Shown here: positions 1 through 64,000 of the stretch, one piece after another
How positions within the stretch are numbered: the stretch's first letter is position 1
Layout of the letters: the number at the start of each line of letters is the position of its first letter
NCBI GenBank assembly: GCA_036630325.1
Contig: CP142726.1
Span: 744,001 to 808,000, forward strand
DNA: 64,000 nucleotides
DNA from: Vairimorpha necatrix
Lineage: Eukaryota
Direction of reading: 5' to 3'
The notes under the pieces: generated by a model
What the model saw: only the letters and a program-made list of their open reading frames with translations
What the model was told of the DNA's origin: nothing
Databases searched by the model: none
Made by a program: the position numbers and the translations under genes

Positions 1-563
1 TTGTTACCAGAAGGAGAGCTAATTATTGAAGAAGGCTTTTTATTAGAAGAAGAACTATATTTATTTGGCATGAATTCTCCTATTTAAGATTTCTTAAATA
101 TTTTAGTTTCGGATCTGAAACAAGTATGTTTCAGATCATTATGATTTGTTTCATCTTTCAGTTTTAGTCTGATTATTGGCGTGTGCAACACAGCCGGTAA
201 CACTTTTAATACATTATAAAGTCTATAAACAACGACCCTGTATTTTACTATGTCCCAAATTTAACATTAGTGCAAAAATAAATCTTTTTATAACGTTTTT
301 ATATTTTTGTACGAATTTACAATATCAATATTTACAAATGTATTCTTGTGACAATTGGAATAACTGAAATGCTTTTTTAAATAAAAAACTGTAAAAGCTA
401 TATACGTCATGTCATTTTAAAATAAAATTTGAGCTTGGTTTATTTGTAAAAGATTAGATCTCATATTCGTTTTATTGACTAAAAATTTTGTAGAAATGGA
501 CGGGGAATATATGCAAAACATTATTTATGATAATAATAAGCAAAATTTATAAAATTTAAAATT

Positions 564-1253
564 TTATTTCGCACAAAAAAAAAGAACGACAAGAAATATT
601 GTTGCCTGAACAATACATAGAATTATAGAACGTCTATACCTATACGTAAGATCTTTCATGTTTTTAATAACATTGTTGCATATATTTGCTTGATCAATAC
701 TTTTCATAATTTCTTTGTGATCATTATTTTTTTGAACCTGCTCAAATATCAAATTATTTTGATCGTTTAATTTTATGTTAACGGACATTTTTAAAATATT
801 TATAAGCTGTTCATAATTAAGATGATCATAAGTGAAATTTCTGATTAGTATGTCACTATGCAATTGCCTTGTTTTTTCATACAAGATTAGAAGCGCTAAA
901 TGAAGAGCTTCATTTTTACCATTATGTACATTTTCATCACTATACCTTTGTAAAGCACCCATATCTTTTTTTTTAATTTCATATTTTTCATCGCCACACT
1001 TCGATGGCCAACTACTTTGCATTTTTTTAGGAAAAGTCACGCTTTCCATTAAGCTGTCAAACGCTATCTTCCTTATTTTTTCTAATTCATTTCTTTCATA
1101 GTTCACCTTACTATATTGGTCGTTCATTGCAAAGAGCATTTTATCTCTTGCCTCATAGGCTTTATTTATTTCTTTAGTTGATGTACTTGCACTATTTTCG
1201 CTGGTAGCTACTAGTCTTTGCATATTTAAAATTAATACAGGAGTAAAAAACAT
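564..1253 (-). CDS. Lineage-specific signal-peptide family protein with C-terminal hydrophobic segment (member 1)
   Basis: Intact 229-aa ORF. CCCCATAAG precedes the ATG, the N-terminus is hydrophobic, it carries the family motif FPKKMQSSWP..YEI.K.D, and it ends IILCIVQATIFLVVLFF. Confidence 0.85.
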   Translation of the reverse strand: MFFTPVLILNMQRLVATSENSASTSTKEINKAYEARDKMLFAMNDQYSKVNYERNELEKIRKIAFDSLMESVTFPKKMQSSWPSKCGDEKYEIKKKDMGALQRYSDENVHNGKNEALHLALLILYEKTRQLHSDILIRNFTYDHLNYEQLINILKMSVNIKLNDQNNLIFEQVQKNNDHKEIMKSIDQANICNNVIKNMKDLTYRYRRSIILCIVQATIFLVVLFFCAK

Positions 1254-1949
1254 CTTATGGGGTGCGGCATAATTTAATTTTATAGAAAAATTATTTTTAA
1301 TTTAAAAGTTTGATCATATTTTTAGAAAATATCTATTATATAAATTTAAAGTTTATTGGTAAAACAAGTCTTACTAAATTTTCTAATTAAGAAATGAATC
1401 TTTATCATTTTTCTAATATTTTGAATTTCATTTTATGTATGAGAATGTAATAGAATAGATAAACAAATTTGTTTTTTATTGATAACTTTTATATGTAAAA
1501 ACATATTGTAAAACTTTACTTTTAGCTTTATTTTTTGTTACCATTGTACTATTAATTTTATTATAATTGTGTCTTTGGTAAGTATTCCGGCAATAACTAC
1601 TACAATGCTGATTAAAAGAAGTGGTTTATTTGCGCCATTATATTAAAAATATCGCAATATTTTAATATATACAAAAAATGGATAAATATCAACATTCATA
1701 AGGTCTTCGTAATTGTTATCTTTCATATGACAGCTGTTGTACTCAAAACTTTTATTATTATAAAACATGTTTTTAATGATTTAATCAATTTAAAATATCA
1801 AATGATATTTAATATATCAGTATAAAAATTTATACTTTCACACTCTACCTCCTTTCAAAAAATAAATTTTTTATATTTCTTAATCTTGAATTTATAATTT
1901 TCTCATTTGTTAGCTTTGTTTGGGCAAATCCAAATTTCATCAAAACAAC

Positions 1950-4900
1950 AGTTTCTTTGAAAGTATAATCCGCTTATTATTTATGTTCTTTTTCAATAGG
2001 ATGGTGATACAAATTTTTAATCACCCCACTTGAAGTTCATCTTGAGTCTGATTTCTTTTACGTTTGCAATAACTTGTTTTGTAACGTTAAAAAAACCCTT
2101 TGCCGTTTTGACATTCTTTTATATGACATATTTTGTGGCGAGCAGCCTATTCCGCGGTAAAATGAGTTAAGATATCTATCCAAAGTCTTACCTATGCATT
2201 TTTCCTTGTCTATCCTTCCAAAATTTAATACTTTTTTTAGCTTCTCTACGTAAGTCCGATTAAATCTCTCTACTTATCCCGTAGTCGTCGGAATTTAAAG
2301 TGCTCCTAGTCTTCATTCGATTTTGTAGTTCCTAGATAACTCTTTTATAAATTAATTTACGAATGATATTTCATTATTCGAAATTTTGATCTTTGGTACC
2401 CCGTTTTTATGATGGTTTCTTCTTATCCTCTAAGCATTTCGCCGGCATCTTTTGCTCATAACAATATTATGTTCGATACCTTTGAAAAGTGATCAATTAT
2501 CGTTAATATATATTTATATTCCTGTTGGCTTTAGGGTAGTGGGCTTACTATTTCGATCTCCCATATTTGTTTGGTTTATCTGAATTTATCGAAATAAAGC
2601 TGTTTTTTATATAGTAAGATCTTATTTGTTGACATTATAGACACTTTTTTTATGTTTGCGCGTCCCCATTTAAATTTTTTATTTTGTTTCTCGTAAAACG
2701 TACATCGTTACTTTCTTTAATCCGCGAGCTAAACGACATGCAATTTGACTAAATTTTGTCACGTGTTTATATTCCTTTACGTTATTAATTGTTTCCCCAT
2801 CATTATACTCTAGCAATCACTTGGGTTACTACTCATTTAATATGCTCGATTGCTATATCATATTCCTTTAAATACAATGCCATCTTGCAAACTTTGTTTT
2901 TATGTTCGTATTATTTTACAGGTGCTTTATTGCACTATGAGATGTTTTAAGTAATTTTTTCCCTATTAGATAATGTCTATAAAGGTCGGTTGTATTAATC
3001 TCCGCAAGTAACTCTTTCTCGGTTGTCGAATAGTTTTTTTCTGCCTTTGAATGAACTTTCGAATAATAACATATGATTCTTTATTTTCCTCCCCGTGTCT
3101 TTGAGAATATTGCACCTGATCCAAGGTCTATAGCATCGGTCGTTATAATAAATCTTATATTAAATTTGACATTGCAAGTATTTGGTGTTAAACTATGTTT
3201 TCTTTTAACAGTTCGATAGCTTTTATGTATTTATTTTTGATGATTTATTTCTTCCAGTCGACGTCTACGTTCTTTTTTTATAAGCCCATATAAGCATGCC
3301 GTCTTCTTTGATTCATTTTTTATAGGTTTACTACAATAGTTAATTGTACCCAAAAAAGATTCTAACTCTTTTCTGTTTCGATGGATTTTAAGGTCTTGAA
3401 TAGTTTTTATTTTTTCCGGATCAATCTTTACTCCACTATATGGCCTAATATGTGAATTTGTCTTTTTTCATATTCGCATTTTTTTCGTTAAGCTTCAATC
3501 TTGCCAGGCCAATTAGTTCCAACACCTTCCTGGCATGTTCCTTGCATTTTCATAACGATTTGCTGTATATAATAAAATCGTTTATATAAGCCATAGCAAA
3601 TTTTTCAAATATGGCTTCGATATTCTGTTCATCATGCTCTGGAATGTTGCCGGTGCGTTTACAAGACCAAACGGCATGTATAAGAATTCGTAGAGTTCGC
3701 CTCCGCATGCAAAAGCAGTCTTTCAATATCTTTTTAATTCATTTTGATTTAGTGGTTTCCGGAGAGTGCATCCAGTTTAGTTGATAAGGCCGCTCATGTG
3801 GAAAATCCAATATTTCATCTACCCGGGGCATCGGATATAAATCTTTGATGTTATTTTTATTGAGTTTTTTGTAATCAACACATAGTCTAAAGTCATCATT
3901 TTTTTCTTTGCATATCTACTGGGCTTCGCCACGAGCTATTTGATTCCCTTATAATACCCCCTTCTAAATACTTTTGGGCAATCTTTTTTGCTTTCTTTTC
4001 TACTTCAAATTCTAGTCTGTAACAAGCACTTATTATTGGTGGGTGATCTTTTTGCAAAATTTTATGTTCTCAAAGCTTATTCTTTTCCGTATTCTCTTCT
4101 GTCTATTCGATAATCTGTATCAAATAAATTTAACGTTAAGTTTTCGAAGAAAATTTAGTCCTATGATCATATTAGAAGTTATGTCATTCTTTACCACAAA
4201 GTTCCTTCATAAACTTTCTCTCCAATCATAAACATTGTTTTATCACTCCTAAAGTCTTGATTTTTGTACTATTGGCCGATATGAGGCCTTTTGTCGATTC
4301 TAATACCTTATTCACTACTAATTTCCATTGATTGAATTTAACATGCTCCAGAATCGACTAATGCTTGTACTATAATATCTCCGATTTTTATTAAAACTGT
4401 AAGGTCTTTATTACTCGTATCTCCGAGAGATCGAACACAATTACAAAAATCAGAAGTTTTATTTTCGTCAATTTCATCATTCTTTTCCGAATCATTTCCG
4501 ATTTTCTACTATTTCGTTATTCACGGTCTTTTTTAAAATGTCTCTTTCTACCGCAGTACCAACGTTCCTTACTATTTTGCACTTAACAGACCTCCATCGA
4601 ATCCTTTTCAAACTTTTGAGGTAGCGTCCTATGTGTTCTTGATCTACTGCTGCAATCCAATCTCTTGCATGCATTATAAATATAGCCGAAATAACTTCTG
4701 TAGGTGTATCATTAGTAGTATACCCCAATATCGCCAGCTAGTCTATTCAAAACGAATGCAATCAGCACATTATCTGAGAGTCCATCTTTAATTGCAAGCC
4801 TTTCCATTTGGTCAGGATCTAGTAAATATGAACCTTCTGAGTAGAGACATCTTGCCAAATTTTTTATGTGTCCGACGCTACTCAACATTCCTTTAAATCT

Positions 4901-5220
4901 TCTTAAAAAACGCTTCACATAGCGCTATAAAGCCGCAGTTCCATGGCACTGATTCTGCTCAAATTGTTGAATTCCCTGCTAAATGATCTCTAAAGAAAAA
5001 TACCTTTCTTTCTTCACCACAATTTGCTATCGTTGCCCATCCCCTTACGTTTGCCAAGAAAGCATCGTGACCATCATCTCTGCTATTTCTAAAAGTTTTT
5101 TTTGTTTGCTGTTGTCGCCAAATTGTTATTAGAAAACATAGGTTCATTTATTTAATCAATTTATAGTAAATATCAAATAATATTGATATATCATTGATTG
5201 ACATTTATACTTTCAACAAT
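1950..5220 (-). mobile_element. Degenerate Ty3/Gypsy LTR retrotransposon (gag-pol relic)
   Basis: The minus strand reads [27 protein letters not shown] (~3640-3720), AYINDF (YxDD relic, ~3580), and RNase H ITTDA..G.GAILS and NYSTTEKELLA (~3000-3150). PBS-like TGGCGACAAC at 5120-5111 follows ..AACA. Many stops and frameshifts; boundaries approximate. Confidence 0.9.
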
Positions 5221-5954
5221 TTTTGTTAAATATCTTGTTGTGTAAAGATTTTAGAATTTTCTTCTATCATTTTACGCTTCAACTTTCAAAAAACAGGAAG
5301 TTAATTTGTACTAACAATTAAATGCCTCGGGGACTAAAGCGAAAATGCTCTTGTCCATTTAAGTGTTACTTTGTTTGTATCTTTATGATTAGAATCCATA
5401 TTTATCTCTCAAGGATATTACAATTCCTAGTTATTGTGTCAAATAGGAATAGAATGCTAAAATCGTATATGCTGATTTCCAATCAGTTATTCGTAAATTG
5501 TCTAATTTACTCGATAAGGTAATTCGTATCCTTATTAAGAGATTCTAGTGGGAAGACCAGATAAGCACATGACATAAATAAAATTCATGCTGAGTAGATT
5601 TGCACACTGTTTTTATATTCTTAAATTATTTTTGATTTTTGACAATTTATATGGCAGCTCTGGAATTTAGCAAGAGGTCGACTCTAAATGTGTAAACTAG
5701 AGCATCAGTGCAAAATGATGTCTTTGGCTTGACAGGACACTTTGTTTTATGCCGACTGTTTTTTCTTATAAACAAATCTTAGCTGACTAATAAAACAGGA
5801 GTCGTTTTTAAAAAGAGTAGAGAGTTTACTGATTTTTGACTTTAGTTATTATTTATATTATTAAGCTTCTAAATTATAAGATTATTATGTCTTTATTCCT
5901 ATGCAGCTTTGTTTATAAATTATCTTTTTTGTAAATTGTTTTCTTACCCTCAAA

Positions 5955-6464
5955 ATGGCTGTACAAGATTCTGCTGCAATAAAAAGACTAAAGAAGGAAT
6001 ATTCAAACATGCAAGAAAAGAAGAAAAATCAAGATAACAATGACAGCACATCAAAATATATCCACGTAGAGCCTTTTATTAATGGAGATCTTTTTACATG
6101 GGAAGCCATTCTCACGGCCCCTGAGTGGTCTGTTTACACTGGTGGCAAATTTAAATTACACATAAGTTTCCCGCCCGACTACCCCTTTAAAGCCCCAAAG
6201 ATCACATTTATCAGTTCAATATACCACCCGAATATTAATTCTAAAGGGACAATATGTATTGATATATTGGGAGATGGATGGTCTCCTGCTCTTACTATTG
6301 ACAAAGTCCTTGTGTCACTTCTGAGTTGGCTTGATGAGCCAAATCCAGACGACCCTCTTCGTAGTGAAGTCGCTGATATTTACAAGAATGATTTTGAAGA
6401 GTATAAAAAGAGATGTAAAGACAGTGTAAAGAAAATGATGAATGACAAGAACATTAAAAAATAA
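5955..6464 (+). CDS. Ubiquitin-conjugating enzyme E2 (Ubc4/5-like)
   Basis: FPPDYPFKAPKI, YHPNINSKGTICIDIL (catalytic Cys), WSPALTI, PNPDDPL; CCC motif upstream of the ATG. Confidence 0.97.
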   Translation: MAVQDSAAIKRLKKEYSNMQEKKKNQDNNDSTSKYIHVEPFINGDLFTWEAILTAPEWSVYTGGKFKLHISFPPDYPFKAPKITFISSIYHPNINSKGTICIDILGDGWSPALTIDKVLVSLLSWLDEPNPDDPLRSEVADIYKNDFEEYKKRCKDSVKKMMNDKNIKK

Positions 6465-6514
6465 ATACAATTCATAAAAATATAAAGATAAATATATTAA
6501 AACTTTTTAAGATA

Positions 6515-6724
6515 AATTTTTTTAAATCTATTTAAACAAATTTATTTTATATAGATTTAAAAAATTTATCTTAAATAGATTTAAAAAGACTTATTTTATA
6601 TAGATTTAAAAAAATTGATCTTAAAACATTTTACTTATAAACTTATCTTAAAAAGATTGATATTTAAAAATTTCAGCAATAGATTTAAAAAAAATTATCT
6701 CAATTAGATTTAAAAAAATTTATA
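6515..6724. repeat. AT-rich imperfect repeat (ATAGATTTAAAAA units) between convergent genes
   Basis: About five direct copies (6551, 6575, 6600, 6679, 6705) and one inverted copy (~6520). Confidence 0.6.
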
Positions 6725-6739
6725 TTAAAAATATTTCTT

Positions 6740-7834
6740 TTACTTATTTTTTAACAAGTTATCTAAAAATTTAATTTGACATTTTAGTTTATAACTTTTC
6801 ATTACACATTCTTCAATCTTCATAATAGGGTGTTTTTCAAGTTTAAAAATTTTACTTAATAAATAAAAACATCTTTTTCTCATAAGTAAATTTATGATAC
6901 TTTTCATCTCTTTTGTATCTTTAAAAATTTTTATTATCTTCACAATTTCCCATTCTTTATTTTCTTCAATACATTTTTCAATATACGAAATTGTGTACTT
7001 TTCATCAAAAAGCACAATCTTCTTCATATCTTTAAAACTCAATTTATCAAAATTTATAAAATTTTTAAGTTCTTTTTTATCCAATTTTCTATACAAATCT
7101 ACTATATCTGAGATATTAAAAAGGTCAAAATTGATAAAATTAAATAATTCTGGTTTATAAAGACAAATCTCATGTATGAAATTTATAGTCTCTTTATTTA
7201 AAATATTAATTTCTAAATTTTCAAATAAATTAATTATTAAAAACATTTTATAAATACTTTTTGGCTTATTATTTATAGACTCATAATAAATATCTATAAA
7301 ATTAATATTCTTCTTGATTTTATATTTATAAATTACGTCATTACACGGGTATGTCACTAGATAAGATTTATAAATAAAATGGATTTTACCATTTAGATAA
7401 AAAAAATGTGACTTATTATTGGTGGAGGAATTATAAAGTGTTAGATTGTTAATTTTCAATAAAAAAAAATAATCTGAAAAATTGTAAAAATTTTCACAAT
7501 TACTAAATAATTCTATATCTTCATTATTGGTGTCATGAATTGTAGAATCAGTTGATTTTATAACTTTACACCTTTGAATGTTTTCAGTGTGAAATATTTT
7601 TTCAAATTTACATTCTTGTCTTAGGTAGTTTTTTCTTTTTTTGATTTCGTACTCTTCAATTTTGTTTGTCCTGTAAACAAACAATCTGTTGCAAGAAATA
7701 ACAGATTTACAATTAATTTTACATATTCTTTTTGTATTGTAAAACAATATTCCTTCTTTTATACTATATTTTGTAATATTTTCTCTGATTTTCTTTTCTT
7801 CTGAATAAATAGCAGATAATTTTATTTTTAACAT
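6740..7834 (-). CDS. Hypothetical protein
   Basis: 364-aa uninterrupted ORF in very AT-rich DNA, convergent with the E2 gene. No domain recognised; start uncertain. Confidence 0.75.
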   Translation of the reverse strand: MLKIKLSAIYSEEKKIRENITKYSIKEGILFYNTKRICKINCKSVISCNRLFVYRTNKIEEYEIKKRKNYLRQECKFEKIFHTENIQRCKVIKSTDSTIHDTNNEDIELFSNCENFYNFSDYFFLLKINNLTLYNSSTNNKSHFFYLNGKIHFIYKSYLVTYPCNDVIYKYKIKKNINFIDIYYESINNKPKSIYKMFLIINLFENLEINILNKETINFIHEICLYKPELFNFINFDLFNISDIVDLYRKLDKKELKNFINFDKLSFKDMKKIVLFDEKYTISYIEKCIEENKEWEIVKIIKIFKDTKEMKSIINLLMRKRCFYLLSKIFKLEKHPIMKIEECVMKSYKLKCQIKFLDNLLKNK

Positions 7835-8766
7835 TTTTCTTCTTGTTGAATACCCTCAATCGTTTTATCCTTTCTTTATTACGAAAAAATAATAGTGTCA
7901 GAGCACGAGATGATCAACAGGAAAAAAACGAAATCTTTTTAATTTTTTCTTCTAGGCTAATATGATAGAGAAACAAGATTAGACATTTAATATTAGTCAA
8001 ATATTATAATTGTTTTATTGTGTAAAATGTTTTCTACAAGATTTATAAGAGATAAATCTAGAAATATGCAAAAATAACTTGTAAAACACGTTTTTATAAT
8101 AAAAAACCGAAAAACTTCATGTGCTTAAAAAACGATAATAATGTTGGCGACACGTCATTATAGCTTTGCAAAAATTAAAATATCTTAGAGGAGAGGCTGT
8201 TTGTGTGCTCTGCAAGATAGTAGCATCTTTCTTGATATAAATAAAAAATGCTCATACTGCAATAAAATAAAAGGCAGTTGATCACATGTCAAAACAGTGC
8301 TAAAGAATGTTGATTTATGATTATTTGAGAAGGCATGGCGTATTTTAAACTTATGCACATTCAAATTTGTTGCAACTATGGACTGAGAGGACCTAAACAT
8401 AACTGACCACTAGATGCAAATATGCATTGTCATTAAAGATAAAATGGACCGCAAAATATAGACCGCAAAAGGGTAAGTATAATAAGCTTGAGATATAGAT
8501 ATATGACAAAATAAAAAAGGAAATTTTCATAGCAAGTTTGATGTTACAGGATTTGACTGTAAAAGAACAATAAAAAAGAACATAATTATAAAAGCAATTT
8601 CTAGTCGATTCATACAACTTCTATGTGCACAATAAGTTAAGGAAATTACATATTGCTCACGTGAGACAATGTAGTCAATATATATCACTACTGATGCTTA
8701 GAGACGAACATAAGCTAATGACTAAATTTAGACAGAGGCACTTAAGAACGTGCTTTAATAAGTCTC

Positions 8767-9466
8767 GGGGCACCAAAAATCTCTATCTTCTACGATGCAG
8801 TTATAACAACTCATGTGATGAAAATGTGCACACTAATTATCAAGTTAGAGTCAAAAAACTTTTGCTGCTTCCTGAAATAAAGGGATTGAGCATCTAGTGT
8901 AAAAACAACCTTCGGGGACGTTAAAATATGGCCCTTATGAGAGCTAATTACACGTAAATTATTGCTGGTTATATCTCTAATGGTGCCTGAGCTAATGTAA
9001 TCTTGAGATCCTAGATTACTTTGAGAGACTAGACGAAATATAGTAATAAACCCCTAGTACCCTTTGTTCTACGGGATTATTTAACGCGTGGCCTATACTA
9101 GTGGTTAATAGCAATTAAAGTAGTATAAAAATGTTGTTCTGAGATTATGTTGTGTTAAGGAGCCTTTTATGCGACGCGGATGACAGTAAATCTTGTATCT
9201 AAGGTGACATTCCTCCCCTCGAGTATTATTACTATCTCTTTTATTTACCCACTGTGAGGTCACTCTGGACGAGATAAAATTATAAATGGAAAATTATTTT
9301 GTTGGAATTAAAATCTAATGTGTAAGGCTAAACTTTCTGCATCAGAAAGTATAATGTAGAAGGATTAGGCGCGTATGAATCTTAAAACATCAGTTGGATA
9401 AGGATTAAATCGATATCGTCCCGGTCCTTATGTATAGTTTTTCCCGGCCTCTTACTGAAAAAAAAA
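8767..9466 (+). mobile_element. SINE-like retroposon, divergent subfamily copy
   Basis: Colinear with 10343-11131: GGGCACCAAAA, GATGCAGTT..CAACTC, TGATGAAAATGT, AGCATCTAGTGTA, GAGACTAGACGAA, CTGTGAGGTCACTCTGGACG, CAGTTGGAT, then GCCTCTTACT plus poly(A). Confidence 0.8.
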
Positions 9467-9725
9467 CGGAAATGTTGGACAAAGAATCAAAATAAGAAAG
9501 ATTTAGAAAAATTTTGCAAATTTTTAGTACGAAAATTTTCGGTATCATAAACTTTTGAATATTCATATATGTATTTAATTAAAATTTTATTTTCTTAGAA
9601 TTATATTTGTGTAAACAATCAATCAGGCCTGTTGTATCGCCTTTTCTTTACTATATATTGATTTATTCAGCTTAAAAATTTAATTTTCAAAATTTTAAAT
9701 ATTGAAGTTCATAACAATTTAAGGA

Positions 9726-9877
9726 GGTGCCCTTAGCCCATTGCTCAATGGATGCTCTTATTGAGCAATGGCTAGGGACAAATCCCAGGGACATAAAATT
9801 GTTTCTACTTTCTATGATGCAGTTGGAACAACTTAGACGATGAAAATGTCCCTGATAATCAATAAGTTGATTCAATG
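9726..9877 (+). mobile_element. SINE-like retroposon, 5' part (tRNA-like head) of a copy split by a Merlin element
   Basis: Matches 10343-10497. The upstream flank ATAACAATTT (9711-9720) is duplicated after the poly(A) at 13103-13112. Confidence 0.85.
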
Positions 9878-10342
9878 GGCGCAACGGCCTGAGCCCGGAC
9901 CTTTTTTTCTCTCTAAGGGGGAGGGGCCCTTAGAGAGAAATTACTAAAAAAAGAGCATTTTATTCAAGAAAACTTTGATAATTTTAATGAAAAACTCTCT
10001 TTAACTCTTATATTTTTATATATATGGCGCGCCTTCTTCTCTATTTAAATTTCTCCAAAAAATCTGGGATCGCACTTTCTTTGATCCCTTTTCTAGCTAT
10101 TATATCACATTAAAGATGTGACCAGACTCCCTCTATTGAATTTGTGGCCTTCCCTAATTCGTTTTAAAAGCCGTCATCGTAAACTAAACGCGATGATTAG
10201 AGTTGATGGATTCTACTGCTGCTGCTGGGTAGGATTTGTGCCTATTAGTTATGCAAATAGTTTCGTTTTTATGTATTTTTTGAAAAACTAAGTCATCGTT
10301 TGGATAGTTCGCTAAGGCGCAATCTCGATTCTCAATTCTAAC

Positions 10343-11131
10343 AATGCCCTTAGCACAGTGGTAGAATGCAATGCTCCCTTGAGCAATGGCTGGGTTCGAT
10401 TCCCAAGGGCACCAAAATTGTTTCTACTTTCTATGATGCAGTTGGAACAACTCAGATGATGAAAATGTCCACGATAATCATTAAGTTGATTCAATGAAAC
10501 TTGTGTGTGTCCAGCCACAAGGGGATTAGCATCTAGTGTAGAAACGCACCTCAAGGCCAAAAAACAGTATCACTCTTTGGTGACTTAATGATACATAAAA
10601 GTATCTAATGGATACGGCCTAGTTGGAGCTCATGGCTGGTGCACTCTAGAGTGGGTTTCTAGAACTTACTAAGAGACTAGACGAAGTAGGGCAATAGAAG
10701 GTCTCGTGGACCCTATCCTACATGATTCTGTAACACGGTGGCCGAAACTAGTGGGAGACTGGTGGTCAACGCAGCTTAATAAAATCGCCGGGCTGGGTAT
10801 GTGGTCGTGTAAGGAGCCGTGTATGCAATACGGATGATTGTAAGACCTTTGAGTCAGTACGATGATGTCTCTCCTCGGGTTATAGATAACCATGCCCGTT
10901 AAGTATATCCGCTGTGAGGTCACTCTGGACGCGATTTGAGGTATAAATGATAAGTGTTCTCCTGGAGCCAAAGTCCAATGGATACGTCGGAGCTTGCTGC
11001 ACCGGTAAGTTGCATGGAGGGAGTTTTAGTGAGTAAGAATCTCACAGTACCAGTTGGATGAGGATCCCACCCAAATCCCTCTGGTCCCTATGTAAGGTTT
11101 CTCCCTGCCTCTTACTTGCAAGAAAAAAAAA
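10343..11131 (+). mobile_element. Full-length SINE-like retroposon with tRNA-like head and poly(A) tail (789 bp)
   Basis: Head with A-box-like TAGCACAGTGG, B-box GGTTCGATTCC and TGCCCT..AGGGCACCA. No convincing coding frame. A-tail at 11123-11131 and perfect 11-bp TSD TCAATTCTAAC (10332-10342, 11132-11142). Confidence 0.9.
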
Positions 11132-11539
11132 TCAATTCTAACGTTCGCTCGTCTATTGTACCAACCATGTGCTGTTTTTGACTGTGCCATATCTTTCCAA
11201 TGGTATATTGACCAATTTTCCTTTTACTATAACCTTTTCATTAGTCTGTGTCACTTCTTCAAACCCTCCTATTATTTAAGAGCTTAATGTATTCCTTTTC
11301 CAGTGCTTCGTATATTTTTTTGGCTCCGAAGACACTGGAAGTATTCACACGGGAATTTTTGTTTAAGTTTAGTGTAGACTGGTTTTTAGTGAATGAATAC
11401 AGAATATATAAATAATTATGTATAGGTATTTTAGGACTAGAAAATGAAGTTTTATCAAAAACTCCCATTGATGTTCCACATCCTATCTTTTCCCTACACT
11501 TAACCCGGTGGCAGTCTATGTACAAATCATTCAGAGTTA

Positions 11540-12105
11540 AAAATTATATAATTTATTTGGGTATAATTTTCGGCTTATTAATTACTTTTCACAAGATACG
11601 CTTACAGTCTCATCTGGCAGTTCCAGGACTTCCTTCTGAGATTCACTCATTGGGCTCTCGAAGAACCTTCCAGATCTGTATCAAGCCCATGTCTGGCTGA
11701 TATAGTTAGGCTTTCTAAAGTGATTTTAAGGACTTTTGACTGTATATATGCTTCCGTTCTGGGTTCTAATTTGAGCACTTTGATATGCGTGCGGTGAAAA
11801 TTAGTTACTATTCCATCCCACGTCATCACATAAGGAATAATTTTCGGCTTGTATTTGTAGAGAGAAGCCACATGATTTGCGAGCAAGTCGTATTTATGTT
11901 TCTTTTCTGTTTCTACTGCATGGAGGTTGTTAAAACTTGTGATTCCAACTTCTACAACGATCACTTCTTTCCTCAACTTGTCTACAATTAGTATATCAGG
12001 CTTGTTATACTTTATTTTAATACTTTAATGTATCCTACTGTCGACTCGTATCTCAACATACTCATTAGCTACACATTCCTGGACTGAATGATTTCTAATT
12101 CTTTT
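11540..12105 (-). mobile_element. 5'-truncated non-LTR retrotransposon, restriction-like endonuclease (RLE) domain
   Basis: RNHSVQE..EIRVD, KPDIL, VEVGIT..EKKHKYDLLA, IPYVMTWDG; frameshifted; homologous to 30912-31535. Confidence 0.88.
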
Positions 12106-12461
12106 GGCATAAGATATCCGGAGTTAATACCATTATTTCAAAAGAATTCGTACATCCTATGGCTTTTTTAGTGATTTCATCCACTAGCCAGCATATTGCC
12201 TCATGTGGTCTTGGATAATTTTTGACCTACTATCAAGAGGCTCTAGACATACCATAAGGGTAAAATTTTTTTGAAAAAATCATCTAAAAAACAAATAAGT
12301 TTATAGCTCAAGAAATGTTAATTCGAATGAAATTTAAACAAATCTGTAAAATTTTGACTCCTGGGGATATAGTTCGTAAAAAAACATCTTCACACTTTAC
12401 GGTCTGTGACCGGATTCAGTAAGTAAAAAATAGCGAAAGTCTGGGCTCGGGCAGTTGCACC

Positions 12462-13102
12462 ATTCATTAGAACTTATGTGTATTTAGCTACAGGTGGATT
12501 AAAATCTAGTGTAGAAACGCACCTCAAGGCCGAAACAGTATCAACCTTGTCGCGACTTAATGATGCATAAAAGTATCTAATTGGTACGGCCTAGTTGGTG
12601 CCTATGGCTGGTGCACCTTAAAGCGGGATCCTAGAGCTAACTAAGAGACTGGATTAGTAGGGAATAAGAAGGTCTTGTGGACCCTATCCTACAGGATTCT
12701 GGATCATGGTGGCTAAAACTAGCGGGAGACTTGTGGTTAACGCAGCCCAATAAAAAATGTTGGTCTGGTGATGTGGCCGCGCAAGGAGCCGTGTGTGCGA
12801 TACAGATGATTTTAGGAACCTTTAAGTTAGTACTATGATGTCTATCCTCGGGTTATAGAAAACCATGCCCGTTAAGTATATTCGCCGTGAGGTCCCTCTG
12901 GGCGATTTGAGGTATAAATGAAAAGTGTTCTCCTGATGCCAAAGTCCAATGGATACATCGGAGCTTGCTGCGCCAACAAGTTGTATGAAAATAGTTTAAG
13001 TAAGTAAGAATCCCACAGTACCAGTTGGATATAGATCACTTCCAAATCCCTCAGGTCTCTATGTAGGGGTGCTCCCTACCTCTTACTTGCTTAAGAAAAA
13101 AA
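12462..13102 (+). mobile_element. SINE-like retroposon, 3' part of the split copy
   Basis: Resumes where 9726-9877 stops, is colinear with 10490-11131, and ends CCTCTTACTTGC plus poly(A) and TSD. Confidence 0.9.
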
Positions 13103-14565
13103 ATAACAATTTGTAGGAGAGAAGAATGCATAAAAATGATAAAAATCACTTAAAAAGGAGTATTATTAGCAGCATTATGTATAAAATTTATTTAATGGAT
13201 TATTTATTATAACTACATATAATTTCTAATTTATACTTAGCTCCCCCTCTCCAATAAAAATATTTGAATTGATATTTTTTTGCCTGTTTAAAAAGTTTAA
13301 ATCGTCCTGGAAGGAAAGTAGCAAACAAAAAATTACATGTTACAAAAGTTGTCTTATTAAAATCATATTTGATTATAATTTGTGCAAAAGATCATTTTAA
13401 ACTCTTTTTAATGAGCGGTGTTTTTATGTTTGTTTAATCGATGTCTAAATTTGTAAAAATTTTAAAAATGTTATTATTTTAATACTATAATCAATTTTTA
13501 AATCAGAAAAACATATTTTAAAGCAGTTTTTGTTGTTATTAACAGATTCTAGGTTTGGTTATTATTATTTTCTAATATTTAATATAGTTTATTTCTTTTT
13601 AGTATTTCATTGATTTTTAAAGTTTAACTATGTTGTAATATGTAATATTTATGCTCTTTTAGGCATTTTAAACATATTTGACATTAATATAAAGATACAC
13701 ATTTTTGTTTCTCCCAAAAGAAAAATATCGTATATTTATACATATGTAAATTTCAATAAAATATGCTCCATAACATAATTTTTTTTTACGTAGAGATTGA
13801 TCAAGATTTATCTTAATGGTACACCCCAATGTATAATAAAGATAAGCCTTGCACAAAAAAGTGAAAAATATTAAAAAAAGTGAAAAAATGTTTATTTTGG
13901 AGATTGAGCCATATTATTATAACTTTATTTTTTGCTTTTGACTTTCCATTTTTCGCTACAACTTTCAAAAAACAGGGCTAAAAATAAAAAATCCTAATTT
14001 TATACTAGTAAGAGGAGGAAATTAAAGCGGAGATTCAACTATCTTATTTAACAATTATAATTTAATTTATTATCGTAGCCGATAAGTTAAGCTTATGACG
14101 CAGTATAATTAAATTCCGAATCAATTTATAAATATTTAATTAATTTTCAACGAGGAAGCCGTTTAAAATTAGTAAAAAATTCTCTTACTGTGGTACCCTC
14201 TGGTGAGGGAGCCAAAACGAAAATATTGCCCCAACAGGGTGCGAATGTAAGTTTGTTTTTTTACTAATTTATTAATGTTTGGGATCATCTTTGTGGTTCC
14301 CATATTAGTTGTATTTTTATAGTGATAATTTCTGTTCCTGTCCATTATGTCGTCTCTTCTTTGAATATTTTTTATTTTTAAAAAATAATTTCTAGAAAAT
14401 TCATTTTTGTTAAATATTGAGATAAAATAAAAATAGAACAAATGTAAAAATTATGTGATAGGATACCACACTTACAAGGAATAAGAATTAGTTTTGTGAT
14501 TTGATCATTTATTAAAAAGAAATTAAAATTATTTGATTTTTTAAATAAAAAAATATTACCTCTAA

Positions 14566-15186
14566 ATGGTTTTAGTTAACTTATTTTTTATCTTCAATCT
14601 ACAAAAAATAACAGCTAGCGATAAAAACAATGCAGACATGCCAACAAAAGAAACAAATGAAAGAATAGGATCATATGGAGACATTGCCAATAAAAAGGTT
14701 TATATCTGGGTTGATCTTGACAGTAATCAGAAAGCATCTATATTTGCAGAGGCAATATTTAACAGTTTGGTAGCAAAAATGACATCTCCAATAGTGGTGC
14801 ATTATGAAAAGTCAAAGGGGTTTAAAGATAAATCGTATGAAATTTATAGGCAAGATATGGATTTGGGTCTATATAAAAAAATACTTAGTAAAGCTAGTTA
14901 TTCTAAAAATTTCAATGGAAAAGAAAAAGTAATTCACGATTTAGTGTTTTCTCTTGCAAATCATACATCGGAATTACAAAAAGACTTAATATCGTGGGTT
15001 CAAATTTGCAACGATCTTGATCTCGACGTGATAAAATTGTCTATAAGACAATATGCTGATATAAAGTTTACCGATAAAAATAATATATGTTTCGAGCAAG
15101 TTTTCAAACATAAAGACTTCGAACTGATTAATGCCAATATCAGAAAAATTTATGAATTAATAATATTAAATATAAGAAAATACTAG
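14566..15186 (+). CDS. Signal-peptide family protein (member 2)
   Basis: 206-aa ORF: MVLVNLFFIFNLQKITAS, YEIYRQDMDL.LY, GKEK..L..SLA, IKF....FEQVF. Confidence 0.85.
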   Translation: MVLVNLFFIFNLQKITASDKNNADMPTKETNERIGSYGDIANKKVYIWVDLDSNQKASIFAEAIFNSLVAKMTSPIVVHYEKSKGFKDKSYEIYRQDMDLGLYKKILSKASYSKNFNGKEKVIHDLVFSLANHTSELQKDLISWVQICNDLDLDVIKLSIRQYADIKFTDKNNICFEQVFKHKDFELINANIRKIYELIILNIRKY

Positions 15187-15999
15187 TTGAAAATCCAGTG
15201 TTAGCTACTTTTTTTTGCGATGTGGGTGGATTTGTTGAAGATTGTCCGATTCCTTTAGAAGAGGTCAGAATATAAATTTTATCTTTTTTTATTTTATACG
15301 ACTGAGTAATCGGATCTGCATATTTATTCATCAACCATATATAAACTATTTTTTATAATTATTATACAAGTATTTTAGTTTTAATTTTTTTGGACCGAAA
15401 ATGTCATTTTATGTTTTCTAGTAATGTAGCATAGAAATTATTAATTCTCGAATATAAAACAAAAATTTGAAGTCAAAATCTTGAGAAAAAATAACATATC
15501 GAGGGCATTGAATTATATTTATCACAAAGACATCTACTTAACGTATAAGTGATACTAAAACATAAAATTTTCTGGAATATAAAGGCAAAACAACTATAGA
15601 AGATCCAGTGAATAGGTTGGTTAAGGGTTTTATAGATTGTTGATTGGTTTTTTGGAAAAAGTGGGATCTTAAGAAACTCGAGGACAGTTAACACTAATGA
15701 TACTAACAAATTTGGATACCTAGTTTACTATAGCGGCATAATGATACGAAATTTACTTTTCATGTTGTTATTAATGAAAAATGGTTGTTGAAAATAAAAA
15801 CATAATGGAGATGTTATATGTTTTGAGATATAAAAAAAAGAATACTACAAATTTTTTCTCTAATAAAAAAATAATAAATCTGTTTTTATTTATAACATTT
15901 TTTACAAAGCGATATCGTCGCTAATTTCGCAATAATTTTTTTTTTACAATTAAATTAAATTTAATGTCTCGCTTTCTTTGCATTATCCTATTTTACGCC

Positions 16000-17600
16000 T
16001 CAATAATTTTTAGATCTTGTGTAAGTTTGTGTATTGATAGTTAATTCCTCATCTTTCTTACGATTGTTCACGATAACTCAAAAATCGCCGGCATATTCTT
16101 CTGCTAACTTATGTAAAAATCCTGCCTCGAACTTTTATTATTTTTATTGCTTGTACGTAATTTGGGCATATATACCAGCTATTTCAAGAATATTTAACCC
16201 CCTTAGTGCCATTTGCAAGACTTGGACTTTGAAGTAGATTCTCTCGGAATTATATCAACCATATATTCTCTAAATTTAGGTGTATTGTGATATGAAACAG
16301 TTTCTGGTAAATTTATATCGTTATACTATTGATACAAATTTTCGTATAGAATTAAGCGCAACTACCTTTTTTGGCTTACCTCTGTGCACTGTAAAAGTGC
16401 ACTTATCAACAGTAAAAATTCATGATGGAATCTTCCCATGTTATCTTCCATACGCTTTAAACTAATGTCAGCTTCTTGCTGTTTGTCGAAACATTTTTAT
16501 CTAGGTTAGTATTATATGCTAGAAGTTGTATAAAAGAAATTTGTTTGTGAAAAAAAACCTGCCTGATGTCGAAGTTTTCCGGAATCATCATATGGCTTGA
16601 TCAGCTTTAATACAACATATTCAGAGAGATGCACTAAAAAGGGTCTTTTATCTTTTTCTAGATATGTAAATGGACTCCAGATTTATTTGTTATATACATC
16701 CGAAACTAACCAATATTTGATTACAAATCTATCCATTTGTAAGATATGTATTTCGAAAATCTACATTGTCATCAGTCGGAAATATCCATTGTCTATAGTA
16801 AAATACCACCTGAATTCGTACTGTTTTAGATATTATAAACAAAAAAAATTCTAAATTTCAAAACTGTAACAAATCAACCTGCTTTCGGCCTTGTTGTTCT
16901 TGAATCTCTTTTCAATAGAAATAAATCAAAAATTTTCAGTGAAATTAATTACTTCTATAATTTTGAAAAAAATAATGCCCATGTGCTATTACACAAAAAA
17001 AAAGTCTTTAAGTAGAGGGTTCGCTTGCAACTCGTGCATCTTATATCTACGAGTTGCAAGCAAGAATTTACGTTTTAGACTCCAATCTAGCCTAGTATAC
17101 TGCTTGCTGTTTGAAGGATTATTTTCTTATGTGGCCGATAAACGGTAGTCTTTTGTAATTAAAATGCAGTAATAGCTCGACCTTTCATTATATGACGTCT
17201 AAATGTGCTGTTTAAACTACTTCCTAGTAAAAATGTTTGAAATGGCAACGTTTAAAGTGGAGCGCTGTTTGTATTTCTTCCAAACAGATCCATCACTTGC
17301 AGCATTTCGTTCATTGTTCTATGTTTCAATTTTTTCAAACTTGTAGTAATCTTCATGTTTTATCTATGGCCGCTATTTACAACATTTTCAGATCTAATTC
17401 AATATAAGTAGATTCGGACTCGTTTTCGTTTAATTTTGATATGTCACGAATAAAAAAATTCATCTTTACATATTTCTAAAAACTTTTCTTTGATATCATT
17501 TCTTTTCTGAACTTTATAAGGCCTTGTTTGTCTTGACATTTATAAGTAGATATTTGATTATCACAAAAAAATTCGTCAAAAATAATGCTTAAACGCAACA
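16000..17600 (-). mobile_element. Highly degenerate piggyBac-like transposase relic
   Basis: Minus-strand fragments IKYWLVSDV..PFTYLEKD, LSEYVVLKLIKPY..SG, TFTVHRGKPKKVVAL and KLPETVSYHNTPK..VD..KW occur in piggyBac motif order. Termini not found. Confidence 0.65.
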
Positions 17601-19924
17601 TTGTGTTATTTTCATAGCCATTCCATTATTTTAAGTTAAATACTTCAAATTACATCTTTATAATGCGATTGCTAATTGTGAATGCAATAAGGTGATTAAT
17701 ATGTATCGAAAAGCCAATAAATAAAAATTGCTCTTTGGGCTAAATGATCGGACGTGTAAAAAATGTTAATAATCAAAATAAACAGCAAAGGAGGGTCTAA
17801 AAATAGTATATGATCAGCCGAATGTACATGTCAAAAATTTTAAGTGATTTCGATGGGGGGAATAAAATAATAAAGAACGTGCATTGCCCATGAAAAGGTG
17901 CGAAAAGTCTTATTTGACTCATTTTGTATAGTTTTTTCTAACATCATGTATATATTTGCTTTATTAGTTTCTTTTATCATTTAAAAGTTCAATTTGTTCT
18001 ATTAGGTTTCAGAAAAAACTTTGTTTAAACATAATAAATGTTAAAAAACTTCAGAGAAGATTTAGAACTACATATACTGAGTTATATTCTAAAATTGTTT
18101 ATTCAGTACAGAAAATTTTTTATTAAAAAGTCGAATTAGCTGTTGAGATAATGTATGAAGGAAAAAAAAAATTTATAATAAATTTTGTGTTTAACAATTA
18201 CATTTTCTCTTTTGCATACTAAAACTGTTCAGTGATTTTTTTTTCCGTCTGCCCATCTTTTTATATTTCTTTAAGCAAATTATTTTAATGCCTCTATGGG
18301 GTCGTTTGCCCCTCTTCATCTATAAGTATTTCTAAAATCTCATCGAATAAATGAGCTGAAAATTATAACTAAAATAAAATTTGAAATAACAATCATATAG
18401 ACATTAATATTGTATTTTGTGGCCTATTCATTAAAAAAATTGAATAATATATCTATGAAAGATGGTAAAGCAACTATAAACTAATTTTTGCATGGGTCTG
18501 TGTTTTTTACATTCTCCGTTCATTTTGAAGAGTTTCTTTCGATTCATCGGGTTTAATATTAAAATCTATTGCAATGTTACAATCTCGATGATCTTCCACC
18601 GTCAGAATTTATGGTGACATTAAGATTTTTTGATTGAATGTAAGCTGCAATTCGCCTGCATCTTTTAGATAATTTTTACAACAATATGAAATCTTAGATC
18701 ATTATGTGTTTATAGTAATAAAAAAAGCCCCAATAGAATAATTTAAAAACAGTGATAATTTTGATTTACTTTTTTTTCTAATGTAAACTTGTTTAGTATC
18801 TTAGTCATTAAAATTATTTTCAACTTTTTATACAGCGATTGAAAATTTGATTTTATTACAAAGAGGCTTTTTTATTATATGATTGTAAAATTGAACATTA
18901 TATAATATAAAAATCAATATTGTGTATAATTTTGCATATACAATGAATAAAATAGTCCGCATATTTACAAAAACAAAAATCTTACAGGTAATAAATTTGA
19001 TCGCGTGGTTTTTAATATGATGACATCAATTCGATCAATTTTTATGTTCATAATTTATAAAATAATACAAAAAAAAAATCTAATTTGTGACATAATTAAA
19101 GTTCGAATAACATCATTGTATCTACATAAGGAACCAAATCATATTATATGTTACTAAAAAATTATTTTTTTATGATTGCAACATCAAAATAAAATTATAT
19201 ATTAGATGTAAAATTTTTATATATATATATATATATCAATCTTTTATATTATAAAAAAGTTCGCATTAGATTTCCGCCTTCTATTTCGTGTTTTGAAATC
19301 TCCAAACTATTAATTTTGCACTTTAATGTTATTATAGAATCAAATATAGATATAATGTAGCAATATGACTATGATGATTGTTATACTATATTTTAATGAA
19401 TATTTTTCATAATATTTTTGTAATACCCAGTCTTAATATATTTTAGAATTGTTTTATAAAGTTTATTGAATTCTTCTACGAAAAATTTACCAAGACATAT
19501 TACCATAAAAAATGAAACATACACGAATATAAATGTTGAAAATATAATTAAAAATACTTAAAAACAATTTCTTAACTCTATAATTGTTTTTTAAATCATT
19601 TACTATTTTAAGTAAATAAAAAGTATTTTTTGTTGTTTAAAATCATACAATCTCTTTTCGAATTTATTCTTCTAATAATGGAAATTATAAAAGATGAAGG
19701 AGGTGCATATATTTACACGATATATAAATATCGTTTTAAAGATGGATAAGCATACACTAGTTACAATATCTAACTAAAACAAAATCAATGGAGATATAGC
19801 ATGGAACAAAGTGTAATATTTGATTTTTTCATATATAAAACCGATGATATATTTATAGCAACAAAAATTATTTTTACTGTTTTTGTAATTCCTTTTTTTA
19901 TAAAAAAAATTAAGCTCCTTTAAT

Positions 19925-20622
19925 ATGTTTTTAGCTCTCATTATATTTATTTTAAAGATGCAAAAACTAACAGCTAGTAATGAAAACAATGCAGACATAT
20001 CAACAGTTGAAATAAATAAAGAATCCAAATTATGCGAGGAAATTGATTCAAAAAAGGAATTCAACATCTTTGATATTATAGTCGCCAAGATAAAACTATA
20101 CTTGCAAAGACAATATTTGATAGTTTGCTAGAACATATGAGGTTTCCTATGTTCAGTCAACGTAATTGGCCGGGTGTAAATTTTGGAATTTTTTATCAAA
20201 TTTCAAGAAGAGATATGGATTTTGATCTCTATTTCAAAATACTCAATAAAATGCCACATGAGGTTAGTTTCGTGAGAAAAAGAGGTTCAATATCTTATTT
20301 AATAAAATCTCTTGCTGATTTTACAAGAGGATTATATGAAGACTTATTGTCAAGATTTTATAATTGTGAAGAACTTAATCTTGAAGCGATTAAACTATCT
20401 TTAGTACAATATGCCAATATTAAATTTAACCATGTATATGAATACATTTTTGAGCAGGTATTCGATCATAAAAATCCTGAACTGATTAATCGTGAATTTA
20501 GAAAGATTTATAAAAAAAATAAGAGACTATGCAATGAGGTTCCAGGATTATTCGGTCGATCAATTATGAGGCGCAATTATTTCGAAAGATCTCATCTGAT
20601 TCAGAATTCTTCAAATCTTTAG
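19925..20622 (+). pseudogene. Signal-peptide family member 3, frameshifted near 20090
   Basis: N-terminal ORF MFLALIIFILKMQKLTAS. A second frame carries LAKTIFDSLLEHMRFPMFSQRNWP..YQISRRDMDFDLY..FEQVF. Confidence 0.8.
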
Positions 20623-20766
20623 AATAAAAAAGATATTATTTTTATTTACTTTTTTCTGCAGATGTGGCATTTATAAACTTTTTTATATTTATATACATCG
20701 TTTTTACAATTTTTACAGAGCTTTATTCAAAATTTCTGTGATTTTTGACAAAACATAACTTTCATG

Positions 20767-21200
20767 AGGCTTGTGGTGCAGTGGTATAATAATCAACGAA
20801 TGTAAGAAACGCACGAGTAAAATTTTATAATGTAAATCATCTTATTTAACAAGAGTACGGGAGCTATGATTACATTTTGCTACAAATTCTTATTGTAAAC
20901 ACCATAAGTAGTTACTGCATGTTTTAAATTCACTTAGTATTGAGAGACTCAACGCCGAAGAACTCTTTAGTATTGGCTTAGATTCTATGGCTCATTCAAT
21001 TTCAATCTAAGATTTTTATTACAAAATCGCATTTTAAAATCTTAATGAACAGTAAATAAATTTTTTTAGGCTCGCGTGTGACTTTTTAACAGCCCTTTTA
21101 TACTAACATTAAGTGTAAGACAACTACAATATTGCTACTAAATATTAAATTGCAAGGATCGGATTTTTTGGCATGCTACGATGATAGTGCAAAAACGTTA
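20767..21200 (+). mobile_element. Possible very divergent relative of the SINE-like family
   Basis: A-box-like TGGTGCAGTGG, then AGAAACGCAC, GAGAGACT and TACGATGAT in the same order as in 10343-11131; otherwise unalignable by eye. Confidence 0.35.
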
Positions 21201-23177
21201 AAATTTATTAAATTTCATTTCAGACGATATATTTTTAATTGAGTAATAAAAATAGAATGTCTGGAATAATAATTTATGCACATCTTTAACCTTTTAAAAG
21301 GATGCACATATGCATTTATTTCTTTGCTAAAACTTTCAGATCTATTTAATTATTATATTATTTTTAATAATTCTTTAATTTTAAAAAGATAAATTTAATA
21401 AGTTATTTTACAATTTTTAGAAACCATCAATACAAACATTAATGTTTTAGTTGATGAACAATAGCTCTCTCAATTTCAATACTGTAATATTATTTATGGT
21501 TTATGGCTTTATTTATACAATATGCTCTCCCTCTATAAACGCCTTTAAAACCAACTCCTTCCTAACTAGAGCATTTGCGGCTCTGGTCCTATCTTGTTGT
21601 CGAAATCTATCTGGTTGTCGACGCCTTGCATCAATTGTAAAAAAAATTAAAAATAAAATAAACAAAGACTGGTTGCATGTCAAAACAAAAAGTTTCTCGC
21701 CCATAAGTGTACTTTCTGTATTATTCATGTTCCGCTCATACGCGTCATTTCAGATAAACATTCTTATCTGGATAAACGTATTGATTTTAGTGTTTGAAAA
21801 AAATATGTTTTGAATTAAGGTAAGTTGATATTGGTTAATTATACGATTATCCCCTTTAAAAGTCTGTGTTTATCAAATACAAAGATACTAAGCTGTTTTT
21901 TTCATATTATTCGATATTTTCGAAAAAAATTTACTGACTCTTTTTACTATGTATTCCTGTATTGAGTGCCCTCGGATCGATTTATTGTCTGACATTATAT
22001 TTAATGCATAATAACAGTAAAAAAATCAAATTCTCGTGTAATCTTTTCAAAAATTTATTAATCATCTTATCATACTTGGTAACTAAATAATCTATATTTT
22101 TTTTATGTAATTTACAATAAAAACATTGTCCCTCTTAATCACAAAATAAATTAGTAGTCAGTAGAAAAAAAAATTAATTCGCCGATTACAGCCCATTTTT
22201 TTTGAACTGCCAAATTTTATTCTATTCTGTGGTAAAAATATGGCAGCTTTGCATTATAGTCTCTTTTATTATTGATAATATAAATATGGAAGTCTAAGTA
22301 TTAAACAAAAAAAAACAAATATTAGAAATTGTGGGCATTTTAAAAAAATATATTAATATTTCCTTTATAATAAATCGCAAAACATAACAACATATATCTT
22401 TCCTACAAAGAATCGTAAGTTTAGTACGTTTTTTGATATGTCAAAATATATATAATTATTAGGAATTTTTTTCCTATTCTTCAACAAAATTGCAAGAATT
22501 TATTATAGCATTGTAAAACATGCTTTGTTTTTTTATGATGTAAAAAAATCGTAGACTCACAAACAATATCTTAGAAACCATCTTTAAGCCGTCTATTGAT
22601 TTTCAACGTCCCCATTTTACATAATTTTAACATGTATATCGGAAAAAATATTGCCAGAATCTATATTCTTCCTTATAGTTCAATTAGTATGTAATGTTTA
22701 TTGTCCAAGCGGCTTTTAATATTGGTTTTAAAGATATAATTATAGCTTTAAAAATAGGTAATAACATAAGTACACAAGACCTAAAAAAAATATTTACAAA
22801 AACAAAAAGAATTAACATCATACATTGTCCTTTTATGCTTAATAAAGATTAAAAAAATGCGATAAAATACGTATTCTGTTATTTAAGTAATATTTCATAA
22901 AATTATAGTCTTAGCCAATATATTGCATCCCTTTGGCCATTTATATTGTATGCTAAATTTGTTTTTTTACTATTAATTTTATGTAAATTTTTTCGGTAAA
23001 GTCATACAAAATTTTTATTAACAAATTCTTGACATCTTTATTAAATGTTATATATTCTTATATTTTTGATCCCTAATTATGATAAATAAACACACTAAAT
23101 GTTTTCGTGGTTTGATCTTTCTTATTTATTAATTGAAATTGTTTTTTATTTTTCTTAAAAATCTATGCCCCCATAAA

Positions 23178-23758
23178 ATGGTTTGGTTTTCATATTATTT
23201 ATTTTTAATCTACAAAATATCATAGCTAGAATTGTTAACAAAACGAGCAAATTTATAAAAAAATTAAATCAAGAGGAGCTCACATACTATGATGATAGTA
23301 TAGAGGAATACGATCAAGATGGGCATTCAATTCAATTAAGAAAATCAAAAAAAATAGCAAAAGTAATATTTGATACTGTGGCAGAACAAATGACGTTTCC
23401 TATGAAAATGCAGAATAATTGGCCACAAGAAATAAACGGAGAGGAATATGAAATTTTAAAAAAAGATTTAAGTTTTGATTTATATTTTAAGGCTCTTACT
23501 GCATCGAGTGATAGAATAATATGTTCTGGTAAACAAGAAGCTTTAAGTCTTATGGTATATTCTCTAGCAATTCTAACAAAATGGTTACATATTGACTTGG
23601 AATTTTTGGCAGGAAGTATTGATTTTCTCGATTTTGAAAAGATTGAAATTGCTATTCGTATCTATACTTGTATAAAGATGTACGAAGGGAACACTTATGT
23701 ATTTGTGCAAATCTTTAAATACAATAATCACAAACCAATCATGTCATTATGCTATTAA
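23178..23758 (+). pseudogene. Signal-peptide family member 4, 1-nt frameshift just after the ATG
   Basis: CCCCCATAAAATG at 23168-23180 is out of frame by one missing T relative to the ORF containing FPMKMQNNWP..EEYEILKKDLSFDLY. Confidence 0.8.
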
Positions 23759-23969
23759 TATAGTTGTTAATGTAAATAACTTTATAATGTAGTGGTAAAA
23801 ACATCTAATCTATATATGGATACGGTGCCATATACAGATTAATCAATATTTGACAAGTCACTATTAAAGTGAAAGTTAAAAATCAAATGGAGTAAATTTT
23901 AGTGATTAAATGTGTATTAGTTTATGTATTTTTTATTTGCTACATTTTAAAATACTATTTTAATTGTTT

Positions 23970-24210
23970 TAAAGAGCTCCGATTAGAATCCAGAACGGAA
24001 GCATATTTTTAGACAAGAGTCCTTTTAATGACTTTAGAAAGCCTTACTATGTCAATTAGACATGGGCTTGATACTGAACAGAAAGGAGTATTCGAAGACC
24101 CACTATGTGGATTATAGGAGAAACTCCGGAACTGTCAAAAGAAATTGTGACTATAGCTTTTGAAAGTTATCAGTAATATATTTTATTATACCAAAAAAAT
24201 AATTTATAGT
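23970..24210 (+). mobile_element. 3' fragment of RLE non-LTR retrotransposon
   Basis: ELRLESRTEAY..TLESLTMSIRHGLDT matches the C-terminus of 11647-11976. Confidence 0.8.
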
Positions 24211-26625
24211 TGTTTTAAATTTCATGGGCGCACTTAACCTTTTAAGTTTTATCTTATTTAATTCATAAAATATACTAAGTTCCCTATAATTTTGTGTTCA
24301 GTATGATTTTCTAGCTTAGCCTCATTTGTAAATTTGTGTTTGAGATTATCTCTTTTGATTTTACATGCTCAAGCTCACTGGGAAATCTTGGGTATTCTGT
24401 GTTAAACTTTGGTTAATGTGAATTAATTTTCTAATGCGTAATAATAAAAAGATAAGCTTTCATCAAATATAAACAAAAAAAAATTTATATGCATTATAAC
24501 AAATTTATGATAGTTTAAAAAGCTGTTATGTAATAGATTAAAACATAAATTATATTTTCAGAAAAAAGCTCCTTTGTATGTTAACCTCTTCGTAGTCTAA
24601 GTTGATTTTCTATTGTGTAACTGATTAAAACTCAATACTACGATGTGCATCAACAAGTAAAAACCAATTTCTGCACAGAAATTATAATAAAGTTTAATGT
24701 CGACGTCAAATCGAATGAAAATCATTTATTTTTTTGATAGTAAATATAATGGTAAGAGAACAAAACTAAACTAGTATATAGTATATGAATATAAAAGATA
24801 GCATCATTTAAAGGCATACGCTCAATCATGACTTCATCTAATATTCTAACGATATGTAAAAATCCAAGACTTTAAGAATACAAAAATGCTAACATTGGAA
24901 AAATTATATCATTTTTGACAACGAAAGACTCCGTATTTATATCAAAGTTTTTGATTAATGCATCAATTGTAACTTCTATTTACTAATAGTCGAGGCATTA
25001 TTTTATTTTAGTAAATCAATAGACTATTTATATAATTGAAAAGCGCTATGTAAATTACATGATGATACTATATAATGTTGGGATTTATAAAAGAGAATTT
25101 ATGAAAATACAAAAATTTTGCAAAAAACTTACACACAACGAAAAAAGTCATCATGACGATACATTACGTGTAATAATTGATAGTTATGATAAATATAATT
25201 AGAATTACAACAAAAACATTAAATTACGATTTAATGCAAATAATTCAGCATAATATTTTTAACTTTATTGCTATTTTACGGAGAGATGATATCTTTATAT
25301 GTAATGTATGCTTTTTAAAAAAAAGTTAGAAGTAGTGTCGATCATTTAATCGATTCAGAATCGATGCTTGTAAGTTTTTTTCATCTAAAAATAAATTTTA
25401 TTATGAAAAAAAAATCAACATATGTAATACGGAGTCATTAACTTATAAACAAATACATTTGAGATAAATTCGATATTGTTTCCTTTTACCTTTCGTATTG
25501 CTATTATTAGAATCACAACAATGAAAATCCGTCATTTATACGCAACTATATTACTTTGATTGGTTTATTATGACAAATAACTTTAAATATTCAAAAACGA
25601 GATGCCATAATGACCGCATGATTATAAAAGTATTTCTACTTACAGCAACTGACACAATTTTTGCAAATTACATCTTTTTGTATGTTCGGGTCTTCATTAT
25701 TATATTTTTTATATTTTTTAAATATTGAAAAAAATTGTAACAAAAGTTAATTGCTTTATTTTTGTATAAAAAGTTATACAAAAGTAAAATTTCAACTTAT
25801 GAAATATTAATTGCAATTCTGTAATGCTATTTGTTCATTGTTTTTTTTATAAAAGCAAAAATTATTCATATTCTAAGCTGAAAATATAGATATAATTCTA
25901 AAATTTTTTTATTCTATGAATTTGTAATTATATTTATAAATGCAATAAAGCTTGATTGATTTAAATTCTCTATACATAAAAATATAGGTTCTAAAATGTG
26001 TTTTTATGTTTACATTGTTTTTTATTTTTATACAAAAATAACCTAGCATATTTATTGTATTCTTAAAACTTTTGGCGTTTTTTTAATGCGATGGAATAAG
26101 TTTTTTGTAAATTATAGAATAGGCGTTATAAGTAATTTAGATTAAAACAGTAATAAAAATAATAATATCATATGTTTGCTAGAAAAAACGACATTATTTA
26201 AAATACCTAACATTTACAAAAATTCTAACAATGAAAACCAAAAAATTAGATTGGAACATGAGTTTTGATTTATCAATTAGGGGGACAATTCGCAAAATAA
26301 AGAAACAATTCAGCATTTTTATATATACACTTGATAATAAATCCGAATATTGCCTAAGTATGATAAAAGTCTAAATTAAACTTAATCATGTAAGTTTAAA
26401 TGAAATACAAAAAATATCGATTACTTTTTACGAAAGGAAATATTCTGGAGAATGTGTTCTATCTAAGAAACTTTTTGTTAAGTGTTTATTACAAATCGTC
26501 AGATGCGGCAAAAAGTCGGTTAATTAAGGTTTAGCATACTCAAATATTTTTTGATTGTGTTGGCTGAATCCTTATCTAACTTTTATCTGCATTAAAGTTA
26601 CTAGCATTTACATAACAGATACTTC

Positions 26626-27277
26626 GGTACATGACCGTTTGGAACCCGCATTGGGAAAATAACCCCGCTTTAAAATTTTAAAGGACCCTCTTTAAAAATG
26701 GTAAAATTGGCAAAAACAATGTTTGTTGAGGAAGATGAGCTTTTTAGTGATGAAATGTATTTATGCATGGAATACAGAGAAAAGTTTATTTTGGAAACAT
26801 TTGATGCTGAATCGGCGTGCGCCTTACATGTTTCTATAACTAGTAGAAATACTGCTTTTTCCTTGAGGTAATACAAGATAATGTATAACCTGTTTCTATT
26901 ATGATCTCTAATCAATGGGTAGCATATGAGGCCACAATGGACAAGCAAAGGAGTGGAGCACAGTACTATGAATCATTTTATTAATGCTGTAACCCCTAGC
27001 GATTCTGAGTTACAATACCAAATAATTTGGTTGATTTGGGCTCATTTCTATAAGAGATATTCGATCTAGACATAAACAAAGACGAACACTATGAGTACCT
27101 TTTACAGTTTCTCTGGGCTTATCAAATTCCCAAAAATTACCGGATAAATTCTCTTCTGTCATTATTTAAAATAAATCATCAAGTTCCAAATTTTTATAAT
27201 TTCTTTTTATTTTTCCCTTTTTTTGAATTTTTCAAAGCGGGGGTTTACCCACTGCGGGTTCACAACGGTCATGTACC
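26626..27277 (+). mobile_element. Non-autonomous Merlin-type element (652 bp)
   Basis: TIRs of about 50 bp starting GGTACATGACCGTT. Perfect 8-bp TSD GATACTTC (26618-26625, 27278-27285). Internal relic EHSTMNHFINAVTP. Confidence 0.9.
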
Positions 27278-29327
27278 GATACTTCAATTTTTATTTTATA
27301 AAAATAATTGAAGTATTATTTTATAGGGTTCAGTATGATTTACTTGATTTAACAAATATATATAGTTTGTAAAGTTTAAATTATTAAAATTTCGCATGTG
27401 AATTTTAAATCGTTAGTTTTAATTTATTATCATTTTACGTTCAGTAGAACATTTTTTTATGCTGAAATATATAGTTTTTTTATGTTACAAATTACTTTCA
27501 ATAAATCAAAGACCATGCGCAAATATTTAATGATTTTAGAAGCCAATGGTCCTGTAAAGAATAATTAAACTAGATTATATTCCTCTATAAGTACCTAGAA
27601 AAAAAAACAATGTAATTTAAAAAAATTACTTAGCTAATTAATAATCTTGTAAGTCTTATTGGCCTTTGCAAAGAAATTAACGCAGAAACACAACTGGACG
27701 TCTTTTACGCTTGAAGAGTCTTATTAGCACCTTTAGCCTAGGCGTATATTAACTGCTAGGAATAAATGTATCATAATTGTTATTTATGTATGTCAATATT
27801 GGTAAATACATATCTGCTAAATAAATGATGATACTTATATTTTAGTAGAATAACTATTAATATTTTCGCAACAAAGTTATTCTATGCGCGTGTCAAGAGT
27901 GCTTTTCAATCGGATGTGTAAATATACAATATTGCATTAAATGAAATGTCAATTTGTGTAAATTTATATGATTAGGTGAAATGGAAAAAAAAATAACAAC
28001 CAAGTCAGAATGTTAACATCTTTCATACGCTTGTTACATCTTATATTTCGTAGTTACTAAAACACCATCTAAACAAAACTCAATTATTTAACTCTTTTAT
28101 AAGATCAAAATTGGTAATTGTATTTATAAACGAGCCTGCATTCAAAACTTTACCCGTCTATTTATGTGGATTCATCGGGCAATATAATTTCTATCTATTA
28201 ATCAAAAAAGTTCACATTCCGCCCACTTTTTGATGTCACTTTCAATATAAGTTTTTAGGCGTCAGTATACTAACCTCTTCATCATGTTTCTACATTATTG
28301 ATGACAAGTAAATATTTTTGCATCTTACGTAAACAGTATGGTATAGATTTTGACTTCAATTTTGTTTTTAAAATTTTTTACAAGTTTTTTTCTTTTCATT
28401 TCTATTGTGAACTATCAAATTATATATATCATGTGTCGTAGCCGATCAAATACTGACCAATCATATTCATACAAATGAATATATTCAATTAACTACAAAA
28501 ATTATTTAAAAACATTTCCAAAAGAGGGAAAGGAAAATAACAATTAACATGTTGACATCGTCTATGATATACACATAATCATCTATGTTGAATTTTTTAA
28601 TTTGTTTATATTATCTGACCTGTCCTAATTGTGATTTTAAATATGGATTCGGCTTTAAAAAATGGTTTCTTTTCTTAAAAAAAATAAATAGGACCTTGAT
28701 AATTTTATTTTTTATTATTAAAATAATGATATAAAGTAAATAATCATTTAACCCCCAGAAATTATTAAGTATACGCAATATATAATTCAAATAAAATATA
28801 AGTTACAAATACGTATTTATTTATCTTTTTTTGATGCAAAATATCAAATTAAAATTATTTTCATTTTGTCATTTCTAATATAATGAGAAATTTTTTTTAA
28901 ATTTTTAAACAAAATAAAGAATACAATTATAGTGCCCTTAAGAAACTAGAAAAATCTTGTTTAATATTGTATTTTATATATAAAGTTCTATTAACGCGCA
29001 TATGAATGAATATGTTTACTTAACTTATTTTCATTCTTGTTGAGGATGTTTTCAATAAAAATTATTCATTGCTTGGAATTCAATATAGAGCAAATATGAT
29101 TTTACGTATCATTATAATTTATAAGTAAATCAAATATAATCAAGTAAATAACATAATAATGAAATCTAATTATAAAATGTCAGAAATTTGGCCTTTATCG
29201 AAATAAATTATAACTGAAATGTATTTTAAGTAGTAACAATCTAATAGTTATTCTGAAATGTTTTTAATTGTTTTATATACAGACATAAAATTTAAAAATA
29301 TTTTTTTGTAAAATTTTGACCCATAAG

Positions 29328-30107
29328 ATGTTCGTTTTTTTGATATTATTGATTCTAAATATACAAAAATTAATAGCTGCTAATGAAATTAAAACTGGCA
29401 ACAAAAACAAAGAATCCATCATAAACATGCTACATCGTATCATTGGATGCGAATATCCTGCCGATAGGAAAGCAAGGCTGGAAAAAGAGGCGAATTTTAG
29501 GTCTGGGCAGATAATAGCAAAATTGATTTTTGACAGTGTGTTAAAAAAAATTACATTTCCTTTAAAAATGCAGACCAGCTGGCCGATTGATTCCAAAGAA
29601 GAAGAATATGAAATACAGAAAACGGACATAAAGTTTGATCTATATGTGAAAGCTCTGGTTAAAGAAACCGACAGAATAGCTTTTTCTGGCAAAGAGAAAG
29701 ATCTGGTCAAAGAAACCGACAACATAGCGTGTTCTGGCAAAGAGAAAGCCCTTAGAATCTTAGTATATTCTCTTGCTAATCAAACTAAACCATTATTTAA
29801 TGCTATAAAAAATGCTAATGTTTCTCCAAAAGAACTTCATTATGATATTATTAGCAAAAATATTTCTTAAATTTTAAATATTAAAATGAGTGAATTCAAT
29901 AATTTGAAAATTGAGGAAGTTTTGAGGTATGAAGACTCTGAAAAAATTTATAATAATTTTGATAATGGGAATTTTAAAAAGAAAATTATTAAAGAAATAC
30001 TTAACCGAAAACACAAAAGCCCATTTACTATAAAGTTAGTAGGATATATCATACTATTCTATTCCGTAACTTTTGTCTTGCTTATTGTAGCTCAATATAA
30101 TAAATAA
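29328..30107 (+). pseudogene. Signal-peptide family member 5, single in-frame TAA at 29868, C-terminal hydrophobic segment
   Basis: CCCATAAGATG start and FPLKMQTSWP. The downstream ORF 29886-30107 is in the same frame and ends LVGYIILFYSVTFVLLIVA. Confidence 0.82.
29655..29750 (+). repeat. 48-bp in-frame tandem duplication
   Basis: LVKETDRIAFSGKEKD / LVKETDNIACSGKEKA, units starting at 29655 and 29703. Confidence 0.95.
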
Positions 30108-30244
30108 TATTATATTGATTTATTAATACGACAAAAAAGTAAATTTTTTAGTTCTTACTTTTATTTATAAAATTTAACGAAAACAAAAGCTTTTTATTCA
30201 TAGTATATATAATTTATTTATTGAAGCTATTATTGGGGTTATAA

Positions 30245-30460
30245 TCTTCAATTTACCTCCACTGCCGCGCACTCTATCTTGCCTCTCCTCCTTCTTGCTA
30301 CCTCTACTATGTTCTTGGTTCCAGATCCTCCTTCGCCGAGTCCCTGCTGATGTTTAAAGGAGATGTTCTCTAATGTCTTCTTTGTAATTTTCATTTGATT
30401 TTAAGCTTCGGTACTAGTCGATAGGCCGATGACATTAATATAATTGCTGTGGTGTTTTGC
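30245..30460 (-). mobile_element. 3' fragment of RLE non-LTR retrotransposon
   Basis: The minus strand reads KHHSNYINVIGLSTSTEA*NQMKITKKTLENISF, aligning with KYHRKYIKELEIQPYLEAYIQSIVMKKTLESISL. Confidence 0.7.
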
Positions 30461-30879
30461 ATAGAAAATATTAATTTTATTTAAAAAGTCTATGAATGTA
30501 AACTTGCTGGTAGGACAAAGTCATGTTACTGTCATGATATTCATATTTTAGTCGTTTAAAAATATTAAATGTTGGTATTAGATTGAAAAAAATATTAAAG
30601 TGAAAAGAAATACTCATATGTTTTGGTTGTAAAGTCGTATTTTGAAACTAAATCTAGAATTGAATTAATAATCCCTATAGCCATATACAAAGAGATAACA
30701 TTTACACTTATGGCGTAAATACAAAAAAAATTTGCTACCTACTTTTATTATTCTTAAAACATTAATAATATATGTTTAAATAAAAGGACTATCTATTAAA
30801 AATAGTCAAAAAACTATCCTATTAGGCAATAGATAATAAGTTTATAATTCTTTATCATATATTTGGATTTAAAATTTGA

Positions 30880-30911
<32 letters not shown>

Positions 30912-30914
<3 letters not shown>

Positions 30915-31570
30915 CGTGGACACTCAGTACAAGAGATCATGGAAAATGATCGTGCAGAAATAAGAGTAGATACGAGAATATCCACTAATATAAAGGTAAC
31001 CCATAATAAGCCTGATATTCTTGTGTTTGACAAGAAGAAGAAAGAAATTTTAATAGTTGAAGTTGGTATAACCAACCAGGATCGACTTACTATAGTTGAG
31101 AATGAAAAACTAAGAAAATATGACCTTCTTGCAAATGAACTGGGACTAATACATAAATCCCGGACAAGAATAGTTCCTTATGTAATGACATGGGATGGAG
31201 TGGTGACCAAATATCACAGAAAGTACATCAAGGAGCTAGAAATCCAACCCTACCTGGAAGCATATATCCAGTCTATTGTGATGAAGAAGACTCTAGAGTC
31301 CATCTCTTTGGAACGACGACGAGGATACGATCAGGAGGATGCAGGAGAAGAAGAAGTGGCTAGAGCTGTAAGCGCACTAGCGAATATGGCGACTGTTAAA
31401 GAAGTGGTGTCGGCAAAGGGGAATGAAGCTGCTAAAGTGAAGTTGGAAAACATTAATAATTCCACAGAAACCAAAGTCTGTGAAGAGCTGAATCCCATGA
31501 GCGATACCGGGGAAAGCTGTGCTATGAATATCTAAACATAATTGAAAATTAACTCAATAAATCTTTTATT
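30912..31570 (+). mobile_element. 5'-truncated RLE non-LTR retrotransposon (R4/Dong-like) inserted in a (TA)n tract
   Basis: Open frame HSVQE..KPDILVFDKKKKEILIVEVGIT..EKLRKYDLLA, stop at 31535, AATAAA at 31556; (TA)n at 30883-30911 and 31571-31593. Confidence 0.92.
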
Positions 31571-32664
31571 TATATATATATATATATATATATTTACTTA
31601 TCATATGAATTTGCAACATCCAAAAAATTTAGATAAAAATACACATAGCTTTATGCTCATAATAAAACTAAAAAAATCCTGATATATGCTTCAAGAGTCT
31701 ATGAAAAATACCCTAGGAAGGCATTTTCCTTATACGAGACCTTGATATTTTTCGGGTAGAAATGGCCGAGAACCCAATGTAAGATGTCCTATGCTACTAT
31801 AAAAATTCATACCGGATTTCGTGAGTGTATTCTTTGAAAATTATAAAACTAATTGATTTAATATATTAATAAACTTAAATTTTTTTAATATATATAGAAA
31901 ATATTTATGAAATTTAAACTTGCTCTAATGATAAATTTGTTCGTTAAATACAAGGTCGATAAAATATTTATGAGAATAGTTTTCATTACTTAAGTTCATA
32001 ATTTGTATTGAATTTCCGTTATACTGTTATTTGCTAAATATGTCGTTAGTTTGCGAAATTTTGTCGTGTTGTTCTAATGAGAATTTTTAGAGTCTTTTTT
32101 TCATATACTTCTTGAGTTTAAAAAATGCACAAATTTCGCCTTAAATATTTTGATAAAATTTAATAAATTTATTATTGCATTAATAATTATTTATGTGCTA
32201 TCAACCCACTTATTCTTTTTAATTTGTATTGATGATGAAAATTATTATAATAATTATGATTACTTATTGTAAGTTATGTACCTAATGTATGAAATATATA
32301 GTTAGATTATAAGAAATAATACATACTTCCATATAAACTCAACGGCCCAAGTGTTTTGTTTTATCATATATTATATGTTCTTGACTATTTTTTTCCTACA
32401 TATATTTTTTTTTTTGAAAAATATTTACATCATCTTTTGTATTATATTAATAAACTTCTAAAATAAAAATAAAAAAGATTTAATAATTAAGAATACGTTA
32501 TAAAAATTTTAATATTTTTGTTTATTTGTTAATTCAACAGCAGTTGTGAATAAAAGTTACAAAGGTCATTATTTGTTTTCAAATAAACTAATGTTTTAAA
32601 AAAATTAAAATAAAATAATTTTGATATTTTCTAATCTTAAAAAGTAAAAATAGGTCTCTTGCAT

Positions 32665-33350
32665 ATGTTTTTGGTTTTTGTATCAAACATTTTGAATGTA
32701 CAAAAAAAAATAATAGCTAACATCGAAAATGATATCGATTTAGTATCCACCAAATATACAAAAAAAAAATAAAATATCTAATGAAATACTTTTGAAAAAA
32801 AATGAACAGCTCACAAATAAAAAAACAAGAACGGAAAAATAAAAAGCAATATTGAATGTAATATTTGAAAGTATGTAGAAAAAACAACATTCCCTATAAA
32901 AATGCAACCTAACTGGCGAAAGAAAAATAAAAATGAATATGACATGTTAAAAGAAGATATAGATTAAACTCTATTTGCAAAATATCTATATTTTTGCGAT
33001 AAAAAAAAAGAGACATGGAAAAGACAAAGCTGTTCAGATTTAATATCAAGTCTGACTGATCGAACTAAAAGATTATAGTAAAATTTGATATTTATCGATC
33101 AAGGTTTGAAGAACTTAACATCTACATCGTTAAGACATTTGTAAATGAATTATAAATTATAAAGCGGACGAAAAAATAATCTATTGGCTAAGGTTTTTGA
33201 CAAACGATAATTTTTAAGGATTTTTATTTCAGAATCAAAAATATTTATGAACTACTGTTTATTTTTCATGTGGCATTTAAAAGCAGCTTTGATGTATCTT
33301 TCACTCTAATAGACAGAGAGGAAGATAAGAATGTAGATTATAAGAAATTA
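32665..33350 (+). pseudogene. Signal-peptide family member 6, heavily degraded
   Basis: ATG TTT TTG GTT start, IFES, FPIKMQPNW and L.DRT relics with many frameshifts; closest to 35342-36046. Confidence 0.75.
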
Positions 33351-35341
33351 TAACTGATTAAAAATATTTGAGATTTGTAATAATTAAAAATTCTTTAGGG
33401 GATTGTTAGGGTTGTCAAGATCATTTTTTTTTCTTGTTGACCATAATTGGGGCAACATGTTAAAATTTTTTAGCATTAATCTCAACTTGGCAATATTTTT
33501 TTTAAATTTACATATAAAATGTATTTTACATTAATTTTATTATGTTATCGAATTTCAGAGTTTACAAATTTACGTGTAATTTCATAAAAAAAATTAATAT
33601 CGAAAATGCAGGGGATATGTATGACAAAGACAAGTAAATCTACAAGTGTTACTGGCGGCTAATTCGTATGTGACAAAATTACTCAAAAAATTAAAATTGG
33701 AAAAAAAAAATACAACTCGAAAGTATTCTAGTTTTTTTCTGCTGTCATAAACAATAAATTACTCCCGAAAACTTAAATGCGAAGTGTACAGGCCAAACAA
33801 AACTAAGAAATGCAAGTTCAAATGAGCTAAAACGCATAATATAAACACGCGGCTTTGACATTTCGTAACCTTTAGTTAGAAATGATATACATAATGTATA
33901 CAAATCTTTTACTCCATTTTAATTTTAGAACATCATCAAAAAAATGTTTTGTATTGTTCATTTAGGCATATTTTTAGAAGAAAATGACTTTTTAGTGTAA
34001 TTGCACTGTCAATAAGCGAAAGTTGGAATATATAAAGATGTTATCATGATAAAAATTAGTAATAGATTTTCACTGAATTAACCTTTATATAGTCTAATAA
34101 ACAAACTAATGCAAAAATCCAAGCTTGTGTATTTTAAATAAACATGTACAAATATGAAGTAAATAAAATAATTTATTTATTTGTAAATTCTCATGGGGTC
34201 ACATTTCTTAGTTGCATTTATGAAAGCGGTATTGTCGGCTCATGTGCCAGTAAAGTTTCGTACAGAAAGCGTCGTTGCAATTTGCGCTCTTACACTTTTT
34301 ATGAGCATTTTGCAAAATCTCCTATAGAGTTATATAATCTACATTCTTTTAGGATTTATTGTTTAAAGCATTTATATGCCTTACTGTTTGTGGAAATTTT
34401 ATTACATCGAAAAAAATTTATAACGTAGTGTAAATTGTTTATGCATGTTTGTGAATAAAAATTAGCTTTTCGCTCTAATAATTATACATTATTAACTTCA
34501 ACAAATCTTATATTTTTCAAGTCGATGGTTTTCTTGAGTTTATACTTAAAACAATAAGTTTATTTATAACGTAGATTTTTTATACGCGGCATAGTGATTT
34601 TAAATAGATTTGCTTATGCGTTATTAAAAAAAAAAATTTATTATGATTTTTATATTTACAATATGAATCAAATATTCAATCTTTAAGCCTTTTGGTTGAT
34701 TTCGTAAATCATATTGCAATGTCGTAATTTATGATTAAAAATTTAGGACTTTAAAATCATATTCTCATTTTGAAAAAAAATATTTAAAGGATATTTTTAA
34801 TATAATGATACAAACCATATTTAAATACGTTCATATTTTTCATGTAAAAGATAAAATGCGCTGTATAAAGTATAAGATTATTTTACCGATTATTCTTAAT
34901 GTAAAAACATTAATTAAAGATCTCTAGTTAAATTTATTATCAATGTTTTTGTCGTATTTCAAAAAGTTTTATTTAAAACATGAGAAACTTAAAAAAAACG
35001 AATGTATTCTTGACATGTCAAATGTGTCAATGTAAATACAAACAACGACATTTGACATATATTATATGGTTTTAAAGTTATATCAATACCGTATTAGTAA
35101 ATATAAAGCGAACCAAATTTAATTACCTGCTTTTTGGTTACTAGATTAGAGTATATCAGCCGTGAATAACATAATTAAATCAAATTATATGATAATTCAG
35201 CAAATAAATTTTTTTTTTTTGTTTTTTTGAGTAAAGCAGTTTACCAAATTTTACGAATGAAATATTAACAAACTTAATTTGAAATTTTAGTAAATTATTT
35301 TATGACGGTTGTTTTCATATAAAAAAATTATCACCCATAAA

Positions 35342-36046
35342 ATGTTTTTGGTTTCAATATTACTTACCATTAATATAAAAAAACTTTTAGCTAGTGAAAA
35401 CGATGGGAAAAATATGACATCAGAATCTATTAATAGCAATTGTATTGAAATTGATTATTTACAGAATAAACAAAACGATTATGAAATTTTTAAAATAGCA
35501 AAAGAAAGATCAATATTATCGATGATATTCGAATGTATGCTGGAAAATTTATTTTTTCCTTTACAAATGCAATCTAGTTGGCCAAAAGAGTTCAATGGCG
35601 AAGAATATGAAATTACTAAGGGAGACTTGGATTTTGATTTATACATAAAAGCCATATATGATGGCTACAATATTGAAGAAAAATATTCTGGCAAGAATAA
35701 AGCGATTTATGATTTAATAAATAATCTCGCTGATCGAACTAGAATTTTTTTTGTTGAGTTAATATGTATGGATCGAGATTTAAAAAAATTGAATATTTTT
35801 ATGATAAAAAAACATTTAGATGAATTTGTAGATATTGAACTGGATAAAGATAAGAATTTAATAATTAAACAGATTTTTGAAGACGATGATGTAAGAAGTG
35901 CTATTAAAAACATAAAAAATAGACATAAATTGCATATAAATATTTTGAAAGAATATAAAAAAAAGATTAATATGTCGGGGTTTAAACTTAAAGCAGTGAG
36001 TTCTCAGTCCAACGAAGCATGTGTGCTTAAAATGAACCAAAAATAA
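35342..36046 (+). CDS. Signal-peptide family protein (member 7)
   Basis: CCCATAAAATG start; MFLVSILLTINIKKLLAS; FPLQMQSSWPKEFNGEEYEITKGDLDFDLY. Confidence 0.88.
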   Translation: MFLVSILLTINIKKLLASENDGKNMTSESINSNCIEIDYLQNKQNDYEIFKIAKERSILSMIFECMLENLFFPLQMQSSWPKEFNGEEYEITKGDLDFDLYIKAIYDGYNIEEKYSGKNKAIYDLINNLADRTRIFFVELICMDRDLKKLNIFMIKKHLDEFVDIELDKDKNLIIKQIFEDDDVRSAIKNIKNRHKLHINILKEYKKKINMSGFKLKAVSSQSNEACVLKMNQK

Positions 36047-37448
36047 ATACTTAAAATGCAATAAGTAACTTAAATATGTATTTAATTTATATGAAAAATC
36101 AATAATAGATTTAATTAAAAAAAATGATTTTAAATTAGTATGAATATTTACAACCCCATTACTTTTAAAGATATAAATCTTTAATAAGATTTTTAAAAAT
36201 TCGAGTTGAGACGCACTAGTGTTATGTAAAAAGAATTTAGGTTTAAACACCAGTTACCTGTCAAATTAATTGTAATACTTTAAAACTTCTTATTCGCTGT
36301 TGACACATCAGATTACAAAGCAATAAAATTGAAACAACATTAATGTTGGCAAAAACATACAGCTTCAGTAGTTTCTTTTTGGCAAAAAGGTGCCATGAAC
36401 AGCAAAATGTAATGTTTAGGATTTAATTAAAAGTTGAAATCTTAGTAAGAACTAGAATTATTAAGGATTATAAAATATGGAAGAGCTTTGACAACATAAA
36501 AAACAGAAGGTGGATTTAATACGTAAAGATGGCGTTAAAAACGCGCCAAAAGGAGCTTTGCATCATTTTTTGCAATATTATATACATTGACAATTAAAAA
36601 ACGGCAGACTAAATTAATTTGTAAAATTATTATCACAAGGGACGTTTCGATAATTTTATGCAATTGTATATATTTTGGTAAAAATTACGCGATGTATCGC
36701 CTGTTATTCATATTTTTATATTAAAAAGTTTTTGTTTTTTATTTGTGCATTATAAATAAAGCACTTTCGATTTTGTAAATAAGAGACAATGAAACCTTGG
36801 CCGAAATAATAATACGTCAGTCTTTTGTTTTAAGTACTATTTTCATGTCTCGGCAGCGCTAATATTTAAGCAAAAAAAATTGTAAATAAACCAGATTTGT
36901 AAAATATTTTCCGTCATTGTCGTATTAAAAGTTTTATGAAATAAATTATACTGAAATTGCTAGAGATTGAAAACCTACATGAGAAATCGGAGCAGCTGTA
37001 AAAAATTGTAGGTACTATTTTAGTCCTTTTAAAAAAATATTACATTCCAAAAAAAACATTTTGGCTATGTAAAAAGCTTTCTTTGTATTTGCATTTTAAA
37101 TGAGATAAAAAAAGGTTACTAAACTAATCAGTTCCGTGTCTCAACTATGAGCACAAGTGTTGCTCGGGCTGTCAGATACTATAGTTATCGCTACTCTAAG
37201 TAAAATTATAAATGCATAAGTAGATCTATATTTTTATCTATTACTATATGTTACAATGGACTTGATAATGTGTAAATGTTAAGATTGACAAATGAGGAGA
37301 TTTTAAAAAGATGGCATAACTTGATAACATAGAATTTAGATATTATTTCCTTTACTCTAATTAATAAAATATAAGATGTATCTTATACAGAAGAATTAAC
37401 CGAAAGTATACAAGTTATTATTATTTTGTGATATTTAGTATATTACAC

Positions 37449-38195
37449 TTTTTTGCAAGTAGGAGCTAGGAACCCCCTTACATAAAAACCAATAAGAGTT
37501 GGGTGTGATCGTCATCCAACTGGTACTTTGAGATGTTTACTCACTAAAACCCCCTTCATACAACTTGCCGGTGGAGCAAGCTCCGCCGTATTTATTGGAC
37601 TTTGACACCAGCAACTCTTTTCATTTATACCTCAAATCGCAGTAGAATGACCTCACGGCGGATATACTTAACGGGCATGGCTATCTACAACCCGAGGAGA
37701 GACATCGCCGTACTATTTCAAAGGTCTCTCAATCATCTCTATCGCACACACGGCTTTTTACACGACCACATCACCAGCCCGGCATTTTATTTTTCTGCAT
37801 TAATCATTAGTCTCCCACTAGTTTCGGCCACCGTGTTACAGAATCTTGTAGGATAGGGTCTACGAGATCTTCTATAGTTTTACTATGTCTAGTCTCTTAG
37901 TAGGATCCAGGGCTCCACTCTGGTGTGCTCCAACTAATCCGTACCCATCAGGTACTTTTATGTATCATTAAGTCACCACAAAAGTGATACTGTTTCTAAC
38001 CCTTAAATTGCGTCAATACATTAGCTTTATATCCTTGTGACTGGACACACAAGTTTCATTGAATCAACTTAATGATTATGGACATTTTCATCATCTGAGT
38101 TGTTCCAACTGCATCATAGAAAGTAGAAACAATTTTGGTGCAGGAAACACATCCATTGCTCAATAGAATCGTCTTCGTATTGGGCTAAGGACTCC
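37449..38195 (-). mobile_element. SINE-like retroposon copy
   Basis: The reverse complement is colinear with 10343-11131 over its length; T-run at 37449; head degenerate. Confidence 0.88.
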
Positions 38196-38267
38196 AGTAT
38201 TCAGATCTTTTCCTTCATTTTTTGTTTCTCTTCTTCATTTTCTAAGTTGCTGTTTCTTCCCCTGTTT

Positions 38268-38498
38268 ATGCTGGAGAAATTATTAAAAAGCAGAGACATA
38301 GACAAGTTGCTTGATTTTCTTATCAAGTCTGAAGATTTAGATTACAATGATGAATTAGTAGATTTACTGTCTAATTTTTATAATAAAGAGAAGGATATTA
38401 GTAATATTGTATTATATCTTAATACATTGAAGAATGAGAAAAGTAAGAAGAAAAAGAGTAAAGAAAGTGGATATTTTCTATATAATTATACAATATAA
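38268..38498 (+). CDS. Small hypothetical protein (76 aa)
   Basis: ATG preceded by CCCC, purine-rich coding-like composition, tightly convergent with the Brix gene. Confidence 0.65.
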   Translation: MLEKLLKSRDIDKLLDFLIKSEDLDYNDELVDLLSNFYNKEKDISNIVLYLNTLKNEKSKKKKSKESGYFLYNYTI

Positions 38499-38546
38499 TA
38501 TAATCAAATAATATTTAATCTTTTTTTTTATTTTAATTTTGTTGTT

Positions 38547-39080
38547 TTATAATAAACATTTCTCTTTATTATAATTTATAAATTCTTTGACTATATTTTC
38601 TTTATATTCCGTATATTTCACTACTCTCAGGCTCAAATGCGGCCCCACTTTGCTAAATATTGGTCCTTCTTTACTGAAACAATATTGGTACATTCTAAAA
38701 TACAGGAACTCGTCTTTTACTGTAAAATTGACTATCTGTTTACTGTCGACATTACAAGGAAATAAATCCATAAGAAAATGCGCCAGACTAGTGCCAATTT
38801 CTGTGGAGAAATTGTTAAGAACTAGTTGTGTGTCACCAGACACGGGGAATTTAGTGGGGACTTCTCTGTACTCACAAATACGGAGAGCGAACTGGACTTC
38901 ATTCTTCTTTTTGAGAATTAAGTAAGCGGGAGTGACATCTTGGATTATGTCTATTAAGAAATCTGAGTCTTCTGGGTGTGCTTTGGCTACTTGGGAAGAG
39001 GGAAGAAGAGTCGAGAGAAGAATAATGAGATTTTTAGACTTCTCGTGCATATTTCTTGGTTCTTTAATTGTAATCAGCAT
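38547..39080 (-). CDS. Brix-domain ribosome biogenesis protein (Rpf1/Imp4-like)
   Basis: LVLNNFST.IG..LFP, QIVNF..DEFLYFRMYQY.F and VGPHLSLR match the Brix C-terminal motifs; CCCC motif upstream. Confidence 0.8.
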   Translation of the reverse strand: MLITIKEPRNMHEKSKNLIILLSTLLPSSQVAKAHPEDSDFLIDIIQDVTPAYLILKKKNEVQFALRICEYREVPTKFPVSGDTQLVLNNFSTEIGTSLAHFLMDLFPCNVDSKQIVNFTVKDEFLYFRMYQYCFSKEGPIFSKVGPHLSLRVVKYTEYKENIVKEFINYNKEKCLL

Positions 39081-39281
39081 AAAAGAGGGGAAGATTTAAA
39101 ATATTCCCGCTTAAATTTTATTGGAGACACATTTAATTATAAATAGACATATTTAAATAAAATAAACAAGCTTAAATTTTTAATGAAGACGCGCTCAAAT
39201 TTTTATTAGAGACACGGTTTTTTTAGTATAAAGACACGCTTTATAAAACTAAACATTTGAAATTTAAATTTCTCCCTTTTC

Positions 39282-39476
39282 ATGGATGAGAAAATATTGG
39301 AAGAATTTGACTTCTTCTTTAAAAAGCACAAGATAAATTTCACAATAAAGAAAGAGATCAAATATGACAAGAATATCTCCCTGTCTAAAAGAACACGCCT
39401 TTTAGAATATTTGTGTCTTTTTATTTCCTTAATTATTTTATTTATAAAAATATTGTACAATAATAAGCCCTTATAA
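39282..39476 (+). CDS. Small hypothetical protein with C-terminal hydrophobic segment
   Basis: CCC motif before the ATG; YLCLFISLIILFI; located within a gene-dense island. Confidence 0.55.
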   Translation: MDEKILEEFDFFFKKHKINFTIKKEIKYDKNISLSKRTRLLEYLCLFISLIILFIKILYNNKPL

Positions 39477-39571
39477 ACAAAATATTTATAAATGCAAATA
39501 TTAAATTTAAAATATTTATATTAAATATTTATACTAGATTGTTTTTTTGTTAATACTCTTTTTATTTGATT

Positions 39572-40627
39572 TTATTGGACTACACTTGTGCTATTATTCT
39601 CAATACTAGTACTCTCAATACTAGTACTCTCAATTTGTCTCATTTTTGTTATCATCTCATCTAAATTTCTCTCTTCATTCCTCAACTTATTTAATATTCC
39701 TTCATTCTTCTCTTTTATGACACACTCAAGTGACTCCTTCAACTTGTGGAATCTTCTCTCTTGACACATCTTATTATTTCTCTCAAAATAAAGTATCTTC
39801 TTCCTATACTCATTATAATACTTAATATGTGTCTTATTAATCAACTCATCAAAATTCTTATAAATCAAAGTCCTTTGTAATCTCTTGAAATCATTTCCTT
39901 CTTCTTTATCAATATCTACAAATCCCCATGAATATTGTCTTCCTCTTATTATTTTATTATTTATCTCATATACCGTCTCACTGGCTATGACAGCGTGGAT
40001 CACCTCTGTATCCTCAATATCTGAATCAGGACTAGTATTGGACAGAGAAGTGAATATACTAATATTATTATCTTGTAAAATGTTATATATATTCTGTTTT
40101 CTAAGTACTAACTCTTCATTAGTGTACATGTCTGCTTTAGTAATTATAGGTATAAAATTAACTAATTTACTTAATTTCATCATAAAATCCATTTCTTTAT
40201 CTGTAAAATGATCAGAAGGAATTAAATAAAGACACACGTGTATACGTGTGTCTTTATGTATCTTATAAGGACCTTGTTCATTCTCAAAATATTCATTATT
40301 CAATTTGTCAATGTACTCTGCTAAAGGCGACAAGTTGTCAGAATGATAAGTAGTAGTAGTAACTTCAAGAGATATTCCATTTTCAATGATCTCATTTTTA
40401 GTGACAGTCAGGCTATTAGGCCTGGACTTGGAGATCAAAGGAACATTAAACAAGGAATTTACTAGAGTCGCGGCACCTAAGGCCCGACGGCCTGTTACTA
40501 GAATATTTATACCGAAGCCGTCTTCTATACTCTTAGTACGGAGTAAATCAGGGACACTACTCAAGCCTATGGCATGTGACAAGTTTATAAGACCTAAGTT
40601 TTCTTCTGAGAAATATTTATCTTTCAT
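39572..40627 (-). CDS. Septin
   Basis: INILVTG....G..TLVNSLF, DTRIHVCLYLI, VNFIPIITKAD, IRGRQYSWG and a C-terminal coiled coil. First in-frame ATG is at 40627; the frame is open to 40714. Confidence 0.93.
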   Translation of the reverse strand: MKDKYFSEENLGLINLSHAIGLSSVPDLLRTKSIEDGFGINILVTGRRALGAATLVNSLFNVPLISKSRPNSLTVTKNEIIENGISLEVTTTTYHSDNLSPLAEYIDKLNNEYFENEQGPYKIHKDTRIHVCLYLIPSDHFTDKEMDFMMKLSKLVNFIPIITKADMYTNEELVLRKQNIYNILQDNNISIFTSLSNTSPDSDIEDTEVIHAVIASETVYEINNKIIRGRQYSWGFVDIDKEEGNDFKRLQRTLIYKNFDELINKTHIKYYNEYRKKILYFERNNKMCQERRFHKLKESLECVIKEKNEGILNKLRNEERNLDEMITKMRQIESTSIESTSIENNSTSVVQ

Positions 40628-41459
40628 TGTTTTGTTATTGTTTTCTGAATTTATTATTAATTTGTTTGGAATGTAACAAATAAACACATGAGTCAAATAC
40701 CAATAAATTAGCAAATGAATTATGTATTTGTAACAGTTTTATGAACAAATTAGACACATTTAAATATAGTTTGAATTTAATATCTTTGATATTAAAAAAG
40801 CTTTGGTTAAGTTTATATTAGATAGGGGATATTTACCTTAAATCTAGAATATATAGACTTAGTTCTTATAGTTGGATTATATAAACTTAGCTCGTTAATA
40901 ATTTGAATATTTAAGAATGTGCTCTCTGTTGTAACTCATAATGTTAATTAGTCGAGATATATTTAAAAGGTTCTTAAGGTAAATAAAGTCAAATAGCATT
41001 GTCTAATGGAAGCGTATTTTAACCATTATATCAATTTTCTAGGACATTGTTTTTTCTTTAAAGTTTACAAACTTATTTTTCATTGTTGGTCTAGTTCGGC
41101 CTAGTCATATTTTATATGAGCTTTCTATTTAGGTCTTATTTTTTACAAATTATCTTATATTTCTATAATATTATAAGTCTAAAAAGACTGTCTCTTAATA
41201 TCTGTAATAGACCGACATGTCAAATCTATCAATATAAAAATCTGACATAGATTTCTTAAGATATTTTATAATAATCCCCCATGTTATCTTAATTTAATCA
41301 TCTTTTTTAATCGTGATCTTTTATAATAAATAAACCCATGTTTTCCCATATTAATTTTATATATCTAATGTATCTAAATGTATCTTAATGTATCTTATTT
41401 ATACTTACTTATACTTTCTTTATTCCCTTTTTCTTATTTGTCTTTTTTTTGCCCCCAAA

Positions 41460-42521
41460 ATGGATTCTAATATTTTATCCTCTCATTTTTATAATACTCC
41501 TCCAATCACCAGATTCCTTTTCATCCTCATTCTTTCTCTTTTCATCCTCGTCTACATAAATGCCATCCAGCCTTACTCTTTATTCTACAGTCCTTTATTC
41601 CTAAAATATCTCGAACTCTGGAGACCTTTTACATGTTTCTTATATTTCGGTAAACCTTCTCTTGAAGTTTTAATCCACATGACATTTCTCTACAGATATT
41701 CTAAAATGTTAGAAGAAGGTTTCTTTTTTACTTCTGATTATTTCTACTTAATATTTATTATTTGGTCTTTATTATTCTTATTCGCTAATATATTTAATAT
41801 TGGTACTATGGCTTCTGCATTTTCAAGTACTATCACTTATATTTGGACAAGGAATAATCCTAATGCTATGGTACAAATGTTCGGGTTTATAAATTTCCCG
41901 GCTTTTTATCTTCCTTTTATTGTACCTTTGTTTATGCTGATTACTGAAAAACATGTTTTATTAGAAGATTTGCTTGGGATTTTCGTGGGACATGTTTATT
42001 ATTTCTTTAAGAGTGTGTATCCTAAATTTGGATTTGATTTGTTGAGGACTCCTTGTATTTTAAAGAGACTTTTTAGAGAGCATCCTGTTGAGTGTTGTAA
42101 GAAAATTAACAAAGCGAGAAAAATATCGCCAAAAGATAAGAGCAATGAACAAAAAAATAATGAAGATGTAACTCAAGATATAACTCAAGATGTAATTCAA
42201 GATATAACTCAAGATGTAATTCAAGATACTACTAATATTAACGAAGATACTACTAATATTAATGAAGATACTACTAATATTCAAGACATATCAAATATCA
42301 GTGGAGATACTACAATTAAAAATGAGTCTATAATTAATAATTCTAATGTATTTGATAAATCAACAGAGAAAGACGAGTCTAAGAGTGCGGGCTTCATAAC
42401 AAATTCCACAATAGGAGAAGAAAGTATAAAAGAATATTTAAATAATAAAGAAAAAGAAGAAGAGGAAGAAGTAAATGGGTGGTCCTCAGAGACCGTCTCA
42501 GAAAGCGACAGCGATTTCTAA
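41460..42521 (+). CDS. DER1: Derlin (Der1-like ERAD membrane protein) with low-complexity acidic tail
   Basis: PPITR, ELWRPFTCFLYFG, YSKMLEEG, YIWTRNNP, AFYLPF, GIFVGHVYYF; CCCCCAAAATG start. Confidence 0.93.
   Translation: MDSNILSSHFYNTPPITRFLFILILSLFILVYINAIQPYSLFYSPLFLKYLELWRPFTCFLYFGKPSLEVLIHMTFLYRYSKMLEEGFFFTSDYFYLIFIIWSLLFLFANIFNIGTMASAFSSTITYIWTRNNPNAMVQMFGFINFPAFYLPFIVPLFMLITEKHVLLEDLLGIFVGHVYYFFKSVYPKFGFDLLRTPCILKRLFREHPVECCKKINKARKISPKDKSNEQKNNEDVTQDITQDVIQDITQDVIQDTTNINEDTTNINEDTTNIQDISNISGDTTIKNESIINNSNVFDKSTEKDESKSAGFITNSTIGEESIKEYLNNKEKEEEEEVNGWSSETVSESDSDF
42165..42284 (+). repeat. Coding tandem repeats in the Derlin tail (12 bp x5, then 21 bp x~3)
   Basis: DVTQ DITQ DVIQ DITQ DVIQ followed by DTTNINE x2 and DTTNIQ. 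Confidence 0.95.
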
Positions 42522-42622
42522 TAAAGCCTTAATATTTAAAAAAACATTTTATATATTTTTTGAAAAATTTAAAAAATTTTATTTTTTAGTATGTTAATTA
42601 AAAATTAAACAACAAAATATTA

Positions 42623-42681
42623 ACAAATTAATTTAAAATCTTGACAAATTAATTTAAAATCTTGACAAATTAATTTAAAAT
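42623..42681. repeat. 21-bp tandem repeat x~2.8 in a convergent intergenic region
   Basis: ACAAATTAATTTAAAATCTTG repeated. Confidence 0.9.
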
Positions 42682-42710
42682 ATTTATCATAATATTTCAA
42701 ATTTATTAGT

Positions 42711-44411
42711 TTAGATTACACTCTTCTTGGTTAAGATCCCAAGTGGCACATTCTTAATATTCCCATTTACTATCTTTATTACACAATTCTTCGTATACTC
42801 GTCAATCTCCAAAAGTATCGCAGATTTCCCTATATCTTCCCCTTGCATCACTACAACCGTATCTTCTTTACCAGGTACTACAAATCGGACTGACGACTTA
42901 TCAAATACGCCATTATTCGTCAAATATTTATTCCCACTTAAACATTCTATTATAAATTCATCTCCTTTATGATTTATCAAAGCTCCTTTAAATGTCTCAT
43001 CTGACCCATCAAATCTATCAATACTTCTTTCAATATTAAAATGTAATAAATCTGGTTCATAAGCCGGCGTCTTAGTCACAATACTGGAAAATGTCTTCTT
43101 TGTATTTCTTTCTATTTCAATATTCACATTTGTCTCTACTAAATCTTCTTTAGGGACTGTAACAAATTTCAAATTAGAAATTATTTGAACTCTACATTTA
43201 TTCATATAAGAATCTTTTACTATACCAATATACCCTTTATATTGTCCTTTACTAATTTGTACTTGTTTATTTACCAAATTATCTCTTTTTATTACTGGTC
43301 TAATCTTATCTTTTCTAATAACTTCTTTTGTAAATGGTATTGGTTTTTTTAAAAAATCAATACTAGTTTCTACTTCTTCTGTAAAATTTTTTAAAGCTAC
43401 AAAATATTTTCTATCTTTAATATTTGTTATAATTCCATTTTCATTACCAAAACAAACTTCTTCACCAATTTCGTAAAATTTTTCTAAAAAATTTGAAAAA
43501 ATTTCATAAAATTTTTTTTCTGATTCTATGACTGACATTTGACCAGTCACAGATTTTATAATTCCTTTTAGGCCTATTAATTCCCCTTTTATTACTTGTA
43601 CTTTATCTCCAGAATCAAATATTTTTCTAATATTAAATTGTTCTAATTCTTCGAAATTTGGTTCTACATCTAAATCTATACTACTTTTTAAAATTTCTTT
43701 TTCTAAATATCCTTGTACATATAAATCTCTTTTATAAATAAATCTATCTTCTCCGTCTTTTATAACTTCATCTTTGTATTCTTCAGGATCAAATAACTTT
43801 TTAATATTATTTATACGAGGCATGACTCTGATTTTTATCATGTCTCCGTCATTGTCAATGACTCGCACTAAGTCGCCTTTATATTTCCCTTTTTTCAATC
43901 TACCAAATTCTACGTTCTTATATTCATTTCTATAAGTCAAAGCTTCTATCATTTCATTGTAAGGGACGACACTTATTTTATTTTTATTTATACCTCTGAC
44001 TCTATCAAAAGAGTCTAAAACTTGTTGTTTCTGGAATGCTTCTATGTAAATGTATCCTTTGAGACCATCTTTGGCAATTATTGAACAGATTTTCGGATTA
44101 TTCTGTAGAATTCTAAGGACGATTTCTTTTTCTTTACCTCTTTTTACTCGGACTAGAAATAATCTCGGGGAAGATTTCTTAGGTAAGAAATTGGCCTGGG
44201 AGACACTGGCGTCTTCGTCAAAATCTTCTTCTTCCTCCTCTTCTTCGTCATAGACTTCAAGATCTGCATATTTCTGCTCTATCCTTCTTGCCATTTCTGA
44301 GTAATTAGAAGTCGGGAATCTTAGAGTTGGAGTGTCTAAATCTTCTGATTCTTCTTCACTGTCTGACTCTGCCTCTAGACAGACATATTTATTCACTTTC
44401 CTTTTCGACAT
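42711..44411 (-). CDS. SPT5: Transcription elongation factor SPT5
   Basis: Acidic N-terminus, NGN domain (LFLVRVKRGKEKE..LKGYIYIEAF) and several KOW motifs (GKYKGDL, GELIGLKG, GQYKGYIG). Confidence 0.95.
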   Translation of the reverse strand: MSKRKVNKYVCLEAESDSEEESEDLDTPTLRFPTSNYSEMARRIEQKYADLEVYDEEEEEEEDFDEDASVSQANFLPKKSSPRLFLVRVKRGKEKEIVLRILQNNPKICSIIAKDGLKGYIYIEAFQKQQVLDSFDRVRGINKNKISVVPYNEMIEALTYRNEYKNVEFGRLKKGKYKGDLVRVIDNDGDMIKIRVMPRINNIKKLFDPEEYKDEVIKDGEDRFIYKRDLYVQGYLEKEILKSSIDLDVEPNFEELEQFNIRKIFDSGDKVQVIKGELIGLKGIIKSVTGQMSVIESEKKFYEIFSNFLEKFYEIGEEVCFGNENGIITNIKDRKYFVALKNFTEEVETSIDFLKKPIPFTKEVIRKDKIRPVIKRDNLVNKQVQISKGQYKGYIGIVKDSYMNKCRVQIISNLKFVTVPKEDLVETNVNIEIERNTKKTFSSIVTKTPAYEPDLLHFNIERSIDRFDGSDETFKGALINHKGDEFIIECLSGNKYLTNNGVFDKSSVRFVVPGKEDTVVVMQGEDIGKSAILLEIDEYTKNCVIKIVNGNIKNVPLGILTKKSVI

Positions 44412-44703
44412 TGGGGGTCAAAATGGGCAACTTTTAATATTAAAAATACGACTTAATAAGCAAAATGAGACACGGATAAATTAATATTACAGAATTAAGA
44501 AAGATATACCTTACTAGTTTAATTAGTAATTATAAATATAATTTGTGTTTTAGTCCAAACAAAATGTTAAGTTAAAATATCTTATCTTATGATAACAAAA
44601 ATATAAACTTGTAATTTCTTCAAAAATATTTCACTATAAATATTTTCTTCATTTTTACCAATGCATAATACAAAAGAAAGCAATGGAAGACAAATTTGTA
44701 AAA

Positions 44704-44884
44704 GCCCAACCCCCTTGTATCGTAGTAACAAAACACAACAACATACGATGGTACAGGAGAAGACAAAGATAATTATTTCTGTCTTGATTCATTTCCCACA
44801 AGCAAAGCCATAATTTCTTTTTTGGCAAAAGTATTAAGATAAATTGTGGGATTATTTAAGCATTGTACGCAGGGGAAGGTTAGG
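44704..44884 (-). ncRNA. Candidate multi-hairpin structured RNA (unassigned)
   Basis: Nested complementary pairs: CCCAACC/GGTTAGG closing, ATCGTA/TACGAT, AAGACA/TGTCTT, CCCACAA/TTGTGGG and GCCA/TGGC. A G-U pair favours the minus strand. Confidence 0.3.
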
Positions 44885-45108
44885 AAATCCATACAGGGAG
44901 AATAATAGGAAGAATAAGTACAAGCCTACTGAAAGCAGAGGTATAAATAGTAGATATCATATTTATACATAAAGCTTGTCTTTATAAATTTAACTCCGTA
45001 AAAGCGGGTATTATTCATAATTATATCGCATCTAGAAATATAAAGAGTCTAAGCTTATAATACCAGAGAAGAAACATTGTAGTATCATCACAGCTTATTA
45101 TTTGAAAT

Positions 45109-45770
45109 CTTTTTTTCATGTGAGTAAGAGGTAGAGAAAACTCTAGCCATTGGCCATAAAGAAATGCAAACTTTATTTTTTAAATGACTGATATTGTGAG
45201 ATTTTATTTCACTAAAACTCCTACAATTAAACCAGGAGGCGCAGTAAGCTCTGCCATGTCCTTTAGACAACTACTCTGTATAACAACGTTACTATGAATA
45301 TTATATCACGTCTAGAAAAATCTACAGCACGAAAAATTACCTAACTCGGTTTAAATCTTATAAAGATATCTAAAAAAACATTAAGACCTTTATTTTGTAC
45401 CGCAAAAGCCCCCTAGGACACCAAGACTGCTTTTTATGGGCGGAGAGAGCACTTTTTTCATGAATATTGTGTAGCCTGTTAAATAACACTGTAAAATAGG
45501 CCCACGCGGCCCTTTTTGATCTACTTCGTCTAGTCTCTTAATTAACACAAAACGTGCACAAAAATAGGCAGCTGCATGCTGTTCCAGAGAAATCTTCAAA
45601 TATCAATAATTTACCATAAGCGTAATATTATTTCACCTTGAAAGTGCGTTTCTACACTATCAATAATCTTCCTATGGTTGGCGCACACGGGTTCATGATA
45701 TTAACACAATGATTTTTGTATACATTTTCATCATCTAAAATTTTCCAACAACAATAAAAACTAATTTTTT
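45109..45770 (-). mobile_element. SINE-like retroposon, strongly divergent subfamily copy
   Basis: Retains in order AGATGATGAAAATGT, TAGTGTAGAAACGCAC, TAAGAGACTAGACGAAGTA, GAGTTTTAGTGA..AATCTCACA, then CCTCTTACT plus A-tail. Spacers are divergent and the head is unclear. Confidence 0.8.
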
Positions 45771-47157
45771 TAGATCCCCCAATGGTTTAACTAAGAAACA
45801 GCCACTGGGCACGCCTAACATTTCCCGCAAATTTATTATTAATTTAAAAGGGTTTTTTAACTTTAAACATAAGTTACATAAATAAAGGTCATGTGAAAAG
45901 TGTGGTTAGACTTAAAGCTGGCTTGAAATTGAAGAAGATGTATACGTGTATCGAAATTCATTTTATTAGTCATAAGGCAAGTTAATTGATAAAATAATTT
46001 ATAGAAAAAAAATCCGCCATCGATCTGAACAATTTCGAAGAAGATGTTGACGAATAAACTATAAAATAAATGGTCTATAATATACAGAATACTATGTTAG
46101 TTTCTTCATCATATTTATCTTAGAAATGCAGTTTTAAATCATAGACCTGGTAAATACATTTAACAAAATGCCTATTATTCTATGGTATTGGTATGTACTT
46201 ATGTATTTGAATCTCAAAAATTTAACGATTGTTGACCATGTAATGTTTTTTCAAGAGGTTAATTTTAAAGGGAAATTTCAACTATTGATGTTGATGATAA
46301 TCTTTTTGTTTTGATTCTTTTGCGTGTTCTGAGGATGTTAAGGGCTCTATGGGGGTTAAATATACCATATGTTGAATTGCAATTTCAACTATGCAAAAGC
46401 TCAAAATTATTTTACTGGCTTCCCCTATTATTTTTGCAATCTTTGTTTAAACGATAATTTTACTTTATATGTTTATTGCAGATAAATATCTATAATAAAC
46501 GTTAATTTGAACAGATACATCAAAATTTTTGATTTAAAACATCCAAAAGTTAAATAACAGATATTTGTTATAACTTAAAACCACATATCTTGTATTTGTT
46601 CACTAAAAGATGATTAATGAAAATTTAAAAAAAAAAGTTTTTACAAAAAAAACAATTTCTGCTAAAAAATCTTCTTATAAACAATTAGCCCTACAATAGC
46701 GCTTTTGTTTATAATTACATTATTGGCTTTTTAACTGCAAACATTTCTAGATTTTTGTGTTTTGAAATTATAAGCTAAAATGTGAAATTTATATATTAAA
46801 AAATTACAGCGTAAACTCGTCTTTAGTATTTTATCCCCGTTAAAGCTCTTTTTATAGTAATTCATCGTTTAATATATGATTGATTAATTGGAAATACAAT
46901 AAAGTAACTAACTAAAAACTAAAAAAAACTAAAGTTTTTCAATGGCGCAATTCTTTGATTATTACACTTTTTTTTTACTTTAACTATATCTGTCAAACTT
47001 CTCATTGATTATAATGTCGGTAAAAGTGATATCATATAGAATTTTTTTATTACAGAAGATAAAAAATCATAGTAGCATTTTCATCGACATAAAATATATT
47101 GCGCTTGCGTGTTAAATTTCAAAATTATCTATATATCTTCGTTTTTTTTAATCCCAT

Positions 47158-48540
47158 ATGAATGAAAATGAAGATATATTAGAATGGGTAAAATTTATAA
47201 ATATACCCGATTATACAATATTTAAAAAAAGAACTCCACATCTCAATAGATACACAAGTAAAAACACAAAAAATCTTAATAAGTGGTATATAAGAATTGT
47301 CAAGAACGATAATCCTCTTATAGGATATAAATATTGGATTAATGTAAATGGATATCTAGACAATAATACCTTCATTCGAAGCTCGCCCATTTATAATATA
47401 TATGGTCCTTTAGAAGTACTTACTGCCCACACTAAGTATAATTTAGCTGAAGATAGTGAAGTATTAAGCATTTCTCCGCATATTAAGTTTGAAAAAAGTA
47501 AATTAAGAAAGTTTAGCAAGGGATTTCCTAATGACTGGAAGGAGTTGGTCACAAAACAGCTTACAAAGATATTTGGGCAAGGTATAAAAGCGAATATGTT
47601 AGATTGTGAGAAAAAGTTAACTTCATTTGAAAAAATATATAATGATATATTTGACAATCAAGAAGCAGAAAATGTAGATGCAGAATGGGAAGAGTTACAA
47701 GTCCCTTGTCTTAAATTGAAAGATGACGATATACTTCAAGAAGATAGTCTCGAAGACAATGGCCTGATAGAGCAAGACTATATAGAAGAAAATCATGATA
47801 CATTAGAAACTGAAGAGCAATTAAAAAACAATACAAAAAAAATCAAGAGTAAAATATCATTGAGACGTCAAGCCACGCTTAAACTATCAAAAGATGAAGT
47901 TAGCGAAGACATAGAAATAATGTCCTTCTATTTAGCTTCTAAGAAACCACAAAATGAAAACAGTAAATGTATGAGAACAAACATGAAAGAGCCGATAATT
48001 AATATAGACAAGTCATTTATTCTGACACATGAGGAAAATATGTCATTAGATACTGAAAACGAGAATAACAATGATAATATTCTCAAGACAAAAAAGCTAA
48101 ACAAAAATGAAGAACCGGGATTTCATACAAATATAAAAGATGAACACGCCATAACGACAAAATTCGAAGAAAAACCAAGAGATAGAGCAAGTTTAAAAGA
48201 TAGTGAAAACCAAAAAATAGATATCAATGAAATAGACGAATCGGGACAATCCTTCGAAAGCGTTACGGATACCTACAATAGTTCAAAATGCAACACAAAT
48301 ATAGAACTTAACATCAATGAGAACATCGAAGGCGATTCTGAATATACCATAGACAGTAGTTACAACACTATGGATATACTTTCTTCGGGTGTAACACCAG
48401 ATGATATAAAAGATAAAGATTATTTACAGGACTCCAAATTAATCGAGAGCATTCTAGGTTTAGGGAAAATGATGGAACTTATATCATTTGATCATGTATA
48501 CTCAGGTAAAGTAAAGAAAAGAAAGAGAAAAGAAAACTAG
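47158..48540 (+). CDS. SANTA-domain (KNL2/M18BP1-like) protein paralog, 3' end decayed (possible pseudogene)
   Basis: LNKWYI..INVNG..RSSPI..LTA..Y.L..FSKGFPNDWK. Similarity to 57660-59318 continues past the stop in broken frames (YEEVSNK, ~48660). Confidence 0.7.
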   Translation: MNENEDILEWVKFINIPDYTIFKKRTPHLNRYTSKNTKNLNKWYIRIVKNDNPLIGYKYWINVNGYLDNNTFIRSSPIYNIYGPLEVLTAHTKYNLAEDSEVLSISPHIKFEKSKLRKFSKGFPNDWKELVTKQLTKIFGQGIKANMLDCEKKLTSFEKIYNDIFDNQEAENVDAEWEELQVPCLKLKDDDILQEDSLEDNGLIEQDYIEENHDTLETEEQLKNNTKKIKSKISLRRQATLKLSKDEVSEDIEIMSFYLASKKPQNENSKCMRTNMKEPIINIDKSFILTHEENMSLDTENENNNDNILKTKKLNKNEEPGFHTNIKDEHAITTKFEEKPRDRASLKDSENQKIDINEIDESGQSFESVTDTYNSSKCNTNIELNINENIEGDSEYTIDSSYNTMDILSSGVTPDDIKDKDYLQDSKLIESILGLGKMMELISFDHVYSGKVKKRKRKEN

Positions 48541-49825
48541 ACATAAAAAGATCATGTAAGCTTAAAAAATTTAAGAATGCAAGTATGAAAAGTAAAGAGA
48601 GCACTATTGACACTTGTTACAGAATAACATGAAAAAAGAATAGACTTGTCAAACTAAATTATATGAAGAAGTAAGCAATAAAAAGGAAAGCACATATAAA
48701 CTCAGTATAGGAAACTCAAAAATTTCGAAAACTAAATAATGAACAAAGCGAAACAAAAAAAAAAGAAAAATTCAATACGTCATAAATACATACATAAATA
48801 AGAGGTCTCTAATGAATATAACAAATAAAAGAACTATGAAGAACATAAAATAAATACGTAGCTAAATATCTTAAATAAATAAACTGAAATAAAAGTAATA
48901 AACAAAGAACTAAGGAGGATGATTATTTTATTAAAGAAATTATACAAGCAACTGCAATAATCTAAAATGAAAAAAAATAAACCTAATATTTTCATATAAA
49001 AAAAATTATGTTTTTCAATACGTGCATGTCTCCCGCATATACTTGAGATCGACATCACTGCTGCTAGATAAAATCTTAGATAAAAAAGAGAGGAAAAAAA
49101 TGCACATATAAAGACGGGGCAACCCCCGAAAATATTAAAATAAATTTAATTAAGAAAAATATTATTCAGTAAATATAAAACTCTATATGCATCATAGTAT
49201 ATTACCATACAATAAATAAAAAAAGGATACCTTTAGTCGTAAATATAGGCTCGAAAATTTCATATTAAATAATCATTGATGTCGAAGATAGTTTACAAAT
49301 ATTGGGTTAAGAGATAAAAAACAGAAATTTCGACAAGACCAAAGAATCCTATATTTGAGACTTGTTAAAACTTTGCTATAATACCAATTTGTTCATATTA
49401 GGCTTTAAGAATTGTAAAAATGTTTTGTATGACTAGGCATAGAAACTTTTTGTCTACATAAAACTCGCCTCAACGACAGGAAAAATGTAAAAAAAAGCGA
49501 TTTGTGTGCGTAAAATTGCATATGAGTTATAAAAAAGATTTTATTGAAACTCTTCAGGTAAGATTGGCGAGCTATCATAAGATACTGATAATTTAATACT
49601 TAAGGTTGCATGAACACAGCCTTAATATTCTGTAACAAACTTGAATTTAACTTTTAAGAATTACGTTCATAGTTTAACAGTGCAATGAGGAATGATTTTT
49701 CACCGATTTCAAAATATTTTAGCGAAAATTGGACCATAATAGGGCCATATGTGTAAAAACAAAATTGTTATCATGTTATGCAATCTGATCGATAATTATA
49801 TATTGCAAGAATTTTTTGGAAAAAA

Positions 49826-51055
49826 GATACTATTAGCCCACGCATTTGAGGCGCTACGATTTTTTTTTCGAACCCCAAAAAGAAGTGCAAAAAAGGAGGA
49901 GAAAATAGGGAACAAAAAATACTGACCACTTTCGATAGTTAAAATCTTTAATAAAAACATAAAACGCCTTTAATTAAATTTTTATACCAAGATATATCCT
50001 TTTTTTGTGTTTAAATATATGATTTACATTTTAACAATTTATACAAATTTCAAAAATTTTTAATAAATAAATCCCTTAAAAATGATCAAGAAGTACAAAT
50101 GCATCGAAGGAATCATGAATGCATTGATAGAAATTAAATAACCACTATTTTTGTCCACTTTGCATTGGTAATTTAAAAAGATGCAAAAAAAAACTTAAAA
50201 TAAACTCATTTTTCAACAGGAACATGTAGGAAAAGTATTATTATTACAAACAAAAAGCCTTTTTTCAACGCAAGATTACCATGGTTAAAAATATGTCAGG
50301 TGATTTTTTGTTTATTGATATTACTTCTTTAAAAAATATATTATCTATAAGTAGAAAACCAATTAATGCAATTATTAGTGATGTTAGCAAGAATGTTACC
50401 GGTAATAAGAAGATTGGAGGACCTGGTATCATTGTAGAGATTGACGAATCTAAATTTGGGGAAAGGAAATACAATAAAGGACACAAAGTTGAATGTGTCT
50501 GGGTACTTGGAATGGTCGAAAGTACAAAAGAAAGGGTATAGTCTTACTTAATGTAAAAAATAGGAAAGCTGAAACTTTTGAAGGTTGTATCAAAGAGTAC
50601 GTACTTTCTGGCTCCATAATCTATACAGAATATTGGAAAGGATTCTCAAATCTATCAAAAATAGGAATATATGACCACTATGCGGTAAATCGTTCATTCG
50701 GGTTTGTAAATCCAATTTATGGAGTCCATACAAATACGATCGAAGGAACTTGGTCTGCAGTAAAAAGAGTAATACCGATAAAAAACCGAACAAAAATGAT
50801 ATAAATTGCATTTTAAACATTTTTGCATTCAAAAATTTAATTCATATAACCCCGTACAATCTTATTAAACAAAAGTTTTAACTAAAAAACTTGGTAAAAA
50901 AAAAATTTAAGGTGTTTTATGTTATTATTAAGAATTTTAACTATCGAAAGTGGTCAGTATTTTTTGTCCCCTATTTTCTCTTCTTTTTTTGCACTTCATT
51001 TTCGGGGTTCGAAAAAAAAATCGTAGTGCCTTAAATACGTGGGCTGATAGTTATC
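49826..51055 (+). mobile_element. Merlin (ISXO2-like DDE) transposon with ~160-bp TIRs and frameshifted transposase
   Basis: KIGGPGIIVEIDESKFGERKYNKG..WVLGMVE, IYTEYWKG, HYAVN..FVNP..HTNTIEGTW; 49826-49990 is inverted at 50890-51055. Confidence 0.95.
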
Positions 51056-51212
51056 TTTAGCCTCATTGAGTATTTTGACATCAACGTAAAATGTGAAAAT
51101 TTTGTTTGAAATTGTTATGTGTGTATATTTATATCATGTAAATTTTTTTTTTCAGATTTTGACATTTATTCGTACTTTTTTTTAATATAACTTGAAATTT
51201 TTTTTTAATTTT

Positions 51213-53620
51213 ATGGATATTTATACAATCATAACTTTTTTATGTATTGCACAGGGAAGTAGAAATGACTATGATAATCTGCATTCATTAATAAATAAGA
51301 AAATAGAGAGTAGAGATTATAAGATGATTAACACAGAAAAAAAATATTTGAGACTCAAATTAGACACTTTGAGTGATAATAATCTTGATATTAAGATGAT
51401 ACAAAAAATGAATACCACAATATGCGAAGTAGAAAAAAAATTCAAGATCATAGATTATAATGGTGAGCCAATAGAAGCTATTGTGAGATTACTGGAAGAT
51501 AAAATAATGAATTTCTGTAATATTAATTCAAAAGATCATATAATATTAACTCATGATGCAGCATCTCAAAGTGATAACTCCAATTACATAAAAAAAATCA
51601 ATTATATAAAAAAAAAATTAACTTGGAGAGGATTGAAAATAATTTAAATCATAAAATTTTTTATACTTACATAATAACAAATTGGGAAGAATGGAATACT
51701 ATATTTGACCACCTACCGAATAGCACTGATAATTTAAGGAATAGATCTAGTTCGTTTCACACTCCTAGTTTTATAAAAAGAAATACTGAAGTGTTACTAA
51801 ATTTTTCCATATTTTTTGATGAGACCTTTTATATATTTGAAGTAAATACCAAAAAACTTGGAATAGAAGAACAATTTGATAAAATGAAAAATCGAATTGA
51901 CAATTATGACGAAACCTATAATGAAATTTGTAAACATCTTCATGAACCATACAAATCAGACAATATTGATTAGTTTGATTTATTTTACTATTCAGGTTTT
52001 GAAATATTATTTAATAAGATTAAATTGGATGATACAATCATTAATATTGATTTGGAAAGTGGTAAATTGTGGTTCGAACAAAAATATGCCGATTTTTTTA
52101 AGTGCTAAAACCAAATAGAAGTCTTAATGAAATTGAATTTAATATCGAAGAAAACATATTTCTAGATTTTTTAGAGTTTTTTAAAAGAATTAATTCAATA
52201 AAAGACGATATAGATTGTATTGTTGGTGTTGAAATGTTTTTTAAATTAATAGCATGTGACAACAAAATCGATTTTCTTCTAGATAAAATTTTTAATAATC
52301 ATGGTTCAGTCTTAAATATAATTTTTGCACATCTTTTATTAGATCAGGAAGCAATAGAAAAAGAAGAAATATCAAAAATAATTGGAAATATTGAATTAGA
52401 GGAGCTGAAAATAATAAACTTCGAGAAATATTTTTTGATATCTAAATTTTAGATATAATGAAACCACATTTATAATGAAAATGTGTTTATTAATAGAAGC
52501 AGAGAGATATATGAATGAAATGAGTTAATTGATGAATCAATATTTAGTACTTTGAAAGACATTGCAAAATTAATTGAATCAAAAAAAAATTATTGCGCAA
52601 AAAAATGATGAAAGTGAAAACAGCGACGACGATTATGACTACAGTGATGATAGTACAGGAACTACAAGCGATAACGCTGAAAAACATAATGACAATGTAA
52701 GTGAAAGTGGTTCCCCCTTATCATATGATTATCTATTGATAGATTTAATTAAAATTTATAAAGAGTTAGCACATTATCACCTAAGTAGTCTCAAAAACTC
52801 AAAAAAAATATTAGAGACTATTTCTATAGTGTAATATCATTGTTTGTTTTATCTACGAATGAAATTTATATACCTATTCGTTGTTTTTTATCAACTAAAA
52901 AGGCAGATTTTATTAGATCTTTAAATTTAACTGACGATGAAGTAAATAGGGATAATAACCTAATAAAAGAAAAATTATTAGAAATTTCCTATGGAGAAAC
53001 AAAAAGAGATACAGTAAAACGTTTAGAAGACATAATTTTAAAGCTCCAAACAGATAATAAATCGGATGATCAAGATATGAGAAATTTTTAAAATGAGGCA
53101 AAAAAAAATTTGCAAAAAGTAATAGGATCAAAAACAAAGGAGTAGTTTAAAAATACAAATACGAGGATTATATTAAAATAGTGGATCATTTGTATGATGA
53201 AGAAGTTTTTGAAAAATTTGAAAATGGTAAAAGAAGAAGAGCATTGAAAGAAGTTGAAAATATCATCTACAATACTTGGGGAATGAATTATATTTTTAAA
53301 AATAATTGATTGAGTAGACAAAAATTTGATACATGAATACAAAAATGAGGTTTTAGAAGATTTACCTCAAGAAATAAAGGCATAAATAAAGAAAAATCTG
53401 AGAAAAAATCGAGATGTTTATGTTATGCAAGCGTTTTTTCATTTTTTGAAAGTAAATCAGTAGATGATGAACAAAAAAAAAAATGTAAAAAAAATTATGA
53501 AAAAATTCGGGCATGGATGCGTAAAAAAGACCTTTATAAATTTTATAAGAACACGGAAGTACCGCCATACGATGAGTTAAAAAGGTTAGTGAAAAGTCAT
53601 GATAAACAATGAAATGGGGA
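51213..53620 (+). pseudogene. Fragmented large gene with predicted signal peptide
   Basis: Series of abutting same-strand ORFs (51192, 51623, 52102, 52574, 52840) with coding-like composition; starts MDIYTIITFLCIAQG. Confidence 0.7.
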
Positions 53621-53916
53621 AAATAAAAATTACCTTTAATTTAAGATTGAAATCTTTTCGATACTTTAAAAAACAATTTTTAATATTTTGTACATAAATG
53701 TTGTAGACTGCATTTTTACAACATGTCATTTTTTAGATAATTATTTGGATTTAAAATTAATATAGAAAGAAGAGCACAAAAAAGAAGAGAAATATGAGAA
53801 ACATATTTAAAGTAAGCAAAGAAGCCAGTAACAAAAATATTTTAGAGTGGTTTTTACTCGCCGGAGGTTAGCCCGGGATACAACAAAAGGTTATGAATAT
53901 AATATCCGTTCTTAAA

Positions 53917-54666
53917 TTTTATTTTCTTTGTAAGTAAAGGGTAGGTAGAAATCTTCATAAGGGATTTGGAGGTGATCCTTATCCAACTAATACTGTGAGA
54001 TTCTTACTCACTAAAACTCACTATGTATAACTTGCCTGTGAAACAAACTCCGCCGTATAATTGCACTTTGGCTCTGGGAGAACTTTCCCGTTTGTACCTC
54101 AAATAGTGTCTAGAGCGACCTCATGACGGATTTATCAACGTCCATGGTTTTCTATAACCTGAGGAGAGACATCATCGTACTAACTCAAGGTCCCACAATC
54201 ATCTGTTCACACACACGACTCCTTACACGTCCATATTACCGGCCACATTTTATTGACCTGCGTTGACCACGAGCCTCACTAGTTTGACCTACATGTTACA
54301 TAATCCTGTATGATTTGATATAAAAGGTTTTTAAATACCGTATTTCATTTAGTCTCTTAGTTAGTTCTAGAATGCACCAGCCATGAGTCCAACTTATCTG
54401 TACTCAGCAGATATTTTTATGTATCATTAAGTCAATACGAGAGATACTGTTTTTTCGGTCTATATGTAGATTTCTTCGCTAGGCCAATTCCCATATTACT
54501 TAACCATAAAGGCTTTATTAATCAACTTAATGATTTTCGTGGAGATTTTCATCATCTGAGTCGTTCCAACGGCATCATTGAAGGTAGAAAGCCTTTAGTC
54601 CGCCTGGGATTCGAACCTAATCATGATCGATAGAAGCTCTGCCTTCGATCATGAACTAAGAGCATC
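53917..54666 (-). mobile_element. SINE-like retroposon copy
   Basis: The reverse complement is colinear with 10343-11131; head has B-box GGTTCGAATCC (54617-54607). Confidence 0.85.
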
Positions 54667-54899
54667 TGTTTAGAGCGATCTTGGCATGAGAAAATTTGTT
54701 CATTGAGACCAAAAAATTTTATATATCTCTATGCATGTTTTTTAAGCATAATTTTGGGAAATCAAAATTTTTATTGCGTTTGGTGACATGTGCCAAAACT
54801 CTTTGGTATTAATTAACAACTTTTTTTCTATCCTATACACTAAGTATTCGTGTTATTATTTTAATTTAAGAATCTGCTATCTCCTTCCGTTAAACATAT

Positions 54900-56300
54900 A
54901 CCTTTTTTTACGTACTCTATTTTGAGGTTTCATTCGGCAAGTGTCAATACCAGCCTTACGAGTCGACTAGAAGGGGCTTTGTTTGCATGGGGTATATTGT
55001 GTCTTGTGATTAGTTCTACTTGTAAAATTCTTTCCTAATAGACAAATTCAAAAGTGATTTGTTTATTTATCGGTTAAATAATTCTTTATATGTTACTGAA
55101 AATTTTTCTTAAAATTTTGTTAGACTTTTGCTTTATATTAAAATCATTTTCTTCTACTCGTTCGTTTTCTTGCACCAAAAAAATTATATTTCAATATATG
55201 AGGTGTCCGCCATGAGTATAATTTTTTTGAAAATCAGGCTTAGTTTTAATAATACCTTCCCCATTGCTATTTTGTATTATTAAGAGCTTCTATTTATTCA
55301 CTGTGGAGATAGATCTTTTTATTTATACTATGTTTTTCTACCTTAAAATTTCCATATAAAATTGTCTGGGTTGATTTATCTTTTAAAAGCATACAAAAAT
55401 TGACAGTGCATAAAAATCCTAATAGTTATTTATAGTTATAGGTATTAAGTAGGAGTTTATTTGACTGATTCGCGCCGGTCTGCTTTTATGTCTATTTACT
55501 ATAATTTTTCTGAAAATTATAATTTCATTTTTATGGAGCATAAATTTCTATAATTTTAGATATAATTTGACGGTTTCGTTTTTTCCCAAGGCTATTTGTA
55601 AATGTTCAATGTGTTCGTCTTTGCTTTTACAATATATAGTCATATTATCTAAAAAAAATAAAATATTTTTTTTATGCATATAAAAATATTGTCTATAGCT
55701 GGCGAAATGTTGACGATACATTACAAAAATCAAATGGCAATCTAATGTATTCATAAAAACGATCACACAATGAAAAAGCTGTCATATATTTTTCTTTCTC
55801 TTCATGTGGGTTGTTGGAATATGCCTATGTCGTCTTAGATTATAAAAAATGAAGCTCTACAACAGCTATCGAAGATTTGGTAATTCTAGAGATTTATGAG
55901 TCTACACCAGAATAAAATTATATATTCTATGATATATACACATTTTCAAGATTTATCTGGGTTCTGGACCATGACGATTTTACTGCAACAAGAACTTTAC
56001 TATCTCTTATTATTCCTAGCTTGTAGCGTCAAAATTCTCTTTTTAATTGTCTTCTCTTGTACAACTTTATCTTACCATTTCTTTTGTGTTTTTTTTTTCG
56101 TTATACCTCTGTATGTTATATTCACCCGATGTACACTGATTCAATAATTCTATTTCTGTCTTGAATAAATTTTTGTATTCTTCCTCCTTTTTTATTTTAG
56201 TTAGATCGTTACAGTAATTACTTTTTCTTTAACATTTGGAAATAAATCTTTAAAAATTTTAGTAACTAATTTAAATTTTTTACCTCGGATCCCAGAAAAA
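54900..56300 (-). mobile_element. Highly degenerate Ty3/Gypsy pol relic
   Basis: Minus strand YMTAFS, and FFLDNMTIYCKSKDEHIEHL (YxDD region); boundaries approximate. Confidence 0.65.
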
Positions 56301-56423
56301 CGTATCTTGTATTATTAGTAGTGGTAATAAGAGGGGTTTTCCTGTTTGGTACAATTTTTTAGCTGGCCAAAAAATTTTAACGTGTTATTTCATGCATTTT
56401 TGACGAACTCGGAATATATATTA

Positions 56424-57556
56424 CATGGGGTTGCATTTTTTAATCCATTTTTTGAAAAAAAAAAACCTTTTTTATGCCAAGAAAAGCGAGAGCAACAGTC
56501 ACAACGCATGTTTGCAAGCACACAGAAAAACTTATTAACAAAATTAAAATATGGCTGTAAAGATATGACTACATTAGATTTGGGGTTTAAAACAGTATAG
56601 AGAATTCATTGGAAAATGTAAAACGAGACTCTGATTTTTCTAAAAGTGCGATAAATTGTTCTAAAATTTCATCTCCTCAAGTAGAAAAAAAGATTGATCT
56701 TGTTTAAAAAAATTCAAAACACTAGCAACGACATGACTTTTTGTGAAATAAAAGAAGAACTCTATACAAAAGCGAATGTTTCAATGTCGTTGTTGACTAT
56801 TCCGAGAATGTTTAAATGTTTTTAAGAAAAAGACTATCTCGAATTCCTGCAGAACGTAATTCACAGGACAAAATTCTTAAATGTGTTGAATATGCCATGA
56901 AAATATCGGTGTTTAAATTAAAAAGCTTAAATTTTTTTTTAATGAATCTGGATTTAATTCAAATACTACGAAGCATTAAGGTTTTCATATAAAAATAAAA
57001 AAGAATTATAAACATTTTTCGGAAATTGAGGCAAAAAATTTTAGTTGTCTTCGGTATGACTTATAAATCGACCCTTTTTGCATACGAAATGAAAAAAGCC
57101 CATAATATTCTGTTCTATGCATTAAGTTTATTAAAAGAGATCTTATAGATTTTTTTCTGATCAAATCCTCAAAAGATTTTAATCATGGATATTGCTAAAA
57201 TTCAAAATCCAAAAGAAGTTTTAAGCAAACATAGAGAATTAGGCATTTCTTATGTTTTTTTGTTTGCATATTCACCACGACTTTATGATATTGAAAAATT
57301 TTTTCGTTATGATAAAATCGTGGCTTTGTGCTATAAAAATCGAAATAATACAGTAGAAAAGATTTAGAACAAGTTAAACAATGTTTTTAACTTTTATATA
57401 ATAAATTCTACACTAATATAACAAGAAATGGCAAGAAAAAAAAATTTATCTAATTCAGTGAGATTGTATATTATTTTACACATTTTTCTATTGATGGTTC
57501 GTTATATATCAAATTCTATGGTTTTATAATTTTCTATTAAAAAATGCAAACCCTCG
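56424..57556 (+). mobile_element. Degenerate Tc1/mariner (IS630-like) transposon
   Basis: F.NESGFN, IMDIAKIQ and FLFAYSPRLYDIEKFF (DDE motifs). Inverted ends CATGGGGTTGCATTTTTTAAT / CGAGGGTTTGCATTTTTTAAT. Confidence 0.8.
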
Positions 57557-57659
57557 TTTTAACAGAAACTATAAATTCTAAAAAAGCCGAATTTTTCCGA
57601 GCTGGTCTATACAAAAATATTAAAAAATATATAAATTCTAAATTGTTTATTTATTTTTA

Positions 57660-59318
57660 TCACTTCTTTTTAGATTTGTTTTTGCTCGGCATACACAGCG
57701 ATTTCCTCTTTTTTACTTTACGAACATTCAGGCTGTTTGTAGTTGCGTTACTCTCAAGTTCACTAGTCATGTTTTTATTGTCTACAAATAGAGATTTATT
57801 CTCTCTGGCGTCTTCAATATCTTTCTGTTTTTGTATATTTGCATTTTGTTTGTACAATTTTTTCAAGTTTTCTATTTTAAGCTTTTCAATTAGATCATTT
57901 TTTTCTTTTAGTTTTTCTTTCTCAGTTTCTTCTTTTATTTTAGTTCGCTCTAAATTTACTCTATTCCGATCGAGTTCTTCTTTATTTTTTAAGTTGTGTT
58001 TTTGACTTTTACTGTTCTCTTTTTTTTGTTTTATTGATTTCTTTTCTTTATTACTTAGTTCTTCATAAGAATACGGTCTACTTATTCTACTATTCATAAT
58101 TTGTTCTAAAAGGGACTTGTTAGATGTTCCTGTGTTTTCATAGTTCCCTGTGTCTTTAAGTTTCTTTTTTCTTTCTGTTTCTTCTTTAAGTTTTCTTTTC
58201 TTTGCGTTGTCTGTTTCATTTTCCACACTTAAAAGGCTCTCGATTATTTTAGAATCTTGTATATAATCTTTTTCTTCTATATCTTCTAGTTTTATGTCTG
58301 TAGGTGGTTCTTTGTTTTTTCTTAAGTTTTTATTATTTGTTTTCTCTTTCTTTGCTTTTCGTTTATTACTAATAATATCCATTACATCTTGATATGATTT
58401 CCCTGTTTTCGCACTTATTTCTTGTAGATATTTAATATCTATTTCTCGGTCTCCAGATTCGTCTATTTGTTTTGTATTTACAATGTCTTTTTTAGATTTA
58501 TCTTCTTCGTTTATTTTTTCTTTCTTCTTTTCGTGTGGCTTTTCAATTTTTTTAGTATCTTCTTTTGCTGCTTCACTTGACTTTTCTTCCTCGTGTTTCT
58601 TTTTTGTTTTTTCAATTTTCTTCTTTTTATCTTTTAGTTTGTCAAGATGCGATGAGCTTGGCACTATTTCTAAATCATCTTCCTCTTCTATTTTACGCTT
58701 TAGATTTTTGTTTTTAATTGTTGGCCGCGGTGCTTCACTTTTTAATTCTAGATTACTTTTGTCTTCATCTCTAGTAATATTTATCATATCATTACTTTCT
58801 GTCTCTTCTTCTTGTTTATTAAATATCTTATTATATAACATGTCAAAGGGGGTTAATACTCTTTCATAGTCTGATACATTTAATCTCAGTCTTTCTGCCC
58901 CATATATTTCTTTAAGTTGTTTTATGACAATCTTCTTCCAGTCATTAGGAAACCCTTTACTAAATTTAGCCAATTCGTCTAAATCAAATTTGGCATGTGG
59001 CGGTTTTTTTAATATTTCGTTGCTTTCTTTTAAATAATATTTAGTATTAGCAGTGACTACCACAAAGGGCGCCTGGATACTCAAGATGGGCGAGCTTTGT
59101 ACTAATTTATTATTGTCTAGATACCCGTTTACACTAATCCAATATTTATATTTAATAAGAGGGTTATTATTCTTGACGAAGCTTATATGCCACTTACTGA
59201 GTCTCTTTTTGTTATTTCTTGTAAAGCGCTTTATTTGGGGAGTTTTTCTCCTGAAAATTGTGTAGTCTGGAAGATTTTCAAATTCTTCCTTTCTTAAAAT
59301 GTCTTCTTTTTGATTCAT
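57660..59318 (-). CDS. SANTA-domain (KNL2/M18BP1-like) protein
   Basis: 552 aa: LSKWHI..ISVNG..QSSPI..VTANTKYYL..FSKGFPNDWK followed by a Lys/Glu-rich tail; CCCCCAATG start. Confidence 0.75.
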   Translation of the reverse strand: MNQKEDILRKEEFENLPDYTIFRRKTPQIKRFTRNNKKRLSKWHISFVKNNNPLIKYKYWISVNGYLDNNKLVQSSPILSIQAPFVVVTANTKYYLKESNEILKKPPHAKFDLDELAKFSKGFPNDWKKIVIKQLKEIYGAERLRLNVSDYERVLTPFDMLYNKIFNKQEEETESNDMINITRDEDKSNLELKSEAPRPTIKNKNLKRKIEEEDDLEIVPSSSHLDKLKDKKKKIEKTKKKHEEEKSSEAAKEDTKKIEKPHEKKKEKINEEDKSKKDIVNTKQIDESGDREIDIKYLQEISAKTGKSYQDVMDIISNKRKAKKEKTNNKNLRKNKEPPTDIKLEDIEEKDYIQDSKIIESLLSVENETDNAKKRKLKEETERKKKLKDTGNYENTGTSNKSLLEQIMNSRISRPYSYEELSNKEKKSIKQKKENSKSQKHNLKNKEELDRNRVNLERTKIKEETEKEKLKEKNDLIEKLKIENLKKLYKQNANIQKQKDIEDARENKSLFVDNKNMTSELESNATTNSLNVRKVKKRKSLCMPSKNKSKKK

Positions 59319-59749
59319 TGGGGGTAAAAAAAAGGAAAATAAATAATCAGGATTGTGATTTAATGCACAGTCATAATTAAAGGAAATATATTGGAAAAGA
59401 ATATATATATATTAATTATAGAAAATTAAGCTTAAATTGTATAAGGTTTATCTTATTTAATTAAAAATGAGCTAAATAAACTCAACCAAAGATATTCTAT
59501 TTATAAAGCCATAAGCTTTAAATCCAAACAAGTTCTATAAGGTTGTTAGTTGATGATCAACAAATTCACAAATATGAGATACTTGTCCCAAGAAAGGCAT
59601 CTTGGCGTTTTAGTTTTATTTTTTACCCTCGTAATCGAAACTGACAAAACAGGGCGATCATCTTTAAAATATCCTTTGGCCTCTATAAATTTATTATTAG
59701 TTGAACTAAATGTTTAACATATTGAAAATTATACTAAGAAGATAGTAAT

Positions 59750-60030
59750 ATAATTGATTTGTATAATATCTTACTTACTAACCACTTTTCACAATATTTT
59801 CTAATAGAACTTCTGAAATCCACATTTTGGGCTCTCGAGTGCCCCCTTTAATCAAACCCATATCATATTGACATTGTTAGGCCTTCTAAAGTCATTTTAT
59901 GGATTCTTGCTTCTATTCTAATCAGAGTTCTTTGATATACGCGTGGTGGAAATTAGTTACAATTTCATCCCATGTCATTACATAAGGAATAATTTTGTAT
60001 TTGTAGAGAGAAACCACATGATTTGCAAAA
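59750..60030 (-). mobile_element. 3' fragment of RLE non-LTR retrotransposon
   Basis: 59966-60026 is near-identical to 11814-11880; degraded. Confidence 0.8.
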
Positions 60031-60303
60031 TATAAAGTAACAATTTGTTATATAGTCAAAACTTATATTAAGTGGCCTCTCTCTTACAATAATTTGATTC
60101 TTTCCGCTTCGACTTTCAAAAAACAAGGTTAAAATATTAAATTTTGACATTATTTCGTACATATAATTTTGGCCATTTTACATGTATCTGCCATTCTAAG
60201 CCTATTTTTCATATCTCTGTCTATCTTCTTCTTTTTTTTATATTGTTTATGTCATTTTTTTACCCATCAATTTTTTAAAAATCTTAAATTTTTACCCCGC
60301 CCA

Positions 60304-60771
60304 ATGTTTTTTGTAAAAGACTTCACCCACATCATTCACTTGAATTCGTGTTATCTTGGCCCAAAAATCCAGTCTCTGATTAAGGAGTATTTATACAAGA
60401 CAATAGAAGGGTCTTGTAATGATAGTGGGTATGTCGTGTCAGTTCTGGAGATTGATGATGTAAGTGAAGGAATCATAAGTCTAAACGGGCAGACAAGTTT
60501 TAAAATTAAGTATAAAGCTTTAGTTCTTAAGCCTTTTAAAGGGGAGACAATGGAGGCCTCCGTTGTGGAAATAAATAAAATGGGCGTATTTGCGTCAGTG
60601 GGTCCCCTCACTGTTTTTATTTCTAACCATCAAATCCCCAATGAAATACAAGAAGGGGGAATACTCAAAGATTCAATCGTAAGATTGAGGATTATTGGGA
60701 CAAAAATAGACTCTGTGAAAATATATGCAGTTGGTACATTAAATGATGAATATCTTGGAATTATCTCATAG
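60304..60771 (+). CDS. RPB7: RNA polymerase II subunit RPB7
   Basis: MFF..I.L..YLGP, EGSC..GYVV, LKPFKGE, NKMGVFASVGPL.VFIS, GTLNDEYLG; CCC motif before the ATG. Confidence 0.96.
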   Translation: MFFVKDFTHIIHLNSCYLGPKIQSLIKEYLYKTIEGSCNDSGYVVSVLEIDDVSEGIISLNGQTSFKIKYKALVLKPFKGETMEASVVEINKMGVFASVGPLTVFISNHQIPNEIQEGGILKDSIVRLRIIGTKIDSVKIYAVGTLNDEYLGIIS

Positions 60772-61052
60772 AATTATAGCATATAATTAAATTTATAACT
60801 TTATAAAATATGCATTTTTTATACATCATTTTTACATATTTGCAATTCCAAGACCATCTTGGATCTCTTACTAAGATATATTTGTAAGAGATCTTTAAAT
60901 AATCAAAAATCATCTTAAAGTCATTTAGATGTAAACATAATCACATCAATGTACAAAATCCAGATAAATGGCTTACATCATTGGGTCTCATTTAATTCCG
61001 TATTAGATCTTTTTCTTAGTTATATCTGAAATAAATTAGATCATAATTTATA

Positions 61053-61080
61053 CTACGATGATGTCTCTCCTCGGGTCATA
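61053..61080 (+). repeat. Short fragment of the SINE-like family
   Basis: TACGATGATGTCTCTCCTCGGGT is identical to 10858-10880. Confidence 0.75.
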
Positions 61081-61223
61081 TGATATTTGCTTTTTATATT
61101 TTATTAACATATCTACTTTTTCTAGAGTTCATTTGACCTTGTTAATTCGACATTATGTAAATTTCTCGTCTCTTCTTCTTCTTTCATGCATGAAATTTTT
61201 CTTTTTTTGCCCCTTTTTTATAA

Positions 61224-62873
61224 ATGGAAGATAAAAACACAAATTTAGACGTACTAGAACTTTCTTATCTAGAACTAAAATACTGGATAGAAAACTCTCT
61301 GGATCTTTTTAAAAATGATCTTCTTCCTTTACTATATCCTCTTTACATCCACATTTACTTCGACTTAATACAACAAAATAAGCCAGAAGAAGCGCGAAAA
61401 TTTTTTAAGAAATATTTAAAAGACCACGAAAGTAAAAAACAAGAATTAAAATATTTCGAGAGTATTTACACTCCCCAACATATTCACGAAAATAATCTGG
61501 CGCACACATTCAGGACTTCGAAATATTACCTGCCTATGGGTAGATACGCCTTTGATCTTTTATTAAATTTCTTGGAGGAAAACAACTTCACTTACATTTT
61601 GAAAGTACTAAACCAATATTTGAATATTAAGATTTATACTGGTGTAAAAAATGAAGATATTCCTCAGGGTATTGATGTATCAACAGGAGATGAAGAATTA
61701 GACTTGACTACTTTTTTAGTATCAAAAGAATGCGAAGATGCGATTTTAGTAGATGAACAATATAAATATGATCATTTAGAGGCCTACGCTATACAACTGA
61801 AGAAACAAAGAGAACTAAAAGAGTCAGACACTTTGAACAGACCAAATGCCTCACAGATAAATGCGGAAATAGAGAAACTTAAAGATTTGTGTAAGCGAGT
61901 CTCAGTAAATAAAAATAATCTGCCTAGTATTTGTTGCTACACTTTACACAACACGTACGAAGGATTAACAAGTCTTGATATTTCAAATGACTCGAAAATG
62001 ATGGCCTGTGGATTTAAAGACAGTTTTATAGACATATTTTCATTAACAAAAGAGCCATTGAGAAAATTAAAGAAGTCTAGTGAATTGGCGAAATCTGATA
62101 TAAAAACGGGAACAGAAGAGAAATTTGAAGAAGTTGGCTTTTCTTATAGGCTTGTAGGTCATGCGGGGCCTGTGTATGGGGTCAAGTTTTTTTCTTCTAA
62201 TAAGTTTTTACTGTCTTGCTCACAGGATTGTACTGTAAAACTGTGGAGTTTGGACTTATTGGCGCCTGTTGGTGTCTACAAATCTCATGTTTTTCCTATT
62301 TGGACTGTGGATGTCGCGCCAAATGACTTTTATTTCGCAAGTGGGTCGTCTGATAGACAAGCAGTCATTTGGTCAATGACAGGCGACAAACCAGAAAGGC
62401 TGATAGTCACGGCATTGAGTGATGTGACAACAGTGAAATTCCATCCTAATTGTAAATATCTCTTTACTGGGTCTGCTGATCATAAAATCAGACTACACGA
62501 CGTATCAAATGCACAACTTGTTAGAACCTTTCATGGGCACACTGACACGATAACTTGCCTTGATATTTCTCACTGTGGGAAATTATTAGTGTCAGGCAGT
62601 AAAGATAAACACATAATATTATGGGATATACAAAATGGAAAGAGTCTAATTAAATATGCTGGACATGATAGCACAGTATTTTCAGTGTCATTTAGTTGGT
62701 ATGGGACTATTATTGCTTCATCTGGTGCTGATAATTGTGTCAAATTATGGGACAAGACTGACCCGAAAGGAATATGTGTAGGAACATATTACACGAAGAA
62801 TACGCCACTATATGGTGTCAAATTTGGATACAGAAACATAATCTCGACAGCTGGACCATTTATTGGGGGATAA
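61224..62873 (+). CDS. TAF5: TFIID subunit TAF5
   Basis: NTD2 (WIENSLD.FK..L..LLYPLYIH.Y), LPSICCYT, and WD40 repeats (LVGHAGPVY, FHPN, GHTD..T). Confidence 0.96.
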   Translation: MEDKNTNLDVLELSYLELKYWIENSLDLFKNDLLPLLYPLYIHIYFDLIQQNKPEEARKFFKKYLKDHESKKQELKYFESIYTPQHIHENNLAHTFRTSKYYLPMGRYAFDLLLNFLEENNFTYILKVLNQYLNIKIYTGVKNEDIPQGIDVSTGDEELDLTTFLVSKECEDAILVDEQYKYDHLEAYAIQLKKQRELKESDTLNRPNASQINAEIEKLKDLCKRVSVNKNNLPSICCYTLHNTYEGLTSLDISNDSKMMACGFKDSFIDIFSLTKEPLRKLKKSSELAKSDIKTGTEEKFEEVGFSYRLVGHAGPVYGVKFFSSNKFLLSCSQDCTVKLWSLDLLAPVGVYKSHVFPIWTVDVAPNDFYFASGSSDRQAVIWSMTGDKPERLIVTALSDVTTVKFHPNCKYLFTGSADHKIRLHDVSNAQLVRTFHGHTDTITCLDISHCGKLLVSGSKDKHIILWDIQNGKSLIKYAGHDSTVFSVSFSWYGTIIASSGADNCVKLWDKTDPKGICVGTYYTKNTPLYGVKFGYRNIISTAGPFIGG

Positions 62874-63212
62874 TGAGAACTAGAAGCCAATTAAATTTAA
62901 TTTATACTAAATTGCATATATTTTTTGTGTAAATAAAAGAGAACATTCTTTGACGACACGAAATAAAATTCTCAATATGTAAAATAATTTATATAGAACA
63001 TTATTCTAACTTATAGCAACTATTTGATTCACTTAATTCTCAAATAATAATATATCAAGTGGTATTACACTCATAGTAATATTATATTTCATTTAAATAT
63101 TTCCAATATAACATAATTTTATATCATGTGCAATTATGAGTATCGAAAATTTTAACAAATTAATATTTGTCTCTTTATCAAAATCTCTTAGGATTTTTTA
63201 ATAAGCTTCATA

Positions 63213-63240
63213 GCTATACTTCGTCTAGTCTCTTAATTAC
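63213..63240 (-). repeat. Short fragment of the SINE-like family
   Basis: TAATTAAGAGACTAGACGAAGTA is shared with 45522-45544; its last 19 nt match 10670-10688. Confidence 0.7.
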
Positions 63241-64000
63241 CCCTAAGATGCCGCGCAAAATGATCTTGCCACGACTCTTTGTTACTATTTGGTAGAAAGA
63301 TATTCTGTTGAGGTTAATTGATTTCTAAGCTTGGGATGATTTCTAAACTGGGTGTAAATTTCATTGTACCAGATGTGACACATTAATAAATCTATTTGAC
63401 GATTTTACAAAATAGAATTGGTCTGTTCTTACTCATCATTTACAAAGATTTAGAGTTTTGTAATGTATTTAGTTTCTTTATATTTATTACATTTCTTTTT
63501 CCTTCTATTTTTTCAGGATTATTTAATTTAGTTCTTATTTTATCCCTCATTTTATGAAGTCTGATTTATTAACCCCATATACTGCAATATCTTTACTAGT
63601 TACTACAATGCTGGGCACTGGTATAACTTTCATGCCCTATGCTTTTAACTCTATAGGCTATAATTTCTCATTCTTAATTCTAATCTTCGTATCTTTTTGC
63701 ACTTTCATTTCTCTTCTTTGTATATCTCATGTTGTAAAAATCTCTCCTTTAAAGAAACATACTTATCTTTCTATAAGTAAAGATATATCAAAATTTATGT
63801 ATTATTTCGTCAACATATCATTATTTTGTAATTGTTTCTTTTCTAATGTATCTTTTTACAGATTTCTTACTGATATTCTTATTGAAATATTCCCATTTTC
63901 TAAGTGGCTAAAATTAGATCAAGAATATACTCGAAAAATAATCGCTCTTTTGATCTCGCCACTTTTACTTTATTTGAGTCTTAAAAAAGATCTAGTAAAT

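Follow-up and report, generated by a model that had tools for sequence, protein, structure and literature searches.

What kind of repeat is the GC-rich sequence of ~790 nt at positions 10343-11131, which opens with a tRNA-like head and closes with an A run? It lies in a window of 64,000 nt, by which we mean the whole stretch of DNA analysed here, and the initial annotation had read it as one copy of a tRNA-derived SINE family. We put the probability at about 0.7 that this is a non-autonomous non-LTR retroposon family of the tRNA-derived SINE type, hosted by a Vairimorpha-clade microsporidian. The earlier interpretation thus appears right in kind, but intact heads and target-site duplications (TSDs) are fewer than it implied and the window holds no partner element.

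Copies of the element in an AT-rich window

The window is AT-rich (28.1% GC), and its genes are intron-less and eukaryotic, with Pfam families that identify a septin, Der1, SPT5, a TAF5-like WD40 protein, an E2 enzyme and an Rpb7-like protein. Because the septin ORF is closest to NCER_101327 of Vairimorpha ceranae (69% identity), followed among named matches by Nosema granulosis (54%), Ordospora (51%) and Encephalitozoon (48%), the host belongs to the Vairimorpha clade of microsporidia; the initial annotation had likewise taken it for a microsporidian, with which the intron-less genes and the septin agree. For V. necatrix, a passage of PMC10759460 gives 28.3% GC, 12 chromosomes, ~15 Mb and 50% repeats, values that agree with such a host; the paper also states that germinated V. 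necatrix spores had their total RNA sequenced. Among 28 window ORFs, Pfam recovered the host genes together with one RVT_1 and one RT_RNaseH fragment, which lie in the sole reverse transcriptase remnant of the window:

about 2058-5147, - strand: degenerate LTR-type (gypsy-type) element with a stop-riddled RT/RNase H (the RVT_1 and RT_RNaseH fragments)
1733-1840 and 5108-5215: direct repeats flanking the degenerate gypsy-type element, unrelated in sequence to the SINE-like family

To collect copies of the family, the window was searched by BLASTN with 10343-11131 and by nhmmer with a profile made from the copies. Both searches returned six full-length colinear copies of 706-789 nt each, whose start points agree with the six near-complete copies claimed initially:

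10343-11131, + strand: reference copy, 789 nt, GC 45.4% (BLASTN and nhmmer)
9726-9877, + strand: 5′ part of a split copy; the whole copy has 83.4% identity to the reference copy and GC 43.0%
12462-13103, + strand: 3′ part of the split copy, ending in A8 at 13096-13103
37449-38194, - strand: copy with 82.6% identity to the reference copy, GC 41.6%, a decayed head and an A6 tail
53917-54665, - strand: copy with 76.3% identity to the reference copy, GC 38.7%, an intact B box and a degenerate A-rich tail
8737-9466, + strand: old copy with 63.5% identity to the reference copy, GC 35.9%, head partly deleted, ending in A9
45114-45819, - strand: oldest copy, with 57.2% identity to the reference copy, GC 35.8% and an A7 tail

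The nhmmer matches at E<=1 numbered seven, all within the six copies, and total 4,492 nt, or 7.0% of the window; no 5′-truncated copy was found among them. The fragments mentioned in the initial annotation come down to a single 32-nt BLAST match at 61054-61085, 30/32 identical to one well-conserved block. In the identity matrix each of the other five copies is nearest to the reference copy, a star-like pattern that would be expected of successive copies of a master sequence, with the reference copy the least decayed. As had been noted, the copies are GC-richer than their surroundings (35.8-45.4% vs 28.1%), and their GC content drops with divergence, from 45.4 through 43.0, 41.6, 38.7 and 35.9 to 35.8%, towards the 28% of the genome.

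The abundance claimed for the family is seen both in its 7% share of the window and in public sequencing runs, two of which, X1 and X2, hold hundreds of contig pieces of it. Three runs (X1, X2 and X3) contain parts of the stretch 8600-13200, in shares of 0.25, 0.22 and 0.07. The contig pieces that aligned to it at a likeness of at least 80% numbered 484, 678 and 30, respectively, and were concentrated on 10294-11217. Sorted into four bins of likeness from above 99% down to below 90%, they fell into groups of 74, 79, 129 and 202 in X1 and of 105, 179, 188 and 206 in X2, and single positions were covered by up to 19 (X1) and up to 30 (X2) different contigs. For 28 records of X2 the alignment breaks off at 11131, where they pass into loose ends; the consensus of these opens with about 15 A, and unlike flanks follow. 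The runs thus hold a high-copy, diverged, A-tailed family, for which summed contig depth is not equivalent to copy number. The organism of the window, or a near-identical strain, is present in X2, because a 352-nt contig of that run is identical to 12910-13200, a segment that takes in unique flank. Elsewhere, a pattern scan with the 3′ block gave zero matches in metagenome, genome and viral contig collections; seven metagenome loci returned by a two-block gapped pattern were set aside as chance, none being BLASTN-similar to the element at E<=1e-3.

The gap in the split copy is filled by a second mobile element:

9878-12461, unstranded: TIR DNA transposon inside the split copy, 2.58 kb, with imperfect TIRs of ~26 nt, carrying the reference copy

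The TIRs of the transposon align at 24 of 29 positions, and its TSD of ~8 bp reads attcaatg on one side and attcatta on the other. The split copy, at 83% identity, is therefore interrupted by a transposon that itself bears the reference copy with its perfect TSD, and from this nested order of split copy, transposon and reference copy it follows that the family inserted repeatedly, both before and after the arrival of the transposon. Some contigs of X1 and X2 join the transposon across the reference copy (10178 to 11132, and others), their joints being inexact and their weight as evidence low.

The element has no coding capacity. No sense-strand ORF is common to the copies, no credible Pfam family was found in the antisense ORFs, and a protein search with the 118-aa antisense ORF returned no homologue. 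At 62% identity as protein vs 81% as DNA, the longest antisense ORFs of two copies indicate that the sequence is free of coding constraint, in line with the initial statement that the copies have no conserved ORF.

Head, tail and target-site duplications

tRNA-related sequence forms the exact 5′ end of the reference copy, and the features at its two ends, with the TSDs of the family, are as follows:

10344-10413, + strand: tRNA-like head of the reference copy, with acceptor, D, shortened anticodon and T arms, followed by ccaaaa
10351-10361, + strand: A box of the reference copy, tagcacagtgg
10393-10403, + strand: B box of the reference copy, ggttcgattcc
11123-11131, + strand: A9 tail of the reference copy (sequence)
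10332-10342 and 11132-11142, unstranded: exact 11-bp TSD of the reference copy, tcaattctaac (score 11, p 0.021)
9711-9726 and 13103-13119, unstranded: 16-17-bp TSD of the split copy, abutting its head, with 1 mismatch and 1 indel (score 12, p 0.0075)
flanks of the copy at 8737-9466: possible degenerate 15-bp TSD (score 8, p 0.21)

The head of the reference copy matched the Rfam tRNA model (RF00005) over model positions 1-71 of 71 with 29.1 bits, at the gathering score of 29 (E 0.004 in a 4.6-kb search). The Pol III A and B boxes that the initial annotation had assigned to this copy are present as sequence motifs, read against what we take to be the consensus motifs, and the acceptor-like stem that it described is formed by tgccctt and aagggca, followed by cca. 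This cca could be a vestige of CCA addition; in the register of the Rfam model, its first c takes the place of the discriminator base. A working tRNA would need a longer anticodon arm, and ARAGORN called no tRNA in the window, this head included, so that the count of tRNA genes in the window is zero. A whole-window Rfam search at gathering thresholds listed nothing, and on the reference copy Rfam found nothing apart from tRNA. A U6 match on the conserved block of the copy at 37449 (12.6 bits, E 0.93) was dismissed as chance, the reference copy giving none.

The description of the whole family as tRNA-headed holds for the reference copy, which reaches the Rfam model, but this is one of the six heads; the other five, including those of the copies at 37449, 53917 and 45114, fell below the model. 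The B box is intact in two of the six copies and reads ggttcgaatcc in the copy at 53917, a form that was also seen in a loose end common to X1 and X2. Every segment of the reference head was found again in one or more of the other copies: three copies have ccttagc, or a version with one base changed, as the 5′ acceptor strand, and ttgagcaatgg and gcaccaaaa are in two copies each; a loose end common to X1 and X2 carries a further head variant with gggttcgag. Because each segment recurs in this way, the tRNA-related head is ancestral to the family and not an accident of a single copy.

At the other end, five of the six copies finish in A6-A9 exactly where homology stops, and the sixth, at 53917, has a degenerate A-rich end. 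Runs of A6 or longer occur at 3.4 per strand-kb in the window, so that the chance of one starting in a 12-nt window is ~0.041 and the chance of finding them at the end of five of six copies is ~7e-7. The TSDs were scored against 4000 random flank pairs 790 nt apart. Two of the six copies have clear TSDs, two have suggestive ones (p 0.10 for the copy at 45114, and the degenerate repeat listed above for that at 8737), and two have nothing (p 0.39 at 37449 and 0.90 at 53917). The clear TSDs sit in the least diverged copies, the pair with the highest mutual identity, and loss of TSDs from the others would fit decay with age, a thin argument. The A tail and exact 11-bp TSD reported for the reference copy were recovered as described; across the window copies, where the initial annotation would have counted a lack of tails and TSDs in most copies against its own reading, the A run is present in five of six but a clear TSD in only two of six.

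These ends bear on whether the family could instead be a solo LTR, a MITE/TIR transposon or a Helitron-type element, which we regard as hardly tenable. The element does begin with tg and end with ca ahead of the A run, and a degenerate LTR retrotransposon and a TIR element both occur in the window. LTRs, however, have TSDs of 4-6 bp, lack an A tail and occur in pairs around gag-pol. TSDs of 11 and 16-17 bp and a terminal A run are at odds with this, and the repeats at 1733-1840 and 5108-5215 that flank the gypsy-type element have no relation to the family. None of the five inverted pairs in 9800-12560 joins the ends of the element, contrary to a TIR or MITE, and the presence of TSDs argues against a Helitron.

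Proposed transcription and mobilisation of the family

The features expected of a SINE that we found are the absence of an ORF, an A-rich tail, TSDs and, in the youngest copy, a tRNA head with boxes. Under the SINE reading, Pol III would transcribe a GC-rich master copy by way of the A and B boxes inside the copy's own tRNA-like head, and the RNA would extend beyond the A run as far as a T run in the flanking DNA. The resulting RNA of ~790 nt, with its genome-encoded A run, would be copied in trans by the reverse transcriptase and endonuclease of a LINE and placed into new sites by target-primed reverse transcription, and the family may still be active. Such a cycle would yield a full-length copy with an A tail and an 11-17-bp TSD, the products observed here, and neutral decay would afterwards bring inserted copies closer to the AT-richness of the genome, as the trend in GC content shows.

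The sense strands of the two youngest copies contain one T4 run each and no run of T5 or longer, vs 5 and 9 runs of A4 or longer, and the first T5+ run is reached 44 nt beyond the tail of the reference copy. Read-through by Pol III to a terminator in the flank would fit this pattern; taken copy by copy, the depletion of T runs does not reach significance (P 0.13-0.18). A conserved T4 run also lies ~100 nt before the 3′ end of the element. Against the SINE reading, ~790 nt is long for a Pol III transcript and exceeds the customary 100-600 bp, and the poor conservation of the head is odd for a promoter unless master copies diversified. Among the four youngest copies the head (element positions 1-80) is the least conserved part, with a mean pairwise identity of 50-59%, and the most conserved block lies directly beside it, the remainder of the element having 52-88% identity. 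That block, and hairpins found in two of the heads, are:

10423-10502, + strand: most conserved block (element positions 81-160), 83-93% mean pairwise identity among the four youngest copies and 92-97% identity to three other copies
9738-9771: perfect head hairpin of 10-12 bp in the split copy (head fold z -3.87)
54621-54654: perfect head hairpin of 10 bp in the copy at 53917

A perfect 10-bp hairpin takes the place of the D and anticodon region in both of these copies, in the same register, after ttag plus one base and with a loop of 14 nt. Between the two stems 6/10 pairs differ, all by compensatory double changes, with none broken; on a 4-sequence alignment this compensatory count was reached by 1/500 shuffles, and slid controls gave 0-1. 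Since four sequences are involved and the structure was read from the same sequences, the apparent conservation of the hairpin is a lead, not proof. If it holds, the source genes would have diversified their heads while keeping the hairpin. A globally structured RNA body was tried and rejected (fold z -0.69 on the sense strand, where 3/20 shuffles fold as well, and -0.48 on the antisense strand).

The weak head conservation, together with the long hairpin that replaces the tRNA-like fold in two of six copies, the length of ~790 nt and the conserved internal T4 run, also suits the main rival to the SINE reading, which we judge unlikely: a SINE-like retroposon transcribed by Pol II and mobilised by a LINE, in which the head is a relic or structural module and not a promoter. 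There is precedent among fungi for long SINE-like elements independent of Pol III, because Eg-R1 of Blumeria, 700 bp in length according to a passage of PMC5063351, is described in part of PMC6022598 as Pol II-transcribed, as carrying AAUAAA and as being without A/B boxes and genomic A tails. The element analysed here differs from Eg-R1 in having boxes in its youngest copy, at canonical spacing and at the extreme 5′ end beside the TSD, and in having genome-encoded A tails, which Eg-R1 insertions are said to lack in that part of PMC6022598; by eye, moreover, no AATAAA lies near the 3′ end of the reference copy.

The initial annotation spoke of tails of RLE LINEs in this DNA. We found no LINE of any kind in the window, RLE-type LINEs included: no LINE-type reverse transcriptase was detected, a regular expression for RT motif C giving five hits with zero in RT context, and no element in the window shares its head or tail with the family. 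That annotation had named no partner reverse transcriptase, which agrees with the absence of both a LINE and a shared tail from the window. The same absence weighs against reading the family as an internally deleted, non-autonomous LINE derivative, consisting of a 5′ UTR and a 3′ UTR of which the former is tRNA-like by chance. A tails and long TSDs are hallmarks of LINEs, and in X2 the summed contig depth, which is not equivalent to copy number, climbs from 5′ to 3′ along the element from ~8,000 to ~139,000, so that its 3′ part could be common to another abundant element; the gradient is, however, absent from X1. LINE-derived copies are usually 5′-truncated, whereas all six window copies are full length, and with no RT-encoding relative and nothing sharing the tail alone in the window, we consider a LINE derivative quite improbable.

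Returning to the SINE reading and its LINE partner, an example of such a partnership is found in Entamoeba, where EhLINEs, LINEs of the R4 clade with a restriction-like endonuclease, have EhSINEs as partners. To our knowledge, EhSINEs are not tRNA-headed. The pair could serve as an analogue if the partner of the present family were a Dong/R4-type LINE. In Nosema bombycis, Dong-R4 is the only LINE subtype named in Table 2 of PMC3614468.

Relation to described elements

In length the element, at 706-789 nt per copy, lies above the customary SINE range, which a passage of PMC5063351 gives as 100-600 bp while listing fungal SINEs of 472, 500, 700, 800 and 900 bp. The label "unusually long" attached to it initially thus holds against the customary range but not against fungal SINEs of up to 900 bp in that passage. 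We would not count the excess length as excluding SINE membership, because the passage names elements of 700-900 bp as SINEs.

Two of the fungal elements characterised in the same passage, MgSINE of Magnaporthe (472 bp) and AfuSINE2 of Aspergillus fumigatus (140-493 bp, TSDs of 4-14 bp), resemble the present family in their tRNA-related 5′ head with Pol III boxes, tRNA-unrelated body, TSDs, lack of an ORF and dispersed copies. Compared by description only, the present family differs from them in its length of 706-789 nt, its TSDs of 11-17 bp and its microsporidian host; AfuSINE2 is moreover given there as "low copy number", vs 7% of the window here. Closer in size are Eg-R1 (700 bp) and EGH24 (900 bp) of powdery mildew and mgsr1 (800 bp) of rice blast (PMC5063351, same passage), with which the family shares the form of a very abundant, non-coding, non-autonomous retroposon of 700-900 nt, hosted by an obligate parasite whose genome is rich in repeats.

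For microsporidia, Table 2 of PMC3614468 (Pan et al. 2013) contains a category row for N. bombycis, "SINE 28,669 bp, 0.18%", which the text seen of that paper leaves without description, and the paper gives 14% "Unknown" repeats for the same genome. Table 2 of PMC11585130 reports zero SINEs, the methods and a figure legend of PMC13702014 name SINE as a repeat category only, and the word SINE occurs zero times in the main text of PMC4202319, PMC7313128, PMC10759460 and PMC8206274. A characterised microsporidian SINE was not found in the open literature, where automated repeat-category rows were all that appeared, and the TE consensus files of PMC4202319 and the additional files of PMC7313128 may contain one. 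The statement that the element was not recognised as described therefore stands as far as characterised SINEs in the open literature go, but the row for N. bombycis exists (PMC3614468, Table 2). Judged on that literature, the family seems not to have been characterised previously in microsporidia; its mechanism is not new, a SINE being an ordinary kind of element.

A more far-reaching combination of these points strikes us as doubtful when taken as a whole. In it, the family would be the first characterised microsporidian SINE and among the most abundant repeat families of a Vairimorpha-type genome, with on the order of a thousand copies at window density, and would thereby account for some of the large "unknown repeat" fraction. 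It would depend on a Dong/R4 LINE of the RLE type as partner; selection for RNA structure would lead its master genes to reshape the tRNA head, and the hairpin would be a functional RNA module, interacting for example with Dicer/Argonaute, a machinery that V. necatrix is reported to retain in a passage of PMC10759460.

Mid-sized microsporidian genomes consist of repeats for about half their length, 50% in V. necatrix according to the same passage-level figures of PMC10759460, and a defined SINE family of 750-790 nt, covering about 7% of a window, would allow some of the "unknown" repeats to be assigned to a known class and would remove spurious ORFs from GC-rich repeats. Its insertions would provide presence/absence markers for typing strains and haplotypes, and its existence would show that LINE machinery, and probably type-2 Pol III promoters, have been active in these reduced parasites. 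Knowledge of the family helps the annotation of microsporidian genomes rich in repeats, and the hairpin in the head deserves attention at the scale of a whole genome. As a likeness of pattern only, drawn from four to six copies in one window, the conserved block at element positions 81-160 (83-93%) beside a fast-changing head (50-59%) recalls CORE-SINEs and V-SINEs, in which a conserved central domain is combined with variable heads.

Hairpins in two SINE heads and an isolated SINE-like stretch

Two copies of the tRNA-headed SINE family, namely the split copy (9726-9877 and 12462-13103, forward strand) and the copy at 53917-54665 (reverse strand), carry hairpins within their 5′ heads, with an identical register in both.

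9738-9771, forward strand: perfect 10-bp head hairpin, split SINE copy
54621-54654, reverse strand: perfect 10-bp head hairpin, SINE copy 53917-54665

A comparison of the two stems revealed that six of the ten pairs differ, each by a compensatory double change, and these differences could have arisen from selection on SINE source genes or from a templated repair process. Separately, a lone 32-nt stretch (61054-61085) agrees at 30 of 32 positions with a well-conserved SINE-body block. This stretch precedes the TAF5-like ORF (61224-62873) by ~140 nt and could be either a relic of a deleted SINE copy or a chance match.

The interrupting TIR element and an LTR-type remnant

The split SINE copy is interrupted by an element with terminal inverted repeats (TIRs), which match at 24 of 29 aligned positions. 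Pfam identified no recognisable transposase within this element and no family for its 125-aa ORF (11647-12024, reverse strand). The element's internal segment 11587-12008 has three diverged copies elsewhere in the window.

9878-12461, unstranded: 2.58-kb element, imperfect ~26-nt TIRs, ~8-bp target duplication
23971-24165: diverged copy of 11587-12008
31003-31273: diverged copy of 11587-12008
59810-60026: diverged copy of 11587-12008

A retrotransposon remnant of the LTR type contains short ORFs matching RVT_1 (28 bits) and RT_RNaseH (44 bits), together with protease-like and integrase-like stretches judged by eye.

~2058-5147, reverse strand: stop-riddled LTR-type remnant, RVT_1 and RT_RNaseH matches
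1733-1840 and 5108-5215: flanking direct repeats, 108 nt each, 76% identical

Paralogous ORFs and other duplications

Two ORFs in inverted orientation are paralogous, with ~70% DNA identity in their 5′ parts.

47158-48540, forward strand: 460-aa ORF, weak SANTA-domain match
57660-59318, reverse strand: 552-aa ORF, weak SANTA-domain match

A diverged duplicate (14538-15156 and 19893-20514; 66% DNA identity) spans ORFs of 206 and 182 aa, neither assigned to a Pfam family, and possibly represents a lineage-specific gene family. In addition, the segments 49823-49991 and 50890-51058, which lie ~900 nt apart and share 89% identity, are the two arms of an inverted repeat of 170 nt.

Follow-up and report, generated by a model that had tools for sequence, protein, structure and literature searches.

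Microsporidia have reduced genomes, and their mobile elements have been catalogued mostly as LTR elements, LINEs and DNA transposons. SINEs exist in filamentous fungi and in Entamoeba. For SINEs of the Alu/L1 type, the mobilising LINE needs little beyond a poly(A) tail.

SINE superfamilies combine conserved central domains with variable heads and tails, as described in PMC4758252. Proposals cited there give the central domains two possible roles: they may sustain the integrity of the element and its proliferative capacity, or they may facilitate the swapping of 3' ends with LINEs that are active. According to PMC5786205, the middle bodies of SINEs can derive from LINEs. Full-text literature searches yielded no described microsporidian SINE family, though one may already be deposited in Repbase or Dfam. 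Two microsporidian genome papers (PMC11585130, PMC13702014) mention SINE only as a RepeatMasker class, and one of them reports none.

The stretch studied here is a single copy of a long SINE, a non-coding retroposon with a tRNA-like head and a poly(A) tail. Its diverged copies share short blocks of identical sequence. Below, we describe the element and its subfamilies and weigh what may have kept these blocks.

Genomic context

The window, which is the whole 64-kb stretch of DNA that was analysed, is AT-rich (GC 0.28) and carries long intronless ORFs, among them those of Spt5, TAF5, a septin and Der1. The Spt5 ORF is 67% identical to NCER_101325 of Vairimorpha ceranae, and the remaining top named matches are microsporidian. 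Judging from these protein matches, the host of the element is a microsporidian of the Nosema/Vairimorpha clade.

Several other features were observed in the window. Two ORFs with a SANTA domain form an inverted paralogous pair, at 47152-48540 (+) and 57660-59411 (-), with 435 nt that are 71% complementary in DNA. Positions 49829-51051 hold a short DNA transposon whose terminal inverted repeats are long (arms 49829-49984 and 50895-51051). The broken ORF inside it matches an ISXO2/IS1595-type DDE transposase domain (E 3.7e-08), which we take to be the domain of Merlin-type elements. AT-rich 25-nt repeats, both tandem and inverted, are clustered at 6484-6751, between the ORF of a ubiquitin-conjugating enzyme and the next ORF. 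Within the 64-kb window there is no LINE, and the sole reverse-transcriptase trace is of a decayed LTR type (55548-55781). This relic of an LTR-retrotransposon reverse transcriptase, at about 55300-56000 on the minus strand and directly upstream of SINE copy G, gives a weak RVT_1 match (E 4.5e-04). Its translation across stops shows motifs typical of Ty3/gypsy.

Public sequencing runs were also compared with the window. Between positions 42700 and 44400, the depth of contigs from run X1 is 0 in the spacers and 650-18000 over the Spt5 ORF, unlike even genomic coverage. Run X1 is only putatively a DNA run.

Anatomy and dispersal of the element

The element is about 715-790 nt long, ~750 nt being typical, with a body of ~650 nt. 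Its parts come in the order tRNA-like head, non-coding body, the block CCTCTTACT, a few bases and a poly(A) tail. This anatomy is established directly, and so is the presence of multiple copies (Table 1). Six full-length copies and two short fragments are dispersed over the 64 kb, as found by blastn with the reference copy (copy C) and by nhmmer with a six-copy profile. In run X2, a main-type contig has a depth of 180 versus 2-5 for unique sequence, a depth that is not a copy number.

Table 1. Copies, fragments, conserved blocks and associated features in the window.
Feature	Position	Strand	Description
Copy A	about 8693-9466	+	full length; third divergent lineage; 61% identity to copy C; GC 0.36
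Copy B/D, 5' part	9729-9877	+	split by the 2.58-kb DNA transposon; blastn
Copy B/D, 3' part	12462-13103	+	blastn; flank duplication ATAACAATTT
Copy C (reference)	10343-11131	+	youngest-looking; GC 0.45; tRNA-like head at 10344-10413
Copy E	37449-38190	-	full length; main subfamily; blastn, nhmmer, head alignment
Copy F (copy under study)	about 45110-45830	-	full length; AT-richer subfamily; GC 0.34; blastn, nhmmer
Copy G	53917-54672	-	full length; main subfamily; blastn, nhmmer, head alignment
Isolated fragment, ~30 nt	61051-61085	+	main-subfamily block (reference 10858-10888); blastn, profile
Isolated fragment, 57 nt	63205-63261	-	intact block 3; nhmmer, E 3.6e-07
DNA transposon, 2.58 kb	9878-12461		terminal inverted repeats; inside copy B/D; encloses copy C
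Block 1, AGATGATGAAAATGT	10454; 45722 and 38082	+; -	exact match
Block 1 in copy F	45722..45736	-	exact; 12-nt core exact in copy A too
Block 2, TAGTGTAGAAACGCAC	10534 and 12507; 45644	+; -	exact match
Block 2 in copy F	45644..45659	-	exact; adjoining 13-nt run AGCATCTAGTGTA common to copies C and A
Block 3, TAAGAGACTAGACGAAGTA	10670; 45522 and 63217	+; -	exact match
Block 3 in copy F	45522..45541	-	20 nt identical to the reference
3' block CCTCTTACT in copy F	45123..45131	-	immediately ahead of the poly(A)
Hairpin of copy C, GGTC-tcgtg-GACC	10700	+	GGTCTCGTGGACC, only at 10700
Hairpin of copy F, GGCC-gcgtg-GGCC	45499..45511	-	GGCCGCGTGGGCC, only at 45499 (-)

The Rfam tRNA model, whose gathering score is 29, gives the head of copy C 29.1 bits, with E 0.0039 when 4.5 kb were scanned. 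The head was reported neither by ARAGORN nor by a gathering-threshold Rfam scan of the whole window. Two of its segments, TAGCACAGTGG and GGTTCGATTCC, presumably correspond to the polymerase III A and B boxes, whose consensus they match. All six full-length copies open with related heads, and those of the five others are degenerate. The head closes with GCACCA followed by a run of A's (10406-10416, and at the equivalent place in copies A and E). Because of this ending, the source may be a mature, CCA-tailed tRNA rather than a tRNA gene.

None of six ORFs located inside the copies has a Pfam match. An antisense ORF is devoid of codon-position bias, with 18, 14 and 22 differences from copy E at the three positions and thus no excess at the third.

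Copy C is flanked by an exact 11-bp target-site duplication, TCAATTCTAAC (10332-10342 and 11132-11142), and its tail is A9. At both ends of the whole copy B/D, the flanking duplication is exact over 10 nt and continues imperfectly; the tail is A8. No clear target-site duplication is seen around copies A, E, F and G. The poly(A) of copy F reads as T7 at 45110-45116 and its degenerate head lies at ~45771-45830. The copy thus reaches ~45830, past position 45770, where the original prediction had ended it.

Runs of four or more T on the sense strand number 11 in copy F versus one in copy C. The 11 runs of copy F fit poorly with full-length transcription of its subfamily by polymerase III. Main-type copies have one to three such runs versus five to eight runs of four or more A; the low count of copy C is not significant, 362 of 2000 shuffles having as few.

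Copies B/D and C form a three-level nest, in which SINE copy C lies within the 2.58-kb transposon and the transposon lies within SINE copy B/D. The inverted repeats of this transposon are imperfect (22 of the first 30 nt match) and an apparent duplication of 8-9 nt surrounds it (ATTCAATG / ATTCATTAG). Pfam gives no match for its ORFs, and parts of its interior reappear at 59916-60005, 23971-24086 and 31169-31237.

The two isolated fragments flank the TAF5-like ORF (61224-62873), the shorter one sitting ~140 nt upstream of it. Each retains a strongly conserved block of the family amid unrelated surroundings. For the 57-nt fragment, no further collinear match appears even at E<=50. These fragments could result from erosion by deletion or from retention for a reason.

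Conserved blocks in divergent subfamilies

The existence of subfamilies is directly established. Contigs of run X1 are 88% and 90% alike to the spacers of copy F, over 207 and 295 nt, whereas reference copy C is only about 50% alike across the same spacers. Since these X1 paralogs share its spacers, copy F represents a multi-copy subfamily and not an old wreck. The identity of its blocks was therefore kept along the descent of source elements. Run X2 has zero cover over 45064-45457, and run X1 also holds locus-specific pieces.

GC content drops with distance from copy C, from 0.45 in C to 0.43 in D, 0.42 in E, 0.39 in G, 0.36 in A and 0.34 in F. This trend fits older lineages drifting to the composition of the genome. 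As divergence parallels the falling GC, some of the decay is real. The subfamily of copy F is older and AT-richer, and its source element is roughly 40-45% diverged from that of the main subfamily.

The original prediction had reported three exact blocks shared by copies C and F, two hairpins and a lone 19-mer. Exact matching located every one of them, and the lone third block at 63217 proved to lie inside the 57-nt profile match. A global alignment of the reference body with copy F spans 705 columns at 53.3% identity, and its three longest exact runs measure 20, 16 and 15 nt. Shuffling the columns gives a mean longest run of 9.6, and the sum of the top three runs was reached in none of 5000 shuffles. 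Substitutions from C to F are biased to A/T (C>T 47 and G>A 45 versus T>C 18 and A>G 19). Because of this bias, and because A/T positions are better kept than G/C positions, we also simulated divergence with base-specific conservation rates; the observed runs were again reached in 0/5000 cases. The blocks are thus non-random, and their conservation stands far above uniform neutral divergence, as had been anticipated.

The same three blocks, together with CCTCTTACT, are also the longest runs between copy C and copy A, the third lineage. The copy A version of the blocks carries one or two changes. Block 3 of copy F, extended to 45544, is identical to the isolated fragment (63217-63239) over 23 of 23 nt. 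The 3' block CCTCTTACT is exact in copies A, C, D and F and altered in E and G. Across the copies, the order of the blocks is fixed and their spacing roughly so, and their sequence is identical without compensation. In predicted ensembles, the accessibility of the blocks (fractions 0.11-0.90) is no different from that of random blocks.

Because copy F has a subfamily of its own and the same blocks form the longest runs with a third lineage, the alignments support selection on the source elements, rather than chance, as the probable cause of the blocks. The original prediction had placed subfamily master RNAs under structural constraint. The subfamily is real and the constraint on source elements is retained; the structural part is the one left unsupported, for the reasons given below.

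Various leads from the block sequences were followed and discarded. Additional exact matches of CCTCTTACT (at 14007) and of TGATGAAAATGT (at 928) were put down to chance, their surroundings being without similarity. A short ORF starting from block 1 (13 codons, in C and F) was rejected by eye, its differences being distributed 2/4/4 over codon positions. The TGATGA within block 1 suggested a box C/D snoRNA; only Rfam noise was obtained (E 6-10) and no CTGA partner was visible by eye.

Block 1 had no match in a scan of viral contigs, and the 19-mer of block 3 had none in a scan of genome contigs. A 20-mer from the 5' region gave one 25-nt match in a Rossellomorea chromosome, attributed to chance. 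In a metagenome scan, the 19-mer of block 3 matched two freshwater contigs, L001 (1191-1226) and L002 (1200-1231). The two contigs are phage-like and mutually homologous, and the match in L001 falls within a 198-aa ORF. Similarity to the SINE stops after 32-36 nt (86-91%). They were judged chance matches and not relatives, although by our rough estimate the extension beyond the seed exceeds chance expectation. A full-text search for five block strings returned only unrelated primer-like matches.

Possible roles and origins of the blocks

The explanation that we favour, with a confidence somewhat above even, is that the exact blocks are sequence-specific core motifs of a microsporidian SINE and not parts of a large covarying fold. 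The element would be copied via RNA and inserted by non-LTR (LINE) enzymes, leaving target-site duplications. A handful of blocks of 9-20 nt stayed unchanged through the divergence of subfamilies. Three of them lie in the 5' half, GGAGTTTTAGTGA and AATCTCACA lie close to the 3' end, and CCTCTTACT precedes the tail. They may be functional sites of the SINE RNA that are needed for its propagation, putatively bound by proteins of a partner LINE or by RNA-binding factors of the host. The 3' blocks could be recognised where reverse transcription starts. The role of the blocks is inferred. Several points stand against this reading. No LINE lies in the window, SINEs are usually shorter than this element, and copy F contains many T runs. 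To these are added a slight excess of kept double changes, a consensus folding energy that few shuffles attain, and the possible pairing of the 3' block with GTGAGTAAGA, all three of which are detailed in the next section.

The blocks may instead be inherited pieces of a source sequence, for example an untranslated region of the partner LINE or a host RNA, which each subfamily acquired or retained, their conservation then reflecting the source's own constraint. Bodies and tails of SINEs are often derived from LINEs, as stated in PMC5786205 and PMC4758252, and the 3' block stands directly before the poly(A), the usual site of a LINE-derived tail. Within the window, block 3 with up to two mismatches is confined to the fragment at 63220 and to five SINE copies out of six, the 3' part of copy B/D lacking it in the same search. 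The blocks are absent from the rest of the window, and there is no Rfam match. We regard this origin as unlikely.

Short-tract gene conversion, or template switching of the reverse transcriptase, could also have moved the blocks as patches between subfamilies, without any selection. The blocks are exact in near-random surroundings, the copies are crowded (six in 64 kb), and runs above expectation are found between close copies as well, for example 51 nt between C and E. However, it is an identical set of blocks, and not random ones, that recurs in three lineages and in the isolated fragment. The one or two substitutions in the blocks of copy A are expected of old conserved sites, not of fresh patches. 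In addition, tracts of 9-20 nt are very short for gene conversion. Patch transfer therefore seems rather unlikely to us.

Tests of a folded RNA body

The original prediction proposed that the body may be a large folded RNA, such as a protein scaffold, a recruiter of the reverse transcriptase, a ribozyme or a captured ncRNA, with helices kept by compensatory change. We consider this improbable. Part of the evidence does point that way. The paired T-A to C-G change between the hairpins of copies C and F is real, and young copies have a GC of 0.45 versus 0.28 for the window, like structured RNAs in AT-rich genomes. Folding of the whole element, however, gives z-scores of only -0.83 for the sense strand (780-nt RNA) and -0.97 for the antisense strand, with 20 shuffles each. 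In Rfam, the body has no hit at E<=10, the tRNA-like head being all that this check of the prediction returned; the region of copy F gives only E 1.5-9.9, far under gathering scores.

Consensus structures were derived from a six-copy alignment in which copies A and F are single representatives of their lineages, so the power of these tests is low; the spacers are poorly aligned, and a conserved fold with shifted helices would be hidden. RNAalifold yields a consensus of -30.3 kcal/mol; alignments with shuffled columns average -21.6 (sd 4.2), and 3 of 120 are as low. This somewhat low energy speaks for a fold. The covariation term (+5.87) is a penalty and speaks against one.

The consensus contains 23 compensatory pairs versus 9.9 in shuffles, and none of 500 shuffles without re-folding reached that number. 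This last result is circular: the alignment being scored is the one on which the structure was optimised. With re-folding (120 column shuffles within gap and conservation classes), the expectation rises to 19.5 (sd 4.3), 31 of the 120 shuffles reach 23 and the reverse complement also has 23. In sliding windows of 120 columns, the most extreme z-scores are -2.70 on the sense strand and -2.64 on the antisense strand, two values of similar strength, and consensus energies never fall under -8.7 kcal/mol. The best sense window surrounds block 1, with none of 100 shuffles as low, and counts in favour of structure.

A held-out test took helices predicted from either copy C alone or all four copies of the main type and examined their pairing in A and F. 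Pairs with a change on either side remain standard at rates of 39% (A) and 43% (F). This is the level of the controls, in which sliding the partner by 1-3 columns gives 35-54%. When both sides have changed, pairing is kept in 10 of 16 cases in A and 7 of 15 in F, for about 3-8 of 10-19 in controls and 5-7 of 10-19 in those for copy A. This slight excess is a weak trend to some local structure.

The 3' domain would be the likeliest site of a structure that a reverse transcriptase recognises. Its folding z-scores, -2.0 for copy C and -3.8 for D, count in favour of a fold. In younger copies, GTGAGTAAGA may form a 10-bp helix with the 3' block, which lies ~85 nt downstream of it. In this helix, four changes are one-sided and consistent, double changes are absent and pairing stands at 78%, no better than in shuffles. 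As the 3' block can pair in this way, part of its conservation may serve the helix. A covariance model of the 3' domain scores 54.0 bits in copy A and 31.5 bits in copy F, compared with 47.5 and 26.2 bits for a sequence-only model. Structure thus adds only 5-6 bits, and the model leaves many non-standard pairs.

The hairpin after block 3 fares no better as a conserved structure. Copies C, D and F can pair it in full, E has one mismatch, and G and A have lost it, so that pairing is kept in 15 of 23 cells over the six copies. As many double changes occur in 153 of 500 shuffles. Moreover, a competing helix, parts of which are possible in all six copies, uses the 3' half of this hairpin.

A large conserved fold is not supported by the available copies. 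Islands of exact identity between diverged repeats speak strongly for constraint; taken alone, they are no evidence of RNA structure.

Another view is that the blocks are docking sites and that the long SINE RNA is a modular protein-binding platform, some sites of which may have been adopted by the host; we find this quite improbable. If it were true, the 30- and 57-nt fragments in the short spacers beside the TAF5-like gene could persist because they act as signals, either regulatory or at the level of RNA. Survival of the blocks by chance in one old copy that decayed neutrally, to which the A/T-biased substitutions and the parallel between divergence and falling GC would lend themselves, is hardly credible given 0/5000 under both null models, blocks that recur in other lineages and close paralogs that share the spacers of copy F.

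Comparison with described SINEs

The element is an addition to the known class of tRNA-derived SINEs, unusual in its length and in its scattered conserved blocks. A family so well defined, with three or more deeply diverged subfamilies, would be a useful marker of genome dynamics in the clade. It would also offer a small natural experiment on which parts of a SINE RNA are visible to selection.

As described in PMC4758252 and PMC3272025, the CORE, V, Deu, Nin-DC, Ceph and MESC/Snail SINEs resemble the present element in having a tRNA-related head with polymerase III boxes. The resemblance extends to the body, which is non-coding and unrelated to the head, to the A-rich end, and to short body segments that persist across families otherwise divergent (PMC4758252; PMC3272025). 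The layout of these segments sets them apart: the named superfamilies have one domain of 40-70 nt, whereas here several separate blocks of 9-20 nt are spread over ~650 nt. The ~750-nt length and the microsporidian host are further differences from these central-domain SINEs.

Like SINEs of the Alu/L1 type, the element ends in poly(A) and has target-site duplications of 11 nt or longer. Unlike them, it carries a conserved block directly before the tail, a trait that brings it closer to those SINEs in which the partner specifically recognises the 3' end. With the SINEs of filamentous fungi and Entamoeba, it has in common that it is non-autonomous, a few hundred nt long and resident in the compact genome of a microbial eukaryote.
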